Positions 1 through 64,000 of a stretch of 64,000 bases of DNA are shown one piece after another. This DNA is from a virus (taxonomy: Duplodnaviria; Heunggongvirae; Uroviricota; Caudoviricetes): IMG/VR virus record IMGVR_UViG_3300046359_000179, positions 11,944-75,943 of that record; one strand, given 5' to 3'. Within the stretch, counting starts at the first letter, position 1, and each line of letters begins with the position of its first letter. The translations under genes were made by a program, and so were the position numbers. Under the pieces are notes generated by a model. That model saw only the letters and a list, made by a program, of their open reading frames with translations. It searched no databases and was not told the origin of the DNA.

Positions 1-8396: not shown

Positions 8397-8510
8397 TGGT
8401 AGGCCGTGTTGGACTCGAACCAACGACCAAAGGATTATTCTTCGGCTTCTTTTGTTATTATCCAACAGAATGCCTGAGTCCTCTGCTCTAACCAACTGAG
8501 CTAACGGCCC
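8397..8510 (-). tRNA. tRNA-like gene with ~37-44 nt insertion between the halves of the anticodon stem; CCA encoded
   Basis: Acceptor GGGCCGT/ACGGCCT, D-arm GCTC-AGTTGGTTA-GAGC, anticodon stem halves GAGGA...TCCTT separated by 44 nt, T-arm GTTGG-TTCGAGT-CCAAC. Confidence 0.45.
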
Positions 8511-8692
8511 ACACTTTTTGCATTCTCCAATTATACCATACTTTTCTATCTTTACAAATTTATTTTTGTTTTACTAAAGAATAAACAGTTCGATTTCTTC
8601 TTCAGAAGGAGTTTTTCTGCCAAGAATCTTGTAAAAAGCTTTTGAATTTTCTATCCATTCCGGGGAAGCAAATGCAAAATTTACGTTTCTAT

Positions 8693-9040
8693 TCACCCAC
8701 TTGTAAAGCGCATCGTATAATTTTTTCGACTTTCAACTAATCCCGAAGTTTTATCAACGGCGATTAAAATGAAATCCGGCCCTAGTTCCTGAAGTTTTGG
8801 GACAGCAGCATTTAACACTGCCCCAATTAGTTTGGCAGCAGGAATTTCTCCACCTGTAGCCTTATTGGTGCCATTTACAGCAAACCCAAAATCTATAAGA
8901 TGTTTTGATTCTACATCGTATTCATCAATTTGTACATGACAAAGTTTGCCATCAATGATAAATTCCCCGATGTGCCTATGCCCAACATTTTCCCATTTGA
9001 CTATTGGTTTAGTGTTTAGAATTTCAAGCAAATTCATCAA
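8693..9040 (-). CDS. hypothetical protein, paralog family C (homolog of ORF 46422..46844); 3' end possibly frameshifted
   Basis: M.L.EIL..K.P...G...I.G...D pattern shared with the 46422..46844 product; downstream open frame continues past its stop. Confidence 0.45.
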   Translation of the reverse strand: MMNLLEILNTKPIVKWENVGHRHIGEFIIDGKLCHVQIDEYDVESKHLIDFGFAVNGTNKATGGEIPAAKLIGAVLNAAVPKLQELGPDFILIAVDKTSGLVESRKNYTMRFTSG

Positions 9041-9612
9041 AGTAGATTTTCAATTGAATTAATCATAGGCAGCGCGATATGTTGCTTTCTAACTTTACAT
9101 TTATCCCACGTGTATTTGGTTCCACCGTCTTTTGGGATGTCCCCTCTGCCAAAGGTATACGCAAGCATAAAATCACATCCTGCTGCAACTTTATCATTTC
9201 TTCCAAACATTCCGGAATAACCGTTAGATTTTGGCTCGTATGTAACGAACTGTTTTGAATCTATGACTTCTGCTATTTGTCGGAGCGAATCATACCCTAT
9301 TATTTGGCTGAACTTTTCATGGTAAAAATTGCATGCCCTAGAGGTCTTATTGTAAGCTGCATCGCTAAAACGTTTTGTCTGAAGACAGAAAGGTGCAGGT
9401 AAATGTAAAATTATATCCTTACATTTTCCTGTCAAAAACAATTCGACAGCTAAATGATCTGCCCATGCAGCTCCACCAGAAATCACCGTATCATCTTCAC
9501 GAACATCTGAAGAAACATCCCGAATCATCCAGCGCCATAATTCTTTAGACATCGGAATCAATTTATCCCTTCCAGCAGTTCCTATAATAGCAATTTTCAT
9601 CTCTACTCCCAA
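9037..9612 (-). CDS. SLOG/DprA-like Rossmann protein (phage DUF2493-like)
   Basis: IAIIGTAGRD ... ISGGAAWADHLAV glycine-rich pattern. Confidence 0.4.
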   Translation of the reverse strand: MGVEMKIAIIGTAGRDKLIPMSKELWRWMIRDVSSDVREDDTVISGGAAWADHLAVELFLTGKCKDIILHLPAPFCLQTKRFSDAAYNKTSRACNFYHEKFSQIIGYDSLRQIAEVIDSKQFVTYEPKSNGYSGMFGRNDKVAAGCDFMLAYTFGRGDIPKDGGTKYTWDKCKVRKQHIALPMINSIENLL

Positions 9613-9618
9613 AGCTGC

Positions 9619-10170
9619 TTAATCTTCATGCAACGCAAAGACATAATCATGAAGACCGTTAATCTTTTTACAAATTGACTGACTTTCAACAATTAAAGCT
9701 TTCTCATAATTATTGTAAAGCTCAACTGGAACAATGTCAGTTATTTCATGCGTTTTTAAATCAATCATTTTTACAGGCCACTGATCGCGCAATTTGTCCC
9801 ATAGCCCGATTGTTTCTCTCGACTGTTCAACGTCTGAAATCAAGGCGAAGTTTAGAGTGTTGTATATAAACCGATATAGGTTTACTATAATTCCTCTCCT
9901 CCTATAGTTTGGGGAACACCATGAGCGCTTGACCATTAGTACTGACTTGTTTGAAGGCAGGTTTAAATCATCTATTGTTGTTAAAAGTAGCGCTGCAATT
10001 ATGCTATCATCCTTTTTCACGATGAAAACTTTAATATCCCCAGATGATCCAAGTTCAATTGTATAATCTTGGAGATAGTCGAGGCACACGATTTTAAAAT
10101 TAGTAATTTTGTTTAAGTCAAATCCCAAATTAGGTTGACTTACAACTCGTGCAATCTCAGATAATTTCAT
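9619..10170 (-). CDS. hypothetical protein, divergent paralog of family A
   Basis: RRRGIIVNLYRFIYNTLNFALISDVEQSRETIGLWDKL aligns with the family-A C-terminal block. Confidence 0.5.
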   Translation of the reverse strand: MKLSEIARVVSQPNLGFDLNKITNFKIVCLDYLQDYTIELGSSGDIKVFIVKKDDSIIAALLLTTIDDLNLPSNKSVLMVKRSWCSPNYRRRGIIVNLYRFIYNTLNFALISDVEQSRETIGLWDKLRDQWPVKMIDLKTHEITDIVPVELYNNYEKALIVESQSICKKINGLHDYVFALHED

Positions 10171-10379
10171 AATTAGAAATTTTAAAATGGGATAAATTCA
10201 CCGACATTCAATCCGACCAGACTAAAATACGGAACAAGCTTGCCAAACCGTATCAGCCCAGTAAGTTGCCAAGCTTATTCAACGGTCTCTGCGCAATCTA
10301 TGGTAGTTATTTTTCCGTTACGTAATTTCCGCTTTTTGACTCACTTGAATTTTTTGCATTTCAAACCTTTAAAAATTGA

Positions 10380-10493
10380 ACTATTTTGATGTAAGCACTA
10401 ATAACGTTGTCGCTTCATTGTGCTGGGAAATATCTTTCCAAATTTGGTCATCATCGAGATTTTCAGCATTATAATTACGCGGTTCTATAAAAA
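10380..10493 (-). pseudogene. C-terminal remnant of the family-A gene disrupted by the IS (..NYNAENLDDDQIWKDISQHNEATTLLVLTSK*)
   Basis: Matches the C-terminus of ORF 6459..7064 (..YNGENIDEFFIWNNSEHKKEPTSLLVLTSQ*); no start; overlaps the tnpB stop. Confidence 0.6.
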
Positions 10494-10500
10494 TCTATAA
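10380..10500 (-). ncRNA. predicted TnpB omegaRNA (reRNA) region: scaffold overlapping the tnpB 3' end plus flank-derived guide
   Basis: Placement inferred from established IS200/605/607 TnpB biology; 300-bp non-coding stretch downstream of tnpB; not folded. Confidence 0.3.
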
Positions 10501-11710
10501 AACTCACTAAACGCTTCACAGAAGCTGCCTTTGGAAGAACTTCCTTAGGTCTTACTGCCCCTCCACGTCTGTACTCGGTTAATTCAGCCGAGGTCATGTC
10601 ATAAAGGTCCTTTACACCTTCATTTAAAATATTGATAGCCGCATTTAAGTCGCGATCATGGCTTGAGCCGCATATTGGGCATGTCCATTCTCTTATGGAT
10701 AAATCCATCGTTTCCATTTTATGGCCGCAGCAAGAACACGTCTTACTCGATGGGAACCAAGTATCTATCTTATGAAATGTGCGGCCATACCACCTACTTT
10801 TGTATTCCAGCATTGAAATAAAAGTGGACCAACTTGCATCAAGTATGGATTTTGCCAAACTATGATTCTTAACCATGTTTTTAACTTTTAGAGTTTCAGT
10901 ACAAATAACATCGTAATTTTCTATTAACCAACTCGACAGGTTATGGTAAATGAACTTGCGCTGATTTACAATATCCCTATGGATTTTCGCAACTTTGATT
11001 TTCTGTTTATTGTACCTTTTAGAACCCTTTGTTTTTCTGCTTAAATGCTGCTGTGACCGTTTTAGTTTAGATTGGTTTTCTCTGAACCATCTTGGATTGG
11101 AAATTTGCGTACCATCACTTAAGATGAGCAAGTTTTTCAATCCGAGATCAATACCGATTGAGCGACCAGTATTTTGTTTCAATTCTATTTCTTCTTCAAC
11201 TAAAATTGAAACAAAATATTGCCCACTTGGATTTTTAGAAATTGTGACAGATTTTGGTTTACCAGTAAAAGGTCTATCTATGATTACTTTTACTGGAGAC
11301 ATTTTTGGAAATTTAATAAAACCTGCTTTAATTTGTTCAAATTTTTCTAAATGCATTGAAGCCGCAGGAATCCTAAATGATTCATTGCCACCCCGCTTTT
11401 TAAATTTTGGTCTTCCCAGTTTAGCTTTACGGTTTTTAGAGAAAAATTGCTTTTTGGTTTCATCAAAATCGATTCGTTTTTGCTGCAAGGCATAACTAAT
11501 AGCATCTTTAAGCCATGGAAAGTTCTCATCATCTTTCAAAATCTTCTCATTCATTGGTCGGTTTGGGCCTTCTTTTGAAAAAGAATTAAAATTGGCAACT
11601 AACTGATTCCAAATGAAGCGAACACATCCAAAATTTTGGAGAAGAAATTTCTCTTGCTTATTATTAGGATATATTCGGTACTTAAAAGCCTTAAGAACTG
11701 TATTTGTCAT
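10475..11710 (-). CDS. tnpB: TnpB (OrfB_IS605, RuvC-like RNA-guided nuclease with C-terminal Zn ribbon)
   Basis: N-terminal KYRIYPNNKQ..FGCVRFIWNQ; RuvC motifs IGIDLGLKNL and ICTETLKVKNM; CSCCGH..CPICG zinc ribbon; ..DRDLNAAINI. Confidence 0.85.
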   Translation of the reverse strand: MTNTVLKAFKYRIYPNNKQEKFLLQNFGCVRFIWNQLVANFNSFSKEGPNRPMNEKILKDDENFPWLKDAISYALQQKRIDFDETKKQFFSKNRKAKLGRPKFKKRGGNESFRIPAASMHLEKFEQIKAGFIKFPKMSPVKVIIDRPFTGKPKSVTISKNPSGQYFVSILVEEEIELKQNTGRSIGIDLGLKNLLILSDGTQISNPRWFRENQSKLKRSQQHLSRKTKGSKRYNKQKIKVAKIHRDIVNQRKFIYHNLSSWLIENYDVICTETLKVKNMVKNHSLAKSILDASWSTFISMLEYKSRWYGRTFHKIDTWFPSSKTCSCCGHKMETMDLSIREWTCPICGSSHDRDLNAAINILNEGVKDLYDMTSAELTEYRRGGAVRPKEVLPKAASVKRLVSFIDFYRTA

Positions 11711-12303
11711 TTTTCTGAATCGTTAGCTAATTCTTGAACCAATTTTTCCGTATTCCGTTTGCTGCGGCGCTGTCCATAAATTCTTGCGCAAAAAGATGTA
11801 ATGACGGACACAAAATCCTGAACAATGTCTTCTTTATCTGACTCTACATTATTCACTACATCGATTTCAATGCCATTAGAATTTAATAGCTGTTCAATAT
11901 AATTGAAACCGAATCTAGTCAGCCGATCCTTATGTTCAACTACTAATTTAGTAAAATCCTGTTCCTTAAGAAGCTTTTCCAGTTTTGGCCTCTTATCATT
12001 TAGTCCAGATCCAAATTCTGTAACGACTTTAGCAACTTTGTAACCTCTAGCGTTACAATATGAAATCAACCTTTCGGATTGAGTCTCAAGATTAGATTTA
12101 TTTGCAGTCGAAGAAACACGACAATAAATCACTACGCGTTCTTCTTCCTTGGCCTTTATACCAAGGAATTTGTTGTAAGTTTCAATATCAACATAATTCA
12201 TTGAACCAATTTTATGAAATTGTATTTTTCCAGCCTTCTTCCAATTCCACAGCGTCATCCTGGTTACACCAAGATCTGCAGCAAATTTTTTAAGTTTAAT
12301 CAT
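11707..12303 (-). CDS. tnpA: IS607-type TnpA (serine recombinase with N-terminal MerR-like HTH)
   Basis: HTH FAADLGVTRMTLWNW; resolvase core VVIYCRVSS..NLETQ; 4-nt overlap with tnpB. Confidence 0.8.
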   Translation of the reverse strand: MIKLKKFAADLGVTRMTLWNWKKAGKIQFHKIGSMNYVDIETYNKFLGIKAKEEERVVIYCRVSSTANKSNLETQSERLISYCNARGYKVAKVVTEFGSGLNDKRPKLEKLLKEQDFTKLVVEHKDRLTRFGFNYIEQLLNSNGIEIDVVNNVESDKEDIVQDFVSVITSFCARIYGQRRSKRNTEKLVQELANDSEK

Positions 12304-12340
12304 TTGATTTCCTATATAAGATATATTATATTTATACTTT

Positions 12341-12348
12341 TATTTATA
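12341..12348 (-). promoter_or_regulatory. TATAAATA late-promoter-like motif at the IS left end, upstream of tnpA
   Basis: Exact octamer on the minus strand ~38 nt upstream of the tnpA ATG. Confidence 0.3.
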
Positions 12349-12359
12349 GGAATTGAGAT

Positions 12360-12833
12360 TTAAATATAATATTGGGTAAAATCTGAAACAATAGTAAATC
12401 CGTATCGCGCCAAAACTACGTAAAGCGCCATTGCTAATCCCTGGGTTTGAAACTTTGCGTGAGTATAAACAGATTCAACTTGCAGCTCATTTTCTACTGG
12501 AAGGTTTGAACGGTTATTAAAACGCACTTTAGTTATAGTTAATTGACGAGGTTGGCCAATATCGTCTACGCCTGAAGTAGTAACTTCGGCATAAAATTTA
12601 CCCTTATTTAGCCAAAAATGGTATTCAGTTCCACCTTTTTCAAGGGTTCCCAAAAAATCATTCATACGACGCAAATTTTCAAGAGATGGATAATTGTCCA
12701 TCTTGATAATGGGCCTCGCATCTTGGTCCATATGATATGGGCCCTCAAAAAGTTCTTGGGTTTTCATGTCAATTTTTATTTTAGGTCTTGATTTAACTGC
12801 CAGTGCGTCGGTTTCCCAACGACAGTTTAGCAA
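12360..12833 (-). pseudogene. family-A gene truncated by the IS607 insertion (ends ..IVSDFTQ + YYI* from the IS end)
   Basis: Aligns to ORF 6459..7064 up to DFEQ; missing C-terminus is found at 10380..10493. Confidence 0.65.
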
Positions 12834-12879
12834 ACTGCTCCCTTAACCAACTTAACCACTCGTGCAAAAATCCATTTTT

Positions 12880-12960
12880 TTGGTGCCGCTTATCTGACTC
12901 GAACAGGCGGCACCTATTGCTTACACGGCACGTACTCTTCTAACTGAGCCAAAGCAGCAA
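12880..12960 (-). ncRNA. degenerate tRNA-like / minihelix element ending in CCA
   Basis: GGTGCCGC...GCGGCACC-A with T-loop-like TTCGAGT; no acceptable anticodon arm. Confidence 0.25.
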
Positions 12961-12967
12961 TAACTGG

Positions 12968-13040
12968 CTCCCTAGCGTGGGATCGAACCACGGACAACTT
13001 GATTAACAGTCAAGCGCTCTACCGACTGAGCTACTAGAGA
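12968..13040 (-). tRNA. tRNA-Asn (anticodon GTT)
   Basis: Acceptor TCTCTAG/CTAGGGA, D-arm GCTC-AGTCGGTA-GAGC, anticodon stem CTTGA/TCAAG, loop CTGTTAA, T-arm CGTGG-TTCGATC-CCACG. Confidence 0.8.
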
Positions 13041-13048
13041 ATAAATTT

Positions 13049-13126
13049 TGGTTGCGGATGCTGGATTCGAACCAGCGACCTCTTGATTATGAGCCAAGTG
13101 AGATAACCATGCTTCTCTAATCCGCA
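13049..13126 (-). tRNA. tRNA-Met or Ile2 (anticodon CAT), CCA encoded
   Basis: Acceptor TGCGGAT/ATCCGCA, D-stem GAGA/TCTC, anticodon stem CTTGG/TCAAG, loop CTCATAA, T-arm GCTGG-TTCGAAT-CCAGC. Confidence 0.75.
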
Positions 13127-13139
13127 ACAAATTTAAAAT

Positions 13140-13214
13140 TGGCGTCCCTACCTGGAATCGAACCAGGTCCTGCAGCGTGAAAGGCTATCGATCTAACCAG
13201 TAATCTATAGGGAC
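13140..13214 (-). tRNA. tRNA-Glu (anticodon TTC), CCA encoded
   Basis: Acceptor GTCCCTA/TAGGGAC-G-CCA, D-stem GATT/GATC, loop CTTTCAC, T-arm CCTGG-TTCGATT-CCAGG; resembles E. coli tRNA-Glu layout. Confidence 0.75.
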
Positions 13215-13301
13215 AAAAACTTTAGTCATAGAATTTAAAATCCTTCGAACTAAGTTTTAACGTAATGCGCATTACGCAAAATTTCGTATGCAGTGAATAT
13301 C

Positions 13302-13309
13302 TATTTATA
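13302..13309 (-). promoter_or_regulatory. TATAAATA late-promoter-like motif upstream of the second tRNA cluster
   Basis: Exact octamer on minus strand. Confidence 0.3.
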
Positions 13310-13338
13310 GTGCCCACAGCAAATGCTCTTCAATAATT

Positions 13339-13758
13339 TTATAATTCTTCAAATAAATTTTCGAATTCACCAGAGATGCAAATTACATCATTTGACTCGG
13401 AAATTTCCCCAGTTAGTCTGCTTCTTAAAGCGGTTTTAAGTGCTCTAGGATCACTCAACTGTCGAAATTCGAATTGCACTTTGAGGTGCCGGAATGCAGT
13501 ATTTATTGCACGGAAAACAAAATCATGCACGTTAAGCATATGGTCTATTGAGACGACATTTGCCGTGCTGAATGAATACAATGGAACTCCTCCGCAAAGA
13601 CGGTGTTCGTCTTTTAGGACCCTAAAAGTTATTTCAGGATCTTCTGAACTCATTTCCACTAAATGCGATAGAAACGTACTAAGCTTAAGTGGCTCAATGT
13701 ATTCGCGCCTTGGCAAAGATGACCAAGCATAAACTTCATAGCACGTTTCTTTTCGCAT
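13339..13758 (-). CDS. hypothetical protein
   Basis: 139-aa ORF. Confidence 0.45.
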   Translation of the reverse strand: MRKETCYEVYAWSSLPRREYIEPLKLSTFLSHLVEMSSEDPEITFRVLKDEHRLCGGVPLYSFSTANVVSIDHMLNVHDFVFRAINTAFRHLKVQFEFRQLSDPRALKTALRSRLTGEISESNDVICISGEFENLFEEL

Positions 13759-13773
13759 CTGTCAACCCTAAAA

Positions 13774-14079
13774 TTATGCTAGCGCAATACCGGTAGTTTG
13801 TTCAAGATACTGGCGAGTGACTTCAGCGTCAGTATCCACAACACACATGACAAATGTTGCTGGAATATCTACTTCACGCAAAGTTGGGTTTGAAAGCGTC
13901 CAAGGCATAAATGCCAACCCCATTTGCCCCGAATTTCCAAATGGGCGAAATTGTAATGTTTGTGGTTTACTAACCCGATACGCAGCAACATTACTGTCAA
14001 GAGTTGCAGAAATTTTAGAAACAAGCGTAGCAACAACTTCTTCACCAGACACCAACTTCAAAGTAACTACATTAGACAT
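13774..14079 (-). CDS. hypothetical protein
   Basis: 101-aa ORF. Confidence 0.45.
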   Translation of the reverse strand: MSNVVTLKLVSGEEVVATLVSKISATLDSNVAAYRVSKPQTLQFRPFGNSGQMGLAFMPWTLSNPTLREVDIPATFVMCVVDTDAEVTRQYLEQTTGIALA

Positions 14080-14159
14080 AAACTATGATCTCCAAAAGGT
14101 TAAAAATAAGACTTGAGCAAGTCAATGTTATTATACCATGTTTATCTGAAGATGTAAAC

Positions 14160-14444
14160 TTATTGTTTTGGGCGGCGAACACGTTTTGTCTGTAGAGCCT
14201 TTTTAAAAATTGACTTAACATCGGGAACAAACTTTGCTGCAACAAGAGCGTCTATATGAGTCTGATTAATAAAAATTTGTCGATGTGGCAGAATGAGCCC
14301 AAGATTTGTTCGAACGAAGTCGCGAACGAGTAATGTGTCAACTTTACCAAATTGATCTGAGTGGCAATAAAAGATGAACAATAAGTTGAGTTCAAGTTCT
14401 GAGTAGTTGGGCAAGATTGATCCTTCACTGTTTAACGTACACAC
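14160..14444 (-). CDS. hypothetical protein
   Basis: 94-aa ORF. Confidence 0.4.
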   Translation of the reverse strand: MCTLNSEGSILPNYSELELNLLFIFYCHSDQFGKVDTLLVRDFVRTNLGLILPHRQIFINQTHIDALVAAKFVPDVKSIFKKALQTKRVRRPKQ

Positions 14445-14502
14445 TTACTATTAGTGTGAAGAACTTTTTAAATTCCATTTGGTATTTATCGAGTGCACAA
14501 AA

Positions 14503-14530
14503 CAAAAAAGCGGACATTTGTCCGCTTTCG
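14503..14530 (-). terminator. rho-independent terminator
   Basis: Hairpin GCGGACA-tt-TGTCCGC with TTTTTTGTTTT on the minus strand. Confidence 0.6.
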
Positions 14531-14550
14531 TTCTTATTAGGTTTATGTGC

Positions 14551-14886
14551 TTAACTAATCTTTTTTGGCTTCAAATCGTTTATTCCAATGCTTTCAAGAA
14601 CTTCAGCAATCCCAAGTGCAAGTTGATCTATAGGGGATTCCTTATGCTCGCCTTCATCATTCATTAGCTCGCGAATATTGTACTCGTTGATAATACCATG
14701 TAAAACTTCATGAAGCACTAGACGTAATTCGCGCTCGGGGCTAGTCTTCAAAACCCTAATCGAGTGCTGCAAATAACTTATCTGTCCCCACAATTTTTGA
14801 CCGCTGCCATCATGGCAAACATCTAGTTCGCCTTTAACGGTTTTAATCTTATACGGAATGCCGCCAATCTTTATTTCTGTTCGCAT
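14551..14886 (-). CDS. small putative zinc metallopeptidase (HExxH)
   Basis: LVLHEVLHGI motif in 111-aa ORF. Confidence 0.4.
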   Translation of the reverse strand: MRTEIKIGGIPYKIKTVKGELDVCHDGSGQKLWGQISYLQHSIRVLKTSPERELRLVLHEVLHGIINEYNIRELMNDEGEHKESPIDQLALGIAEVLESIGINDLKPKKIS

Positions 14887-14903
14887 AATTTCTCAGTAAA
14901 TTT

Positions 14904-15623
14904 TTAATCGTCTGATGACCAAATTGAAGTGCTAATTTTCTTCGTGCTAAAGTCTATTTCAACACTGACGCCTTTTGTATGGCCCCACTTATCGTCTACT
15001 GCCGATGTAGTAAAAGAAGAAACTACGTAACCAGTTTCAAGCGAATGTTTCACAAATGGCGTAAAACTTTGAACTGTAACCCCCAGCATAATAAAACCAT
15101 TATCTTTAAACCAATCAAACGCTGCTTGGTTTTTATCAGCCGCATTTTTGATAATCTTTGGAAGTTGGTCCATTGCGTCCTTAGCAATTTCTGGCATATT
15201 CGAACGCAATTCTTCTTGAATCTGTTTAACAATGCCACTTTTGTATTCCAAATGCATATCTAGAATCGTTTTGTTAAGTCGCTTCAGGCCATCGCTATTG
15301 TCAAAATCTGAAACAGCAAAATAAATCGCTGACTTCACTTTAGGGCTGGAACCCTTTAGCATATAACCAAGAACCTTCTTATTATCTTTCTCAATCGACA
15401 CCCGTTTTAGATTGCCAATCGCGACTGTATTTAAACTGGCAACCACTGGAACTTCATGTTCGATACCATCATTGCACTTGACCATAACGGTTTGGTCTGA
15501 GATTTTCAGGCCCATTTTTACCGCATTTTGTATAGGGTAATTAAACAGCTCACGAGTGCTTGAAGCCTTCATTCGCATTTCGCCTGTTGAAATATGAAAT
15601 TCTGGGGTGTCTTGAATGTTCAT
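14904..15623 (-). CDS. hypothetical protein
   Basis: 239-aa ORF. Confidence 0.5.
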   Translation of the reverse strand: MNIQDTPEFHISTGEMRMKASSTRELFNYPIQNAVKMGLKISDQTVMVKCNDGIEHEVPVVASLNTVAIGNLKRVSIEKDNKKVLGYMLKGSSPKVKSAIYFAVSDFDNSDGLKRLNKTILDMHLEYKSGIVKQIQEELRSNMPEIAKDAMDQLPKIIKNAADKNQAAFDWFKDNGFIMLGVTVQSFTPFVKHSLETGYVVSSFTTSAVDDKWGHTKGVSVEIDFSTKKISTSIWSSDD

Positions 15624-15626
15624 CTT

Positions 15627-16370
15627 TTAATCCAAACTAATAGTTAATGCCTTACATGATGCACCAAATTTTAAAAATTCAGATACATCAAGCGTAAGGA
15701 TATTATACCCTAGTTCTTTGAGCTTTCTTGACAACGCTTTAGAAAATTTAGAACCTATAATACTTTGGCCGACACAGATAGAATTGCAGACTAAGCCTAG
15801 AGCATCTTCACGTGAAATAGCTATCAATTTATCATCGAACATTTGTTCAAGCACATATTTCGAATGGTTCGAAAATGCCGCAGGAAAATAAAGAGCGTGA
15901 CCATCAGAAAGTATGCATAAACATGTATCTAGCGTTGAGAACACCGGATCTGCAAGTTCAAGAGGGCGAACTAATAAATCAGTCGATTCTAAAATTTTAT
16001 CCAACGCAAACTTGCCATCTAGCAAAGTCTCGTATCCAAATCCCAAGAATAAATTATCCCCGTCGATAATGACGTCTCTTCCAGAGAAGGCTGCGTGTTC
16101 TTTCCCAATAATTGCAAACGAACGAAATTTTGGTTCTGCCCATTCTAAAAAGTTGCATTCAGAACTGGAAATAAAAGTGTCGCCGATAATGATTCCCGCA
16201 TCAGCGCAAATAGAAGACTGCACAGGAACACTTGGCACAATAACATCTACCCCAACAGAGATAAGAGCATTACGTAAATTGGCCCACTGTTTTGCCTGTA
16301 AAGTCCTGGTCATTGCCATTTCTTTCGGCGCATCATTTGTTGGAGTAAACATTAAAAACTGCTTTGTCAT
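15627..16370 (-). CDS. pentein-fold enzyme (DDAH / arginine deiminase / amidinotransferase superfamily-like)
   Basis: C-terminal FGASCKALT (GGxxC nucleophile-like) and an internal SDGHALYFPAAFS His region. Confidence 0.35.
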   Translation of the reverse strand: MTKQFLMFTPTNDAPKEMAMTRTLQAKQWANLRNALISVGVDVIVPSVPVQSSICADAGIIIGDTFISSSECNFLEWAEPKFRSFAIIGKEHAAFSGRDVIIDGDNLFLGFGYETLLDGKFALDKILESTDLLVRPLELADPVFSTLDTCLCILSDGHALYFPAAFSNHSKYVLEQMFDDKLIAISREDALGLVCNSICVGQSIIGSKFSKALSRKLKELGYNILTLDVSEFLKFGASCKALTISLD

Positions 16371-16409
16371 TTATTTCCTTAGGTTTCTATTTGTCCTATT
16401 GTGGAAGTC

Positions 16410-16437
16410 ATAAAAGCTCACTTAAAAGTGAGCTTTT
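16410..16437. terminator. hairpin terminator
   Basis: AAAAGCTCACT-taaa-AGTGAGCTTTT. Confidence 0.5.
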
Positions 16438-16722
16438 GAATTATGCGCCTAAAATATGTTTTTCAAATTTAGCCGCAAGAGCAGAAATCTGAGCATCCCT
16501 AACAGATGAACCTGTATCTGGTGCATAAGCTAATTCAGCTTTCCAAACATCTATTGCAAGTGCGATAGAGATAATTTTTACTTCTTCTAAAGAAGGAATT
16601 TTCCCGCTAATTGTGAAATTTGATGAAATCAATTTTGTCCCCTAAGAAAAATGCAGTAACAGAAAATACCGTTACTGCATTATAAACTTTAATTAAATTG
16701 TTGTAAACTTATTTGCAGCCAG

Positions 16723-17292
16723 TTACCGAAGTTTCATCGGCTCTTCTTTTCCTGTTTCAAACGCATTATCTGCTCGCGCGGTTGAAACAATCTTATACTC
16801 ATCCAGATTCAATTTGGGAAATCCAGCAATTCGCAACCATGTGCCTGTCCAGAAATACCCAAGGGAAGTTTCATAACTTCGCTTGATGTCGAGCATCGCA
16901 GTTTGGCTATTCTTAAATTCATCACGACCAGCTTCAATCGACTGTTGAATCCGCAAATAAACTTTGCTATCAAGTTGCGGATTTTGTTCTTGGATCCACT
17001 GCATGGTTGCTTTGGAACCGCCTTCACCATAGCGACCTTCAATCGCAGCGGTAACAACTTCTTTCAAATCATTCTTCATCATCTCCGGAACTTGAACCAT
17101 CTCGGCAATCTTTTGGCCATATTGAGCAAGTACGTTTCGGTTATCATCACGCTTTGCTTTGAGTTGGGCTTCAATCGTTACCCCGTGGTTGTTTGCACTA
17201 ACATAGCTGCCGAATGCAATGCCTGCTAGGCCTCCCAAAAACACTAAAACAGCCAGCAGCACAATAATCATTCCACCAATTTGCTTTTTCAT
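16723..17292 (-). CDS. LemA-like membrane-anchored protein
   Basis: N-terminal TM helix plus C-terminal R.Y...L.Y......P...AGFP pattern resembling LemA. Confidence 0.4.
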   Translation of the reverse strand: MKKQIGGMIIVLLAVLVFLGGLAGIAFGSYVSANNHGVTIEAQLKAKRDDNRNVLAQYGQKIAEMVQVPEMMKNDLKEVVTAAIEGRYGEGGSKATMQWIQEQNPQLDSKVYLRIQQSIEAGRDEFKNSQTAMLDIKRSYETSLGYFWTGTWLRIAGFPKLNLDEYKIVSTARADNAFETGKEEPMKLR

Positions 17293-17317
17293 TTCATTTT
17301 CCTTTAAAAGTCAACAT

Positions 17318-18475
17318 TTACCAAAGAGTTCGAAAAATACTAAATTTGCTAACTCGGCTGCGGTAGCCATAACTACTGCGAATTTCGCTATTCACGAAGA
17401 ACATAACCAACCCAGCAGACATCAATTGTAACACGACCAACGCCATTAACACCCAAGAAGGTGGATCAATTTCATTTTCTAAATACTTGAACTCCTTCAT
17501 AGAACGACGAACAAAGTTTTTATCTATTTGCGAAGCGATCGCAGGAATAACCTTTTCGCGATCCGCAACATTTAGGGATTGTATCGTATCACGCAATTCA
17601 ACTTTAAAGATCTCGCTTTTCGACCAAGTGATAATTCTTACCCAATCAATTTTTGGCCATTCTGACGTTCCCATGACAACAACGACATCATTTTTATTTG
17701 CATTGTCCCAAGCTGTGCGCAGCGTGTATTCATAATTTGGGTCATTAGACTTCACAGCAACAACGACCGCATTAACTTGCTTTGACGGGCCACGGTCTTT
17801 AAGCATTTCGCTGATGTCTTCATTCCACTTGCTTGCATCAGGAACAGAAACACCTGGAGTCAAAAACCGATTAATTTTGTAAAAATCAAACGTGGAATCT
17901 GGATAAGTAGGAATCAAGTCCTTAAACTTTTCCGTAAGTGATGCAGGAGAGGGAGCAAACAATGTCTGAGGAACAGCCTGAACATAGTTTGTGTACGACA
18001 TCGCTTTTGCGACTGGTTGTCCCGGTTCAATTTCCAGCCAGCGTTTTGGGTCTGGGAGATTGTATACACGCCGATTGCCCCAATCCTCTTTTGCAATTTT
18101 ATAGTCGCCGACTGTGGTGTCACAGTTCCAAGTTACAGTATAGCGATCCTCGTAACAGGTGTCACAGGCCTCAGAACAAGAACGATTTTGCCCGGACCCA
18201 CTACAAACCTGTCGGCAATTACACGAATATGGTCGCTGATAAGAACCGTGAACGCGTTCTTTATTAAGGACTTTGCCATTCCAAATTTCAGTATCACTGG
18301 TTTGGACACCAGATGAAATAAGAAACGAAGCAATAGTAATAAGAGACCCAATCACTAGAATTGACAATGCTGAAATTGCGCTATATTTCCATCCGTGGTT
18401 TTTAAAGTAAATTGCAGAACCACCGGCCAAAGCCAGCGGAATTAGCATAAACCAAATCATCGTCAAGTTAAACAT
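17318..18475 (-). CDS. membrane protein with Cys-rich ectodomain
   Basis: Two N-terminal and one C-terminal TM helices; CNCRQVCSGSGQNRSCSEACDTC cluster. Confidence 0.5.
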   Translation of the reverse strand: MFNLTMIWFMLIPLALAGGSAIYFKNHGWKYSAISALSILVIGSLITIASFLISSGVQTSDTEIWNGKVLNKERVHGSYQRPYSCNCRQVCSGSGQNRSCSEACDTCYEDRYTVTWNCDTTVGDYKIAKEDWGNRRVYNLPDPKRWLEIEPGQPVAKAMSYTNYVQAVPQTLFAPSPASLTEKFKDLIPTYPDSTFDFYKINRFLTPGVSVPDASKWNEDISEMLKDRGPSKQVNAVVVAVKSNDPNYEYTLRTAWDNANKNDVVVVMGTSEWPKIDWVRIITWSKSEIFKVELRDTIQSLNVADREKVIPAIASQIDKNFVRRSMKEFKYLENEIDPPSWVLMALVVLQLMSAGLVMFFVNSEIRSSYGYRSRVSKFSIFRTLW

Positions 18476-18757
18476 CGTTGGGTCCTAAATGTTCAGGGTT
18501 TAATTTTTCGCTGAGGTCGAAATGGTGAAGAAATTGAAACTTCTGGGCATTTCATTAGGTCCACTGAAATTTCAACAAGCATTTCATCAGGTCGCAACTT
18601 AATGTCATGCTTATTTGTAAACTTCTTCGCACTTAAAGGTTCATCAACAAACTCAGCAGCGAATGCAGTCTTATTATACCCTGAAAAGTAACGACCTGCT
18701 GAGGTACGAACAACGTAAAGCGTAACATTGGACAAATTTTGCATCTTATTCCTCTTT

Positions 18758-19561
18758 TTAAATTGTGAAAACGTTTGATGGATGGAAGCCGTTATTTTTA
18801 AATTTTTCATTAGGGTACCCGACAGGGTTACACACTAGTTGAGTGCGCCCTATTGTCCCATTATAAGCATCATGTGTATGACCGAAAAACCAATAAGCTG
18901 GCTGATGCTTTAAAATGAAAGCATCTAAGTCGCTTGCGAATGCCCCATTTAATGGACTATCACCATATTTTGCATGGACTGCTTTGTAGGTAGGTAGGTG
19001 ATGAGTGACAATTACGGTCTTTGAATTGTCTTTGCCCTTCATTAATGTTGACAATTTTCGCTTACAACTTGCGTGCATTTTTTGTGCTGTGTCCGGAGTA
19101 AAAGCTCCACTTCCATCAAAAATATAAGCATGATCATTCATCTGAAAAGCCGCTGCGGACTTCATTTCTTCTGGGGACTTTTTGTAGTCGGTCCACATAG
19201 TGGCAGCATGAAAAGTTACTTCGTCAATGACCACAGTTTTTACTGTGTTTCCTGCAATGGTCAAATTGCTGTTTGGCAAATTAAGTTTTAAAATGCCTTC
19301 TGTTAACGAAATGTCAAAGCCATAATGTTCGTGATTTCCCAAGACATAAATGACATGTTTAAAACGTGAACAAAGGCTATCTACAAATCCGGCCAATAAG
19401 TTTGCACGTCTAGCCGTCCCAATATCACCAGCAATAATAAGGACCGTTTCATGATCTGTAGGAAGCGCAGGAATTATCCTTGCAGCCTCGCGTCGAATCT
19501 CTTCAGGATCTTTAATGAACTCTAGGTGAATATCACTTAGTTCGCGAATCAATAAAGTCAT
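18758..19561 (-). CDS. metallophosphoesterase (calcineurin-like)
   Basis: LSDIHLE, GDIG, GNHEH, GHTH motifs. Confidence 0.65.
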   Translation of the reverse strand: MTLLIRELSDIHLEFIKDPEEIRREAARIIPALPTDHETVLIIAGDIGTARRANLLAGFVDSLCSRFKHVIYVLGNHEHYGFDISLTEGILKLNLPNSNLTIAGNTVKTVVIDEVTFHAATMWTDYKKSPEEMKSAAAFQMNDHAYIFDGSGAFTPDTAQKMHASCKRKLSTLMKGKDNSKTVIVTHHLPTYKAVHAKYGDSPLNGAFASDLDAFILKHQPAYWFFGHTHDAYNGTIGRTQLVCNPVGYPNEKFKNNGFHPSNVFTI

Positions 19562-20149
19562 AGCGTTTTATACCTATTAAAAATTCTTCGCAACGCATAA
19601 GAACGGATTATTGAAACTACAGTGTAAAAAATAACCAGCAGAATGTTTTGGCTTGTAGAAATTTCCCATCCCAGTAATGGGAAAATAACCAAATTCGCAA
19701 TGAATGAAACTACTAGCCCGACAATGACATTGGTTAATGTCTCAACAATTGATCCACGCCTACTTTGCATTATGAGCTTCCCATGTAATTTTTCGTTTCC
19801 AATAGATTTTAGGCCCAAATAATTTTACATGCCACATTACACCGTTTCCAACTTGCTCGGCATCAACAAAGAAGCCGAGCTTTGAATGGCGCTTAAGACG
19901 TTTTAGCGTCTTAAGCATTTGCGGATGCGTCATTGTATCCTGGGCAAAGAGATAAGTTTCTTGGGTCATGACGCAACAATCTTCATTGCTGAAAGTGCAA
20001 CTGCAAAACCAACTAGCCAGGCTACGCCAATTTGTGCAAGATATTCAGGCTTTACTTCGGGATCATATTCTGCAATTTGCATTGCCCACCATCCAGCAGT
20101 AAAAATACCAAAGACTGTAGAAAGTGTAAAAGCCATTTCATCTGTCATT

Positions 20150-21469
20150 TTATTCTCCAATTGGTTCAACAAATTTATCATCACGAACATGATTATACAC
20201 TGGGAATCGCAGAGAGAAAAACTTTGCGTCTTTCGCCTTAGACATTTCTTGATAGGTAATCACCGCAGTTTGATGCTTATATTTTGAATCGAAATTCTCA
20301 GCGATATCAGCGCGAACTTCATCGCTGAAACCTGATCCGACATTACAGCGGAATTCACGACCATGCTCGTCTCGACCTTCGACTGTGATGCCACCACAAG
20401 TGCCCTGGAGACGCGACTTAGGCTTGCCTTGATACCAAGCAACGATACGCGCGTCAACATCATAAAAGCGCTTAATTTTGCACCAATCCATAGATCGGTC
20501 CCACTGATAAACAGCATCCCAGTTCTTTAGGATTAAACCCTCTTGACCATGAACATCAATGACTTCGTTGCAGTACGCGACCATATCTGCATAACTTTTG
20601 ACTTCCCGCCCATTGGTGATAAGAATCTTTTTGCAACCTGCTTCGTCAATAATTTTTGAAAGAGCTATTCGATTTTGACGCATGGTAATCTTTGTAGATT
20701 GGGCCAGCCAATCATTCAAAGGCATCAAGAAAAAAGCATGGAATCGCAAATTGCCTTTTGCAACATCATTACCTGCTTTTTTGGAATTCATGGTTTCAGT
20801 GAAGTCTGAAGCAAATGCTTCGCCGTCAAGGACAAAGTCATAACCGACATTATCACGCATCTTCTTCATGTCTTCATCAAAGATGCCTTCAAGGTGTTCA
20901 GAAATTTTTCCGCTACGAGCACGGTATTCTACAGGCTGATTGAGGCGAACAAATGCGATGGACCTGTTACCGTCCATTTTCCAATCTCCATGGGCGGGGT
21001 ACGTTACCTTCTCAAGGAACTCTTCTGGGCTATCACACTTGTCTGCAAGCATAATTTCGAATACTGGAATAATTTCCTGCTTCCATGCAGAATTAGCGGT
21101 ATCTGCAGAAAATCCTGCTTTCAAATCCTTGTCAAAAATTCGCGCAATATATTCTTGCGCATGTTCGGGAAATTTTGAAATAGATTGCGTGACTGCTGCT
21201 CGAGCCGCATCTCCAGTAATTTGACGCGTTGCAAGCTTATTAAGCACTTCAAAAAAGTCTGAATAATTTACATCAGACATCTTGACATCTTGTGCAATTG
21301 AAGGCATCTCAAACTTCTTAACGCCGAATACCTGATAGGGATCCAAAGCTGCACAAATCAATTGTTTTGCAATTTCGTCAGCTTTTTCGAGTGCTTCCTT
21401 AATCACTTTTTTGGTTCCTGAACCAGAAGCAGTTTCACACGCTTTAATAACTTCTATAAAATTACTCAT
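20150..21469 (-). CDS. ATP-dependent DNA ligase (T4 gp30-like)
   Basis: KMDGNR adenylation motif (KxDG); 439 aa. Confidence 0.75.
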   Translation of the reverse strand: MSNFIEVIKACETASGSGTKKVIKEALEKADEIAKQLICAALDPYQVFGVKKFEMPSIAQDVKMSDVNYSDFFEVLNKLATRQITGDAARAAVTQSISKFPEHAQEYIARIFDKDLKAGFSADTANSAWKQEIIPVFEIMLADKCDSPEEFLEKVTYPAHGDWKMDGNRSIAFVRLNQPVEYRARSGKISEHLEGIFDEDMKKMRDNVGYDFVLDGEAFASDFTETMNSKKAGNDVAKGNLRFHAFFLMPLNDWLAQSTKITMRQNRIALSKIIDEAGCKKILITNGREVKSYADMVAYCNEVIDVHGQEGLILKNWDAVYQWDRSMDWCKIKRFYDVDARIVAWYQGKPKSRLQGTCGGITVEGRDEHGREFRCNVGSGFSDEVRADIAENFDSKYKHQTAVITYQEMSKAKDAKFFSLRFPVYNHVRDDKFVEPIGE

Positions 21470-21567
21470 TTTAATTCCTTATTTTTGGTTGCATAATCGA
21501 TTATACCGCAAAAATAAACGCTTTGAAAGAAGACATAAATAATATTTTGCAAAAATAAAAGGAATTT

Positions 21568-21984
21568 ATGGCTAAAAATCAAGCACCGACCTTGTGCGTT
21601 GAAGATACGGGGGAAGCATCTTACGTGTCCCTCTTGGAATATAAAAGGGAACATTATCTCTGCGTTATTGATAGGATTTCATCTGATGAAATTACGGCAT
21701 ACGTGCTAGATTATGCCGAAGCTGAAAATATACCAATTCAACAATTTCTAAGCGTAGCAAATCTTTGGTTTTATGGAGCCTCTGATGATCACCCGCTATC
21801 TGTAGAGCTCGCAGCAAAAGGCCTTACAGACGTGCTTTCGCCAATCTATAAGACCTTTGATGCTAACTATGTTTCACGTATAATTGGCACTACTTTTAAT
21901 CATGCTAATACGGAATCGAAAATAAAACGAAGAAAAGCAATTCCTGTAGTCGAAGGAACGCCAGTTCGACTTAAAAAGCGGTGA
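21568..21984 (+). CDS. hypothetical protein (plus strand)
   Basis: 138-aa ORF with AAGGAA-type RBS upstream. Confidence 0.4.
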   Translation: MAKNQAPTLCVEDTGEASYVSLLEYKREHYLCVIDRISSDEITAYVLDYAEAENIPIQQFLSVANLWFYGASDDHPLSVELAAKGLTDVLSPIYKTFDANYVSRIIGTTFNHANTESKIKRRKAIPVVEGTPVRLKKR

Positions 21985-22996
21985 GATTGTAAAGACGCTT
22001 TAGGTGTGACAACTTAAACATATTAAATTGGTCAGTCAATTCTTGAGTCTTTTCCTTCAAAACTGATTTAGCAACAGCTTCATCTACTTCTTCGAAACGG
22101 GCATCAAGATAGGCCAAAGCCCCTTCAATTGTTTCTTTTCCCTCTTTTACAGAGCGCAGATAATCAGAATTAGGTCGTGGGAATATTAGCGCTCCGGTTC
22201 TTGAAATCTCAACAATCTGTTCAACAATGCGAATTGCATGGCTCAACGCTTTCCAATCTGCATGCTGGCCCTCAAAGCTTTTAACGCGTTCCCCGTATGA
22301 ATCTAGCGTATTCAACAGTGAACTGTAAACTTGCCACCAAGTATTAGACATCAAAAACTTTGGAGAAATAACTTGAATGCCAGGAGCGGTTTCAATTCCT
22401 CCTTTAGCATTGAGAATTTCTATACGTGTGACGTTTGGAAACTTGAGGATTTTGTCAATCAGCTCAGAGGACTCAGGAGAATCAAGCCGGGCTTTACGCA
22501 TTACTTCAGTCTCTGAACCAAAGTAATCTTTGATCGTATCGACAACCTTCTTCAATGAAGTGTATCGATCATTTTTAAGGCCGTAAGCTTTCGACTGCGA
22601 GATAGCATAACCGACCATCTTCTTCACAGAATTGGTCATATAATGATCAACCATCTCCCTCATCATTTGAACTTCTGAAGGCTTAACACGTTCTGATTCG
22701 CCATTAAGAACGGCAAATGCAACTTCCAATGCGTAAGTTTGCCCGTTAAAGAAATCATCAAAAAATACCTGAAGCGGCAAGTATTCGGTTTCTGATTCCC
22801 CAGCCTGCACTTTATCGCTCTGTGAACGCCCTTCGGGCTTTTCCTTGCGATTAGTTACCTTCTTATTAAGCAGCAGATCATCAAGCTTTGGAAGAACTAC
22901 GGCCTTATAGTCATAGTCAGATTCTGGTCCGAAAGTTCCATAAAGACGAGAGCCACTAGGTACCGTAAACAGTGTCGTTTCTTTTTCAGCTTTCAT
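21971..22996 (-). CDS. Pol-beta-superfamily nucleotidyltransferase
   Basis: GSRLYGTFGPESDYDYKAVV fits the hG[GS]x(9-13)Dh[DE]h signature. Confidence 0.5.
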   Translation of the reverse strand: MKAEKETTLFTVPSGSRLYGTFGPESDYDYKAVVLPKLDDLLLNKKVTNRKEKPEGRSQSDKVQAGESETEYLPLQVFFDDFFNGQTYALEVAFAVLNGESERVKPSEVQMMREMVDHYMTNSVKKMVGYAISQSKAYGLKNDRYTSLKKVVDTIKDYFGSETEVMRKARLDSPESSELIDKILKFPNVTRIEILNAKGGIETAPGIQVISPKFLMSNTWWQVYSSLLNTLDSYGERVKSFEGQHADWKALSHAIRIVEQIVEISRTGALIFPRPNSDYLRSVKEGKETIEGALAYLDARFEEVDEAVAKSVLKEKTQELTDQFNMFKLSHLKRLYNLTAF

Positions 22997-24092
22997 TATT
23001 CATCTCCTGTCGAATGGCAGTAATCATTGCCAAACTAATTTGGCGTCCAAGTTCTTTACCAGCAAAATTTGCTACGAGGTTGATTATATCAAGATTTGAC
23101 GTGATTGAAGCGAATTTTCTCCAATCATGTGCTGAAAAAAGCAAGTTATTTTGTTGTATCGGCCAAAGTGCCGCCAAAACATTTAGGGCACAGTTTGCGT
23201 GCGTGCTAATAGCATTCGTAGAACGAGTCTTTACTAGAGCATAAACAACACCTTCTGCTGAATAGTCAGCAGAAGTAAAAATTTGCAAAGCATTTAAAGC
23301 ACCGTTAACATCATTTCCAAAAACCTTTGCTGCATTTGGCGCCATAACTGAAGAAAAAGTCGCAACTAAAATCTCACTCGTTTCCAAGTTACACTTACGT
23401 GCAGCTTCAAAATGTTTTTTCATTTCAAGAAGATGTGAACTACTTATATCCCCAAAAACATCTTTGAAAAAACGCACGTTCTGAAATACGCCAAGTTTGT
23501 AAAGAAGATCAACGAATCGGCCAAAGTCTGAACCATCGTCAAGGATGACTTTCTCAAACTCTTTTACAAATCGCTCTTTTGAAATGGTATCCATTTCACC
23601 AGATTTAACAATCTGCTTTGACAATTCCATGGTTTCATCAGCAACAGAAAATTCAGAATAGCGAGCATAAAATCTAGCAAGTCGAACAACGCGCAAAGGA
23701 TCTTCAGAAAATGCTAAAGATGTATGGCGAAGAATTTTTGCTTTGATGTCTTTCACGCCGCCATATGGATCAATGTATTCCCCGTTTACGGGGTTGAAAG
23801 CTATCGAGTTGGTTGTAAAATCCCGACGCTTAAGGTCTGATTCGATTGTGACGTTTTCAGTCTCTACAGAAAATCCTGTATGACCAACACCAGCCTTTTG
23901 CTCAGTTCTAGCCAAAGCCCATTCATCCCCTGTTTCGGGATGGAGGAACACTGGAAATGATGCCCCAACTTGCTTAAAGCCGAGTCGAATCATTTCTTCA
24001 GTCGAAGACCCGACTACGACCCAATCAACATCCTTCGGCTCGCGCCCCATGAGTTGATCGCGAACGGCGCCTCCGACTTTATAAACATCCAT
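22986..24092 (-). CDS. tRNA nucleotidyltransferase (class II CCA-adding enzyme / poly(A) polymerase family)
   Basis: N-terminal VYKVGGAVRDQLMGREPKDVDWVV head-domain signature; 368 aa. Confidence 0.7.
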   Translation of the reverse strand: MDVYKVGGAVRDQLMGREPKDVDWVVVGSSTEEMIRLGFKQVGASFPVFLHPETGDEWALARTEQKAGVGHTGFSVETENVTIESDLKRRDFTTNSIAFNPVNGEYIDPYGGVKDIKAKILRHTSLAFSEDPLRVVRLARFYARYSEFSVADETMELSKQIVKSGEMDTISKERFVKEFEKVILDDGSDFGRFVDLLYKLGVFQNVRFFKDVFGDISSSHLLEMKKHFEAARKCNLETSEILVATFSSVMAPNAAKVFGNDVNGALNALQIFTSADYSAEGVVYALVKTRSTNAISTHANCALNVLAALWPIQQNNLLFSAHDWRKFASITSNLDIINLVANFAGKELGRQISLAMITAIRQEMNNES

Positions 24093-24124
24093 TTTAATTC
24101 CTTCGACTAAAAAAATTACGCCCT

Positions 24125-24418
24125 TCAGTCTCGCATGAACTTCTTAATTTTTGCCTTTTTGCTATTTGCAGCTTCGGTAATAGTATCCCAGTTCAAATTC
24201 ATCTGTGATAGCTCAGTGTTCATAATCATGTCAGTCATGCCAACCACATCACCAAGTTCTATGACTAGGTGTTGAATATTGGATGTTCGAAACGGATCTT
24301 CTGGGTGATAGCTGTCAACCCCGAATCGCTTAATTTTCGAGATAGCTTGAATTACTTCAGCACACTCTTCTTGAAGAATGTCTAGCAGATCGATGGTTTT
24401 TTGGGAAAGTTGTTTCAT
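24125..24418 (-). CDS. MazG-like nucleoside triphosphate pyrophosphohydrolase
   Basis: EExxE (LQEECAEV) and downstream ELGDVV motifs in a 97-aa protein. Confidence 0.5.
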   Translation of the reverse strand: MKQLSQKTIDLLDILQEECAEVIQAISKIKRFGVDSYHPEDPFRTSNIQHLVIELGDVVGMTDMIMNTELSQMNLNWDTITEAANSKKAKIKKFMRD

Positions 24419-24984
24419 AAAACTCCGGCTTGAATTAAAAATAGTTGAAGGACGATAACGTGAGCGTATGCAATACTGTGGGCCTTTTTAAAAGTATAAC
24501 CGTTTTCATCTTTGGCATACAACAGTGTTCTTGTTGCTATAGGATGTGCTTGATAGAGCGTTAACAGTTTCTTTTTTCCTGGTCTAATAAGCGCTAAAAC
24601 GTCTGCTAATTGTACAATACTTTTGGGCTTTATAGCATCTAGTACAGATGAATGATTTGCTAATTGAAACAATTTGGGCTGATGTTCAGGGTCTAAAAGA
24701 ATTGACCAATCCGGTTCAAGGCATAAGAGCTCCTCGATTTCCTGTCGCGATTTGAAATGCGAGTATACATTAAGATGTAAAAAGTCGATTTTCATAAAAC
24801 CGACCTGTTCGGCTTCTTCATATGGAATAGCACAGAGCTTCGTGAGATGATCAACCGGAACAGGTTGGGGGTATACTCCACAAGGATGTGGACCGAGTTT
24901 CCCATTCTTAACCATGCTTGCTTTAGTCCATCCGAAAGCCTTACTTGGGTTAAACGTGTTTACTATATCAATATCGACATCCAT
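24415..24984 (-). CDS. hypothetical protein
   Basis: 189-aa ORF. Confidence 0.45.
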   Translation of the reverse strand: MDVDIDIVNTFNPSKAFGWTKASMVKNGKLGPHPCGVYPQPVPVDHLTKLCAIPYEEAEQVGFMKIDFLHLNVYSHFKSRQEIEELLCLEPDWSILLDPEHQPKLFQLANHSSVLDAIKPKSIVQLADVLALIRPGKKKLLTLYQAHPIATRTLLYAKDENGYTFKKAHSIAYAHVIVLQLFLIQAGVL

Positions 24985-25841
24985 TAGAGCCCCATCTCTT
25001 TTGCAATATGCTTAATATTGTCAATGGCTGCTTTCTCAGTTTTAAAACGTTCTGCCCAATAAGCAGAATTTACTACCTGATTGAAAGCTTTAAGCTGTGA
25101 CATGTCCAGAGTCTTTAAAAAAGCACCAAAGCTTGTAGAACAGAATAGCAACCAAGGAGTCAACCTACGTTGTCTAATTAAAGACAAAACGGTATTCGGC
25201 CCGAGATGGGTAAAAATCTCTCGTAAATCAACCTTCTCCTTACCTGCAGTATCAATCAAATAAGAAATCGAATCTTGAACTTGATCTAGCGGATCTGAAA
25301 TTTTGTCTGACCAATCTAAGTACAGTGCATAAGCAGAATCGCGGCACCAAAGAATTGGCAAAATATTGCCTTCGACCATCAACGAAATAAATTTGTTCGG
25401 GTTGGAAATATTTGCTTTTACTACAAGTTCAGAGAAATTAATGAATGCGCGGTAATATTTGGACTCCAAGAATGCGGCAGAAGAAGGCTGACTAAATTTC
25501 TTCTGCCGCATCCATTCACGATAGAACCCATAAGCAGTTTGTCCAACAGGACTTAGCAACTCTTGAGCACGTCTACGCGGTTCGCAAAAATGCTTCATGA
25601 AGGTAGTTTCAGTGGCAAACCTTTTTGTGCAATAGTGACAATACCAGTTGCCAATTTTGCCCAAATTTATTTCCGCATCTTCTAAAGGAATCCTACGTGC
25701 TGCAATCTCTTCAGCATTAAGAATTTTAGGGACCCTTGGTGGGTTTTGCTGTGACTGTTTCACCTTTCCATTTCCATCCCGGTTTAGTAGGTTCTCCGAA
25801 TCCACGGAAGAATCTGATAAAATTTCTAATGACATGTTCAT
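24984..25841 (-). CDS. hypothetical protein with C2H2-like zinc finger (CHYCTKRFATETTFMKHF)
   Basis: Start uncertain; overlaps ORF 25726..26367. Confidence 0.4.
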   Translation of the reverse strand: MNMSLEILSDSSVDSENLLNRDGNGKVKQSQQNPPRVPKILNAEEIAARRIPLEDAEINLGKIGNWYCHYCTKRFATETTFMKHFCEPRRRAQELLSPVGQTAYGFYREWMRQKKFSQPSSAAFLESKYYRAFINFSELVVKANISNPNKFISLMVEGNILPILWCRDSAYALYLDWSDKISDPLDQVQDSISYLIDTAGKEKVDLREIFTHLGPNTVLSLIRQRRLTPWLLFCSTSFGAFLKTLDMSQLKAFNQVVNSAYWAERFKTEKAAIDNIKHIAKEMGL

Positions 25842-26367
25842 CTATATGTGGCGTATTTACAGTTACATGGAGACCAACTACGGGCAAACCATAGTCTTTG
25901 ACAACAATTTTTGGCTGCACTTTTACTGGCAGAGCTGAAAGTTCGGCTTGTATTTTCTTCTTTCGTTTTCTGGCCTCTCTGTAAGCTTCATTAAATGGCA
26001 GTACTGCCATAATTGTACCATCTTTTTTGTCTTTAATGAAACTTGGGAAGTCTGCAAGCTCAATTGCTTTGTCTTCAATCAGGGCGTAGGCTTCATAATT
26101 CACCGTAGACATGGCTACAGCAAAATATAGCTTCTTTTGGGAATGGAAAAAATGAAAGTCTACCAATTGCCAGTTATGCCCGGGATCGTAAAACCGATCG
26201 CAATAAAAATCTCCATTATAGGCACATTCTGGATATCGAACCATTAGCCGCTTCGCAAATATGTACGTCGCTTTACGCTTTTTGCGATTTGAAACCCGTA
26301 AACCATATCTAGAAAATCGTATTGGCATGCTATTCCTTATTTGTTTTTGCCCTAATCTCCAGGCCAA
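25726..26367 (-). CDS. hypothetical basic protein
   Basis: 213-aa ORF. Confidence 0.4.
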   Translation of the reverse strand: MAWRLGQKQIRNSMPIRFSRYGLRVSNRKKRKATYIFAKRLMVRYPECAYNGDFYCDRFYDPGHNWQLVDFHFFHSQKKLYFAVAMSTVNYEAYALIEDKAIELADFPSFIKDKKDGTIMAVLPFNEAYREARKRKKKIQAELSALPVKVQPKIVVKDYGLPVVGLHVTVNTPHIDEHVIRNFIRFFRGFGEPTKPGWKWKGETVTAKPTKGP

Positions 26368-26428
26368 CTAAACGCAGACATTTGCGAAGGCTGTTTGCGT
26401 GCAGGTTTTGCAATATGGCAGGTGATTT

Positions 26429-26887
26429 TTAGCGAAGTTTGCCATTCAATGTTTCAATTTCACTAATTTCCAAAATACGAATGCTGCCATTAAATTTTGC
26501 AGCATCAGCACAAAGCGTATTATAAATTGAACGTGCTAACATAGTCATCCTATGTGAAGCGTTTTGGCAGAAATAAGTGCTACCACTTGAATTTTTGAAT
26601 TCGAAAAAATCTTCATGCTTAACAACATGCTCAATAGAAGAACCAAGTTTCCACGAATCTACGCCCGCAAAACCCCCATACCAGGATGCTAAGATCCTAA
26701 ACACTGTTTTATTAGCATCTTTGATCTCTACTACAACCCAGCCATCAGGAGTATATTCACTCACTTTTGAATTCCTTTTTGAGCTTTGCAATTCGATCTT
26801 TGTCCCAGCCAAGTTCTTCTGCCATTTGCAAGATTTCTTCTTGAGGCGGAAGAGAGTAAGTTTTAGCTTCCCGTTCAGAGATACCAA
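26429..26887 (-). CDS. hypothetical protein
   Basis: ORF; start uncertain. Confidence 0.35.
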   Translation of the reverse strand: MVSLNGKLKLTLFRLKKKSCKWQKNLAGTKIELQSSKRNSKVSEYTPDGWVVVEIKDANKTVFRILASWYGGFAGVDSWKLGSSIEHVVKHEDFFEFKNSSGSTYFCQNASHRMTMLARSIYNTLCADAAKFNGSIRILEISEIETLNGKLR

Positions 26888-27218
26888 AATACTGTTTAAT
26901 AACTTCTACGCACTCGACAGATTTTTTGTTAGACTTTACGCCTAGCCAAGCATATCGCTTGGGCTTCTTAGAAGATGCAACTTGCAACAATTGCATAAGA
27001 AGATGCGGGTGATCACTTAAAGTGAAAACGCTCGGATTAACAAATTCATTAAGCATCATAATCTGCCGCTCATCTGAAGTTCCCGTCATCCAACGCATGA
27101 CGACTAAAGGGGCAAAACCTTTTCGTTCGTCTTCAGTCAGTTTGCTGTAAATGTCTCCGCTTCGGGGGCTGTCAATGTTGGACAACAGCCCAAAAATGTC
27201 AAGTTTATAGGCGGCCAT
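26757..27218 (-). CDS. clamp-loader small subunit, gp62-like
   Basis: Weak similarity to T4 gp62 (..KKPKRYAWLGVK vs PRGKRYGKWAK); lies near the gp44-like gene. Confidence 0.4.
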   Translation of the reverse strand: MAAYKLDIFGLLSNIDSPRSGDIYSKLTEDERKGFAPLVVMRWMTGTSDERQIMMLNEFVNPSVFTLSDHPHLLMQLLQVASSKKPKRYAWLGVKSNKKSVECVEVIKQYFGISEREAKTYSLPPQEEILQMAEELGWDKDRIAKLKKEFKSE

Positions 27219-27540
27219 GTTTTTTCATATATTCTTCTTCAGCGAAACGAAGAGCTTCTCGCTCTGCCTCGATATCGATAGGTGGAGTATCTTCAGGGTT
27301 GTCGCTCAGCATGGCACGGTCCGCAATGTAATCAGCCCAAGCATGCAAAATCTTGCGAACTCTATCACGGCCCATGCATTCATTCTCAACAACAAGGGTT
27401 CCGTCTTTTGACAGAAAAACTTCTAGTTGACCAAATCCGCAACCTGTCCACTCCCAATTAAAATAAGTTTGCGCGCTATGCGCGAGGCTGACTGTGGGTT
27501 GATTCGCATTAATAATAGCTCGACGTTCTTCTGGGGTCAT
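27205..27540 (-). CDS. hypothetical protein
   Basis: 111-aa ORF between the gp44-like and gp62-like genes. Confidence 0.4.
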   Translation of the reverse strand: MTPEERRAIINANQPTVSLAHSAQTYFNWEWTGCGFGQLEVFLSKDGTLVVENECMGRDRVRKILHAWADYIADRAMLSDNPEDTPPIDIEAEREALRFAEEEYMKKHGRL

Positions 27541-27803
27541 TTTAAACCTTTCTCTTCATATGCTTGCTTTTTGTTGTCAGTAATTATGTCAGTGCACCGC
27601 TGTTGATCCCATTCGCATTTGTCTGGCATCCCATCAGGGAAAGTGACACTGCAACTTGCGCATACCCATTCACACTCATTTCTGGCAGCTCGCATAGTCC
27701 ATTCACATGTAAATGCATCTATATCCGTAAAAACTTCGTCCCGCTTCGTTGAATCGCAAATGAAAATCCCCAGAATCATAGTTTCCCCAAAGAAATGAAG
27801 CAT
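27537..27803 (-). CDS. hypothetical Cys-rich small protein
   Basis: 88 aa with 10 Cys (CEW..C, CASC). Confidence 0.4.
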   Translation of the reverse strand: MLHFFGETMILGIFICDSTKRDEVFTDIDAFTCEWTMRAARNECEWVCASCSVTFPDGMPDKCEWDQQRCTDIITDNKKQAYEEKGLK

Positions 27804-28687
27804 GCTGCCAAATTTATTTCAGTGTCTGAAACCAATGCGTGCGATTTCAAATATTCGGCAATAGTAACAATTGCCGCTTCCTTATCAGAAATTTTCATTC
27901 GCTCGATATTCGTATACAGGAACGTATAAACATCTTCGTGCTCTTCACGTGTTGCTGATTCGCAGACAAGTTTACGGGCTCGTTTAAAATCCCCCGCGGA
28001 AATTGCATCCAGCAGCCCAAACTTCCAATCTGCAGAGTCCGAAGACATTTGCTGCGGGTTGAGAAGCTTTCCGTTCTGAACATTGCCCTGTAGCAACTGG
28101 ATGATCTTGCGAATATCTGGGTAACCAACATCTACATAAGTTAGTAATGTTTCCGCATCATACTCTACCTGTTCTTTTTCAAGAATTTCAGCAACATGAA
28201 CCGCAACCTTTTCTTTGTCTGGGGCCTTAAAATAAAATTCTTGGAATCGCGATTTCAGGGCCGGAATAACTCTATTCGCATAATTGCATGTTGCAATATA
28301 CCGACATGTTCTAGAAGTCTCTTCAATCAATGCGCGGAGCAATGCCATTGATTCAAGTGAAAGGTAATCAACCTCTTCAAGACGTACAACTTTAAAATCA
28401 CCAAGAGGCATCGACATTGCAAACGAAGTAACTCGATTGCGAAGCGCTTCAATCTTTTCATCAGAACAGTTAATTTTTAAAACATCTGATGAAGCAACGT
28501 TCAGGTCTTTGATAAGGGACAGGGACGTAGAAGTTTTTCCGGTTCCTTGGACTCCGCTTAAAAACAAGTGAGGAATATCTCCTGCAGCAATAAAGCTTTT
28601 AAACTTTTCGCGCTGGCGTTCATCTTGAAAAATGACGTCTTTAATAGACTTTGGACGGTAGCGTTCTACCCAAATAGAAGTTTTCAT
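27776..28687 (-). CDS. clamp loader ATPase (T4 gp44 / RFC small-subunit-like)
   Basis: WVERYRP, Walker A GVQGTGKTS, DEVD-like LEEVD, SRC-like SRF motifs. Confidence 0.7.
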   Translation of the reverse strand: MKTSIWVERYRPKSIKDVIFQDERQREKFKSFIAAGDIPHLFLSGVQGTGKTSTSLSLIKDLNVASSDVLKINCSDEKIEALRNRVTSFAMSMPLGDFKVVRLEEVDYLSLESMALLRALIEETSRTCRYIATCNYANRVIPALKSRFQEFYFKAPDKEKVAVHVAEILEKEQVEYDAETLLTYVDVGYPDIRKIIQLLQGNVQNGKLLNPQQMSSDSADWKFGLLDAISAGDFKRARKLVCESATREEHEDVYTFLYTNIERMKISDKEAAIVTIAEYLKSHALVSDTEINLAACFISLGKL

Positions 28688-28719
28688 AAAATATGTTTGC
28701 TCTAAAAGTAATTTAAAAA

Positions 28720-29826
28720 TTATTCTCGTCGGTAAACTTTTGCAACTGTTGAATAAGTGTCATTAGTAAACTCTATATCAGCATTACTGACATTGATTTC
28801 TTCCATGGAGGTCTTAAAAGGCAATACCTGTTGCCGGGGAATCGGTGCATCTGGGTAAACGATTTGTCCAGCAGCTTGATCGGCATCGTCCAACGATGAT
28901 TTAAAAACTTGCGATTTTAGTGAGCGCATAGTAATTATTTCAGGTTGTTCGGTCTTAGCTTCAGCAGGTTCATTTTCTGCAGGCGGAACTACAGACGGTT
29001 TTTGAGGTTCTTCAACAGGCTCCTTTTCAACTTGTGGTTCAACTTTTATATTGTACTTCCATGGCACAATTGTTGGCTCGACTTTTTTAACTGGTGGTTT
29101 AACAGGGGCTTGGAAAACAGGAAGTTCCTGGACAGCAGGTTCAAGTTCACTCTTCCTACGAGCAATAAGAAAGTTTCCAGCCACAAGTAGAGCAACTGCT
29201 AACGGGTCAAACACGAAAATGATGAACAGAATGACCCATTTTACTGCTTGTTCTGGCGTAGTATTAAATACGCTAGCGACATACATGATTGGGCCAATTT
29301 TTGTGTTTTGACTGATCGCATTTACCTTGAGTTCTGGCAGCTCTTTATCTATGGCTACCAAGCGCTTATTGATAGAAGTAGATTCAACCTTAAATTGGTT
29401 GGTTAGGCGGACTCTGCTCGTCACAGAATTTGCAGGAAGATTCGCAATTTGCGCATCGATTTCCTCTTTGCGTTTCTGTAGGCGATCCTTCTCCTCGGTT
29501 AGGGCATCAATTAGGACCGTTTGCTGGTTGTTTCCAGAGATAGCTTTTTGGAATTCCCCAGAGAGGAATCCAAAAACTCCAGCCGAAGTAATGATCATCA
29601 GGACCAATGTAGCAAATGACATGTAAAACTTCATTTTCAAACTGATTTCTTTCCAGTTTTTGTACAAGAACGTTACACTAGCGACTTTGGCAATATCCAG
29701 AGAAACTGCCATCGCAATTACAATCGGGCTTCCGGCAAAGAGTGCGCTAAGGCCGAGTACGCTAATCCAAGTTCCTAACCCCTCAAGTAAAAATGCAGAC
29801 AACATTACAAATGCAATAAACAGCAT
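28720..29826 (-). CDS. membrane protein with Pro/Glu-rich C-terminal region
   Basis: Multiple TM helices; PVKPPVKKVEP repeats. Confidence 0.5.
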   Translation of the reverse strand: MLFIAFVMLSAFLLEGLGTWISVLGLSALFAGSPIVIAMAVSLDIAKVASVTFLYKNWKEISLKMKFYMSFATLVLMIITSAGVFGFLSGEFQKAISGNNQQTVLIDALTEEKDRLQKRKEEIDAQIANLPANSVTSRVRLTNQFKVESTSINKRLVAIDKELPELKVNAISQNTKIGPIMYVASVFNTTPEQAVKWVILFIIFVFDPLAVALLVAGNFLIARRKSELEPAVQELPVFQAPVKPPVKKVEPTIVPWKYNIKVEPQVEKEPVEEPQKPSVVPPAENEPAEAKTEQPEIITMRSLKSQVFKSSLDDADQAAGQIVYPDAPIPRQQVLPFKTSMEEINVSNADIEFTNDTYSTVAKVYRRE

Positions 29827-29851
29827 CGGCGCACCCTCTTTCTATCATCGT

Positions 29852-30175
29852 TTAAAAAGCGTATGTTACTGACTCATCTAAACCGATTGCAATAACTTTT
29901 GAATCATCAGATTTCCAATAACCTTTATCTTCAAATTTATGTTCCACTGTCCACTGTAGGGATTCAATGAGGACCAGATCGCCTTCGGAGAAATCTTCCA
30001 CTTTATCTCCTACAGCGATTACTTTCCCCCATCGGGCAGAATTGCCTTGTTGCGAAACATCTTGATTGGTTAGAATGATTGTACTACGATTTTTCTCAAT
30101 AAACCGTCCACCTACAGTCTCATTTACAAAAGAGAATAGAAAGGAGCGTCCTAGAGGTTTAAGTTTTGAAGTCAT
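29852..30175 (-). CDS. GroES-like co-chaperonin (gp31-like)
   Basis: LKPLG..., GKVIAVGDKV, EGDLVLIE pattern. Confidence 0.35.
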   Translation of the reverse strand: MTSKLKPLGRSFLFSFVNETVGGRFIEKNRSTIILTNQDVSQQGNSARWGKVIAVGDKVEDFSEGDLVLIESLQWTVEHKFEDKGYWKSDDSKVIAIGLDESVTYAF

Positions 30176-30432
30176 TTTTTTGCTTTAGCTGATGTTTTAG
30201 CTGATTCTGAAGCCATAGATAGTGCTGCTGGAAGCACAGTAGTTTTTGATTTGGCCCCGTCTTTTTCATCGATGAATTTCCGACGATCGTTTACGCTAAC
30301 AGGCGTTGGTGTCGACATGAGCTGCTGTTTAATTGCAAGCATATCAAAGTCCACCATTGTGCCTCGTGCGCTTCGTGTTTTTGATGACATTTTAATTTCC
30401 TCCTAAGGTATAAAGATCTATTTATCACTAAT

Positions 30433-30963
30433 TTAATCGTGAAAAAACTCAAGATGCGAGATGTCGTATTTCACTGGGTCAATACAGTGAACGCCAATTA
30501 AGAACATTATTAGGGAAGCGCATGAAGATCCCCGGCCAACTCCATACACTACCCCATTAGATTTAAAGTAATCAATAACATACATTAGCGTTTTGACCAG
30601 GCTGTCAAGATTGCGCGCTTTGATCTCCTGAAGTTCTATTTCGAGGCGCTCCTGATATTTTTGGAAATTTGCAACATATTCAAACTTTTCTGAAAGCAGA
30701 TTGTGAAGCGTTGTTGAAATTTCCAAATTGAAAAATCGACTTGGAATCTTCCAACTAAAATCTGGAGAAAAGTCAATATCTACTTCTCCGCATTTTATCG
30801 AAACATCAGCAAGTCGATTGTACTCAAGAACGTCATCGTCACATTCAAAGGCTGCAATTTTTTCAATTGGAACTCCCTGAATGAGCAGATCGACAATTTT
30901 ATCAGACGAAACTTGACAGGTCCCATCATAAAATAGGATCCTGTCTTCAAGAACTGTTTTCAA
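30433..30963 (-). CDS. hypothetical protein
   Basis: 176-aa ORF. Confidence 0.45.
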   Translation of the reverse strand: MKTVLEDRILFYDGTCQVSSDKIVDLLIQGVPIEKIAAFECDDDVLEYNRLADVSIKCGEVDIDFSPDFSWKIPSRFFNLEISTTLHNLLSEKFEYVANFQKYQERLEIELQEIKARNLDSLVKTLMYVIDYFKSNGVVYGVGRGSSCASLIMFLIGVHCIDPVKYDISHLEFFHD

Positions 30964-31544
30964 TTTGCCGCTTTGGTAATCATTTGAACTGCGTGAGCTG
31001 AAAGCTTTCGCAGTACTGTATCCTGAACATTGGTATAAGGCTGCTCAACAAAAAACTGCACTTGACCCCATTGCCCGGTTTCCAGAAACTTTGCAGCAGA
31101 TTCAATGTGAGCGGAATTCGTCGGATCGAAAAATTCACGAGAAATTACAAAACGACGGAGAATGTTAGAAGTCATCAACATATTTTTGGTCCTATTGAAA
31201 AGATTGTGTTCTACGAACTTAAGGTTTTTTGGTAGCTTGTTCAACAGCATTGAACTTTTCGCTAAATTCGCTTTTTCGTTCAGTTTCTGTCATTTCAGGC
31301 TTACGATTTCGATCAGTGATTTCTGCAGTAGATTTCTCAAAAACTGGGTTACTAAGACCTTGCGACTTGCCTTTCGGCAAGTAACTCGGGGTGATAGCGT
31401 TCAGCAAAATAAGCGTTGTAAAACAGGTAACTAAAAGAAACATGCTTTTCCCGATGGTCAACTTCTTTTTACTATGCAGAACGTATGCACTGATTATAAA
31501 CAAAATCAGCACAATAATCGGCAGGAAGTTAAAAAATAATACCA

Positions 31545-32444
31545 TTATTTTGAATTCGCAGTCGGCATAGTCATCAACACATTGGCCGCCTTATCACCAC
31601 CCATAACAGTTTGTGGCAGAGCGCCATCCCATTTTTCAATCCATGCACGCTCATTTTCCAGTTGGCGAAGTTTCAAAACTTTGTCATCAACCACGGCCCG
31701 CTGAATTTCCTGACTCTTAGCTTCAATTTGAGCTTTCTCCAGTTCAATTTGTCGACGTAGACGGGTTTCTTGAAGTTCGCGTTCCAATGTCACTTTCGAA
31801 ATTTGCAATTGAGCTTCTTCTTGTTGAATACGTTCACGACGCTCAGCAGCATTTTCTTGTGCCTCAGTGATAATTTCGGGGTACTTGATCGAAGTGATAC
31901 CAGCGTAGCGCACTGTGAAAGGGGTTCGTTCTTGAATACGTTTGGACAGAGCTTCACGCAAGTCGCCGTTTACCTTTTCAAGGCTACCTGCGATTTCTGC
32001 AATGCTGTACTTTGACAAGTATTCACGAGTCTCGGTCAAGACGATTTGCTTGGCATAGGTGCTATAAATGAAGTCCCAAGGAATCAAACCGACTTCACCG
32101 TCAGATTGCGTTGGCGGGATAGTAGAAAACAACGATTCTGCTTTACGCGGGTCAATAGACAGCGTCACCTGCATGACAACGTCCAAATTCAACTTATCTT
32201 CTGGGATGAAGATAGTCAAAGACTCTTGCTTAGCCTTATCAGAAGCATCCATCAAGACCAGCTTGTCACAGTACCAAATACAGAATGGCAGGCGAAATTT
32301 ACTAGTCGGGATTGTATTTTCCTGGTAGCCATCCTTGGTCATGATCTTACCCACGTGAGCAGGAGGAACTTCGACTCGCTGGCCACAGGCAGCAAGGATC
32401 ATGACAGAGGTAGCAATAATAGAAGTTTTAAAAATAGATTTCAT
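31545..32444 (-). CDS. lipoprotein with SPFH/band-7 domain and C-terminal coiled coil
   Basis: Lipobox ILAAC; SPFH-like core; heptad-rich ERRERIQQEEAQLQ tail. Confidence 0.45.
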   Translation of the reverse strand: MKSIFKTSIIATSVMILAACGQRVEVPPAHVGKIMTKDGYQENTIPTSKFRLPFCIWYCDKLVLMDASDKAKQESLTIFIPEDKLNLDVVMQVTLSIDPRKAESLFSTIPPTQSDGEVGLIPWDFIYSTYAKQIVLTETREYLSKYSIAEIAGSLEKVNGDLREALSKRIQERTPFTVRYAGITSIKYPEIITEAQENAAERRERIQQEEAQLQISKVTLERELQETRLRRQIELEKAQIEAKSQEIQRAVVDDKVLKLRQLENERAWIEKWDGALPQTVMGGDKAANVLMTMPTANSK

Positions 32445-32704
32445 CGGAAGATCCTAAAAGTTGTGGTGAGCGAATTATACCACAATTTTGCTTAGTGGTG
32501 GCAATTTTTGCCAGACGGATGATACCGCTCTAGAACCTGATGCCATGCCGCCACGGGAGCCTGCTACTGCAGAACTCCTTGAAGATGCAACGTTGCTTAC
32601 TTCAGAAGCTTATTTGCCCAATCATTTCGGGGCTTAACAGCAATTCTTTTCATTAAAAGCAGGCCTTAATTAAATTATAAATAAAATTTTATAGGAGTGA
32701 GATT

Positions 32705-33271
32705 ATGAAAATACAGGAAATTTTTGATACTAACGTAGATGTCGAATGGCAGCAAAATGGTAGATTTGAACTAGCATCATTTGTTTATGGTGAAACTTAT
32801 GTAATCCAGATCGAGAAAAAGAAAATACCCAAACTAACGGAATTAAATGGTGCGAAACTGGCTGAAGCTTCATTTTACCGGACCGGAATTGAAGGGGAAA
32901 ACGCTTCGTTCACGACGACTAAGCAAGCAATTGACGTTCCGGTCCGAATTTACGGTGTAGTTTTAAATGCGGTTTCTGAAAAAATTGACGAATATGATGC
33001 GTTTATTTTTACTGCTGAAACAAAGCATTGTAGAACGGCTGAAGAGTTTTCATCAAAAAGGGATATTTATTCTGCAATCGCTGATAGAATAACTAAACGA
33101 ATGCACAACATTTTTTATTATGAACGCTTAACTGAAAATTCAGCGGAGTTTTTAATTACAAAAATTAAGCTATCGGAAGAAACTCAGGATAAAACAAATT
33201 TTAAAAACCCAAGGGCTGAAGCCATAAAAGCATTGAATTTGAAACCTACGGTATTACGTCCTAAATCTTGA
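32705..33271 (+). CDS. hypothetical protein, paralog family B (tandem copy 1)
   Basis: MKIQEIFDT...; 4-nt overlap with the next copy. Confidence 0.6.
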   Translation: MKIQEIFDTNVDVEWQQNGRFELASFVYGETYVIQIEKKKIPKLTELNGAKLAEASFYRTGIEGENASFTTTKQAIDVPVRIYGVVLNAVSEKIDEYDAFIFTAETKHCRTAEEFSSKRDIYSAIADRITKRMHNIFYYERLTENSAEFLITKIKLSEETQDKTNFKNPRAEAIKALNLKPTVLRPKS

Positions 33272-33825
33272 AAATACAAGAAATCTTTGATACGTCTGCG
33301 GATATAGTTTGGCAGCAAAACGGTAGATTTGAACTAGCATCATTTGTGTGCGGTGAAAAATATGTTATTCAGATTGATAGAAAAAATCTAAATCAGTTCC
33401 CAGAATTAAAGCGTTCAAGGGTCGCAGAAATTTCGTTTTTTCGCTATGATGTTGATGATTCTGACGCAGCGCATACTACTGCACGGCAAGACTTAGATGT
33501 GCCCGTTAAAGTTTACGGAATAGTTTTAAATGCTCTATTAAAAAAGATGGAAGAATACGACGCATTCTTTTTCTCCGCGGAAACCAAACATTCGCCAACA
33601 TTAGAAGAATACAAGTCTAAGAAATCAATTTATTTCTGGATTGCCGACCGCGTTTCTAAAAAATTATCAGGCGTAACACTTTATGAATACGAATGCAATG
33701 TTAGCGCACAATTCTTAATAAGCAAAATCAAACTTGCCAAAGAAACACAAAACGCGACCGGCTTTAAAAATGCACTTGCAGAAGCTTTAGCTGCTACCAC
33801 ATTCACTTTTGCAAGCGCCAAATAA
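33268..33825 (+). CDS. hypothetical protein, paralog family B (tandem copy 2)
   Basis: MKIQEIFDT...; roughly 50% identical to copy 1 by eye. Confidence 0.6.
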   Translation: MKIQEIFDTSADIVWQQNGRFELASFVCGEKYVIQIDRKNLNQFPELKRSRVAEISFFRYDVDDSDAAHTTARQDLDVPVKVYGIVLNALLKKMEEYDAFFFSAETKHSPTLEEYKSKKSIYFWIADRVSKKLSGVTLYEYECNVSAQFLISKIKLAKETQNATGFKNALAEALAATTFTFASAK

Positions 33826-33827
33826 TT

Positions 33828-34631
33828 TCAAATTGATAGAAAGGGTATAGGAAACATCGAAGTGAGTCGCAAAGCCGAACAATCTGGAAGATACCCAATA
33901 TCAAGTTCTGAAATTACTGAACGCTTAATAATCGGTGCATGATCCGGCCGATGCTTCTCTGGTATTTTAGAAAGTTGTTCCCGAGAAAGTCTCGAAATAA
34001 CATGTTGCCGTTTTACAAACGTGCCAGATTTAAAATGTAACGGTTCTAAATGCCATGGTTTCCCAATTTCCTGAAGCATGCGTTTTTTCTCTTCGCTGCA
34101 AACACCGTGAAGCTGCTTACTTGAAAAGTGCGCTTGCGCTGCCATAGAAATGCTGTTCTTAATAGCGTCATTCTGTCGCCACAGGAAGTTTAGATATACA
34201 TCTTTTGGCACGACATTCCAAACGCGCGCATCAAAAACGGGAATAGCATCAGCTTTTTCCGGAATGCGTTTACCCAATTCCTTTGCAAAATATGCGCTCG
34301 CCATTCCAGCCATCACAGAACAAAGCTTTTGGTACTTTCCATCGTACCAGTATTGGCGAGTTTCAGTTTGGTCGTTAAACCAATACAAACTGATTTCATC
34401 TGACTGTGTATATCCAAGTTCAGCATTTGTCTTTTCAACCAAATATTTGGTCGTATCAATCATAAGTCGGCTAAGGCGCAAATCATATGGTCGCTTCAAG
34501 CCTTTGGTAAATGTGTGAAACGCTTTGCCATCAAGGCGACACATCAACGGAAGCGTGGCATCACATTTTCTACCGGCTTCTGCCTGTTCATCAGATTTCA
34601 AACGATCACCAAGTTTATCTTCTTTGTTCAT
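33828..34631 (-). CDS. Thg1-like protein (tRNA-His guanylyltransferase family 3'-5' nucleotidyltransferase, TLP)
   Basis: RLDGKAFHTF (D29-region) and YTQSDEISLY (catalytic SDE) motifs characteristic of Thg1/TLP. Confidence 0.65.
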   Translation of the reverse strand: MNKEDKLGDRLKSDEQAEAGRKCDATLPLMCRLDGKAFHTFTKGLKRPYDLRLSRLMIDTTKYLVEKTNAELGYTQSDEISLYWFNDQTETRQYWYDGKYQKLCSVMAGMASAYFAKELGKRIPEKADAIPVFDARVWNVVPKDVYLNFLWRQNDAIKNSISMAAQAHFSSKQLHGVCSEEKKRMLQEIGKPWHLEPLHFKSGTFVKRQHVISRLSREQLSKIPEKHRPDHAPIIKRSVISELDIGYLPDCSALRLTSMFPIPFLSI

Positions 34632-35002
34632 AGTAGGATGAAAATAATTAAAACGTAAGTTAGGGAATGTAGAAACTGATCAAAGCCTAATAGGACCCAG
34701 AACTGTTCGTGGGTTGTAGGTTCATATCCGAGCTTTTTATTGAGATTCATTTTTGCCCAATCAATATGGTAATGAATAAATCCATCTAAAAGCCCCAACA
34801 TAATCGCCATTGGCAAATTAGCAAACCAAATTAAAACAAGATAAGTTCCCCAAGCATGTAAACCAGAATGAATCAACCCGCCAGGATGCCCGTAGGTCCC
34901 CTTGTTTTTGTACTGGTACGGGAATGCCTGCAATGGGAAATCCACAATAAAATGTTTTGAAAATAGTAAAACTAAAACTACTAAAATTTGTTCAGGTGTC
35001 AT
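34628..35002 (-). CDS. small multi-pass membrane protein (DUF3307-like?)
   Basis: 3-4 TM helices; translationally coupled (4-nt overlap) to the Thg1-like gene. Confidence 0.4.
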   Translation of the reverse strand: MTPEQILVVLVLLFSKHFIVDFPLQAFPYQYKNKGTYGHPGGLIHSGLHAWGTYLVLIWFANLPMAIMLGLLDGFIHYHIDWAKMNLNKKLGYEPTTHEQFWVLLGFDQFLHSLTYVLIIFILL

Positions 35003-35072
35003 ATTTCAAAATATTCAGTATTGATGCAGAATTTTTGACATCTCTTCAAAAACCTCATGGCTTACTAGCATT

Positions 35073-35525
35073 TTACTTCCAGTCTAGATCAAGCGGTTCA
35101 GTGTATTCCTGGCCCAGAAGGATCGGGAATGTTATGGGAGGCAAGTTAATCTCATCTCCAGTGAAATTATAACACAGAGAAACATGCGGATGGTAAACCG
35201 GGTAGTCGTAAGTCGCAGAATGTTTTGCCATGAGCTGCAAATGGCGTGCGACAAGTAGCGGGCAGTGAAGTAGTGCAACTAAAGTTTTTGTGCCGTCTTC
35301 GTTAGGGAAGATGGTGAAGTCTTTAAACTCGGCCTCGAACACTGTATCGGGTTCGGCTATGATGTCGTGTTTCTTACGACTATAGATGACTGTAGTATGC
35401 AAAGTGGATGGGCACTCTTCGATGCCAACATCTTTTGCATATGCAAGCAGTTTCTTCTCGGTTTCCGGGAGAACGTACAACCCGACATACGTTCCTTCCG
35501 TATGATAAAGATCTTGTAATTTCAT
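35073..35525 (-). CDS. 2H phosphoesterase (LigT/CPDase-like)
   Basis: Two H-x-T/S-x motifs: HTTV and HVSL, ~80 residues apart in a 150-aa protein. Confidence 0.55.
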   Translation of the reverse strand: MKLQDLYHTEGTYVGLYVLPETEKKLLAYAKDVGIEECPSTLHTTVIYSRKKHDIIAEPDTVFEAEFKDFTIFPNEDGTKTLVALLHCPLLVARHLQLMAKHSATYDYPVYHPHVSLCYNFTGDEINLPPITFPILLGQEYTEPLDLDWK

Positions 35526-35536
35526 TTGCTATTTTC

Positions 35537-36061
35537 CTATTTTAGGTTTTGGTATGTAACATAGATGCCTGGTTGGTCGCCAATTATTTTCCTGCGTTTT
35601 GTCCAATCATCTATGTTTTTTAGCGATTTTAATTGATAGCCCCAAATGTAATCTGCACCAGCAATCGTAACCGAATAATCTTTCAGTTTTCTACCAATTC
35701 CAGAATTTTTATAATCTGGGTGCACAAACAGCCCTATCCCCTCAATGCCGCGTTTTCCTTGAATATCTTTGGCGTATAAGTCAAGATCCGTTGCTGCATC
35801 TTGCGGCATATCCTGTCTTGACAGGAAATACGCCCCAACAACTTTATCCCCATCTTTGACAATTTTTGATATGCGGGGATCAAATACTGAGAGGATTTCC
35901 CTTGCATAATCCCTATCATTATTAACGTGCGGTGCAAATGTTTCGGTTCCTAAATCCAATGCGCCGGCCACATCTTTTTTGTTTGTCGCATCCACGAACG
36001 TGAATTGGAGATGTTCGTTTATTTTTGTAATTCTATATGAATACAATTCCTTAAGTATCAT
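35537..36061 (-). CDS. GNAT family N-acetyltransferase
   Basis: VVGAYFL...GKRGIEGIGLFVHPDYKNSGIGRKL (motif A). Start moved to MILKELY to abut the upstream gene. Confidence 0.5.
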   Translation of the reverse strand: MILKELYSYRITKINEHLQFTFVDATNKKDVAGALDLGTETFAPHVNNDRDYAREILSVFDPRISKIVKDGDKVVGAYFLSRQDMPQDAATDLDLYAKDIQGKRGIEGIGLFVHPDYKNSGIGRKLKDYSVTIAGADYIWGYQLKSLKNIDDWTKRRKIIGDQPGIYVTYQNLK

Positions 36062-36062
36062 T

Positions 36063-36569
36063 TTATTCCTTGGGCTTCTGTGAACTAGCGGGGATATCGG
36101 AATAGCCTTCGCTTCCAACGTATTTATTCCGTTCATAGGCGTCATATTCATGCTGACCTTCAACCCAAGGTCGAGAACCAACTGCAGAATCATCTGAAGC
36201 ATGTGCACCATACTTTGCCATTATAAGCTTTGAGAACCCGTCAATCGATGCAACATAGGAAAGATAGATTGCGAAAATATCCCAAGTCAGTTGACCCTGC
36301 AATGTTAACTTGATCACAATGAACGTGCCAACAATCCCGCCAATCAATTGTAACACTTTTGTGGCAGAAACTTTAGTTCCGTCACGCGTAATCATGTCCA
36401 TCCAATCAAATCGTCTTGCTTGCTGTGCACGATAGACCGCAATCATGAATACGCTAAAAATCAGCACGATGACTGCTGCGTAAATATTAAACGTGAACCC
36501 GAATAAAGTGACCATAGAATCCTGCTGTAACTGTGTTGCGGCTATAACTTCCGCAGGTAAATCGTCCAT
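36063..36569 (-). CDS. membrane protein (2 TM helices)
   Basis: Hydrophobic segments VIVLIFSVFMIAV and IGGIVGTFIVI. Confidence 0.45.
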   Translation of the reverse strand: MDDLPAEVIAATQLQQDSMVTLFGFTFNIYAAVIVLIFSVFMIAVYRAQQARRFDWMDMITRDGTKVSATKVLQLIGGIVGTFIVIKLTLQGQLTWDIFAIYLSYVASIDGFSKLIMAKYGAHASDDSAVGSRPWVEGQHEYDAYERNKYVGSEGYSDIPASSQKPKE

Positions 36570-36665
36570 ATCAGACTCCGTTATTTGTTATTAGATGTGA
36601 GTATTTATTCGCGCGGTTCAAAAAATGTAAATACGTAAAAATTCTCAACACTATAGGAACATAAA

Positions 36666-37322
36666 ATGCTTGAAACTATTTGCGATGTTATGCTTGAAGC
36701 TTACAAAAGAAACTGGATTACTTCGCGTGATGGGAATGTCAGTATTCGCCATCATGATAGAGATCACTTTTACATTACTCCTAGTGGAATCCGTAAACAA
36801 ACTTTGCAGCCAGATCAATTTAAAAAGATTGGCATCACAAGACACCTTAAGTCAGGTACAGGCAAACTAGAGTTTGCCTATGGGTGGGAAGATTTGCCGT
36901 ATACAGATATCAGCAAGAATTTGAAACCAAGTGGAGAACTTCCGCTCCACTTGGGGCTGCAGAAAGAAATGGGTCAACATGTGAATGATGTTAGAGTCGT
37001 CGTCCATGTTCACCCTACTTACTGTATTGCTGCAATGCATGCAGGAATAGATTTAAGTACTATTAGTAAAAACTTCCCCGAGCTCAACAGGTATACTAAG
37101 GTTGCGCCTAATGTTGGAGAGGTCGCTCCCATTTCTGAAGAGTTAGGAACGCAATGCTGTGATAATCTTGGGGTGGATGCGCAGGGTAACATCAAATTTG
37201 ATATTGTGGGCATTAAGGGCCATGGAGTGGTCGCGATTGATACTTCGCCATGGCGCGCATTTGAGCACATAGAGCGAGTTGAACATATTTGTAAAATTGT
37301 TCTTGCGAGTGGCGTCAAGTAG
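36666..37322 (+). CDS. class II aldolase/adducin-family protein
   Basis: DGNVSIR, FYITPSG, VVHVHPTYCIA, GHGVVAIDTS blocks; only plus-strand gene in this region. Confidence 0.6.
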   Translation: MLETICDVMLEAYKRNWITSRDGNVSIRHHDRDHFYITPSGIRKQTLQPDQFKKIGITRHLKSGTGKLEFAYGWEDLPYTDISKNLKPSGELPLHLGLQKEMGQHVNDVRVVVHVHPTYCIAAMHAGIDLSTISKNFPELNRYTKVAPNVGEVAPISEELGTQCCDNLGVDAQGNIKFDIVGIKGHGVVAIDTSPWRAFEHIERVEHICKIVLASGVK

Positions 37323-38568
37323 CCTCTGCCCAATCATAGGCGTAAACCACGCTTTGCCATTCGGTATTGGTTCCATCCCGGTAGTCGATTGTTACAAAAT
37401 AATCGCCACTGATAGAAACCCCCAAACCAAACTGCTCAGTGTAATTGGGGGCTGGAGGCCCGATTATAGTGTCGTTTAGAATCCAATTAGTTCCAGCCCT
37501 GATATAACAGTAAACTGCGCCGCGATACTCGCCTCCAGCGTCATCTCCATAGGCACTAATGATTAATCTGTCAGGAGATAAATCCATAAACTCCCCGAAC
37601 CACGCCCACGGGGATGGATGCGGATTTTCTATACTTGCTTCAAGCACCCAAGAATTTTGCGTCAATCTATAAATTGCTGCGGACCCAGAATTATCTAAAG
37701 AGTTTTCGACACCAAATGGCCACCCAACGCAAATAGCCCCAGCTGACATGGAAACGGCAACCATTATTTGCATCCATTGATAATTGTAAGGATGTGGTGA
37801 AGTAATCGTTTGGTGCAAAATCCAAGAACCGTTTTCAAACTTGTATATTTTTACAACCGGAGTTTCACTATAAACTTGGCCATTTGCTAATGAAGACGGA
37901 TGATTAAGCCCGCCAACAACAATAAAGCCGCCATCTGAGGAAATTGATTTCGGGTTAAATGTTGTTCCGCTTTCATCCGAAATCATGATCGTGTTCGATA
38001 ATGACCAGCTCGCACCAGTTCTGGAGTAATGAAAAATACAGGTTGCTGAAGCATCAAAAAGATCTAAAGACCCAAGAACCACTAGCGAATTTTCTAGTAA
38101 GCTCATTTCCGCGAAATAAGTCGAGTTTGGGTAATTTACTGGGGGCTTAATAGATTGTAATAATCCCCATGTCGGTAAAGTCCTGTCAAACATATGAATG
38201 GCTCGATTAATTGCATCCCCTCCCTGAGATGAAGAATAGATTGCGGCCTGATTGGAATTCAAATTTACGGTTGTTCCAAAGCCTACACGAAAAGCAATAA
38301 CTGGAGGCGGAATCTCTTGATCCAGTGTCCAAGTTCCAGCAACATTTTTATATGCGAACGCCATTCCCGTGTCTTGTGCACCCGTATCATTAAAAGCATT
38401 ACCAATTAGTAGCGTATCGCCAAATACATCAATATGAGTTGCAAATCTATTTTGGAAATTTGTCCCATATGGATTAGTAATTTTGGCGTTAAAATTCCAC
38501 TGCATTGGAACGTTCTTAAAGAAGTAAGAATTTATAAACATTTTTCCCTTTATTGCCAAATTTCCCAA
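37315..38568 (-). CDS. fibre / adhesin protein with FG-GAP-like beta-propeller repeats
   Basis: N-terminus MFINSYFFKN shared with ORF 44140..46356; repeats ending GSAAIY, GAVYCY. Confidence 0.5.
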   Translation of the reverse strand: MGNLAIKGKMFINSYFFKNVPMQWNFNAKITNPYGTNFQNRFATHIDVFGDTLLIGNAFNDTGAQDTGMAFAYKNVAGTWTLDQEIPPPVIAFRVGFGTTVNLNSNQAAIYSSSQGGDAINRAIHMFDRTLPTWGLLQSIKPPVNYPNSTYFAEMSLLENSLVVLGSLDLFDASATCIFHYSRTGASWSLSNTIMISDESGTTFNPKSISSDGGFIVVGGLNHPSSLANGQVYSETPVVKIYKFENGSWILHQTITSPHPYNYQWMQIMVAVSMSAGAICVGWPFGVENSLDNSGSAAIYRLTQNSWVLEASIENPHPSPWAWFGEFMDLSPDRLIISAYGDDAGGEYRGAVYCYIRAGTNWILNDTIIGPPAPNYTEQFGLGVSISGDYFVTIDYRDGTNTEWQSVVYAYDWAEAT

Positions 38569-39317
38569 GCAACTGTACCCTCCGCAGATTCCCCTCCATA
38601 TGCACCTATTGTCATAATATAGTCCCCAGAAATAGGTACAGCATATTCGATGTAACTCGCCAGATTTTCATAGTCATCATTCGCCTGAACTTCCGTTCCA
38701 TCTGGCGCAATTAGGCGGATGTAAGTGTCTCCAGTTGCTGAAGCCGAAGGTAAATTACATGTTCCAAACTTAATACTCTGATCAACTATTAAACTGACAC
38801 TAATATCGAGTGTATTGACAGTTGCATTTTGCGTATTCGTCACGTTAAAGTTCTGGGAAGATGCCGAGACCTGGGTGAGAACTGGGGGAGGTTGGGGAGG
38901 TGCTCCGTTCGGATCGATATATTCAACGGTGTATTGTAGATATTCTCCCCCAACGACATACAAAAAGTATTCAATATGCTTTGATCCAATACCGCTCGAA
39001 AATATCTTGAAATCCCCTGGTCCGCTAATGTAAACTTCCCATTGTCCAAATCCAGGATCCGTTATAGTAATATACGCCACATCAGTTTCATAATACGGCG
39101 TGGTCTCGCTGCTGGAAACCTCATGACTAATATAACCTCCGTCTTGATCTCTGGTCACAATGCGCCTGTAAACGGCGAAGTTAGACCCAGAATAATCCCC
39201 CGGATCCCAATAAGAATCCCCAGTTTCACTTCCTGAATAAAATTGAGGCGGCGTTGGGCTAAACCACCATTCTTCTGAAGTAGTTGTTGCGGCTAGAAAA
39301 TAATAAGAGTTGATCAT
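38550..39317 (-). CDS. structural / fibre-associated protein
   Basis: MINSYYF... N-terminus; Gly/Tyr/Ser/Thr-rich. Confidence 0.4.
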   Translation of the reverse strand: MINSYYFLAATTTSEEWWFSPTPPQFYSGSETGDSYWDPGDYSGSNFAVYRRIVTRDQDGGYISHEVSSSETTPYYETDVAYITITDPGFGQWEVYISGPGDFKIFSSGIGSKHIEYFLYVVGGEYLQYTVEYIDPNGAPPQPPPVLTQVSASSQNFNVTNTQNATVNTLDISVSLIVDQSIKFGTCNLPSASATGDTYIRLIAPDGTEVQANDDYENLASYIEYAVPISGDYIMTIGAYGGESAEGTVAWEIWQ

Positions 39318-39755
39318 TTACGGAGCACCTATAGTAGGAGTAATACCAGTGGCAATCACGCCATTGTAATTTCCAGTATGGTCGAATGCGGTTATGTAAA
39401 AAACGCCATTGGAAATATAGTCAAAGCTATAAACTCCAGTTACCTCATCGCTCCAAGTTTCCTGCACGACTTCGCCGCTATTCTGATCATGTAGGCGAAC
39501 CCGTCTACCAACAGGCAAATTACTAGGTGACGATTTATTTTTTGTCGTACCTGTAATTTTGTATTGTCCTGCCCATCTTCCGTTTACTGGTAATACCGGC
39601 AGTTCAATAATATGCGCATAGCTTATATTTGAGTTGCCAATATTAAAAGGGGCTGGTTCTGCGAACCCTGATGTTAATGCGGAGGAAACGTAACCGGCAA
39701 GAGTTCTTCCTGTAGATAGGCTGGTGCTTGGCGGATCGATCATAATTTCGCTCAT
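39318..39755 (-). CDS. structural protein
   Basis: ORF within the fibre block. Confidence 0.4.
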   Translation of the reverse strand: MSEIMIDPPSTSLSTGRTLAGYVSSALTSGFAEPAPFNIGNSNISYAHIIELPVLPVNGRWAGQYKITGTTKNKSSPSNLPVGRRVRLHDQNSGEVVQETWSDEVTGVYSFDYISNGVFYITAFDHTGNYNGVIATGITPTIGAP

Positions 39756-39759
39756 GATT

Positions 39760-40935
39760 TTACCAAGGACCGGTTATATCAAAGAATACTACACCTGCAG
39801 ATACTGTTTGCGCAGATCCGCCGCATTTTACGGCCAACAATTGACGGCCAGCTAAGTCTCCAGATCCTTCAATTATGTTGTTTCTTGTAAAAGATGCATG
39901 ACAGTTTTGTGGCGTTACATACATTCCTCTTGTCGTCCCGCGATAACAAATATTGATTTCGCCGACATTTTTTCTTGAAAGCATCAAACCATTGTTTGGA
40001 CCATTTGGGTAAGTGGTTACTGTACCATATCCGCCTCCTGATGCGATGTTTGCATTGACTACATAGGTTTCTGGCGAGTGAAACCCAGCAATCGGTCCAC
40101 CTATTCCGGTGAAAGAGCGGGGGAAATAACTTCTGGACCCCGTTCCAGCTGCGCAATATTCCAAAGATGCGTTGTTCGTGGTCGTTGCAGCAGCATCAGT
40201 TGATATGGGACAATTTAAAAAGGCGCCATAAGCATCAGCAGTTTTATAACTTGAAAAATCCCCAAATCCCCAAATGCTACCGGCAAGACTGTTTGCATTT
40301 GCTGTACCGGTATTGAAATAAACGGTCCTATCATCGGCAATTACTGTCCATGATTTAGCTGCCGAAGTCGCAGCGTTACTCTTTGGCCAGAAACCGCCAC
40401 CGGAGATTTGTGATGCATCGGGGAACACGCCAGTACCTGTATCAACGTCGCCCATAACTTCATAGCCAACAACCCGAGCATCAACGCCTACGCTATCATC
40501 AACTCGCAAAAACATTCGAGTGCCACCGGAAGTAACAGGTGCACGATAAACAGCTTTGTTGGTTCCCGTGAATGTTTTAGCCCAACCTGATGGTGCAAGT
40601 TTCACGGTGATCGAACCCGTTGCTGCACCGTCTGCAACCCCGGTGGCAAGGAAGGTTACGGTCGTTGCTGAACGAGTCAAAACACGTTTACGACCATTCA
40701 GACCGACAGGCGTTGCGCCATCCACAAGAACGATCTGGCTCAGGTCAAACACATGTGCCAGAGGGGTTGTGACCGTCGCAATGCCTGAAGCAACTGTGAT
40801 GGCGGCGGTTTGTGAACCCCAACCGTCAACAAGACAGCCGTCAAGAACCGAGATGAGGCTTCCAGCTAAACCAGTTAGAACTGGAGATCCGGCCTGAAGA
40901 TTGTGGAAATAATTAGGAGAAGCGGTAGTTAGCAT
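39760..40935 (-). CDS. fibre-like structural protein
   Basis: Gly/Thr/Ala-rich, 391 aa. Confidence 0.45.
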   Translation of the reverse strand: MLTTASPNYFHNLQAGSPVLTGLAGSLISVLDGCLVDGWGSQTAAITVASGIATVTTPLAHVFDLSQIVLVDGATPVGLNGRKRVLTRSATTVTFLATGVADGAATGSITVKLAPSGWAKTFTGTNKAVYRAPVTSGGTRMFLRVDDSVGVDARVVGYEVMGDVDTGTGVFPDASQISGGGFWPKSNAATSAAKSWTVIADDRTVYFNTGTANANSLAGSIWGFGDFSSYKTADAYGAFLNCPISTDAAATTTNNASLEYCAAGTGSRSYFPRSFTGIGGPIAGFHSPETYVVNANIASGGGYGTVTTYPNGPNNGLMLSRKNVGEINICYRGTTRGMYVTPQNCHASFTRNNIIEGSGDLAGRQLLAVKCGGSAQTVSAGVVFFDITGPW

Positions 40936-41085
40936 AGGTTTCCTTAGATTTGATTTTCAAAGACGAGGTCTGTGGTTGTTAATGAAGCCAGTTGTTCGAA
41001 GACAAGTTCATTTCCTGAAAGTGGCGCAGGCTGTTGAGCGCTTTCATACATTAAACAGATGAGTAAAATTCGAAGCGGTAACATT

Positions 41086-44000
41086 TTAGCTCCCGGTTAC
41101 GGTATACCCAAAAGCTGTACTTGTTCTTCGCACTATAGCAAACATCGGGTTGGTTGTAGAAGCGCGAGTCAGGGTCGTAGTCGCACCGTTCAAGGTGACT
41201 GAACCAGCAACCGCAACAGAAGTAGTTCCTGCTGTCACCATGACAGCGCAACCAAATTGGGCAGGTAAGGCTTCTGGTACCGTCAAGACTACGCCATCCG
41301 CAGTGATTTCAAGAATGTCGCCATCATCAGCTGCGGTCAAAGCTCTTGACACCGAAACCAAAGTAACGTTTGTCACTGGTAAATTGTCAAGCCTGTCATT
41401 GATAGTAATAATGTCAGCTGAAGCAATCGCGGCAGAACCTTCTACTACCCCAACACGTGTCGTGAGCGCAGTAAGATCATCTACGATAAGGTCACGAGTA
41501 TCATCAACATACGTAATGGTATTTGCATCAGCTAATTGCAAACTTGCTTGAGTTGTTGCAACTAAAGTATTCACAGCAGTAAATCGCGTGTCAATTTGAC
41601 TCTGCATTGAAATAAATGCTGCATCAGTAGTAGCTTGACTTGCGCGAGTAGTATCAGTCGGGTGGACGTGATCGCCTCTAGCCCAAGTAACCCCAACACC
41701 CGGTAAAGCGGTTCCATCTTGCAGGGGAAGCGTATCGGATGCTAAAGCCTCTGTAGATGAGACTGAGCCGAATTGAACCAGAAATGTAGCTTTAAGACCG
41801 ATTAGGTTCCCAGCGCCAATATTCAAAACCGAGATAACGATCAGGTCATCTGGCTGTAATGAAGAAATCTGAAGATCGGCAGAAAGTTTCTTAGCTGAAA
41901 AAGTTCCTGATACTATAGTTGCCGGAACTCCGCCGACAAATAAGTTGGATCCGTTAACAGTGATGCCAATGGTCGCATCTGCTGTGAGTGCTGAAGAAGT
42001 TGCAATGTTAATTTGAACTTCTTGTAGCACTCCAGCTCGAGGCATTCTGAAATTAACACGTTCACCTATTGCAGCGATTGGCGTAGTTTCATCTGAACCA
42101 GCAACAATGATAGGAACAACCAATGCGCCACCTGCAGAACCAAGTGCTGCCAACGCTGCGCTTAAGCCGGTCACTTCAGAAATCGCGTGCGCATGAACAG
42201 CATCCGCTTTGGCAGCTAGCGCTGTCGTTACAGTTGCAGAATCAGCTTTGTCAGCAAGTGCAGTGGTCAAACCAGTGACTTCAGAGATTGCATGCACATG
42301 GACCACATCTGCTTTATCTGCAAGGGCATCTGTTAGCCCTGTTACTCCAGCTATAGTATGCACATGAACTGCATCTGCCTTGTCAGCTAGGGCGTCTACT
42401 AAACCAGTGACGCCAGAGATTGCATGTGCATGGACAATATCCGCTTTATCTGCAAGTGCAGTAGTCAAACCGGTGACCTCAGAGATAGCATGGGCATGAA
42501 CCACATCTGCTTTGGTAGCTAAAGCTGTCACTACATCAGCTGTGCTGGCTTTATCTGCAAGTGCAGCGGTTAAGCCTGTCACTTCAGAGATTGCATGTGC
42601 ATGGACGACATCGGCCTTATCTGCCAAGGCGTCAGTTAAACCAGTGACACCAGAGATGGCATGCACGTGTGCTACATCTGCCTTACCGACTAAGGCGGTA
42701 GATAAACCAGCAACATCGGTAATAACGTGACCATGACCGACATCAGATTTCGTTGCTAAGGAAGCAGTGACTGTTGCACTATCCGCTTTGGCAGTTATTT
42801 CTGTTTGGAGCGCCGTTACATTGCCCACTACAGTTGTCAACCCTGCAACATCAGTGATAACATGGGAATGAGCCATGTCTGCTTTACCGGCTAACGCAGT
42901 AGATAGCCCAGAAACGTTTGTGATTGCATGGACATGTGTAACATCAGCTTTACTTGCTAAAGAACCTTCAAGTGAAGAAATTCTAAGCATATCAGCTGCA
43001 TGCATATAACCATCTTCACCAATGGTGGCTCGTGGCATTGAAATGGTTTTGATCGCAGTCCCAGTAATCTGAAGCGGAACTTCAGAATTCAAAGTGAAAC
43101 TAGATCCACCGCCGCTATCTGAAACAATTGGGGCAACTACATCAGTTTCCCAATCAAATGTGAGCATAATACTATTAGTCGCGCAAATTACGCCAACGCG
43201 AACATGCTTATAGCCAGCAGGCTTTTGCGTGGTTGCTTGTCCGCTAGCATCACAGTAAATTGAACGGCCGATTTGATTTACTGGCCAGTTCCATGATTCA
43301 TTTACAACTTTCTTTCCCGCTGTTACTAGGGCGACTTGCGTATTAGCAACCGCGCTTGCAGTAACCATGCCTATTGGTGCACGGGTGTTATCATTTGACA
43401 GGTTTAGACCTGAAGCCTTACTAACAAGAGATGAACCTGACAAGTAGACGATATCAAAGGCTGCCAATGGAGTTGCAGCGGTTGCAACCAATTGTGAACC
43501 TTCGAACTTAACTAGAGAACCGGTGTCTACGCTTAAAATCGGGGTTTCGCTTGTTAAAAATTCGCCTGCATTAGATGTTCGTAACGCGTTTCCTAAGCCA
43601 TCTCGTAAAACATAACCAGATGAGAACCCGACGTCAGAACCGACAGCATTGATTCCGACTTGTGTTCCTATAGCTGAAGGAATTAAAATAGAACCTGAAT
43701 TTAGAGTGCCAGCAAATACGACTAGGACTGCTTCCCAAACAGAGCCATTCCATCTTTTTGTTTTATTCGCCGTGACATCAAACCATAGGGTATCAATAAG
43801 CTGGGTTGGCTCAACTGCTGATGTCACGGGAGTCCGCAAAGTAGATTTTCTTACCAAGTCTCCAGTTCTTGAATCTATTTGCCAATAAAGGTAAACCGTG
43901 CTAGTTCCAGAAAATGGACCCCAAGCATTAACAACTGAACGCGTTTCACTAATTGTATAGTTAGCAGTTCCACTGGCAATCGTTGCAAGAATTGACGCAC

Positions 44001-44091
44001 CGTTAATGACTATATCAACCCCGCCTAAATCATTTTTCTGAAGTGAATTCGTTGGAAGAGCAACTACACCTTGTCTGAATCTAATGTCCAT
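41086..44091 (-). CDS. large fibre protein with tandem HxH repeats
   Basis: ~10 repeats of KADxVHxHAISxVTGLTxALAD; 1001 aa. Confidence 0.6.
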   Translation of the reverse strand: MDIRFRQGVVALPTNSLQKNDLGGVDIVINGASILATIASGTANYTISETRSVVNAWGPFSGTSTVYLYWQIDSRTGDLVRKSTLRTPVTSAVEPTQLIDTLWFDVTANKTKRWNGSVWEAVLVVFAGTLNSGSILIPSAIGTQVGINAVGSDVGFSSGYVLRDGLGNALRTSNAGEFLTSETPILSVDTGSLVKFEGSQLVATAATPLAAFDIVYLSGSSLVSKASGLNLSNDNTRAPIGMVTASAVANTQVALVTAGKKVVNESWNWPVNQIGRSIYCDASGQATTQKPAGYKHVRVGVICATNSIMLTFDWETDVVAPIVSDSGGGSSFTLNSEVPLQITGTAIKTISMPRATIGEDGYMHAADMLRISSLEGSLASKADVTHVHAITNVSGLSTALAGKADMAHSHVITDVAGLTTVVGNVTALQTEITAKADSATVTASLATKSDVGHGHVITDVAGLSTALVGKADVAHVHAISGVTGLTDALADKADVVHAHAISEVTGLTAALADKASTADVVTALATKADVVHAHAISEVTGLTTALADKADIVHAHAISGVTGLVDALADKADAVHVHTIAGVTGLTDALADKADVVHVHAISEVTGLTTALADKADSATVTTALAAKADAVHAHAISEVTGLSAALAALGSAGGALVVPIIVAGSDETTPIAAIGERVNFRMPRAGVLQEVQINIATSSALTADATIGITVNGSNLFVGGVPATIVSGTFSAKKLSADLQISSLQPDDLIVISVLNIGAGNLIGLKATFLVQFGSVSSTEALASDTLPLQDGTALPGVGVTWARGDHVHPTDTTRASQATTDAAFISMQSQIDTRFTAVNTLVATTQASLQLADANTITYVDDTRDLIVDDLTALTTRVGVVEGSAAIASADIITINDRLDNLPVTNVTLVSVSRALTAADDGDILEITADGVVLTVPEALPAQFGCAVMVTAGTTSVAVAGSVTLNGATTTLTRASTTNPMFAIVRRTSTAFGYTVTGS
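42170..42985 (-). repeat. ~66-bp DNA tandem repeats encoding the 22-aa HxH units
   Basis: Repeated tgcatg..gtgacttcagagattgc.. units visible in the sequence. Confidence 0.6.
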
Positions 44092-44139
44092 TTTTATCCC
44101 CTAATAGGTTGAAAAGCTTTGCGTATTTATGCATGATGT

Positions 44140-46356
44140 TTAATTATGTTTAAAAACTTCTACTGCTCCAGTCCATATGCCAATAGGGTTTTGAAGATAT
44201 TCAGAGGATATAGCAATATTATTAGCGTTCAAAGACATTCTGTAGCCAAATTCATTAAGTTCTCCGACCGTAGAAGAAGCAAATCTTTGTGTGCATGACC
44301 ATCCGTTTACATTTTTCTTGAAGATAAACACCGCACCTGCCCATGGCCGATCAAATACTGCCCATGATGATGAAGTTGCAACCGTTTGTCCATCCGGAGA
44401 AATAGCTAATCCATACCCGAAGTAATCAGATGGCCCAAGGCCAGAAGAAAGTACTGCTTGTTGCATCCATGATGTTCCGGTTCGTGCAAAAACGTATGCA
44501 AGTCCTTTAGGCGCCTCAGCAGCAACTAAAGTGTTGCCATCAGCTGATAAGTCTAAATTATTTCTCCCGAACCAAGCGTTGGAACTGTACAGCGTAGTAT
44601 TTAATTCTGCTTGATGGGTCCAAGAGGTTCCGTCCCAGGAAAATATTTGAACTCGGCCTGCATTGCTGGCCACTCCAACCGACCTAAATGGCGAAGAAAC
44701 CGCTATGGTACTTCCGTCTGCAGAAATTTTAGCAGTATCACCATAACGTTGATTTGTTGCGAAGTTCGGAGGAACCAAATCGGCTTGCTTAGACCAGACT
44801 GAACCAGTTTTGACAAAAACTTCTGCAGCAGTACCTAAAGAAGTTACCACGAGTGTTCTTCCATCTGCTGATAAGGAATGTGAAAAACCGAATCTTTTAG
44901 AATTAGCAGGGGTCTGCGAAGTTAAGGTAACATTTTTAACGTAGTTTGCACCAACACGATCGAAAAGGGTGACTGCTCCAGAGTTTAAAAAGCCAGCATC
45001 TGTAAAATTTGGGTACCCAATAGCAATAACCGACGAGTCGCTTGACATTGAAACTGATGAGCCAAAGTATCCATTTACCTGAGAAGTATCTGGGGTTAAC
45101 ATCTGCGTTCTTTCCCAAGAGCTTCCCGTTTTCATAAAAACGAAAGCTGCACCAGCGCCGCCAACTCCCCCGACTGTAGTTCCTCTTCCAGCTGCAACAA
45201 TGACTGAAGAATCTGCTGAAATGACAGGTGAACTGAAATACGTGTTAGCCCCCGTAATTTGGAAGTCTAGCTGCTGTTTGAAATCAAATTTTTGCGGAGC
45301 TTGTGCTGAATACGTTGAAATTAAAAAGCTATCGCTGCTAGCAGAGGAGGAAGGAATGAACGTGTAGTCAGAAGCCAAATCACTCTTAGTGGTTGCAAAA
45401 ATAATAAATTTGTTTTGGCTTGCAACTACAACTCCACCATATGGCACAGGATTTCCGGGGAATAATTCAGCTTGCCAATTTGTTCCATTAGCAGAAGATG
45501 CCGCAAAGTTTGTATCAGTTAGCGTCGAGAAGTATTTTCCATTACTGTACTCGATATTTGCCCAGTCTGCATCAGCGGGCATATTAGACAGAGTCCAGTT
45601 TACGCCATCAGTTGATACCGCGCCAGGACGGTAATTAGCCGTGACTGCTACAAACTTGCCATCGCCAAATGTTACAGATGCCCATGTTTGATACTCGTTA
45701 AACCAATCAGGGTCGCCTTTCGGCATAACGCTTTGGGCCCAATTTATTCCATCAGTAGAGCTGAATGAAATTCCCGGAACATCTGCGGTTGCAGGCCCCT
45801 GAATTACAGTGGTTATGGCCACAAATTTACCATTGCCAAAAGCAATATCGCTGACATCACCAAAAGCCGCTTGTGGCGTAACTGGCAGAACCCCTACCGA
45901 CCAGCTGAAACCATCAGTGGACACAGCAGAGATATGACGTTCAGCTCCGCCTTGTTCTTTACCGATCGCTATGAATTTTCCATCTGCAAAAGTGAGTGCA
46001 TACCACCTGCTAATAGGATTTAAACTGACAGGAGCCAAAGGCATAACAGTTTCGAACCATATCTCACCATTCGTGCTGTATGCCAAATTATTAGATGGCA
46101 TCGTCAATGCAATGTATTTTCCGTTACCGTATGCAATTGACCACCATCGCTGCGGCGCCTGTATCGAAGGCAGTTGATGTTCTGTCCAAGAAAGCCCGTC
46201 TGAAGATTTTAGCGCATAACCCTCTTCAGTAAGCGCAATAAAGTCGGTGCCATATACCGCAGCAGTAACAGTCTTTGCGCTTGGTAGGGTTCCTTGTTGC
46301 CAATAATCCCACTGAAGCGATTGCAGGTTTTTAAAAAAATATGAATTAATAAACAT
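44140..46356 (-). CDS. fibre / adhesin with two beta-propeller repeat arrays (GxGKF[VI]A and FG-GAP)
   Basis: Repeats AFGNGKFVAIT, TFGDGKFVAVT, YGNGKYIALT; then YFGSSVSMSSDSSVIAIGYP, RFGFSHSLSADGRTLVVTS and similar. Confidence 0.55.
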   Translation of the reverse strand: MFINSYFFKNLQSLQWDYWQQGTLPSAKTVTAAVYGTDFIALTEEGYALKSSDGLSWTEHQLPSIQAPQRWWSIAYGNGKYIALTMPSNNLAYSTNGEIWFETVMPLAPVSLNPISRWYALTFADGKFIAIGKEQGGAERHISAVSTDGFSWSVGVLPVTPQAAFGDVSDIAFGNGKFVAITTVIQGPATADVPGISFSSTDGINWAQSVMPKGDPDWFNEYQTWASVTFGDGKFVAVTANYRPGAVSTDGVNWTLSNMPADADWANIEYSNGKYFSTLTDTNFAASSANGTNWQAELFPGNPVPYGGVVVASQNKFIIFATTKSDLASDYTFIPSSSASSDSFLISTYSAQAPQKFDFKQQLDFQITGANTYFSSPVISADSSVIVAAGRGTTVGGVGGAGAAFVFMKTGSSWERTQMLTPDTSQVNGYFGSSVSMSSDSSVIAIGYPNFTDAGFLNSGAVTLFDRVGANYVKNVTLTSQTPANSKRFGFSHSLSADGRTLVVTSLGTAAEVFVKTGSVWSKQADLVPPNFATNQRYGDTAKISADGSTIAVSSPFRSVGVASNAGRVQIFSWDGTSWTHQAELNTTLYSSNAWFGRNNLDLSADGNTLVAAEAPKGLAYVFARTGTSWMQQAVLSSGLGPSDYFGYGLAISPDGQTVATSSSWAVFDRPWAGAVFIFKKNVNGWSCTQRFASSTVGELNEFGYRMSLNANNIAISSEYLQNPIGIWTGAVEVFKHN

Positions 46357-46421
46357 TTCGGCCTTACATGTTGAGTCGCAATTTTAAACGTGTTCTCACT
46401 ACTATAGATGTTTTCAATTTA

Positions 46422-46844
46422 TCACCTTGCGCCCTTGATAAAAATCTGCTTTTCACTATCAGTTCCTTTCAAAGAAACCTGCCAATTTGGCAACCATCTT
46501 TTAAACATATGGATATACAGCTTTATTCGATTACCGCCTTCAGCAATCATAGTAAATTCACCTGCGCCCTTTTGAATAAGCAGTTCCATCATTTGCTTTA
46601 CAAAGGAGAAGACTTTTTCTGGATTACCCGCTTTAGTCAACTTGTAGCCTATGTTGCCATTTTCTTCCTCATTACCGAAGCTCACATCCCAGGCATTATG
46701 TTTTCTAGCCGCATTTAGGGGTTTACGAACGGCATCAAAAATAATAGTTAGTCCATTGATTTCTGCTTTGGCCATAAAAGACTTTTCACCATTATGGACT
46801 ATAGTGTATGGGACTTTACTGGATAGGATTTCAAATAATTTCAC
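46422..46844 (-). CDS. hypothetical protein, paralog family C
   Basis: Homolog of ORF 8693..9040. Confidence 0.45.
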   Translation of the reverse strand: MKLFEILSSKVPYTIVHNGEKSFMAKAEINGLTIIFDAVRKPLNAARKHNAWDVSFGNEEENGNIGYKLTKAGNPEKVFSFVKQMMELLIQKGAGEFTMIAEGGNRIKLYIHMFKRWLPNWQVSLKGTDSEKQIFIKGAR

Positions 46845-46874
46845 TTGGCGTTACCCCTAATAGTTTGCGACATT

Positions 46875-47768
46875 TTACGCCTGGAATGACAGAGTCAAAT
46901 TAGTCAAAGTATTTGACTGCCCAGAAACCATTGTGGTGTTTGCAAACAGCGCACCATTCTGCGCTGAAACGGGAGCTTGCAGGGATGTAGCCGGTATTAC
47001 ATCATATGCAGCTTTAGTAACGCGAATGAACGTGGGAGTTCCACTGGCAATTGCGTTTGCAGTTTGGTTTGATATGATGGATGCAGATAACCCAGAAACC
47101 GCAAAAAGCTCATTACTGGTAATTGCTTTGCTCCAGAGTTTAACTCCCGTGGGGGTTGCGCTACTATTAGATGGAATTGCTCCGTCCCAAGCCTCAACTG
47201 TCACGGCTCGGTCGTATACTCCTGAGACAATGCTTATTTTTGAAAACGCTGCCATATGACCGTAACTGTTTCCTAACGTCCCCGCGGTATTACCAGCCCA
47301 GATATTGACAATTTCGTTCGCAACGCTCGGGGAAACGCAGGTATCCCCAAACGCCGCTACACGAAATCGCATATCAGTTAAATTGACCGTTTGTCCATTG
47401 ACCGCGGTAAGTGTGCTCACGATAGCTTTTGCACCCGAGGAAACTAATCCAACGTCGACATCAAGAAAAGGGCTGTTTCCATTGCCGAAATAAAACCTTA
47501 TAAAAGAAACCGTGCCACTGGCAGTTGCAGTGAAACCTACGGAACCTGCTAAAGCGGAAACCCCGTTTGAACTGGAAAGCCACGTTCCTGAAGGTAGAGA
47601 TTTTACTGCGCTCAAGGCCGTTATTCCAGAAGTAATCGTTGGGTCCCCTGGTCTTGTACCTGCAAAAATTTGCGCATAATAAATGCCAGAACCCTGGCCG
47701 GGTGCGGTAGAAGTTAACGCTGTAACTATGGCTCCCCCGGCTAAACCTGTATTAAATGTTGCTCCCAT
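46875..47768 (-). CDS. structural / fibre protein
   Basis: Gly/Thr/Ser-rich, 297 aa. Confidence 0.45.
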   Translation of the reverse strand: MGATFNTGLAGGAIVTALTSTAPGQGSGIYYAQIFAGTRPGDPTITSGITALSAVKSLPSGTWLSSSNGVSALAGSVGFTATASGTVSFIRFYFGNGNSPFLDVDVGLVSSGAKAIVSTLTAVNGQTVNLTDMRFRVAAFGDTCVSPSVANEIVNIWAGNTAGTLGNSYGHMAAFSKISIVSGVYDRAVTVEAWDGAIPSNSSATPTGVKLWSKAITSNELFAVSGLSASIISNQTANAIASGTPTFIRVTKAAYDVIPATSLQAPVSAQNGALFANTTMVSGQSNTLTNLTLSFQA

Positions 47769-48034
47769 GATTATGCTCCTTCTTGCATTACGCAGTTATT
47801 AAAATAAATGATTGGCCAAGGAGCCAAAATGTCGTCTGTAGTTACAGTAGGCCCAAACTGAACGACGGGCCAAGGAGCCAAATCATTATCAGTTGTGACG
47901 GTAGGCCCCATCTGCACTGCGTTATAAGATTGCGTGCTTCCGACCGATACAAATGGAAATGCTTCAGCCAGCGGCTGGCCAAAACTCATGCACCTAATCA
48001 AAACATTTATTGGTAACATAAGTTTCGGCCCTAA

Positions 48035-51000
48035 TTATGCGCTAACAGCGAATGCATTGCTAGCTGCAGCCTTTGCTGCAAGCAATTCAGATTCTGCAGG
48101 GTTTCCAGTACTAAGTGTAAATCCCCATACAGCTGCAGCTACTCCGGCAAGTGTCAAATTGCCCCCGGAAGTGTTGAAAGTTCTAACCGCTTTGGCACGA
48201 ATGTCTACAGAGCCATTGACTTCATCATCGGGACTCGCTGTAACAATACCGTTTACCACGACTGCTGCATCAATACCCGCATTAGTATAGGCAGCTAATG
48301 CACGTCTAAGTCTCCATGAGCCCATTAGGAGCATATCACGCCCGTCAAATCTCATTGCTTCTGGATACAACATACCTATTGCACTTGCTTGCCAATCAGC
48401 AACTACGGTATAAACGTCTTCTGCAGCACAGAGTGAATTTCCGACATCAACCCGAAGTGCTGGTCCATCTAAGGTAATAAACCCAGATGATGCGCCTGAA
48501 CCTCTGCCATAAATTGCATCACCAAAACCGTCAACTACTTGCTGCTGCGCAATCGGGATAGTTGTTTCAATATTGTTTGAATAAGTCAAGTCGATCACTG
48601 CGTATCCTGGTTTACGAATGCGAACTGTGCAGTTAGCAAATGCGCTGTCATACACATATGACAAAGTTGCAGAAGTTCCAGAATTAAACAACGTGACCAA
48701 TGGTTCTTGTCCCGGTGTTGGTGTTTCACTAAACACTGCAACAGAAGAACCCGCGATTAAGCCAGTCAATGTAAGGGATGCTACATCAAGTGGGTATAAA
48801 GCTGCATTTTGTAATGCCAATGTGGTTGTACCGTCAATGCGAAGCGAATCAATTCTATTACCTACGTTTGCAATTGTGCAAGTAATTCGCATTTTTAGCC
48901 CTAAGCCAATAACAGGGTCAATACCGGTTTCTGCTGCTAAGTTTGCATTAGACATGGTTTTCCATGCGCCAAAACCAGTACCTTTATCTAATGCATAGTC
49001 ATAGCTGTGGTTTGCGGTATTTGCACCAGATGAAGCAAAAGAAGTAAGTCCAGTCCAACCAAGGATTTTCCAAGGCCAAGTCCATTCAATTTGATCCCCA
49101 ATGCTTTGAAAAACGCAGCGGCCAGCACCGTTAAATTTTGGGGTCCCGCTAGTAATTTGATAAGCATCAGGGTTCGCAGACGTTTTCTCTACTAATATGA
49201 GTGCAGCCCTAGTCGTAGTGTCGCCAGTAAACCCGTCCCACATGCAATTTCCATAAACTGCTGCGAAGCTGTTTGGTACACCTCCTGAGTTAAACCGGTT
49301 GCCATGGACTACGGATTCAAGCTGTTGCGGCCCAATTGTTTTTGAAGCATCTACTTGATAATTGTTGACAGATGTAAACCGTTTGGTCGTGTTAGTGCCA
49401 CCATGTAGACCTAGTCGCAACGCTGTAACCCAATTGCGCTGAATCTTGATGATGTCATTGTTGCCACCGTCATCCCAGATATATCCCATAACGTTTACAG
49501 TTCCGGCGCTAAATGGGGAACTAGGTGTTCCGCAATTTCTCAAGGTTGCTTTTTGCGTAGTGTTGCAAAACATGATTGCCAAATAAGGATGGCAATTTGC
49601 AACACCTGGCCAATTCTGAACATCAGTTATATCAACGACTTTACACTGCCCGACTGTTTCTATCGCTCTAGACTGAGAAGTAGTAGGAGTGGTACCAACG
49701 CAATTATCTGCGTAAACATGCTTAATTATTTTGCAATTATCTGCGGCCTGAATTAGAACCCGCTTGGTAAAGGTCCACAGCTCATTAACAGTTGTAGGCC
49801 CGTTAGTGTTCAAATAAATTGCGCCACTTAATGCGGTAGCAGCACCAACATGACCGCCTCGCAATTTATTAAATGTCCATCCACCATAACAGTTCACGAA
49901 AATAGCGGCGTAACCACTGGTTGCAGTTGATTGTGCCCGAAGCCAAGATATTGTTCCAACTGTGCCACCAGTATAACTCTGCTGAATAACTATTGAGTTG
50001 CCGTCATAGTTTGTGGTTGCTCCAGTTGATAGACCTATATGCAAATTATCAATGTCCATCGCTGTTGCAGCTTCACCAAGGACAATTTGATCGCAAGTAT
50101 GTAAGTCGCGAATATAAACAGAATAAGGCTGAACCACGTTCCAATACCAAGCGCCTGTAACTTTAGATACATTCATTAGCCCGCCGTTAGTGAAAGTCGA
50201 CTCGTAACGGTTGCCAATACTCCTAGAAGGCTCCACGTTCACTGATCGGTTTGCAGATGTGCAACTTTGTAAATTAATTGACGGGACACGAACGTTGCAA
50301 CCTGCCGGCGGAACATAGCCACAGACAGACAAATCTGAACCTGTACCAAAAAATGCAGTGCCCGAAGTGCTAATAAACACAAAGCTTGAACGGGTATCAG
50401 TTGAGCAGTTTGCAGAGGTATGACGTAAACCTGCGTTTGGGAAGAATTGATATTCCCCAGATCCTGGGGAAGTTTCTACATCTACGCCGGGATAATAAGT
50501 CGTACCGTCTGCCGTGAAGTGTGGTAACTGAATTGATTGACCAACGACTCCATTAGTTTGCCCAACATTAATCCAATCCCCGCGCATTTGCATCGTGCCA
50601 AGTCTCGGGTGGTTGTGAACTCCGATTTCTTGGCCGACGACTACAATCCAACCTTGAACTTCCGGGCTCACAGCACTAGCAGAAATACCAGTAAGTGCAC
50701 CGGTAGAAAATCCAGGAGAAGTGACTCGTAACTTCATAAATCCCGTTGCTGGCATTGCATCACCAGCAATATAAACTGCACCGCCCATTCGAGTCTGCAT
50801 GATACAGAGCAGAACTCCAGATGCTGTGCCCTGAGAAATTGTCGAACCATAAGCTGGGACTGTCCCAGTCGCGTTGTTGAATTCTACGATCTTAGTAAAT
50901 TCTGTTGTTATTGTGAAGTTTCCGCCGAGGGCGGAATCTACTGTCAAGTTGTTTATCGGGCCAGTTGAAGCGGTCGCATTCGGTGCATAGCGACTATCAC

Positions 51001-51103
51001 AGTCAATTGTGACTCCACCGCCTTGAATATTATAAGTGTCTCCACCGGTTTTACCGGTTAGCGCGGTGATTAGGGTTGGGGTAGTGATCGTAAAAGTTGC
51101 CAT
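48035..51103 (-). CDS. large structural protein (tailspike / beta-helix-like receptor-binding protein?)
   Basis: 1022 aa, Gly/Thr/Asn-rich; fold assignment speculative. Confidence 0.5.
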   Translation of the reverse strand: MATFTITTPTLITALTGKTGGDTYNIQGGGVTIDCDSRYAPNATASTGPINNLTVDSALGGNFTITTEFTKIVEFNNATGTVPAYGSTISQGTASGVLLCIMQTRMGGAVYIAGDAMPATGFMKLRVTSPGFSTGALTGISASAVSPEVQGWIVVVGQEIGVHNHPRLGTMQMRGDWINVGQTNGVVGQSIQLPHFTADGTTYYPGVDVETSPGSGEYQFFPNAGLRHTSANCSTDTRSSFVFISTSGTAFFGTGSDLSVCGYVPPAGCNVRVPSINLQSCTSANRSVNVEPSRSIGNRYESTFTNGGLMNVSKVTGAWYWNVVQPYSVYIRDLHTCDQIVLGEAATAMDIDNLHIGLSTGATTNYDGNSIVIQQSYTGGTVGTISWLRAQSTATSGYAAIFVNCYGGWTFNKLRGGHVGAATALSGAIYLNTNGPTTVNELWTFTKRVLIQAADNCKIIKHVYADNCVGTTPTTSQSRAIETVGQCKVVDITDVQNWPGVANCHPYLAIMFCNTTQKATLRNCGTPSSPFSAGTVNVMGYIWDDGGNNDIIKIQRNWVTALRLGLHGGTNTTKRFTSVNNYQVDASKTIGPQQLESVVHGNRFNSGGVPNSFAAVYGNCMWDGFTGDTTTRAALILVEKTSANPDAYQITSGTPKFNGAGRCVFQSIGDQIEWTWPWKILGWTGLTSFASSGANTANHSYDYALDKGTGFGAWKTMSNANLAAETGIDPVIGLGLKMRITCTIANVGNRIDSLRIDGTTTLALQNAALYPLDVASLTLTGLIAGSSVAVFSETPTPGQEPLVTLFNSGTSATLSYVYDSAFANCTVRIRKPGYAVIDLTYSNNIETTIPIAQQQVVDGFGDAIYGRGSGASSGFITLDGPALRVDVGNSLCAAEDVYTVVADWQASAIGMLYPEAMRFDGRDMLLMGSWRLRRALAAYTNAGIDAAVVVNGIVTASPDDEVNGSVDIRAKAVRTFNTSGGNLTLAGVAAAVWGFTLSTGNPAESELLAAKAAASNAFAVSA

Positions 51104-51107
51104 AGAG

Positions 51108-51716
51108 TTACCTCAGAAAAAACTGTCTGATTTCGGTGTTTTGTTTAAGCCGCTTTGCGTGTTCACCTTCAGCATGCCTATTCCATTTATAAGTCAGGTC
51201 TGGAAAATACTTCCAACCTACTGTTGCTGAAACCAATAACCGCATAACGTGGTCTACGCTATTAGGATGCCACCCATTCTTAACAATCAACTTTTCTGCT
51301 TGCAAAAACAATTCAACTGCAAATGCAGTTTGATAAACTATCGTTTGATGCGGGCGAATATAACCCCGTTTTTCAAGCATTAAATTCCACTCAGAGAATG
51401 CAGTAGAAATTTGAATGCTTTCTGATAAAGCTGTTTTAGTAATGCTATTAGTGAACACTGCATTACTATTTAGAGCAATCATGTCTTCGACGTTCTTACT
51501 GCTTAACAAAGTTTCATCATCGTCATCTACAAATGAAACAAATTCGGATTGACATTCTAAATACCCGACTCTTCGACCATTTAGAATAGACTTGCCAGTG
51601 TTGTCTATAATCTTATACGAATAACCAGCGCTTTCTGCGCGATCAATAACAGAAGTCGCACCAGACATGACATCTGGGCGACTTTGTAAAACGTGGATCT
51701 GTAATTTACTTACCAT
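51108..51716 (-). CDS. putative glycosyltransferase (DxD)
   Basis: FVSFVDDDDE motif; start uncertain. Confidence 0.3.
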   Translation of the reverse strand: MVSKLQIHVLQSRPDVMSGATSVIDRAESAGYSYKIIDNTGKSILNGRRVGYLECQSEFVSFVDDDDETLLSSKNVEDMIALNSNAVFTNSITKTALSESIQISTAFSEWNLMLEKRGYIRPHQTIVYQTAFAVELFLQAEKLIVKNGWHPNSVDHVMRLLVSATVGWKYFPDLTYKWNRHAEGEHAKRLKQNTEIRQFFLR

Positions 51717-51905
51717 TTTGCCTTTGGGCAAGGCCCTGAAACGCATTTAGTTTTAATGGGGCAATTGCAGAGTCCGCAAACCGGAATGACCAGTCCTAAC
51801 GCTTGCTTTTCTTTTCTGTGCTCGCATTGAGTACAAATAATCACCCGTGCTTTGTAAGCATCAGTGTTAGGCAAGTAGATAGGACCGATCATTATCGTTT
51901 ACCTA

Positions 51906-52736
51906 TCAATAGCCAGAACCAACCAAGCCAGCAGACAGACCGATGCTGTGCTTGGCTAGGAGGGCGGTACAATCGATGGCTTCGATACCGGCTTTGAATG
52001 ACTCGAGGCCATTCAGACGGTTACCATGGCCATTGTGACGCTCATTTTCACGAGTGTCCAAAGCGGCAACAGCGGTTTGCAGGGTAGCAACACCAGCAGC
52101 AGCGCCATTAGCGACAGTAAGAGCGGCGGCAGCGGCTGCCTCAGCAGCAGCGGCGGCTGCTACAGCAGCAGCAACTTGGCCGGACAGGGTAGCAACTTGG
52201 CCTTGCAGAGCGGTGATCTGAGCAGCTTGAGCAGCATCAGTACCGGTCAGGTTAGCAATCTGGCTTTCCAGAGCGCTGATGGAAGCAGCGATTGCAACGC
52301 AATCACAGCCGTCACCAGTACCATTTACGATGGTGGTAACTTGCTGGCTCAGTGTGTCATACTGGGCAGAAAGTGCATCTAGAGCAGCTTGCAGGGCTGC
52401 ATCGCCTTCTTGGCGAGCAGTAACTTCAGCAGCAAGAGCAACGTTAATGCTGTTTACTAGAACTTGAAGTTGGGCAACAACGGTGCTATTTTCCAGAGCA
52501 TCCAAGCGATTGCCAAGGGCAACCAACTGGGTGATGATGTTCTGGCCAGTTTGGAAACCTTCGGTTGAAGGATCGCTGTCCAGAAGACTTTGAATAGCAG
52601 CAACAGCTTGTTGCAGTGCGGTCAGGTCAATATTGGGCATGCCCAACAGGTTATTAATCTCGGTACGGATAGCTTCGCCAGTTTGCTGGCCAATACCTTC
52701 GATCAGACATTCAAGGGTTTGATTCAATGTAGTCAT
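51906..52736 (-). CDS. Ala/Gln/Leu-rich coiled-coil protein (fibritin / whisker-like?) in a GC-rich island
   Basis: Heptad-like ALQxxVAxL repeats; GC visibly above surroundings. Confidence 0.5.
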   Translation of the reverse strand: MTTLNQTLECLIEGIGQQTGEAIRTEINNLLGMPNIDLTALQQAVAAIQSLLDSDPSTEGFQTGQNIITQLVALGNRLDALENSTVVAQLQVLVNSINVALAAEVTARQEGDAALQAALDALSAQYDTLSQQVTTIVNGTGDGCDCVAIAASISALESQIANLTGTDAAQAAQITALQGQVATLSGQVAAAVAAAAAAEAAAAAALTVANGAAAGVATLQTAVAALDTRENERHNGHGNRLNGLESFKAGIEAIDCTALLAKHSIGLSAGLVGSGY

Positions 52737-52953
52737 GTTTCTTCTTTCTTAAAAAACTCCAACACTTAGGTAGTTGGATTCTCCCCATCATTACTGATAG
52801 TTGTTGTACAAACATTCCCGTCAAGGATGCTCTGTAATTGCTGGATTCTTGCCAAATGTGATTCAACTTCTTGTTTCACCAAACATCGAATTAAATTTCC
52901 CACTTGAGCACCAATGCCTTCAAAAGCACATTCAAGCTGTTCATTCAATGTAG

Positions 52954-53310
52954 TCAAAGCACAGTCTCCGTTATACTTGATAAAACGCCGCCAGAATAGG
53001 CGAACGTTTTGCGTGTTGTTAGACCATTACGAAGGAGATCAATCTGTGATAACTGATCCCCCGTGTATGATAAGACTTTTGTTGATCCGTCTTCATATGA
53101 AATGCCAGTTATTTTTCCACTCACATATGTGAAAACTGGCGACTTTAACGGATCATCACTGTTATTTAGTTTATGAGCAATAAGGCCACTTGAATCTGTA
53201 ATATACAGATCAAAGCCAGTACCACGCCGAACAGCATAAATGGTGTTAGCGATTAGAGTTGCAGGCAAAGCTGCAACTTCTTTCCTGGCGTAAAGGGCGA
53301 TATTGCTCAT
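52954..53310 (-). CDS. structural protein, paralog of ORF 53318..53884
   Basis: Shared N-terminus ALPATLIANTIYAV / SALPGTLVANAVYYV. Confidence 0.45.
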   Translation of the reverse strand: MSNIALYARKEVAALPATLIANTIYAVRRGTGFDLYITDSSGLIAHKLNNSDDPLKSPVFTYVSGKITGISYEDGSTKVLSYTGDQLSQIDLLRNGLTTRKTFAYSGGVLSSITETVL

Positions 53311-53317
53311 TAGTTAT

Positions 53318-53884
53318 TTACCAGGCAGCAGTTTCCCAGCGAGCAACAGGCAATGCGCCGTTGTACAGCATGTTGCCACCAGATTCAGTGATCAGGTCTA
53401 GAGCTGCTTTGTTTGCATGAGTATGACGCTTGGTAACAGCATCATCAATATCAGCAACGCTTGAGGTTGGCTTGTTTTGCAGTGAGGCCCAGTTCAAAAC
53501 TACATCCAGGGATTCAGCTTCAGAGGACTTAATCCAGGTTGTATTTGCTGGGTTGTACAGGTAGGTCGCGCCACCAGAGGCGACAGAAGTATCACCGGTT
53601 GCATTAATGACATATGCCCAGGTAGCAACAGATGGGGCCAGAGCATCACGAGCAGCAATATCAGCAACAATTGACAACTGATTTGATGCGCCTAATGCAG
53701 CAGCGATCATTGCTGACACATCGGTGGAGTTGATGATGTGCTTTGCAGCAACACCGGCATTGTCAACGACAAATACCTCTACCAATGATGGATTGCCTGC
53801 TACTGAGACATAATAGACTGCATTGGCAACTAGAGTGCCAGGAAGAGCAGAGACTTTAAATTGTTGGAGAACAGTTGTTGACAT
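53318..53884 (-). CDS. structural protein
   Basis: ORF; paralogous N-terminus as above. Confidence 0.45.
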   Translation of the reverse strand: MSTTVLQQFKVSALPGTLVANAVYYVSVAGNPSLVEVFVVDNAGVAAKHIINSTDVSAMIAAALGASNQLSIVADIAARDALAPSVATWAYVINATGDTSVASGGATYLYNPANTTWIKSSEAESLDVVLNWASLQNKPTSSVADIDDAVTKRHTHANKAALDLITESGGNMLYNGALPVARWETAAW

Positions 53885-54561
53885 TTTTTAGTTTCCTTTA
53901 AGGTTTAAGAAATTTACCATTCGGGCGAATCTGCCCAAGTTGTTGTTGCAAGTAATCCACCATCTTGGCCAATCTGTATTGAATTACCTGGATCTTGGCT
54001 TATGCTATTTGATGCTAGTTGTATCTGTGAACCATCTGGCTTTATTAGAACGCCATCTGATCTAACAGTTAGCGGCCCAAATGCTCCGGCAACCCGTTGC
54101 TGCGGGCTCAACTTGGCAAAACCATGTGCTATTAGCTGAGATAGGCTCAATCCGCTCATTGTTGCACCCATTTAGATTCTGATATCAGATTCCCCTGAAA
54201 ATAAGTATAAGTCTTTTTCCAACTGGAAACTCCATCAGAAGCAGTATCAGATATTAATAGCCCGTCGAGATATTCATAGGTATGACTACATTGATCGGAG
54301 ACGAATTGTGCGTTTGTGGTCACAGGCACGGGATCATCCGAGAGCTGATCATCTGTTAAGCCTGGGAACCAGACAGTTGATGGTATTGGTGCGTCCATTG
54401 CAAATAATCTCCTATGATACTCTTATTTATAGTGGTTTAGCCCATCATCAATTAAACTGTATGCTAGGACAGATGGCGCAAATTCGGTTTATTTATTGCT
54501 TGACCAAAAAACATAAAACAAAAGGCACCTTAGGTGCCTTTTTAGTGAAGAGCTAAACCAG

Positions 54562-54807
54562 TTATCGTAATGACTCTTTTAGCTCGGTAAACCCGCCAAT
54601 TAAGATACCATCTTTAAAGATCTGTGGAACTGATTTTGCATTTGGGACCAGTTCCTTAAGTTGACTGACCTGAACATAAGTTTTAGTTGGGTCTTTATCC
54701 TGTCCTACATCAATTATAAGTTCTTCGAACTGTAGGTTATTTGCCCCGAGTAGCAGTTTAGCTTGGTCACAATAAGTGCAATTAGGTTTTGAATAGATTT
54801 GATACAA
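54562..54807 (-). CDS. nrdC: glutaredoxin (NrdC/NrdH-like)
   Basis: CTYC active site; 81 aa; adjacent to nrdB. Confidence 0.65.
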   Translation of the reverse strand: MYQIYSKPNCTYCDQAKLLLGANNLQFEELIIDVGQDKDPTKTYVQVSQLKELVPNAKSVPQIFKDGILIGGFTELKESLR

Positions 54808-54987
54808 ATGGTTCTCCTTAAGTGTTAAGAATAAATTTCAGCGTTCCGCAATCTCAATTTTATCATATCCGCGTGCCAACATAATCTGTGTTTCTGTAAG
54901 TTTGGAAACATCAAAAGTTTATGGCGCTGAAATTACATTCAACGGTAGAGCTTCAAAGATTCGAAGCATTCTTTCGCTCTTGCCGAT

Positions 54988-56073
54988 TTAGATGCTTGGA
55001 AGAGATTCATAATCGATTTTGTTGCTCATCGATGAAAGTACGTAGCTTGTACTTTCATTTTCTTGTAAAGCCGTTTGAATTTTATTTGTATTCAAATGCT
55101 TGCTCATCCAGGGAAGAGGAGCGCTTTTAATGCCCGCATCATACTTGACGCCAACGGCTTTAAAACGTTCCTGAGCAGTGTAGTCAACTTGGCTGCACAT
55201 AATCTTTTCATTCATCCCGAGAACTGTGCCTTTTTGAAACTGATAATGCGCCCAAGCTTTTTCTTCAGCAACAACGCTCTCGAGCATGTCCTTTGCCTCT
55301 TTAGCACATTCAGACGCAATTTCCTTGAAGCGATAGTCGTCTTTCACGTTTTGATTGATCATCCAAGCTGTCGCATCTGTATGCAGCAACTCATCGGCCA
55401 AAATCAAACTAATAATATTACCATTGCCGACGAAGATTCGATTTTCTACCATACCTAATGAGGTACAGAAAGACACCATGAAACGAATCGCCTCCAGCCC
55501 GTAGGAAGCAATCAGCGCCATATAGACAGCTTTTACCATTTTAGCTTCGCTGACTTCAACACCTGTTTGAACCAAACTGTTTAAGTGGTGAAGATCGGTA
55601 TAGTATTTGTCAATGCCACTTAACATGTTCACGATTTCTGATGTATCATGAATCTGATTAAATTGGTCACTTGGCATCTGATAGATGTTACGAATGATAT
55701 GTGAATACGACTCGCTGTGAATCTGTTCAAATGCTGACCACCATTGCACCCAAGCTTCTGCTTCGGGGACAGAACAAACTGGAGTAAAAATCTGAACTGG
55801 TGCTCGACCCTGAATCGAATCCAGCGCAGTTTGCCGAAGCAAATTTGACGTAAAAATAAACTTGGTTGCATCATTTGCTTTTGAGAAATCAATCTTATCT
55901 TTAGTCAAAGAAACTTCATCGGGAATCCAAAAATTGCCCCGCTGCGTTTTAGTAAACTGCGCAAGTTTCGGATATGCATAATCATCATAGCGTTGAATAG
56001 TTACTGACCCCGCCGGATCTAGAAACATTTTTCGCTGGCCGTAATTTGTCGATTTTGAAAAGTCTAATGTCAT
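54988..56073 (-). CDS. nrdB: ribonucleotide reductase small subunit
   Basis: 361 aa with ferritin-like di-iron E/H ligand pattern; adjacent to nrdA. Confidence 0.85.
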   Translation of the reverse strand: MTLDFSKSTNYGQRKMFLDPAGSVTIQRYDDYAYPKLAQFTKTQRGNFWIPDEVSLTKDKIDFSKANDATKFIFTSNLLRQTALDSIQGRAPVQIFTPVCSVPEAEAWVQWWSAFEQIHSESYSHIIRNIYQMPSDQFNQIHDTSEIVNMLSGIDKYYTDLHHLNSLVQTGVEVSEAKMVKAVYMALIASYGLEAIRFMVSFCTSLGMVENRIFVGNGNIISLILADELLHTDATAWMINQNVKDDYRFKEIASECAKEAKDMLESVVAEEKAWAHYQFQKGTVLGMNEKIMCSQVDYTAQERFKAVGVKYDAGIKSAPLPWMSKHLNTNKIQTALQENESTSYVLSSMSNKIDYESLPSI

Positions 56074-56191
56074 CTGTAAGGTCCTTAAAATGTTAATCTA
56101 AAGTCGACACGAACGAGTCGACTCGTTTAAACTGATACGCTTCATGAAGACCGAAGCCCCCATGAAGCGTCATAGTGGTAACCGGCTTATT

Positions 56192-58939
56192 TCACAATAC
56201 GCAAGACTCGCAATATTGTTCACCATCATCTTCTTGAACAGGCAAACTTTTTACTTCATCTTTTACTGATTCCATGGCCGCCTGTTTTTCAATAATGGCG
56301 TAATAGAGAGATTTTCCTCCCCATTTATGAAATAGCATGTGTGCTTTAATAACGTCATTGATGTCAATTTTCCCGTTCGGATAATTCCTTGGGGTAAACG
56401 GCATATCTGTAGAAATTCCTTGATCTATATAAACCTGCAATACTGCAGACGTTTTGAGATAGCCCAGGCAATCTTTCTGCGCCCATAATAGCTGATAATG
56501 ATTCTTCAGCCGCTTGTATTCTGGGACCACTTGGATGATGTCACCGCCTTTTGAACGTTTTGTGACAATCATCTCTTTAACCAAATTGATGCCGTTGGTC
56601 GAATTGATACAGACGCTAGAACTTTCAACAGGAGCAATTGCACCAGTGGTTGCATTGCGAACGCCGTAAGTCTTCATTTTTTCGCGAAGACCTTCCCAAT
56701 CTAAGTCTTCTGAGGGAGTAAAATCTGCCAATTCATTTACACCTTCAGCTCTTCGCTCCCATGGGAAAACACCTCTCCCATACCAAGTATTATCTGATTC
56801 CAAACATTTGCCTTTTTCTTTGGCAAGGTCCACATTCATTTCCGTCAGATAGAAAGCTTGGTGTTCCATCCATCGCTTAACTTCTGACAAAGCTTCAGGA
56901 TCGCCATATTTAAGTTTTCGTTTTGCATGCCAATAAGCGAGATTGGTGACGCCAACGCCAAGCGGCTCAAACTCTTTATTATGCATGAACGAATGAATAG
57001 ACAGAAAGTCTTGGTATTGAAGAATGTTATGTAGGAACCTATGAAGTAGACGCAGGGGCCTGCGCATATCTTCTGGGTGGCGGAATGTTCCCCAGTTGTT
57101 TGAGCCCAAGGTGCATAACGCAATTCTCCCATCTGGGTCATCTATGGTTTGAAAAGATTTAGTACTCAACATCACTTCACAACAAAGATTGGTTTGATAA
57201 ATGGGATGTACATTCGTATCAAATGGGCCTTGATTAGAAACGTTATCGATGTTTAAAATATAGATGCGACCTGTTTCCATACGCTCAGCGATTAACCATT
57301 CTTTAAACACCACTTCAGCAGACTCTACTTTTTTGGAAATATCTTTGCGCTGTTCGTATTCTTCATACATTTTTTCAAATTTTGCAGAGTCGGCATAAAA
57401 AGCTTCATACAGATCTGGCACTTGATTTGGATCAAAGAACGTGATATTCTTTTGCTCTTTAAACCTGCGCCAAAAGAATGAATTCAATACTACGCAGTAA
57501 TCCAGCTGGCGAATGCGGTTTTCTTCGGTGCCTTTATTATTTTTTAGCACGATGTAATCGTCAAATTGATAATGCCAAATTGGCATGTTTATTGTTGCTG
57601 ACGCGTTTCTGATGCCACCTTGGGAATTATGAGTTAAAACCATTGGTCCGTCATTGCTAGCAGAAGCAAAGAAAGTATGCGTATCTTCTACCGTAATGTC
57701 GATATAATTTTCGGGGTTATCCTGTCCAACATCAATTGTCAACAACCTGGTAAACCCATCTTCAGTTAGAATACGATCACTTTCAGTAAGTTGTTCTGGC
57801 AACCGCTGTTCTATTTTGCCGTTATTCCAAATCATGATCGGGTGATTGGTTGAACAGTTGATAATGGAACCATTTTCAAAAGTTAACTGTATCTGACTTT
57901 GTTTTGCTACTTGCGTATCGAACTTATCACTAACTGTCTTATAAACAATTTGCTTATTTGAATCAAGGGTTTTAATCTTCATTCCGATTTGAAGGTCTTT
58001 AATTTGAATGCGCCCGCTATCAACTTCGACCCACGTATCTGGGGTGACACAACAAGACCGCAAATCGCCATACCATTTCTTAAGGAATGGCAAAATGCCA
58101 GTATGCATTACTTCGCCGCCTCTAATAGAAGACCCAAGTGGACGCATACGTCCAATTTCTAAACCGATACCAGCGCGCTTTGAGGCGTAGTCTGCCATAA
58201 TTTGTCCGGTTGCAAAAATAGATTTCAGCGTATCATCAGTTCGCAAAAGAACGCAAGAACTAAATTGTTTAGTCTTTGTCCCAAGCCCAGCAAGCACTGG
58301 AGTCGCAAGTGTAAAAATTCCATCTGAAGCTGCGTGATAGAAATCCTTTACCCATTTCAAACGATCTTTTTCTTCTGAATGGAATGCAGTTGCTGCAGCA
58401 ATCATGTAGCGAATTTGTGGAGATTCGACAATATTTCCAGTAGCACGATTGCGAACTAGATACTTATCTACGAGTTGCTCAACTGCAGCGTAGGTCATTA
58501 GTTCGTCTTTACCATGATCTAACTGCTTATTAAGATAATCCCAATCTTCGGAGCTATACCACTTCATTAAATCAGGTGTATATAGGCCAAGTTCAATATT
58601 CTTTTTGACGGTTTCAAAAAGGTGCGGGGGATTATAATCCCCGTAAACATCCTTTCGAAGCATGCTGACACGTTGTTTACCAGCAACATATTGGTAATTA
58701 ACATTGCCAAGCGGATTTGACTCTTCATCAATTAAGCCGACCATAGCGCGAAGAGCAATTTGATCGAGTTCAACTGTAGTCATACCACTATAAAAATGCG
58801 GGCTAGAAGCTATTTCAATCATTGACGGCGAAACGTCTGCTACTCCCTCACATACTTTAGCAATTTGCGCTTGCCATTTCTGTAGTTGAAACGGTTCTTT
58901 TTTCCCGTTGCGCTTAGTGACATAAATTTCTTTTGACAT
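56192..58939 (-). CDS. nrdA: ribonucleotide reductase large subunit containing a mini-intein
   Basis: Matches E. coli NrdA blocks, e.g. KSC|SQGG(V/I)R..PMWH; 915 aa versus ~770 expected. Confidence 0.85.
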   Translation of the reverse strand: MSKEIYVTKRNGKKEPFQLQKWQAQIAKVCEGVADVSPSMIEIASSPHFYSGMTTVELDQIALRAMVGLIDEESNPLGNVNYQYVAGKQRVSMLRKDVYGDYNPPHLFETVKKNIELGLYTPDLMKWYSSEDWDYLNKQLDHGKDELMTYAAVEQLVDKYLVRNRATGNIVESPQIRYMIAAATAFHSEEKDRLKWVKDFYHAASDGIFTLATPVLAGLGTKTKQFSSCVLLRTDDTLKSIFATGQIMADYASKRAGIGLEIGRMRPLGSSIRGGEVMHTGILPFLKKWYGDLRSCCVTPDTWVEVDSGRIQIKDLQIGMKIKTLDSNKQIVYKTVSDKFDTQVAKQSQIQLTFENGSIINCSTNHPIMIWNNGKIEQRLPEQLTESDRILTEDGFTRLLTIDVGQDNPENYIDITVEDTHTFFASASNDGPMVLTHNSQGGIRNASATINMPIWHYQFDDYIVLKNNKGTEENRIRQLDYCVVLNSFFWRRFKEQKNITFFDPNQVPDLYEAFYADSAKFEKMYEEYEQRKDISKKVESAEVVFKEWLIAERMETGRIYILNIDNVSNQGPFDTNVHPIYQTNLCCEVMLSTKSFQTIDDPDGRIALCTLGSNNWGTFRHPEDMRRPLRLLHRFLHNILQYQDFLSIHSFMHNKEFEPLGVGVTNLAYWHAKRKLKYGDPEALSEVKRWMEHQAFYLTEMNVDLAKEKGKCLESDNTWYGRGVFPWERRAEGVNELADFTPSEDLDWEGLREKMKTYGVRNATTGAIAPVESSSVCINSTNGINLVKEMIVTKRSKGGDIIQVVPEYKRLKNHYQLLWAQKDCLGYLKTSAVLQVYIDQGISTDMPFTPRNYPNGKIDINDVIKAHMLFHKWGGKSLYYAIIEKQAAMESVKDEVKSLPVQEDDGEQYCESCVL
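57626..58051 (-). other. mini-intein (142 aa, no endonuclease domain) inserted after the conserved active-site Cys of NrdA
   Basis: Starts CVTPDTWVEV (block A), ends FFASASNDGPMVLTHN followed by S; extein joins ..DLRSC|SQGGIRN. Confidence 0.7.
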
Positions 58940-59016
58940 TTACGGTTTTTCTCCAAAGATGAATCGGGCCATGGCCGAAGGTTTCGGCCAGTTTTATTTT
59001 AAATTGTGGGTTGGTT

Positions 59017-64000: not shown

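Follow-up and report, generated by a model that had tools for sequence, protein, structure and literature searches.

An IS607-type insertion sequence with intact tnpA and tnpB genes interrupts a GNAT-like gene of a phage

Introduction

A pair of transposon genes lies between two pieces of a broken gene in the 64,000-nt stretch of phage DNA analysed here (the window; IMG/VR record IMGVR_UViG_3300046359_000179, positions 11,944 to 75,943 of that record). Do these genes belong to a complete mobile element, where exactly does such an element begin and end, how did the interrupted gene come to lack part of its coding sequence, and could TnpB act in this phage as an RNA-guided nuclease? TnpB, its omega RNA, the mechanics of IS607 transposition and the carriage of such elements by phages are all established, and the locus does not reveal a new type of system. 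The mechanistic precedents drawn on below are those of PMC6188088, PMC4058570 and PMC8612924.

Results

The two transposon genes and the gene fragments on either side are all present where the original prediction had placed them (Table 1). The upstream gene product, taken to be a serine recombinase with a MerR-type HTH, contains the HTH, a Pfam Resolvase domain (residues 57-189) and the catalytic serine motif, and it matches the NCBIfam equivalog model NF033518 'IS607 family transposase' over residues 5-183 with 200.9 bits (cut-off, 110). TnpB contains HTH_OrfB, OrfB_IS605 and Cas12f1-like TNB domains (Pfam PF01385 and PF07282), and residues 7-367 align with the ISDra2 TnpB structures 8H1J and 8BF8 (E=1e-76). 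The complete RuvC D/E/D set and the Zn ribbon proposed for the 411-aa protein were both recovered in alignment with ISDra2 TnpB, the former as D188 (GIDLG), E272 (CTETLK) and D354 (HDRDLNAAINI), and the latter (CxxC..CxxC) as C325, C328, C344 and C347; a failure of the RuvC motifs to align, which had been named as a reason to abandon the idea, was not observed. TnpB scored 331 bits with the NCBIfam guided_TnpB model (cut-off, 100), fell slightly under the cut-off of the IS200/IS605-TnpB model (405.8 versus 425) and fell far under that of the IS607-TnpB model (174.9 versus 350), the IS200/IS605 model being the best-scoring type model. Nuclease activity of TnpB is predicted. A tblastn search detected no second copy of tnpA or tnpB in the window.

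Table 1. Coordinates (window numbering) of the element, its components and the gene that it interrupts
Feature	Coordinates	Strand	Description
IS607-type insertion sequence	10471..12371	-	begins TATTATATTTAAATC, ends CGCGTAATTAT; first bases TAT, last ..TAATTAT
Left-end TAT	12369..12371	-	common to target; candidate site of 2-bp serine-recombinase crossover
Left end	12304..12371	-	non-coding, 68 nt upstream of tnpA; two TATAAA motifs 12 nt apart (element positions 24, 36)
tnpA	11707..12303	-	IS607-family serine transposase, 198 aa; N-terminal HTH, YCRVSS catalytic serine motif
tnpB	10475..11710	-	RNA-guided nuclease homolog, 411 aa; 4-nt overlap with tnpA
Predicted omega RNA scaffold	10471..10650	-	180 nt; almost wholly inside tnpB 3' coding region; ends ..GCGUAAUUAU
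Right end	10471..10501	-	two TTTATA(G) motifs 10 nt apart, then CCGCGTAATTAT
Predicted guide/target	10455..10470	-	16 nt, AATGCTGAAAATCTCG; directly outside right end; position from ISDra2 layout
5' fragment, GNAT-like paralog gene	12372..12767	-	MKTQELFEG..SDFTQ
3' fragment, same gene	10381..10470	-	NAENLDDDQIWKDISQHNEATTLLVLTSK*; aligns to C-termini of P0002-P0011 and both window paralogs

The assignment to the IS607 family thus stood, but the extent originally given (10380-12833) did not: the element proper is a complete IS607-type insertion sequence of 1901 bp. Nucleotide similarity to copies in other contigs (92% for L020, 86% for L122, and 78% for L017/L018 and L019) breaks off between 12371 and 12373 at the left end and at 10471 at the right end; the flanks are unrelated among all of these copies, and alignment of the ends set the left boundary at 12371. 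By inspection, the end sequences of a further copy, L120, are the same as those of the window element. Elements with both genes and unrelated flanks are found in six contexts (the window, L020, L017/18, L019, L120 and L122), and, judged from these independent insertions in phage contigs, the ends are base-exact. The right-end terminus is also retained by relatives that carry tnpB alone (L117b, L118, L119, L121, L037 and L038); it reads TAATTAT in 11 copies and TAATTAA in the twelfth (L038), and sequence conservation stops exactly there. TAT is present at both ends of every copy, and target duplication is absent.

Short repeats lie inward of these termini. A motif count found TATAAA at the two left-end positions, its inverse at element positions 1871 and 1881, and one further copy in the whole 1901 bp. 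The subterminal TATAAA motifs and the left-end core, CTATAAATA.AA.TATA.AT, are conserved in the 78%-identical copies, and the TATAAA region of the left end is a putative TnpA binding site. The right-end motifs are the inverse of the left-end motif and form the terminal hairpin of the predicted RNA described below.

The interrupted gene is one of three paralogous GNAT-like phage genes; for this family (family A), Pfam and PHROGs gave only sub-threshold GNAT hints of function. The truncation proposed for a gene at 12360..12833 is real, but the gene starts at the ATG at 12767, where homologs begin MK.QELFEG, and the TTG at 12833 is spurious; the frame runs four codons into the element (Y Y I stop) and ends at 12360. 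This 5' fragment shares 77% of its residues with the full-length ortholog P0002 and 47-48% with the window paralog at 6459..7064. The C-terminal remnant expected past the tnpB stop codon was likewise found directly past the right end (YNAENLDD..LVLTSK* at 10473..10381), except that the leading 'N' assigned to it is element sequence. When the element is removed and one TAT is kept, the split ORF rejoins in frame (..SDFTQYNAENLDD..), and an ortholog in L015/L016 is intact (204 aa), with L016, which is partly syntenic, carrying the gene uninterrupted; both results bear out the claim that the element was inserted into a phage paralog gene. We conclude that the insertion inactivated this gene and that the gene is dispensable.

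About 40 codons had been thought to be deleted at the junction. An alignment with 10 full-length database homologs (198-222 aa) and the two window paralogs showed that exactly 41 are missing (NGGKALWKK..GGIIK in the closest ortholog, P0002), and that these are present in all 12 full-length family members. The left junction corresponds to the first of two TAT-AAT-G sites in the gene (..Q-Y|N-G-G..), and the right junction to the second, 123 bp downstream (..K-Y|N-A-E-N..); in the L015/L016 ortholog, the two sites read CAG TAT AAT GGC and AAA TAC AAT GCA. Because the junctions fall at both of these sites, the 41 intervening codons were probably lost in an event associated with the element.

One could envisage instead that the gap arose first, by replication slippage between the two ATATAATG repeats, and that the element later landed by chance at the joint. 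Deletions commonly arise through slippage between 8-bp repeats; in the ortholog, the stretch that is missing here does have a short direct repeat (TAT/TAC-AAT-G) on either side, and the gap is exactly in frame. However, the gap was seen without the element in none of the 10 database homologs and in neither window paralog. Moreover, the AT-rich phage genome offers thousands of sites in which TAT follows a purine (R-TAT), and, without a strong preference for TATAAT, an insertion exactly at the joint would be very improbable as a chance event; such a preference is not seen in the other seven contexts, where the bases after the right-end TAT are TTG, TGA, TCA, CAT, CAC, GTC and CCC. We regard a deletion that preceded the insertion as quite improbable. 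The position of the element in sense orientation inside a coding sequence, and the existence of IS607-type IStrons with TnpB (PMC10690162), also led us to weigh whether it is an IStron containing a group I intron. This reading was rejected and is hardly credible: a search of Rfam at E<=1 gave no group I intron match in 9500..13500, the 68 nt between the left end and tnpA are far too short for a ribozyme, and even precise removal would leave a protein without the 41 conserved residues.

An omega RNA had been predicted at the tnpB 3' end and the right end of the element, and a conserved, covarying structure was detected there by comparison of the copies. The consensus has 45 base pairs, and compensatory changes occur in 7 of these in an independent MAFFT alignment; in a 15-sequence alignment, which was fitted to the model itself, they occur in 27 of the 45, and paired cells amount to 94.9%, compared with about 40% when the partners are slid. 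The RNA model matches the window once, at the scaffold position listed in Table 1. The last 4 nt of the scaffold lie 3' of the tnpB stop codon, and it ends at the right end of the element. Comparative analysis was needed because single-sequence folding was uninformative, the fold being no more stable than shuffled controls (z = -1.24). In Rfam at E<=1, no omega RNA family matched and only tRNAs reached threshold; matches to mir-208, YrlA and Plastid-ycf2 were far under their thresholds and were dismissed. Part of the sequence conservation in the scaffold stretch is due to coding constraint. An omega RNA should end together with the element, and this is where the conserved structure stops; the stretch is presumably expressed as such an RNA.

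The reRNA of ISDra2 is composed of a scaffold of roughly 150 nt and a 16-nt guide derived from the flank (PMC8612924). By analogy with this layout, the guide here would be AAUGCUGAAAAUCUCG, which supports, as a prediction, the proposal that phage sequence adjoining the right end serves as the template for the guide. A search of the window, paralogs included, gave no second match to the guide sequence when up to 3 mismatches were allowed. In 8 of 8 contexts, a purine precedes the left TAT; the corresponding base at the right end is T (TTAT). From only these eight contexts, the target motif, or TAM, would be R-TAT. A similar difference has been described for a characterised IS607-family element, with TGGG as target and TAM and TCGG at the right end (PMC10690162).

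Is the element mobile? Copies that are 86-93% identical lie at different sites in related phages (L020 and L122), that of L122 in the opposite orientation, and the L019 copy is a nested insertion inside another tnpB. As read from these contigs, the occurrence of the same element at different sites is evidence of mobility. Had related phages shown the same pair at one site with no interrupted gene, long domestication would have been indicated; the related elements occupy at least six different sites. Strong purifying selection acts on the copies (dN/dS about 0.05-0.13), with values of 0.06-0.13 for tnpB and about 0.05 for tnpA (versus L020), and function has therefore been retained. The window differs from L013 and L014 at 24 and 18 positions, respectively, all of them outside 10113..12441; this SNP-free tract includes the 1901-bp element, with zero differences, and the flanks differ by about 1.5%. 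An identical element between differing flanks in two strains of the phage suggests recent spread, although ordinary recombination, or the collapse of a multi-copy element during assembly, could account for the tract without homing. Misassembly of the locus was rejected, as the same junctions are present in the independent metagenome assemblies L013, L014 and L123.

No empty-site allele was found in a cluster look-up, in which 14 of 14 contigs carrying this gene copy had it truncated; the element is thus only presumed to move at this site today, where it may instead have become fixed. These observations would fit an old insertion that is now an immobile relic or a domesticated pair, its genes kept, if at all, for the benefit of the phage, and solo tnpB relatives with decayed tnpA in other phages (L118 has only a remnant of the tnpA HTH) show that such elements do become immobile. 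However, the two ORFs are intact, as are the ends, dN/dS lies far under 1, close copies lie elsewhere in the related phages L020 and L122, and the identity of the element between strains whose flanks have diverged argues for recent arrival or spread. In addition, D/E/D is intact here, unlike in the domesticated TnpB derivatives described so far, which, to our knowledge, are typically nuclease-dead. We consider the relic or domesticated state unlikely; the element is an intact, autonomous IS607-family insertion sequence that looks recently mobile.

A megablast search with 9600..13400 against 50,697 phage records returned no close phage relative, so that isolate genomes could not define the ends, and IMG/VR scans with the gene fragment and TnpB gave distant matches only (at most 46% full-length identity). 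No bacterial relative exceeded 46% over the full-length protein, short partial matches reaching 55-58%, in a genome scan that used exact peptide patterns and so was not exhaustive; because no close bacterial copy was found, there was no clue to the host. The close copies that were found (62-93% TnpB identity) are all in phage-like metagenomic contigs. The phage had been called T4-like, a reading that we rejected: its UvsX-like protein is closest to those of the jumbo phages RsoM2USA (56%) and the PA5oct group (36%), and the phage is large and resembles jumbo phages more than T4. The accompanying statement that IS elements are uncommon was too strong, as TnpB-like genes occur in 404, and IS607-type TnpA in 55, of the 50,697 phage records.

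Discussion

The explanation that we consider highly probable is that an intact, autonomous IS607-family element inserted into the gene, with an associated deletion, and that it would spread by RNA-guided homing. By analogy with the IS607 family, TnpA would excise the element as a double-stranded circle, with a predicted junction of ..CGTAAT-TAT-TATATTT.. (..ACCGCGTAATTATTATATTTAAATC..), leaving a donor joint of ACCCAA-TAT-AATGCTG (GATTTTACCCAATATAATGCTGAAAATCTC). Insertion would take place at a short core common to both ends and the target, as with the GG core of IS607 (PMC6188088); here the core would lie within TAT, with a purine before it, and no target duplication would result. The element would have entered one of the three GNAT-like paralogs in sense orientation. 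The simplest route to the deletion would be insertion at both TAT-AAT-G sites and then recombination between the two copies; alternatively, TnpA may have recombined the right end with the second site. TnpB would bind an RNA made up of the last ~180 nt of its own mRNA and about 16 nt of flanking phage sequence, and the complex would cut copies of the phage genome with the empty site, in which R-TAT is followed by a match to the guide. Recombination with element-bearing genomes would then copy the element back in and, in a recombination-proficient phage, the outcome during co-infection would resemble that of a homing endonuclease.

A bolder proposal, possible but rather doubtful, is that the element is a phage-adapted hybrid, which combines an IS607 serine transposase, an IS605-clade TnpB and an R-TAT target/TAM and spreads by RNA-guided homing among co-infecting jumbo-like phages. 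The SNP-free tract would then be a footprint of co-conversion, and the 123-bp loss a side effect of the transposase or the nuclease acting at two nearby sites that resemble targets. If true, such a hybrid homing lineage would gain super-Mendelian inheritance and might exclude element-free competitor genomes.

With its exact ends, many insertion contexts and uninterrupted ortholog, the locus offers a clean natural case in which to ask whether TnpB drives transposon homing between phage genomes, and the comparison of two strains, which differ throughout but not in the element, adds to its value. The compact TnpB (411 aa), whose scaffold is defined and whose target motif is predicted to be rich in TA, is also a candidate editor.

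The closest parallels are within the IS607 family (IS607 of Helicobacter pylori, IS1535 and CboIStron). As here, its members have a small serine TnpA with an N-terminal HTH and a downstream, overlapping tnpB; they lack terminal inverted repeats and target duplications, and have an identical short core at both ends. Family members also have short subterminal repeats at unequal distances from the two ends, and a right-end terminus in which one base upstream of the core departs from the target motif; the TATAAA repeats, and the TTAT terminus set against the predicted R-TAT, would be the counterparts of these here. The core here is of TA type (TAT) rather than GG or TGGG, TnpB is nearer to the IS200/IS605-type protein than to the NCBIfam IS607-TnpB model, and the intron is absent. 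ISDra2 TnpB of Deinococcus radiodurans, from an IS200/IS605 element, is the best match among natural solved structures; it has 408 aa, compared with 411 here, and shares the D/E/D set and Zn ribbon. The scaffold predicted here, which spans the 3' end of tnpB and the right end and is followed by a flank-derived guide, is likened to the ISDra2 RNA by layout. However, the right end is reached only 4 nt after the stop codon here, so that, unlike in ISDra2, the scaffold is coding over almost its whole length, and R-TAT, rather than TTGAT, is predicted as the target motif. The partner transposase is a serine recombinase rather than the Y1 HUH TnpA of ISDra2, from which a double-stranded intermediate would follow; no Y1 TnpA ORF was found in or beside the element, which thus falls outside the IS200/IS605 family with its Y1 transposase and single-strand hairpin ends.

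IS607-type elements have been annotated in Thermus phage TMA, Clostridium phage c-st (ISCbt4), Campylobacter phage CP21, Staphylococcus Kayvirus, and Nodularia and Microcystis phages, that is, as TnpA(Ser) with or without TnpB in large, mostly virulent tailed phages. The best identities to these are 48.7% for TnpA (TMA) and about 45% for TnpB, and the isolate-phage collection contains no member of the lineage described here. The outcome predicted here is that of the homing endonuclease genes of T-even and other large phages, in which the element-free allele of a co-infecting phage is cut and repair copies the element and the nearby flank; the identical tract at this locus resembles the co-conversion that accompanies such events. 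Unlike homing endonucleases, the element carries its own transposase, and its targeting is predicted to be guided by RNA and reprogrammed with each insertion.

An IS607-type element splits a family A gene

The original prediction of an IS607-family TnpA and TnpB inserted into a phage paralog gene proved real and essentially right in its interpretation. The genes near the element all lie on the minus strand.

Coordinates of the element and of the interrupted gene in the window
Feature	Position	Strand	Description
5' fragment	12767..12360	-	MKTQELFEG..SDFTQY, then Y-I-stop
tnpA	11707..12303	-	198 aa; Pfam Resolvase domain
tnpB	10475..11710	-	411 aa; 4-nt overlap with tnpA
3' fragment	10473..10381	-	YNAENLDDDQIWKDISQHNEATTLLVLTSK-stop, directly past the tnpB stop

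TnpA scored 200.9 bits against the NCBIfam equivalog "IS607 family transposase" (cut-off 110). TnpB carries HTH_OrfB_IS605, OrfB_IS605, and Cas12f1-like TNB domains, and its top natural PDB matches were the ISDra2 TnpB structures (8H1J and 8BF8; E=1e-76, residues 7-367), with the AI-designed RNA-guided nuclease 9YYG scoring slightly better (E=7e-85). Its GIDLG (D188), CTETLK (E272), and HDRDLNAAINI (D354) motifs align with ISDra2 D191, E278, and D361, and the CxxC pairs C325/C328 and C344/C347 align with the ISDra2 zinc ribbon. TnpB scored higher against the NCBIfam IS200/IS605-type model (405.8 bits) than against the IS607-TnpB model (174.9 bits), and the element thus looks like an IS605-clade TnpB paired with a serine transposase. 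For tnpB, dN/dS among copies was 0.06-0.13; for tnpA, it was about 0.05.

Both gene fragments match the window paralogs at 6459..7064 and 2288..2926, as well as ten full-length homologs (198-222 aa) from the database. The predicted truncation of gene 12360..12833 at ..DFTQ is borne out; its TTG start at 12833 is spurious. The nearest homolog, P0002 (77% identity, 204 aa), lies in a partly syntenic contig, in which the next-but-one gene is a homolog of window 9037..9612 (75% identity); therefore, a related phage without the insertion exists. No empty-site allele was seen among members of the 5'-fragment cluster, which are all truncated (14 contigs).

Matches of family A to GNAT acetyltransferases were all below threshold. 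The three GNAT-like paralogs lie at 2288..2926, 6459..7064, and 12372..12767; a short way upstream of each of the latter two is a cluster of tRNAs (7646..7834 and 12965..13214, respectively), and the neighboring gene 9619..10170 has a weak GNAT match (E=0.0034). The 210 nt between the 3' fragment and that gene (10171..10380) hold no minus-strand ORF of at least 40 aa, and are overlapped by a 49-aa plus-strand ORF (10240..10389). Just upstream of the interrupted gene, adjoining the tRNA-Asn/Met/Glu cluster, a tRNA-like sequence ending in ..CACCA (12884..12958, minus strand) scored 28.2 bits, where the Rfam gathering score for tRNA is 29, and received no ARAGORN call; a degenerate or otherwise unusual tRNA may lie here.

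Ends and relatives of the element

Relatives of TnpB with 85-93% identity, each accompanied by tnpA, were found in metagenomic phage contigs (L020, L017/L018, L019, L120, and L122). In blast comparisons (by inspection for L120), similarity to the window begins at 12371-12373 and ends at 10471, with all flanks unrelated, and end alignments place the left boundary at 12371, which gives an element of 1901 bp with TAT(T/A/C)(A/G)T at its start and TAATTAT at its end. The right terminus is kept in relatives with a solo tnpB (L117b, L118, L119, L121, L037, and L038; 62-70% identity), reading TAATTAT in all except L038 (TAATTAA); in L119, the left end, TATTATATTTAAAT, is retained as well. In L118, tnpA is reduced to an HTH-coding stub, a sequence arrangement that would show the route by which solo tnpB copies arise. 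Only the left end and the N-terminal HTH part of tnpA remain there (L118:5760-6000), upstream of a 68%-identical solo tnpB, and this locus appears to be a decay intermediate between an IS607-type element and a stand-alone tnpB.

Other contigs showed further arrangements. At L019:3049-6203, a 78%-identical copy is a nested transposon inside a different tnpB gene, whose halves (214 and 189 aa, opposite strand) flank it. The 288-kb phage contig L117 has two different tnpB genes within 5 kb (1506-2744 and 6001-7314), one of the window lineage (69% identical) and the other with an unrelated C-terminus and 3' region. L122:148-5800 belongs to a related phage, which shares about 70% nucleotide identity with window 13348..16612; its 86%-identical copy occupies the same neighborhood but is inverted and sits at another site, with neither a family A gene nor tRNAs between, and the region appears to be a plasticity hotspot.

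A 41-codon loss coincides with the insertion

TAT is present at both element ends, with no duplication. When the element is removed and one TAT kept, the junction reads ..GAT TTT ACC CAA TAT AAT GCT GAA AAT.. (..DFTQYNAEN..), in frame, and the restored ORF falls short of the ortholog by exactly 123 bp, or 41 codons. About 41 residues separate the two pieces in every full-length sequence (NGGKALWKKMAKESSARQFVVRIWDDELEDWVKDELGGIIK in P0002). In the ortholog, this gap is bordered by a pair of similar, target-like sites (CAG-TAT-AAT-GGC and AAA-TAC-AAT-GCA). Its edges coincide with the two junctions of the element, and the gap without the element was seen in none of the ten database homologs or two window paralogs. 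Because of this coincidence, and because no homolog has the gap alone, the element is the best explanation for the loss; that slippage had already deleted the codons and the element then happened to insert at the joint is much less likely. The element could have produced the deletion by two insertions and recombination between the copies, or by TnpA joining the right end to the second site.

Strain comparisons

Contig L123 represents the same strain as the window and is identical over 7.1 kb but for one 21-bp deletion in L123, a polymorphism inside the element within a strain. The missing bases (11712..11732) are 7 in-frame codons at the tnpA 3' end, before the tnpB start. Contigs L013 and L014 represent another strain and differ from the window at 24 and 18 positions, all outside 10113..12441. 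The identical tract comprises the element with flanks of about 70 bp on the left and about 358 bp on the right, and the remaining 1.6 kb diverges by about 1.5%; if the rate were uniform, the calculated chance of such a pattern would be about 1e-7. The tract (2.3 kb) is centered on the element, and right-side differences are packed into 9852..10112; two strain SNPs (12950 and 12910) fall inside the tRNA-like sequence. The tract is consistent with a recent sweep, or with homing accompanied by co-conversion, although ordinary recombination or assembly effects could also have generated it.

A predicted guide RNA

Conservation between the 78%-identical copies is far higher in the final ~100 nt leading up to the right end than over the whole element. 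A nine-copy MAFFT alignment gave a 45-bp consensus structure with 7 pairs changed on both sides, and the resulting covariance model had a single match in the window (10471..10650) and also matched more distant copies elsewhere. In a 15-sequence model-fitted alignment, which leans toward the model and covers a coding region, 27 of the 45 pairs showed compensatory change and 94.9% of cells were paired, compared with 36-44% when partners were slid; none of 500 shuffles reached these values. Single-sequence folding of the region showed no unusual stability, and no Rfam family matched the predicted RNA. The ISDra2 reRNA consists of a ~150-nt scaffold (tnpB 3' end and right end) and a ~16-nt guide from the flank (PMC8612924), a layout that the predicted omega RNA matches; its putative guide, AAUGCUGAAAAUCUCG (10470..10455), occurs once in the window.

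Phage background and comparison with known systems

The window encodes ribonucleotide reductase, ligase, helicase, a UvsX-like recombinase, tail proteins, and six tRNAs, and megablast with 9600..13400 found no close relative among isolate phages. The UvsX-like protein is nearest to jumbo-phage proteins, from RsoM2USA (56%) and from the PA5oct group (36%), and relatives of the element reside in 288-292 kb contigs; the earlier label "T4-like" is therefore unsupported.

The element belongs to a known class, and the presence of IS607 and TnpB in phages is already established: IS607 has been noted in viruses (PMC10690162), TnpB is frequent in phages (PMC12607003), and 50,697 phage records contained TnpB-like genes in 404 and IS607-type TnpA in 55. 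Its value is as a natural experiment: the ends are exact, insertion contexts are many, an intact ortholog is available for comparison, an in-frame deletion is linked to the element, and a pair of strains shares an identical tract centered on it.

A core common to the element ends and the target, without duplication, is the hallmark of serine transposition in the IS607 family, and the core of IS607 itself is GG (PMC6188088; PMC4058570). In a characterized family member, TGGG is both the TnpA target and the TnpB TAM, and the right end reads TCGG, so that self-cleavage is avoided (PMC10690162). In all eight contexts compared here, a purine (A or G) directly precedes the left TAT, usually with an A in front of it, and the right end reads TTAT. 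G-rich IS607 TAMs have been contrasted with TA-rich IS605 TAMs (PMC10690162); by analogy, the window element would follow the same target and right-end logic with a TA-type motif.

Follow-up and report, generated by a model that had tools for sequence, protein, structure and literature searches.

In a 64,000-nucleotide stretch of DNA from an uncultured jumbo myophage (hereafter the window), the gene for an E. coli-type class II tRNA nucleotidyltransferase is located directly upstream of, and overlaps with, a gene for a nucleotidyltransferase of the RlaP family, to which T4 NrdC.11 also belongs. The same order of the two genes recurs in related phages and in at least two unrelated lineages. We consider it likely that both enzymes, together with a Thg1-like protein encoded in the same window, form the phage's own kit for tRNA maturation and repair, assembled from families known in phages. 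Both nucleotidyltransferase families have been found in phages before, and the novelty, a mild one, lies only in how closely and how repeatedly they are paired.

Organization of the locus

The nearest isolates of the phage are Xoo-sp13, RsoM2USA and XacN1, whose DnaE-type replication genes resemble those in the window; the phage is not T4-like. A megablast search with the region as the query found nothing among GenBank phages, and the only near-identical sequence was a 7.3-kb IMG/VR fragment (L002).

The three genes of the block were found at exactly the coordinates given in the original prediction (Table 1). Because all of them are located on the minus strand, the gene order described there is inverted: the MazG-like gene, placed downstream in that description, is upstream of the CCA gene, and the gene for the 341-residue nucleotidyltransferase, placed upstream, is downstream of it. 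Transcription thus runs from the MazG-like gene through the gene for the CCA enzyme to that for the second nucleotidyltransferase.

Table 1. Positions in the window of the three-gene block, other tRNA-related features and the nearest ligase gene.
Feature	Position	Strand	Basis and remarks
tRNA gene without encoded CCA	5335..5410	-	ARAGORN; Rfam tRNA 50.6 bits; discriminator followed by CAT
Atypical 86-nt tRNA-like gene without encoded CCA	7749..7834	-	ARAGORN only, below Rfam threshold; followed by TCA
tRNA-like gene without encoded CCA	8212..8287	-	Rfam tRNA 36.8 bits; not called by ARAGORN; followed by CAA
Cluster of three tRNA genes (Asn, Met, Glu), each with encoded CCA	12968..13214	-	ARAGORN, Rfam, 3' flanks
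ATP-dependent DNA ligase	20150-21469		About 500 bp from the RlaP gene; nearest ligase in the window
RlaP-family (PF10127, T4 NrdC.11-like) Pol-beta nucleotidyltransferase, 341 aa	21971..22996	-	PF10127, phrog_388, T4 NrdC.11 homology
Class II tRNA nucleotidyltransferase, 368 aa	22986..24092	-	PF01743, phrog_2244, NF008137, motifs A-E, AF2/Foldseek
AGGAG Shine-Dalgarno sequence of the RlaP gene	23004..23008	-	Direct sequence reading; within the last CCA codons
Minimal MazG-type all-alpha NTP pyrophosphohydrolase, 97 aa	24125..24418	-	PF03819, phrog_4856, motif
Thg1-like tRNA-His guanylyltransferase (3'-5' polymerase)	33828..34631	-	PF04446 1.8e-27; phrog_4717 3.7e-73

The CCA and RlaP genes overlap by 11 nt, and an AGGAG Shine-Dalgarno sequence is positioned 7 nt ahead of the RlaP ATG at 22996; the two genes are probably translated in a coupled manner. 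The start of the MazG-like gene overlaps by 4 nt with the stop of the upstream ORF, which encodes a DnaE-finger fragment. In promoter and terminator scans no promoter- or terminator-like sites were found at the gene junctions of the three-gene block; the number of such matches in the region was at the level of shuffled sequence, and the sole minus-strand terminator-like hairpin of the block (23275-23252) sits within the CCA coding sequence. The other neighbour of the RlaP gene is a convergent ORF of 138 aa.

A class II tRNA nucleotidyltransferase without the HD motif

Sequence and predicted fold show that the 368-residue protein is an E. coli-type member of the class II tRNA nucleotidyltransferases, complete in its domains but devoid of the HD phosphohydrolase motif. 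The protein, which starts with MDVYKVGGAVRDQLMGREPKDVDWVVVG, matches PF01743 (E 3e-20) and phrog_2244 (1.6e-90), and is 54% identical to E. coli Cca across residues 1-185, comprising the head and neck. The tRNA nucleotidyltransferase head signature predicted for this ORF is borne out by motif A (GGxVRD...DxD, with the two catalytic carboxylates), which reads GGAVRDQLMGREPKDVD at residues 7-23 and in which G7, G8, R11, D21 and D23 are invariant among 43 homologues. It is followed by motif B (RRDFTTN, residues 89-95), motif C (DPYGGVKD, 108-115), motif D (the nucleotide template EDxxR...R..RF, here EDPLRVVRLARF, 130-141) and motif E (ERFVKE, 173-178), the residues of which are likewise invariant in the family alignment. 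The AF2 model (pLDDT 94.9) is all-helical from residue 126 on, and the predicted fold comprises the complete head, neck, body and tail. The body and tail regions, on which the original prediction had made its reading depend, are thus present in the model, and Foldseek aligned the model with full-length CCA- and A-adding enzymes over 380-400 columns (TM 0.6-0.68).

The HDxGK motif is absent from the protein, the alignment showing a deletion that spans the motif and the surrounding segment; there is no match to a Pfam HD domain, and the motif is missing in all 120 closest homologues (342-403 aa). Owing to this deletion, the protein is not expected to have the 2',3'-cyclic phosphodiesterase and phosphatase activities known from E. 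coli Cca. The absence of the HD half, and not divergence of the catalytic half, also explains why NCBIfam cut-offs are missed: NF008137, the model for E. coli Cca, scores 262 bits over residues 1-188 only, against an equivalog cut-off of 451. In addition to the identity of head and neck, the protein shares with E. coli Cca motifs A-E, the length of the flexible loop and an alignable extreme C-terminal tail. Its closest known systems include the short HD-less bacterial CCA forms NF009811 and NF009812, and its own family is that of the phage tRNA nucleotidyltransferases (PHROG 2244), with Aeromonas phage phiAS5 ORF0088 (36% identical over the full length), Klebsiella phage RaK2 gp031 and Asteriusvirus ph0011. 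RaK2 gp031 has been proposed to mature the phage's own tRNAs (PMC3622015). In contrast to the window, the CCA gene in these three phages has no adjoining RlaP gene; in phiAS5, which has the best full-length relative of the CCA enzyme, the gene downstream of the CCA gene was a candidate for RlaP on account of its size but is unrelated.

From its sequence, the protein is probably a complete CCA-adding enzyme; a relaxed or A-adding-only specificity would also be compatible with the sequence. Class II CCA-adding, A-adding and poly(A) enzymes are not reliably separable by motifs alone, and a poly(A) polymerase or an enzyme that adds the terminal A only has to be considered, as the best PDB sequence match is the Aquifex A-adding enzyme (E 3e-20) and the NCBIfam scores stay below the equivalog cut-offs. 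However, among characterised enzymes the complete CCA enzyme of E. coli is the most closely related one, and it was not represented among the PDB entries searched. The pcnB models reach 85 bits (TIGR01942, cut-off 305.65) and 49 bits (NF008634, cut-off 702), compared to 262 for the CCA model, and the identity with E. coli PcnB is 22%. We therefore regard this alternative as very unlikely; the comparison with poly(A) polymerases, a better fit to which the original prediction had named as a refutation, clearly favours the CCA model.

The second nucleotidyltransferase belongs to the RlaP family

The sequence comparisons identify the 341-residue protein as a member of the RlaP/T4 NrdC.11 family, and not as a class II CCA-type enzyme; no similarity to the CCA ORF is detectable. 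PF10127 matches its N-terminal ~95 residues only (30.0 bits, cut-off 23), phrog_388 matches at 4e-52, and the protein is 28% identical to T4 NrdC.11 (E 5e-25, 338 columns). It matches 1437 phage records, and precomputed PF10127 matches exist for many of its close homologues. The nucleotidyltransferase signature that had been pointed out in this ORF corresponds to G15-S16...D27-x-D29 (GS...DxD), all four residues being invariant in 34 homologues. The original remark that T4 lacks such an enzyme can apply only to the CCA enzyme, as the second nucleotidyltransferase is a homologue of T4 NrdC.11.

The name RlaP is said to go back to Burroughs and Aravind in 2016. To our knowledge T4 NrdC.11 itself is uncharacterised, and the RlaP proteins that have been characterised are distant bacterial members of the family. 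These enzymes add one or two NMP to RNA 3'-OH ends in a Mn2+-dependent manner and prefer broken tRNA, an addition demonstrated for two Pseudomonas enzymes only; they have little NTP specificity and do not act on DNA or protein (PMC12776372). T4 NrdC.11 was named as a member of the family in the same work, which reports three conserved aspartates and a PfRlaP structure with an N-terminal nucleotidyltransferase domain and a C-terminal helical domain (PMC12776372). A similar length, the GS...DxD core and the architecture of a nucleotidyltransferase domain followed by helices are common to the 341-residue protein, the P. fluorescens and P. aeruginosa RlaP enzymes and T4 NrdC.11. In its AF2 model (pLDDT 87.4), strands of the nucleotidyltransferase core at residues 8-74 are followed by long helices up to residue 335, in agreement with the PfRlaP structure as far as a comparison with its description allows (PMC12776372); an extra beta-insert at ~189-215 is a point of difference. 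Three residues that are invariant in the alignment are candidates for the third carboxylate: E71 and E91 in the nucleotidyltransferase core and D247 in the helical domain. The core candidates are thus glutamates, in contrast to the aspartates described for RlaP. [quoted passage not shown]

The neighbour that defines the context of RlaP elsewhere, an RNA ligase (in RtcB, Rnl and Pnkp/Hen1 operons), was not found at this locus. In searches with T4 Rnl1, T4 Rnl2 and phiAS5 Rnl1, neither the 64-kb window nor the 10-kb flanks of the clade relatives yielded an RNA ligase, and no RNA ligase family or polynucleotide kinase partner was identified among the window ORFs scanned or in the relatives' flanks.

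The assignment to RlaP bears on two functions proposed for the pair in the original prediction. The first is a split CCA system as in Aquifex and some other bacteria, with one enzyme for CC and another for the terminal A. Two Pol-beta superfamily nucleotidyltransferase genes are indeed located side by side and co-transcribed in the window, and the split class II enzymes of Aquifex aeolicus are likewise the products of two nucleotidyltransferase genes and able to act successively on the tRNA 3' end. The known split systems, however, consist of two class II paralogues, whereas the second enzyme of the window comes from another family, the first has the features of a complete CCA enzyme, and no second class II gene was found in the window. 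The flexible loop between motifs A and B, which Neuenfeldt and colleagues reportedly found in 2008 to be deleted in CC-adding enzymes, has its full length in the CCA ORF, with a 1-residue gap relative to the loop of E. coli Cca. CC-adding structures are the worst class II matches of this ORF, both in sequence (E ~1e-5) and in fold (Foldseek TM 0.4-0.5), and the little NTP specificity of RlaP enzymes (PMC12776372) also argues against a division of labour between CC and A. A split system can hardly be credited here.

The second proposal was a defence or anti-defence enzyme. Examples of such a role would be an enzyme that makes or mimics oligonucleotide signals, like Hailong HalB, or an MNT-type antitoxin, the family whose match the original prediction had named as a refutation. 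Apart from weak structural matches, which reflect the shared minimal nucleotidyltransferase fold only, the 341-residue protein has little in common with such enzymes: none of the three proteins matches a PADLOC defence model, Pfam assigns the nucleotidyltransferase to RlaP with no NTP_transf_2 or MNT match, and at 341 aa it is encoded without a HEPN partner gene, between the CCA gene and the convergent 138-aa ORF. RlaP enzymes are, moreover, inactive on DNA or protein (PMC12776372). A signalling, anti-defence or antitoxin role appears highly improbable to us, and we retain the assignment to RlaP.

Recurrence of the CCA-RlaP gene pair

The CCA gene is located directly upstream of the RlaP gene in 20 of the 23 informative relatives. 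A 206-aa "protein" upstream of RlaP in L008, considered as a truncated CCA enzyme, represents the C-terminal half of a CCA gene that is interrupted by scaffold Ns. At least two unrelated lineages also have the CCA gene ahead of the RlaP gene, with CCA enzymes of other subtypes and RlaP proteins that are only distantly related. In the IMG/VR contig L156, in L150, Rheinheimera phage Barba31A and Vibrio phage D181 the CCA gene is first and the RlaP gene second, as in the window, and the 10-nt overlap of the two genes in L156 resembles the one described above. The RlaP proteins of these four are only 20-25% identical to that of the window. In three of them the CCA enzyme differs as well: that of L156 has a Pfam HD-domain match and those of Barba31A and D181 keep HDxGK, unlike the HD-less enzyme of the window. 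In Barba31A and L150 a homologous protein of ~140 aa is encoded between the CCA and RlaP genes, which has no counterpart in the window. A Thg1 gene is found nearby in Vibrio phage D181 too.

The pairing is not obligatory, since an RlaP gene is missing within 10 kb of the CCA gene at 57 of 76 other viral loci. Conversely, RlaP is kept in place without a CCA gene in L012, L013, L033 and a whole sub-clade with 30-35% RlaP identity, and the backbone of p285, the DnaE fragment, RlaP and the convergent 138-aa gene is conserved with or without the CCA and MazG-like genes.

These observations would also agree with an incidental adjacency, in which the CCA and MazG-like genes are both accessories of a variable slot, flanked by the DnaE-finger fragment on one side and RlaP on the other. 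The two nucleotidyltransferases would then act independently: maturation of the phage tRNAs that lack CCA would be the only task of the CCA enzyme, and RlaP would work with RNA ligases encoded at a distance. Besides the constancy of the backbone and the scarcity of RlaP near most phage CCA genes, this possibility is in line with the corresponding slot of Xoo-sp13, which holds neither a CCA nor a MazG-like gene, and with L143, in which the CCA gene is found on the opposite side of RlaP, at a distance of ~4.6 kb. Three of the eight tRNA-like genes of the window would need CCA addition, and for the relative XacN1 three Rnl2 paralogues have been reported elsewhere in the genome (PMC7824862). Nevertheless, the same order with a tight or overlapping junction in at least two other lineages is unlikely to arise by chance in genomes of 85-350 kb, and the ribosome-binding site of RlaP is embedded in the CCA gene of the window. 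We take an incidental adjacency to be possible, though on balance doubtful.

Proposed role in tRNA maturation and repair

RlaP, the CCA-adding enzyme and Thg1 have already been described as nucleotidyltransferases of jumbo phages that restore nucleotides (PMC7824862). In the window, the Thg1-like gene is located ~10 kb from the CCA and RlaP genes and encodes a third tRNA-end enzyme of the same phage. Eight tRNA-like genes were identified in the window, three of them without an encoded CCA, and the one at 5335..5410 is a candidate substrate for CCA addition. The theme of tRNA-end maintenance in the original prediction fits the family-level evidence for both nucleotidyltransferases, the Thg1-like gene and the tRNA genes.

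As part of such a kit, the CCA enzyme would add or restore the 3'-terminal CCA on the phage tRNAs in which it is not encoded, and might also restore the tails of host and phage tRNAs trimmed during infection. RlaP, if it acts like the Pseudomonas enzymes, would extend the 3'-OH of damaged tRNAs by one or two untemplated nucleotides, replacing nucleotides lost to host ribotoxins, so that the RNA could be resealed by a ligase or extended. With the Thg1-like enzyme, these activities could keep the tRNA pool usable against host defences that target tRNA.

A joint rebuilding of tRNA tails by the CCA enzyme and RlaP is possible. In its strictest form the pair would be dedicated to the repair of acceptor ends shortened past the CCA, in two steps: once RlaP has put back on a 3'-OH the one or two nucleotides lost (the discriminator, with or without position 72), the CCA enzyme would append the three tail nucleotides, 3-5 nucleotides being replaced in total. 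RuvC-type cuts leave a 3'-OH, and therefore neither an end-healing enzyme nor an RNA ligase would be needed after such a cut. A rebuild that does without a ligase fits the lack of an RNA ligase near RlaP in the clade, but we consider a machine dedicated to this task rather unlikely.

Much of the conflict between phages and bacterial immunity is fought over transfer RNAs, the weapons being anticodon nucleases, acceptor-stem toxins and Cas12a3, which cleaves the tail. Both CCA-adding enzymes and RlaP/NrdC.11 proteins are widespread in phages, and we found no report in the literature of any phage version having been tested. The locus provides a cheap and concrete hypothesis, namely that two enzymes may act successively on one tRNA 3' end, supported by the overlap of the two genes, by their conservation as a pair in one clade of jumbo phages and by the re-invention of this pair in other clades. 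If the hypothesis is true, it would give a function to T4 NrdC.11-type proteins and reveal how phages counter the cleavage of tRNA tails; otherwise the locus exemplifies the RNA repair toolkit of jumbo phages in its ordinary form.

The MazG-like protein

The identification of the first protein of the block as an NTP pyrophosphohydrolase of the MazG type in the original prediction holds, although the downstream position given there does not. The 97-residue protein matches PF03819 marginally (24.2 bits, cut-off 22) and phrog_4856 (6e-18), and had no PDB or NCBIfam match. With MazG (PF03819) and PHROG 4856 it shares the metal-binding motif EExxE...ExxD (E17-E18-x2-E21 ... E54-x2-D57), in the form of a single minimal domain. 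As only about half of the related loci have the gene at this position, a specific functional tie to the two nucleotidyltransferases is weak. In relatives the MazG-like gene is thus optional; here it would be co-transcribed, and its product most likely acts on the nucleotide pool instead of serving the two nucleotidyltransferases as a dedicated partner.

Locus organization

The region from 21971 to 24418 consists of three tightly packed ORFs, all encoded on the minus strand (see table). The "upstream" and "downstream" of the original prediction must therefore be swapped: the MazG-like ORF precedes the CCA-type gene, and the second nucleotidyltransferase gene, assigned below to the RlaP family, follows it.

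Features of the window, with positions in the window
Feature	Position	Strand	Remarks
MazG-like ORF, 97 aa	24125-24418	minus	first of the three in transcription
CCA-type ORF, 368 aa	22986-24092	minus	second in transcription
Second nucleotidyltransferase ORF, 341 aa	21971-22996	minus	third in transcription
Terminator-like hairpin	23275-23252	minus	inside the CCA coding sequence
Convergent ORF, 138 aa	21568-21984	plus	phrog_11637; 14-nt overlap with the 3' end of the RlaP gene
DnaE-type polymerase ORFs	24415-25841	minus	seemingly split
Thg1-like tRNA-His guanylyltransferase	33828-34631
Calcineurin-like metallophosphoesterase	18758-19561	minus	near the DNA ligase, conserved in the clade; weak match to PADLOC candidate PDC-S10 (4e-8)
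Calcineurin-like metallophosphoesterase	82-960	minus	resembles a NinI-like phosphatase
tRNA, 111 nt	8400-8510	minus	CCA encoded; Rfam 57.6 bits, not called by ARAGORN
IS607-type element	10475-12303	minus	serine-recombinase TnpA (198 aa, phrog_6620) and TnpB (411 aa, phrog_506)

The MazG-like ORF begins with a 4-nt overlap with the stop of the 189-aa ORF before it, 32 nt separate the MazG-like and CCA genes, and the CCA and second nucleotidyltransferase genes overlap by 11 nt, with a ribosome-binding site (AGGAG) for the latter lying within the final codons of the former. Promoter- and terminator-like matches occur across the region at the level of shuffled sequence and none is found at a gene junction; only one terminator-like hairpin was detected on the minus strand. 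The three genes are most likely co-transcribed, and the CCA and second nucleotidyltransferase genes are probably translationally coupled. The 138-aa ORF that converges on the latter is kept in place in most relatives whose fetched locus reaches past RlaP. Xanthomonas phage Xoo-sp13, which has no RlaP, carries an opposite-strand ORF of similar size at the same position.

The 368-aa protein is a class II CCA-type enzyme

The 368-aa protein matches the Pfam class II nucleotidyltransferase head domain (E 3e-20) and the PHROGs tRNA nucleotidyltransferase family (1.6e-90). Four CCA-enzyme models rank highest in NCBIfam (219-262 bits), although the equivalog cut-offs are not reached because only residues 1-190 match. 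Over residues 1-185 the protein is 54% identical to E. coli Cca; the alignment of the flexible loop that links motifs A and B has a gap of one residue, and two more short gaps lie elsewhere. Motifs A-E are complete, and they are invariant across 43 homologues. CCA- and A-adding enzymes superpose on nearly all of the AlphaFold model (pLDDT 94.9) at TM 0.6-0.68, and the Aquifex CC-adding enzyme fits it less well (TM 0.4-0.5). The prediction of a class II CCA-type enzyme is thus borne out. With the PcnB models at only 85 and 49 bits, the CCA models far above them, the motifs complete and the fold matching over nearly the full length, the protein is not a poly(A) polymerase, nor an HD-domain protein lacking body and tail regions. 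Based on sequence and model, its activity is most likely complete CCA addition.

The segment that bears the HDxGK motif in E. coli Cca is missing from the protein, while the extreme C-terminus can still be aligned in a multiple alignment. The motif is also absent from all 120 closest homologues (342-403 aa) but is kept in the CCA enzymes of Rheinheimera phage Barba31A and Vibrio phage D181.

The 341-aa protein belongs to the RlaP family

The 341-aa protein matches PF10127 (RlaP; 30 bits against a threshold of 23) and phrog_388 (4e-52), and is 28% identical to T4 NrdC.11 (E 5e-25), which has been named as a member of this family (PMC12776372). Searches with tblastn found relatives in 1437 phage records, including that of KVP40 (nrdC.11) and many from Escherichia, Klebsiella and Shigella phages. 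Residues G15, S16, D27 and D29, as well as further acidic residues, are invariant in the family alignment. The structural model consists of a nucleotidyltransferase domain followed by a helical domain, the same layout as in RlaP of P. fluorescens (PMC12776372). A PDB search returned no RlaP structure, the nearest folds being weak matches to HalB, aminoglycoside nucleotidyltransferases and HEPN-like bundles.

Two other identities had been proposed for this protein. As the second half of a split pair of CC-adding and A-adding enzymes it would be expected to resemble the CCA-type protein, but the two share no similarity and the window contains no second class II nucleotidyltransferase gene; this reading is rejected. 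A defence nucleotidyltransferase, including one of the MNT-antitoxin family, is likewise rejected, as no PADLOC defence-system model matches and the Pfam match is to RlaP instead.

According to a December 2025 preprint, two Pseudomonas RlaPs add 1-2 NMPs to RNA 3'-OH ends, favor the broken end of cleaved tRNA and do not use DNA or protein; they can restore aminoacylation of tRNA missing one nucleotide (PMC12776372).

The source phage

Megablast of the region against GenBank phages gave no match; IMG/VR includes a 7.3-kb fragment that is 99-100% identical to it. Among the products of the window are a clamp loader, a UvsX-like recombinase, helicases, a ribonucleotide reductase, an ATP-dependent DNA ligase, tail fibre proteins and, in pieces, a DnaE-type polymerase. 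The 189-aa ORF is a DnaE-finger fragment whose closest relatives (46-50% identity) are in Xanthomonas phages Xoo-sp13 and XacN1 and Ralstonia phage RsoM2USA. Homologues of the locus occur on metagenomic contigs as long as 368 kb, and a protein identical to the CCA enzyme is encoded on a contig of at least 125 kb. From this gene content, these relatives and these contigs we conclude that the source is an uncultured jumbo myophage and not T4-like.

In this clade the DnaE-type polymerase appears to be divided among several ORFs (as at L006 1-72, a contig with a DNA_pol3_alpha ORF farther upstream of the fragment). The fragment matches phrog_11778 strongly, with a weak DNA_pol3_finger match in a homologue (locus L008), and always comes after a conserved protein of 285 aa that has a Cys-rich motif (phrog_11058). 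G+C content is 0.44-0.48 at 40001-54000, the block of tail-fibre and large structural genes, versus 0.35-0.42 elsewhere.

Conservation of the CCA-RlaP pair

We searched 80 viral loci around RlaP homologues with the proteins of the window. Close relatives (RlaP identity at least 44%, with a partial match of 36% in L047) share a backbone of the 285-aa protein, DnaE fragment, RlaP, convergent 138-aa gene, DNA ligase and metallophosphoesterase, and carry CCA immediately upstream of RlaP in 20 of 23 informative loci (absent in L012, L013 and L033). A sister sub-clade (RlaP identity 30-35%) has the same backbone and no CCA gene (0/11 loci). At the other loci, mostly T4-like and with lower RlaP identity, the backbone is missing and CCA lies within 10 kb in 2 of 41. 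Logan and ENA contigs gave the same picture. Within the clade of the window, RlaP is the stable gene and CCA the accessory one.

Starting from CCA, 19 of 76 further viral loci have RlaP within 10 kb, 16 of them from this clade. The three outside it are locus L156, in which an HD-containing CCA gene overlaps an RlaP gene (PF10127, 57 bits) by 10 nt, and locus L150 and Barba31A, in which a homologous protein of ~140 aa stands between CCA and the RlaP gene that follows. Vibrio phage D181 has CCA, RlaP and Thg1 inside 5 kb. No RlaP neighbors the CCA genes of phiAS5, Xanthomonas phage X1, Asteriusvirus ph0011 and Sinorhizobium phiN3. The pairing is recurrent, not obligatory. Different CCA subtypes and distant RlaPs make convergence probable.

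In these lineages the cassette may have a third member in the ~140-aa protein (L004 6248-6667, a Barbavirus; L150 11212-11661, an unrelated IMG/VR contig; 46% identity, no Pfam match). The RlaP gene of L150 is interrupted or followed by a GIY-YIG/NUMOD3 homing endonuclease. Denser tRNA-repair islands were seen in two other loci, with Thg1, an Rnl1-like RNA ligase and CCA inside 7 kb (L119 3921-10633) and CCA, RlaP and an Rnl1-like ligase inside 10 kb (L066 6036-15979).

A putative tRNA maturation and repair module

ARAGORN and Rfam combined identified eight tRNA-like genes in the window, five with and three without an encoded CCA. The best-supported reading of the locus is an ordinary phage module for tRNA maturation and repair, built from known families. 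The CCA enzyme would complete the phage tRNAs without encoded CCA and mend trimmed tails, RlaP would put back nucleotides lost from damaged 3'-OH ends, and Thg1 would work on tRNA 5' ends. Both enzyme families are known from the literature, as are their occurrence in phages and the repair roles proposed for them; a 2021 survey named the nucleotide-restoring nucleotidyltransferases of jumbo phages as RlaP, Thg1 and the CCA-adding enzyme (PMC7824862). Our analysis adds an HD-less phage CCA enzyme and another RlaP, and it records that an overlapping CCA-RlaP gene pair recurs.

That the two nucleotidyltransferases act in sequence on one acceptor end, as gene order and the published activities of distant homologues might suggest, appears unlikely. 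Cas12a3 was reported in January 2026 to cut 3-5 nucleotides off tRNA 3' ends, with viral countermeasures unknown according to its authors (PMC12851939); 1-2 nucleotides from RlaP and three from the CCA enzyme would match this deficit.

Neither an RNA ligase nor a polynucleotide kinase was found among the scanned ORFs of the window, and tblastn with T4 Rnl1, T4 Rnl2 and phiAS5 Rnl1 found no RNA ligase there. The ligase closest to RlaP is the ATP-dependent DNA ligase, ~500 bp beyond. The lack of an RNA ligase beside RlaP in the clade is compatible with a sequential repair of this kind that needs no ligase. A role for either metallophosphoesterase as an RNA end-healing phosphatase is speculative.

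The 111-nt tRNA has an anticodon-loop insertion of ~37-40 nt, apparently directly 3' of position 37 (loop C-U-CAG-G, insert, A), which prolongs the anticodon stem as a hairpin (MFE -40.7 kcal/mol, z -3.8) and is too short for a group I intron. The IS607-type element is inserted in the stretch that separates the phage's two clusters of tRNA genes.

The MazG-like protein scores narrowly above the Pfam threshold, contains EExxE...ExxD and has a match to a PHROG of phage NTP pyrophosphohydrolases; NCBIfam and PDB searches gave no match. Within the proposed module it would be a loosely attached nucleotide-pool enzyme. In Escherichia phage ph0011 (Asteriusvirus; L169 5001-8645) genes for a NUDIX hydrolase, a glutaredoxin, a protein with a macro domain and an aminoacyl-tRNA hydrolase of the Pth2 type come after the CCA gene, the NUDIX protein being another NTP/nucleotide hydrolase beside a phage CCA gene.

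Follow-up and report, generated by a model that had tools for sequence, protein, structure and literature searches.

Two genes for putative nucleic-acid-processing enzymes, one Thg1-like and one of the 2H phosphoesterase superfamily, lie close together in a 64,000-nucleotide stretch of tailed-phage DNA (the window; positions 11,944 to 75,943 of IMG/VR record IMGVR_UViG_3300046359_000179), and the question is whether they constitute a single tRNA-healing pathway, as originally predicted, or act separately. Positions 33828-36569 are filled by five co-directional minus-strand genes, as seen from the window ORFs; they are as tightly packed as had been claimed, and the coordinates and spacing are correct. 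Each of the five ORFs has independent profile support (Pfam and/or PHROG) and is taken to be real. These five and three other relevant genes of the window are:

33828..34631, minus strand: Thg1-like protein (TLP), predicted 3'-5' nucleotidyltransferase, 267 aa (Pfam Thg1, phrog_4717)
34628..35002, minus strand: DUF3307 His-rich integral membrane protein, 124 aa (Pfam DUF3307, phrog_2470)
35073..35525, minus strand: predicted Acb1-family (T4 gp57B-like) 2H phosphodiesterase, 150 aa (Pfam PF23474 Acb1)
35537..36061, minus strand: probable GNAT acetyltransferase, 174 aa (Pfam Acetyltransf_1)
36063..36569, minus strand: small conserved membrane protein, 168 aa (phrog_1322)
36666..37322, plus strand (opposite to the cassette): class II aldolase/epimerase-like gene (Pfam Aldolase_II, 5.9e-27)
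21971-22996, minus strand: RlaP-like nucleotidyltransferase (Pfam RlaP, 5.4e-07)
22986-24092, minus strand: CCA-adding enzyme (Pfam PolyA_pol, 3.1e-20; NCBIfam CCA addition/repair protein, 7e-78)

The DUF3307 gene and the start of the TLP gene overlap by 4 nt, and the Acb1-family gene is located 70 nt upstream of the DUF3307 gene. An identical TLP protein is encoded on 15 metagenome contigs, with the same surrounding gene order on six of the 15 (those shown), so the cassette is not an assembly artefact. Megablast of positions 33000-37500 against 50,697 phage records gave no match, so no cultured phage is closely related to it. Scans for promoters and terminators did not exceed the shuffled expectation and are uninformative on an operon; PADLOC and NCBIfam gave no match for any of the five cassette proteins.

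The 150-aa protein had been described as a LigT/CPDase-type 2H enzyme. Both of the expected HxT/S motifs are present in its translation (LHTTVIYS and HPHVSLCY), and an AF2 model, made with database homologues and having a pLDDT of 90, contains the 2H fold. The family is a different one, however. Pfam profile PF23474 (Acb1) is matched over positions 1-142 of its 144, with an E-value of 5.7e-30 and 104.4 bits (curated cut-off 27 bits), and the Pfam scan of the protein gave no LigT-type match. The closest PDB sequence is that of Acb1 (anti-CBASS protein 1) from Erwinia phage FBB1 (PDB entry 7T26, 8e-15), and the top Foldseek match of the model is to the same protein (7T27/7T26, TM 0.73-0.80, E 1e-9); for E. 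coli LigT the TM is 0.43-0.62 and the E-value about 2e-2. Sequence comparison places the catalytic tetrad at H43/T45 and H114/S116 (H43-T-T45 and H114-V-S116). All 13 clade members have histidines 43 and 114, and both are kept in 74 of 75 distinct Acb1 sequences, the remaining one having an alignment gap at H43. Residues Y13, F73, Y106/Y108, E143 and W149 occupy nearly the same positions as Y12, W74, F107, E141 and W147 of FBB1 and are taken to correspond to its ligand-pocket residues; the lid tryptophan is absent from a minority of clade members. The catalytic and ligand-contact residues described for the FBB1 and T4 Acb1 proteins (PMC9117128) are matched by the window protein. Because of the full-length Pfam match, the sequence and fold match to FBB1, the ligand-stacking residues and the carboxy-terminal tryptophan lid, we assign the protein to the Acb1 (T4 gp57B) family, whose characterised activity is the degradation of CBASS cyclic oligonucleotides. 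A generic LigT/CPDase RNA-end healer is not supported, given the Acb1 profile, the FBB1 sequence and fold match and the poor LigT fold match. When the protein was used in a tblastn search, 1420 phage records were matched, including KVP40 gene 57B.

Like Acb1 of FBB1 (7T26/7T27) and T4 57B, the window protein is predicted to fold compactly as a 2H protein of about 150 aa with an HxT/HxT(S) tetrad, aromatic stacking residues, an adenine-contacting glutamate and the carboxy-terminal lid. Its identity to characterised or T4-like members is, however, only 28-37%, and the second motif of the predicted enzyme is HxS, not HxT. The genomic surroundings also differ: the KVP40 copy adjoins the 57A tail-fibre chaperone gene, whereas the window copy lies between a membrane protein and the TLP in core order. 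With LigT and 2',3'-cyclic phosphodiesterases (E. coli LigT, the Trl1 CPD domain) the protein shares the 2H superfamily fold and the two HxT/S motifs, but it is about 30 residues shorter and has the Acb1-type lid.

The 267-aa protein belongs where it had been placed, in the Thg1/TLP family. Profile searches match it to Pfam Thg1 (1.8e-27, 96 bits, against a cut-off of 29.2 bits) and to phrog_4717 (3.7e-73). The best solved relative is the TLP of Bacillus thuringiensis (PDB entry 4KGK, E 3.3e-37, residues 5-208), while eukaryotic Thg1 structures give E-values from 4e-9 (Candida Thg1) to 6e-5. Both carboxylate motifs are present in the translation (RLDGKAFH and QSDEISLY); D34-G35 and S77-D78-E79 are invariant across 15 TLP homologues, D34, D78 and E79 being the metal-binding carboxylates. 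Where Candida Thg1 reads DCHINNLYN, the window TLP has DAIKNSISM, and the eukaryotic HINNLYN motif, which we take to be a significant mark of the tRNA-His-specific eukaryotic Thg1, is absent. Judged by its sequence, the ORF encodes a genuine bacterial-type Thg1-like protein, with predicted 3'-5' nucleotidyltransferase activity.

About 200 residues can be aligned with the B. thuringiensis TLP, with the DG, SDE carboxylate and WRQxDxxKNS motifs kept. The window protein differs in being phage-encoded and in having a carboxy-terminal extension of about 60 aa (IPEKHRP...), common to the phage clade. Among the longer TLP homologues P0082, P0093, P0102, P0115 and P0119, no fusion to Acb1 (Rosetta-stone) was found; an unrelated helical stretch of some 65-95 aa extends the carboxy terminus of the first four, whereas P0119 has an amino-terminal extension and an internal insertion. 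Bacterial TLPs of this type are shown biochemically to be templated tRNA 5'-repair enzymes (PMC3061083, PMC3701042), and templated 3'-5' addition to 5'-truncated tRNA would be expected of the window TLP as well (PMC3061083). Bacterial Thg1 operons have PNK, Macro or RNA-ligase neighbours (PMC2904730), whereas the window TLP neighbours Acb1 and membrane proteins. A Thg1-like protein in a phage is not wholly new, since jumbo-phage versions have already been described as putative 5' tRNA repair enzymes (PMC2904730, PMC7824862). In IMG/VR, a scan for TLPs with a single sequence found nothing and an alignment-based scan succeeded.

The two genes co-occur well beyond the window. The core order membrane protein, Acb1, TLP is kept in all 12 diverged loci of the clade, a single lineage of large phages, over which TLP identity is 58-82% and Acb1 identity 41-83%; the next most conserved neighbour is found in 7 of the 12. 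In several of these loci the stop of Acb1 directly meets or overlaps the start of TLP. Outside the clade, proximity is seen in three other deep groups: in L149/L150 TLP and Acb1 are direct neighbours in the reversed order, beside an RNA ligase and a NUDIX gene, and in the two further groups they are 3.5-7 kb apart. The pairing is conserved and recurrent, not accidental. Nor is it obligatory: of the 80 TLP loci, 70 are without an Acb1 gene within 10 kb, and of the 80 Acb1 loci, 60 are without a TLP gene within 8 kb. In the syntenic loci L093 and L094 the membrane protein and Acb1 are kept, with a 169-aa ORF and a Peptidase_S11 gene at the TLP position. The two differ in which isolate phages carry them: TLP is found chiefly in phages of Bacillus, Caulobacter and Mycobacterium, and Acb1 chiefly in T4-like phages of enterobacteria. 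In the searchable literature we found no paper on a functional link between the two genes and, as had been supposed, no characterised phage pairing of this kind. At locus L092, Acb1 is located 1.4 kb from a Tad2-like gene, an instance of anti-defence genes lying together.

The five genes do not form one unit. The 168-aa membrane protein (phrog_1322, 1.3e-09) is conserved in 14 relatives, with 58-77% identity between them, and contains three hydrophobic stretches that we read as membrane helices. At every one of the 12 clade loci its gene lies upstream of Acb1, and the same holds for L093, L094 and L096, which are without TLP; tblastn of the protein against isolate phages gave no match. The DUF3307 gene (Pfam DUF3307 2.3e-07, phrog_2470 4.7e-19) lies between Acb1 and TLP in only 3 of the 12 loci and is a lineage-specific insertion into the core. 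Two unrelated phages, D69 and RsoM2USA, and locus L049 likewise have a DUF3307 gene near TLP. The product of 35537-36061 is a probable GNAT acetyltransferase, with an Acetyltransf_1 match just over the cut-off (E 1.8e-4, 22.2 bits, cut-off 20.7) and a KNSGIG acetyl-CoA loop; its start at 36061 follows metagenome gene calls, and an ORF of maximal length, reaching 36211, would run into the neighbouring gene. It is present only in the lineage of the window and absent from the other 11 clade loci, and, like the DUF3307 gene, is a later insertion into the core. The adjacent opposite-strand class II aldolase had been correctly recognised; it scores below every NCBIfam equivalog cut-off and occurs only in the window lineage and in L007. 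The aldolase is flanking cargo and the GNAT gene an insertion, and neither is part of the conserved core.

The tRNA-related context is largely as anticipated: the window has six tRNA genes of its own and a CCA-adding enzyme elsewhere. The acceptor stems of these tRNAs are fully paired, so no 5' editing is needed. The CCA and RlaP genes overlap each other and are 10 kb from the TLP gene; the NCBIfam CCA addition/repair match is restricted to the amino-terminal 188 aa, the model, that of the multifunctional protein, being 409 positions long. In L009, a single 724-aa product 1 kb downstream of TLP matches PolyA_pol and, faintly, RlaP. In L049, a tRNA-His gene is located directly upstream of TLP. 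A search of the window's ORFs of at least 120 aa turned up neither a polynucleotide kinase nor an RNA ligase; the sole ligase of the 64-kb window (20150-21469) is an ATP-dependent DNA ligase. The claimed distinction from the T4 Pnk/Rnl pathway holds for the window in this respect, but other phage TLPs do sit with Rnl1 and Pnkp: Vibrio phage D69 has a cluster of CCA enzyme, DUF3307, RlaP, TLP, Rnl1 and Pnkp, of which the first four have counterparts in the window. The 6 kb of D69 sequence examined to each side of its TLP contains no Acb1. An OB-fold RNA ligase adjoins TLP in five IMG/VR loci.

The reading we favour, with a probability of roughly 0.55, is that the cassette holds two independent counter-defence enzymes side by side, not a new tRNA-healing pathway. 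In a large, uncultivated, tRNA-bearing phage, the two would act on different substrates. The Acb1-type enzyme would cleave the 3'-5' bond next to adenosine via a 2',3'-cyclic phosphate, and this cleavage of cyclic oligonucleotides would silence CBASS-type effectors. By homology, the TLP would use ATP or GTP to activate a 5'-truncated tRNA at its 5' end and then refill the missing acceptor-stem nucleotides in the 3'-5' direction, templated on the 3' strand; in company with the CCA-adding and RlaP-like enzymes it may keep host and phage tRNAs usable. A counter-defence role of the TLP is proposed; a point against it is that we know of no defence system that truncates or damages tRNA 5' ends. The membrane protein-Acb1-TLP core is probably co-transcribed. 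What was computed for the cassette comprises family membership, conserved residues, predicted fold, and gene order with its conservation. The two enzymes would be linked because accessory and counter-defence genes of phages cluster and are co-inherited, not because one feeds the other. Of the predicted tRNA healing or counter-defence system, the counter-defence part is retained, in two known kinds of gene, and the single healing pathway is not, the 2H protein being an Acb1 homologue. Against independence stand the 12 of 12 conservation of the core order despite deep divergence, when the next neighbour reaches 7 of 12, and the reversed adjacency in L149/L150 with proximity in another two deep groups. 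Such recurrence exceeds what we would expect of unrelated cargo and leaves room for functional cooperation.

It is unlikely that the TLP is instead a housekeeping enzyme for the phage's own tRNAs (serving the quality control of 5' ends, adding G-1 to a phage-encoded tRNA-His, or mending 5' ends that were mis-processed) and its adjacency to Acb1 inherited synteny without function. The phage does have at least six tRNA genes and a CCA enzyme, what follows Acb1 varies among relatives, and the same four lineage groups emerge whether loci are sampled by TLP or by Acb1, as vertical co-inheritance predicts; two different adjacency orders, however, speak against pure inheritance. The tRNA-His gene beside the L049 TLP fits such a role, but tRNA-His accounts for only 2 of the 234 tRNAs in the fetched loci, and tracking of tRNA-His genes was dropped as a general explanation. 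The fully paired acceptor stems and the company of Pnkp and Rnl1, damage-repair enzymes, in D69 also argue against it.

Because the pair is adjacent over deep divergence and recurs as reversed-order neighbours beside an RNA ligase in a second lineage, cooperation between Acb1-family 2H enzymes and phage TLPs was considered, either with this Acb1 branch also healing 2',3'-cyclic phosphate RNA ends and so feeding TLP/CCA repair of tRNA ends or with the TLP in a cyclic-oligonucleotide arms race; we regard it as unlikely. The original prediction is one such healing pathway, in which the 2H protein would open the 2',3'-cyclic phosphate ends that a host tRNA nuclease leaves, the TLP would rebuild the 5' strand and the CCA/RlaP enzymes the tRNA 3' end. 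A 2',3'-cyclic phosphate is indeed an intermediate in Acb1 catalysis (PMC9117128), but the Acb1 pocket fits cyclic di- or trinucleotides only (PMC9117128), and the protein is nearest Acb1, not LigT/CPDase, in sequence, fold, pocket residues and lid. An altered pocket in TLP-linked Acb1s was looked for by residue comparison, with no shift: pocket-residue frequencies are equal in linked and unlinked homologues. The conserved, sometimes overlapping adjacency, the independent TLP-then-Acb1 arrangement beside an RNA ligase in L150 and the TLPs in classic repair clusters of other phages favour the pathway, as do the CCA and RlaP enzymes, present in the window and 1 kb from TLP in L009, and the phage CCA enzyme covering only the amino-terminal 188 residues of its multifunctional repair model. 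Against it, Acb1 leaves a 3'-phosphate, for which a phosphatase is still required, the kinase and RNA ligase were not found in the window, Acb1 is retained where TLP is lost in relatives, and most phage TLPs have no 2H neighbour; a single healing pathway is quite unlikely.

Highly improbable is a TLP that acts in nucleotide-signal warfare, making or extending oligonucleotides (for instance decoy signals that offset an Acb1 liability against the decoy-sensing Panoptes) or acting on linear Acb1 products: the Thg1 palm shares homology with the GGDEF/Cas10/mCpol cyclases (PMC2904730, PMC12657218), Panoptes can be triggered by overexpressed Acb1 and the TLP-Acb1 proximity recurs, but the protein keeps all TLP motifs and matches the B. 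thuringiensis TLP at 3e-37 over residues 5-208, bacterial enzymes of this type being, by biochemistry, templated tRNA 5'-repair enzymes (PMC3061083, PMC3701042), its neighbours elsewhere are RNA repair and not signalling genes, and Panoptes defence is unaffected by deletion of acb1 from T4.

With two independent counter-defence enzymes as the preferred reading, re-assignment of the 2H gene turns a proposed new repair pathway into an established type of anti-CBASS enzyme beside a tRNA-end repair enzyme that is uncharacterised. Annotations of Thg1-like proteins in phages go back to 2010, and we found no tested one in the literature. Their recurrence with Acb1, and with RNA ligase, Pnkp and CCA genes, provides a testable lead that phage TLPs may be counter-defence genes, and the diverged Acb1 branch and the small set of contigs are flagged here as material on which to try this idea. 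Should the two enzymes cooperate after all, the Acb1 family would have a wider role.

Five co-directional open reading frames on the minus strand fill the interval 33828–36569 exactly. The ORF listing and the translations bear out the coordinates given for them in the original prediction, and the motifs quoted there (DGKAFH, SDEISLY, LHTT and HVSL) are all found in the translated products. In coordinate order, the cassette contains:

33828–34631, minus strand: 267-aa Thg1-like protein (TLP)
34628–35002, minus strand: 124-aa DUF3307 protein, the stop of which shares 4 nt with the start of the TLP gene
35073–35525, minus strand: 150-aa Acb1-family protein, separated from the DUF3307 gene by a 70-nt gap
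35537–36061, minus strand: 174-aa probable GNAT, with the start taken from independent metagenome gene calls
36063–36569, minus strand: 168-aa predicted membrane protein

The longest version of the 174-aa frame extends to 36211 and would run into the neighbouring gene. The TLP is present with identical sequence on 15 metagenome contigs, and gene content and order do not differ among the six places listed. A nucleotide search with the cassette region found no similarity to isolate phages. The source of the window is a large uncultivated phage with ribonucleotide reductase, DNA ligase, helicase, UvsX-like recombinase and tail-fibre genes, and six tRNA genes are located in the window. Two tandem paralogous genes on the plus strand (188 aa, 32705–33271, and 185 aa, 33268–33825), both beginning MKIQEIFDT and without a Pfam match, converge on the cassette; at the compared phage locus L007, frames of 191 and 185 aa have the same opposite-strand position and are likened to them by size and position only. 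An IS200/IS605-type transposase-like gene (phrog_506, 1.7e-128) adjoins a serine resolvase-domain gene at 10475–12303, immediately next to the tRNA-Asn/Met/Glu cluster, and the pair looks like a mobile element within the phage genome. Similar large transposase-like frames (neighbour cluster 9) are located near the TLP gene at several other loci.

The 267-aa protein was rightly placed in the Thg1 family (Pfam Thg1, 1.8e-27; phrog_4717, 3.7e-73). Among solved structures, the Bacillus thuringiensis Thg1-like protein (4KGK, E 3.3e-37) is the nearest by a wide margin, and the 267-aa protein aligns with it over residues 5–208, while eukaryotic tRNA-His guanylyltransferase structures are matched at E 4e-9 or worse. 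The sequence KNSISM is present at the position of the eukaryotic HINNLYN motif, and the DG and SDE carboxylates are kept in the alignment and invariant among the homologues. Taken together, these features identify the protein, at the sequence level, as a bacterial-type TLP. For such proteins, templated 3'-5' repair of 5'-truncated tRNA is the characterised activity (PMC3061083, PMC3701042, PMC4820378). Four close homologues (P0082, P0093, P0102 and P0115) share a conserved carboxy-terminal helical extension of about 65–95 aa, containing …CLSGEAVxEDIxxFIxLWH…. No fusion of Acb1 and TLP was found among the longer TLP homologues.

The 150-aa protein, originally taken for an RNA-repair enzyme of the 2H/CPDase type, turned out to be a member of the Acb1 family by profile, by comparison with solved structures and by fold. 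It matches nearly the whole of the Pfam profile PF23474, "Anti-CBASS protein Acb1" (5.7e-30), as well as gene 57B of phage KVP40 and sequences in some 1400 further phage records. The best solved relatives are Acb1 of phage FBB1 (7T26, 8e-15) and a second viral cyclic-dinucleotide phosphodiesterase (9Q2G/9Q2Y). An AlphaFold2 model (pLDDT 90.1) has FBB1 Acb1 as its top fold match (TM 0.73–0.80, E 1.5e-9), whereas E. coli LigT is matched much more poorly (TM 0.43–0.62, E about 2e-2), with other LigT-like and CPDase structures comparable to the latter. In FBB1 Acb1, the catalytic residues are H44, T46, H113 and T115, the bases are stacked by Y12, W74, F107 and W147, E141 contacts adenine and a carboxy-terminal lid has also been defined (Hobbs et al., PMC9117128). 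Residues H43/T45/H114/S116, Y13, F73, Y106/Y108, W149 and E143 of the 150-aa protein fall at nearly the same positions, with a serine where FBB1 has T115, and are taken, on the basis of position and conservation, as the probable equivalents. At 24 catalytic or ligand positions, TLP-linked and unlinked Acb1 proteins are alike; there is no sign of a substrate change in the linked ones.

Of the remaining products, that of 124 aa is a membrane protein of the DUF3307 family, rich in His, that of 174 aa is plausibly a GNAT, with a marginal match, and the small 168-aa protein has three hydrophobic stretches, read as predicted membrane helices. PADLOC and NCBIfam searches added nothing to the assignments of the cassette proteins. 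Among distant relatives, the 168-aa protein is 58–77% identical, compared to 41–50% for Acb1, and it has no match among isolate phages; its role may be essential and separate from that of Acb1, for example a holin-like one.

Co-occurrence of Thg1-like and 2H-fold genes recurs in other phages, in a core clade and in three further arrangements. In relatives with 82, 67 and 64% TLP identity, one of them a 339-kb jumbo-phage contig, Acb1 is directly upstream of TLP, with at most one small gene in between. An alignment-based scan of IMG/VR yielded 80 TLP loci (39–63% identity), around which Acb1 was sought within 10 kb by iterated HMM search. It is immediately upstream in every sampled locus with at least 57% TLP identity; below this value it is found only once, at 7 kb. 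Neighbour clustering shows the order membrane protein, Acb1, TLP kept in all 12 clade loci. At six of these no gene intervenes in the core, and at several the stop codon of Acb1 touches or runs into the start of TLP. Glutaredoxin, which follows in degree of conservation, is a neighbour in only seven of the 12, DUF3307 separates Acb1 and TLP in three, and the GNAT is unique to the lineage of the window. The presumed five-gene operon is therefore a conserved three-gene core with two insertions.

In a second IMG/VR scan, from the Acb1 side, TLP is present within 8 kb in 20 of 80 loci. Outside the core clade, a diverse group has TLP 3.5–6.5 kb upstream of Acb1, with thymidylate synthase and DHFR separating them in the one locus annotated (L115). 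In loci L149 and L150 the genes are adjacent in the opposite order, TLP then Acb1, with a 12-nt gap, downstream of an RNA ligase, a NUDIX gene and a GIY-YIG endonuclease, and in locus L022 they are 7 kb apart. Pairwise identities give the same four deep groups for both proteins. Just upstream of the full-length TLP in L150 (5974–7982), and also in L149, a 76-aa TLP-like fragment and an opposite-strand GIY-YIG homing-endonuclease gene suggest homing-endonuclease activity at this locus.

The linkage is not obligatory. Loci L093 and L094, found via Acb1 homologues (45–50% identity), share the gene order of the clade (glutaredoxin, membrane protein at 66% identity, Acb1, dCMP deaminase, pol III fragment and clamp loader), and a third, L096, resembles them. 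Where the window has DUF3307 and TLP, L093 and L094 contain a 169-aa frame and a Peptidase_S11/beta-lactamase-like gene (L093, 6474–7756; L094, 6473–7755), and TLP is not found within 6 kb. Accessory genes are therefore swapped in at the position that follows Acb1. The partner gene is absent nearby in 60 of the 80 Acb1 loci (8 kb) and 70 of the 80 TLP loci (10 kb). As for isolate phages, TLP is found in those of Bacillus, Prevotella, Caulobacter and Mycobacterium, and Acb1 in enterobacterial T4-likes; the host groups are largely different, and neither enzyme needs the other. In contig L092, which has T4-like markers (T4_Y16D and SegE GIY-YIG matches), Acb1 and a Tad2-like (anti-Thoeris sponge) gene are 1.4 kb apart, with Thy1 and dUTPase genes around them (6001–8131), an example of clustering of anti-defence genes.

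The gene neighbours of TLP elsewhere lend good support, by association, to the general idea that it belongs to tRNA end maintenance. In Vibrio phage D69, TLP is part of a Pfam-verified repair cluster with a CCA-adding enzyme, DUF3307, an RlaP nucleotidyltransferase, an Rnl1-type RNA ligase and Pnkp. An OB-fold RNA ligase adjoins TLP in five IMG/VR loci, an RlaP enzyme is 3 kb away in GAP32, and in the jumbo-phage relative L009 a single 724-aa product (9758–11932), 1 kb from TLP, matches PolyA_pol and, faintly, RlaP. Jumbo-phage Thg1-like genes have already been proposed to act in tRNA end repair (PMC2904730, PMC7824862). The CCA-adding enzyme expected elsewhere in the window is indeed present, its gene overlapping that of an RlaP-like nucleotidyltransferase by 11 nt (21971–24092). 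It matches only the amino-terminal 188 residues of a 409-position multifunctional CCA/repair model, so its carboxy-terminal half may be different. The window thus shares TLP, CCA, RlaP-like and DUF3307 genes with D69, but no polynucleotide kinase or RNA ligase is found among its larger ORFs, the only ligase being the DNA ligase; two calcineurin-like phosphoesterases are present. As in the window (34628–35002), DUF3307 genes of unrelated phages are repeatedly found only a few kb from TLP or CCA genes (D69, L091, 1882–2268; RsoM2USA, L175, 4036–4437; locus L049, 13127–13528; also loci L008 and L063), which suggests that DUF3307 may be connected with tRNA biology. In Caulobacter jumbo phages the distance to TLP is about 9 kb, and of the 259 phage records with DUF3307 many come from Salmonella and Escherichia phages about 110 kb in size.

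The acceptor stems of the window tRNAs are intact and tRNA-His is rarely near TLP; as a general account of TLP, programmed 5' editing or G-1 addition is a poor one. Two ARAGORN isotype calls look doubtful: a 77-nt tRNA-Ser(GCT) at 5334–5410 lacks the long variable arm normally expected of tRNA-Ser, and an 86-nt tRNA-Phe(GAA) at 7749–7834 has an extra arm. In Fusobacterium phage Fnu1 (H90, 107506–108330), TLP lies directly next to a gene with the annotation HipA-family toxin. Since kinases of the HipA type act on aminoacyl-tRNA synthetases, the setting may be one more case of translation-related conflict.

We favour, with a probability of roughly 0.55, a cassette in which two enzymes, both of known kinds, act independently and, together with a conserved membrane protein, belong to an accessory region for counter-defence. 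The substrates of Acb1 would be CBASS-type cyclic oligonucleotides, which it would hydrolyse, and TLP would refill 5'-truncated tRNA acceptor stems, the region being passed on as a block and taking in insertions. That TLP is purely a housekeeping enzyme, its synteny with Acb1 meaningless, seems unlikely. Less likely again is the integrated end-healing pathway of the original prediction, in which TLP and the 2H enzyme act together: their adjacency recurs, the L150 pair is beside an RNA ligase and Acb1 chemistry involves a cyclic phosphate, but the 2H protein is of the Acb1 family, which weakens the premise of a new pathway, and TLP is dispensable in relatives. A signalling-related role of the TLP palm domain is very improbable.

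By sequence, the TLP and the 150-aa protein are each a new and diverged member of a known family. In the literature searched, only two works name both Thg1 and Acb1, and they do so for palm-domain homology, unrelated to gene pairing; the membrane protein–Acb1–TLP core and the recurrent proximity of TLP and Acb1 therefore seem not to have been reported before. They do not amount to a demonstrated system; the association is a concrete handle on the biology of phage TLPs.
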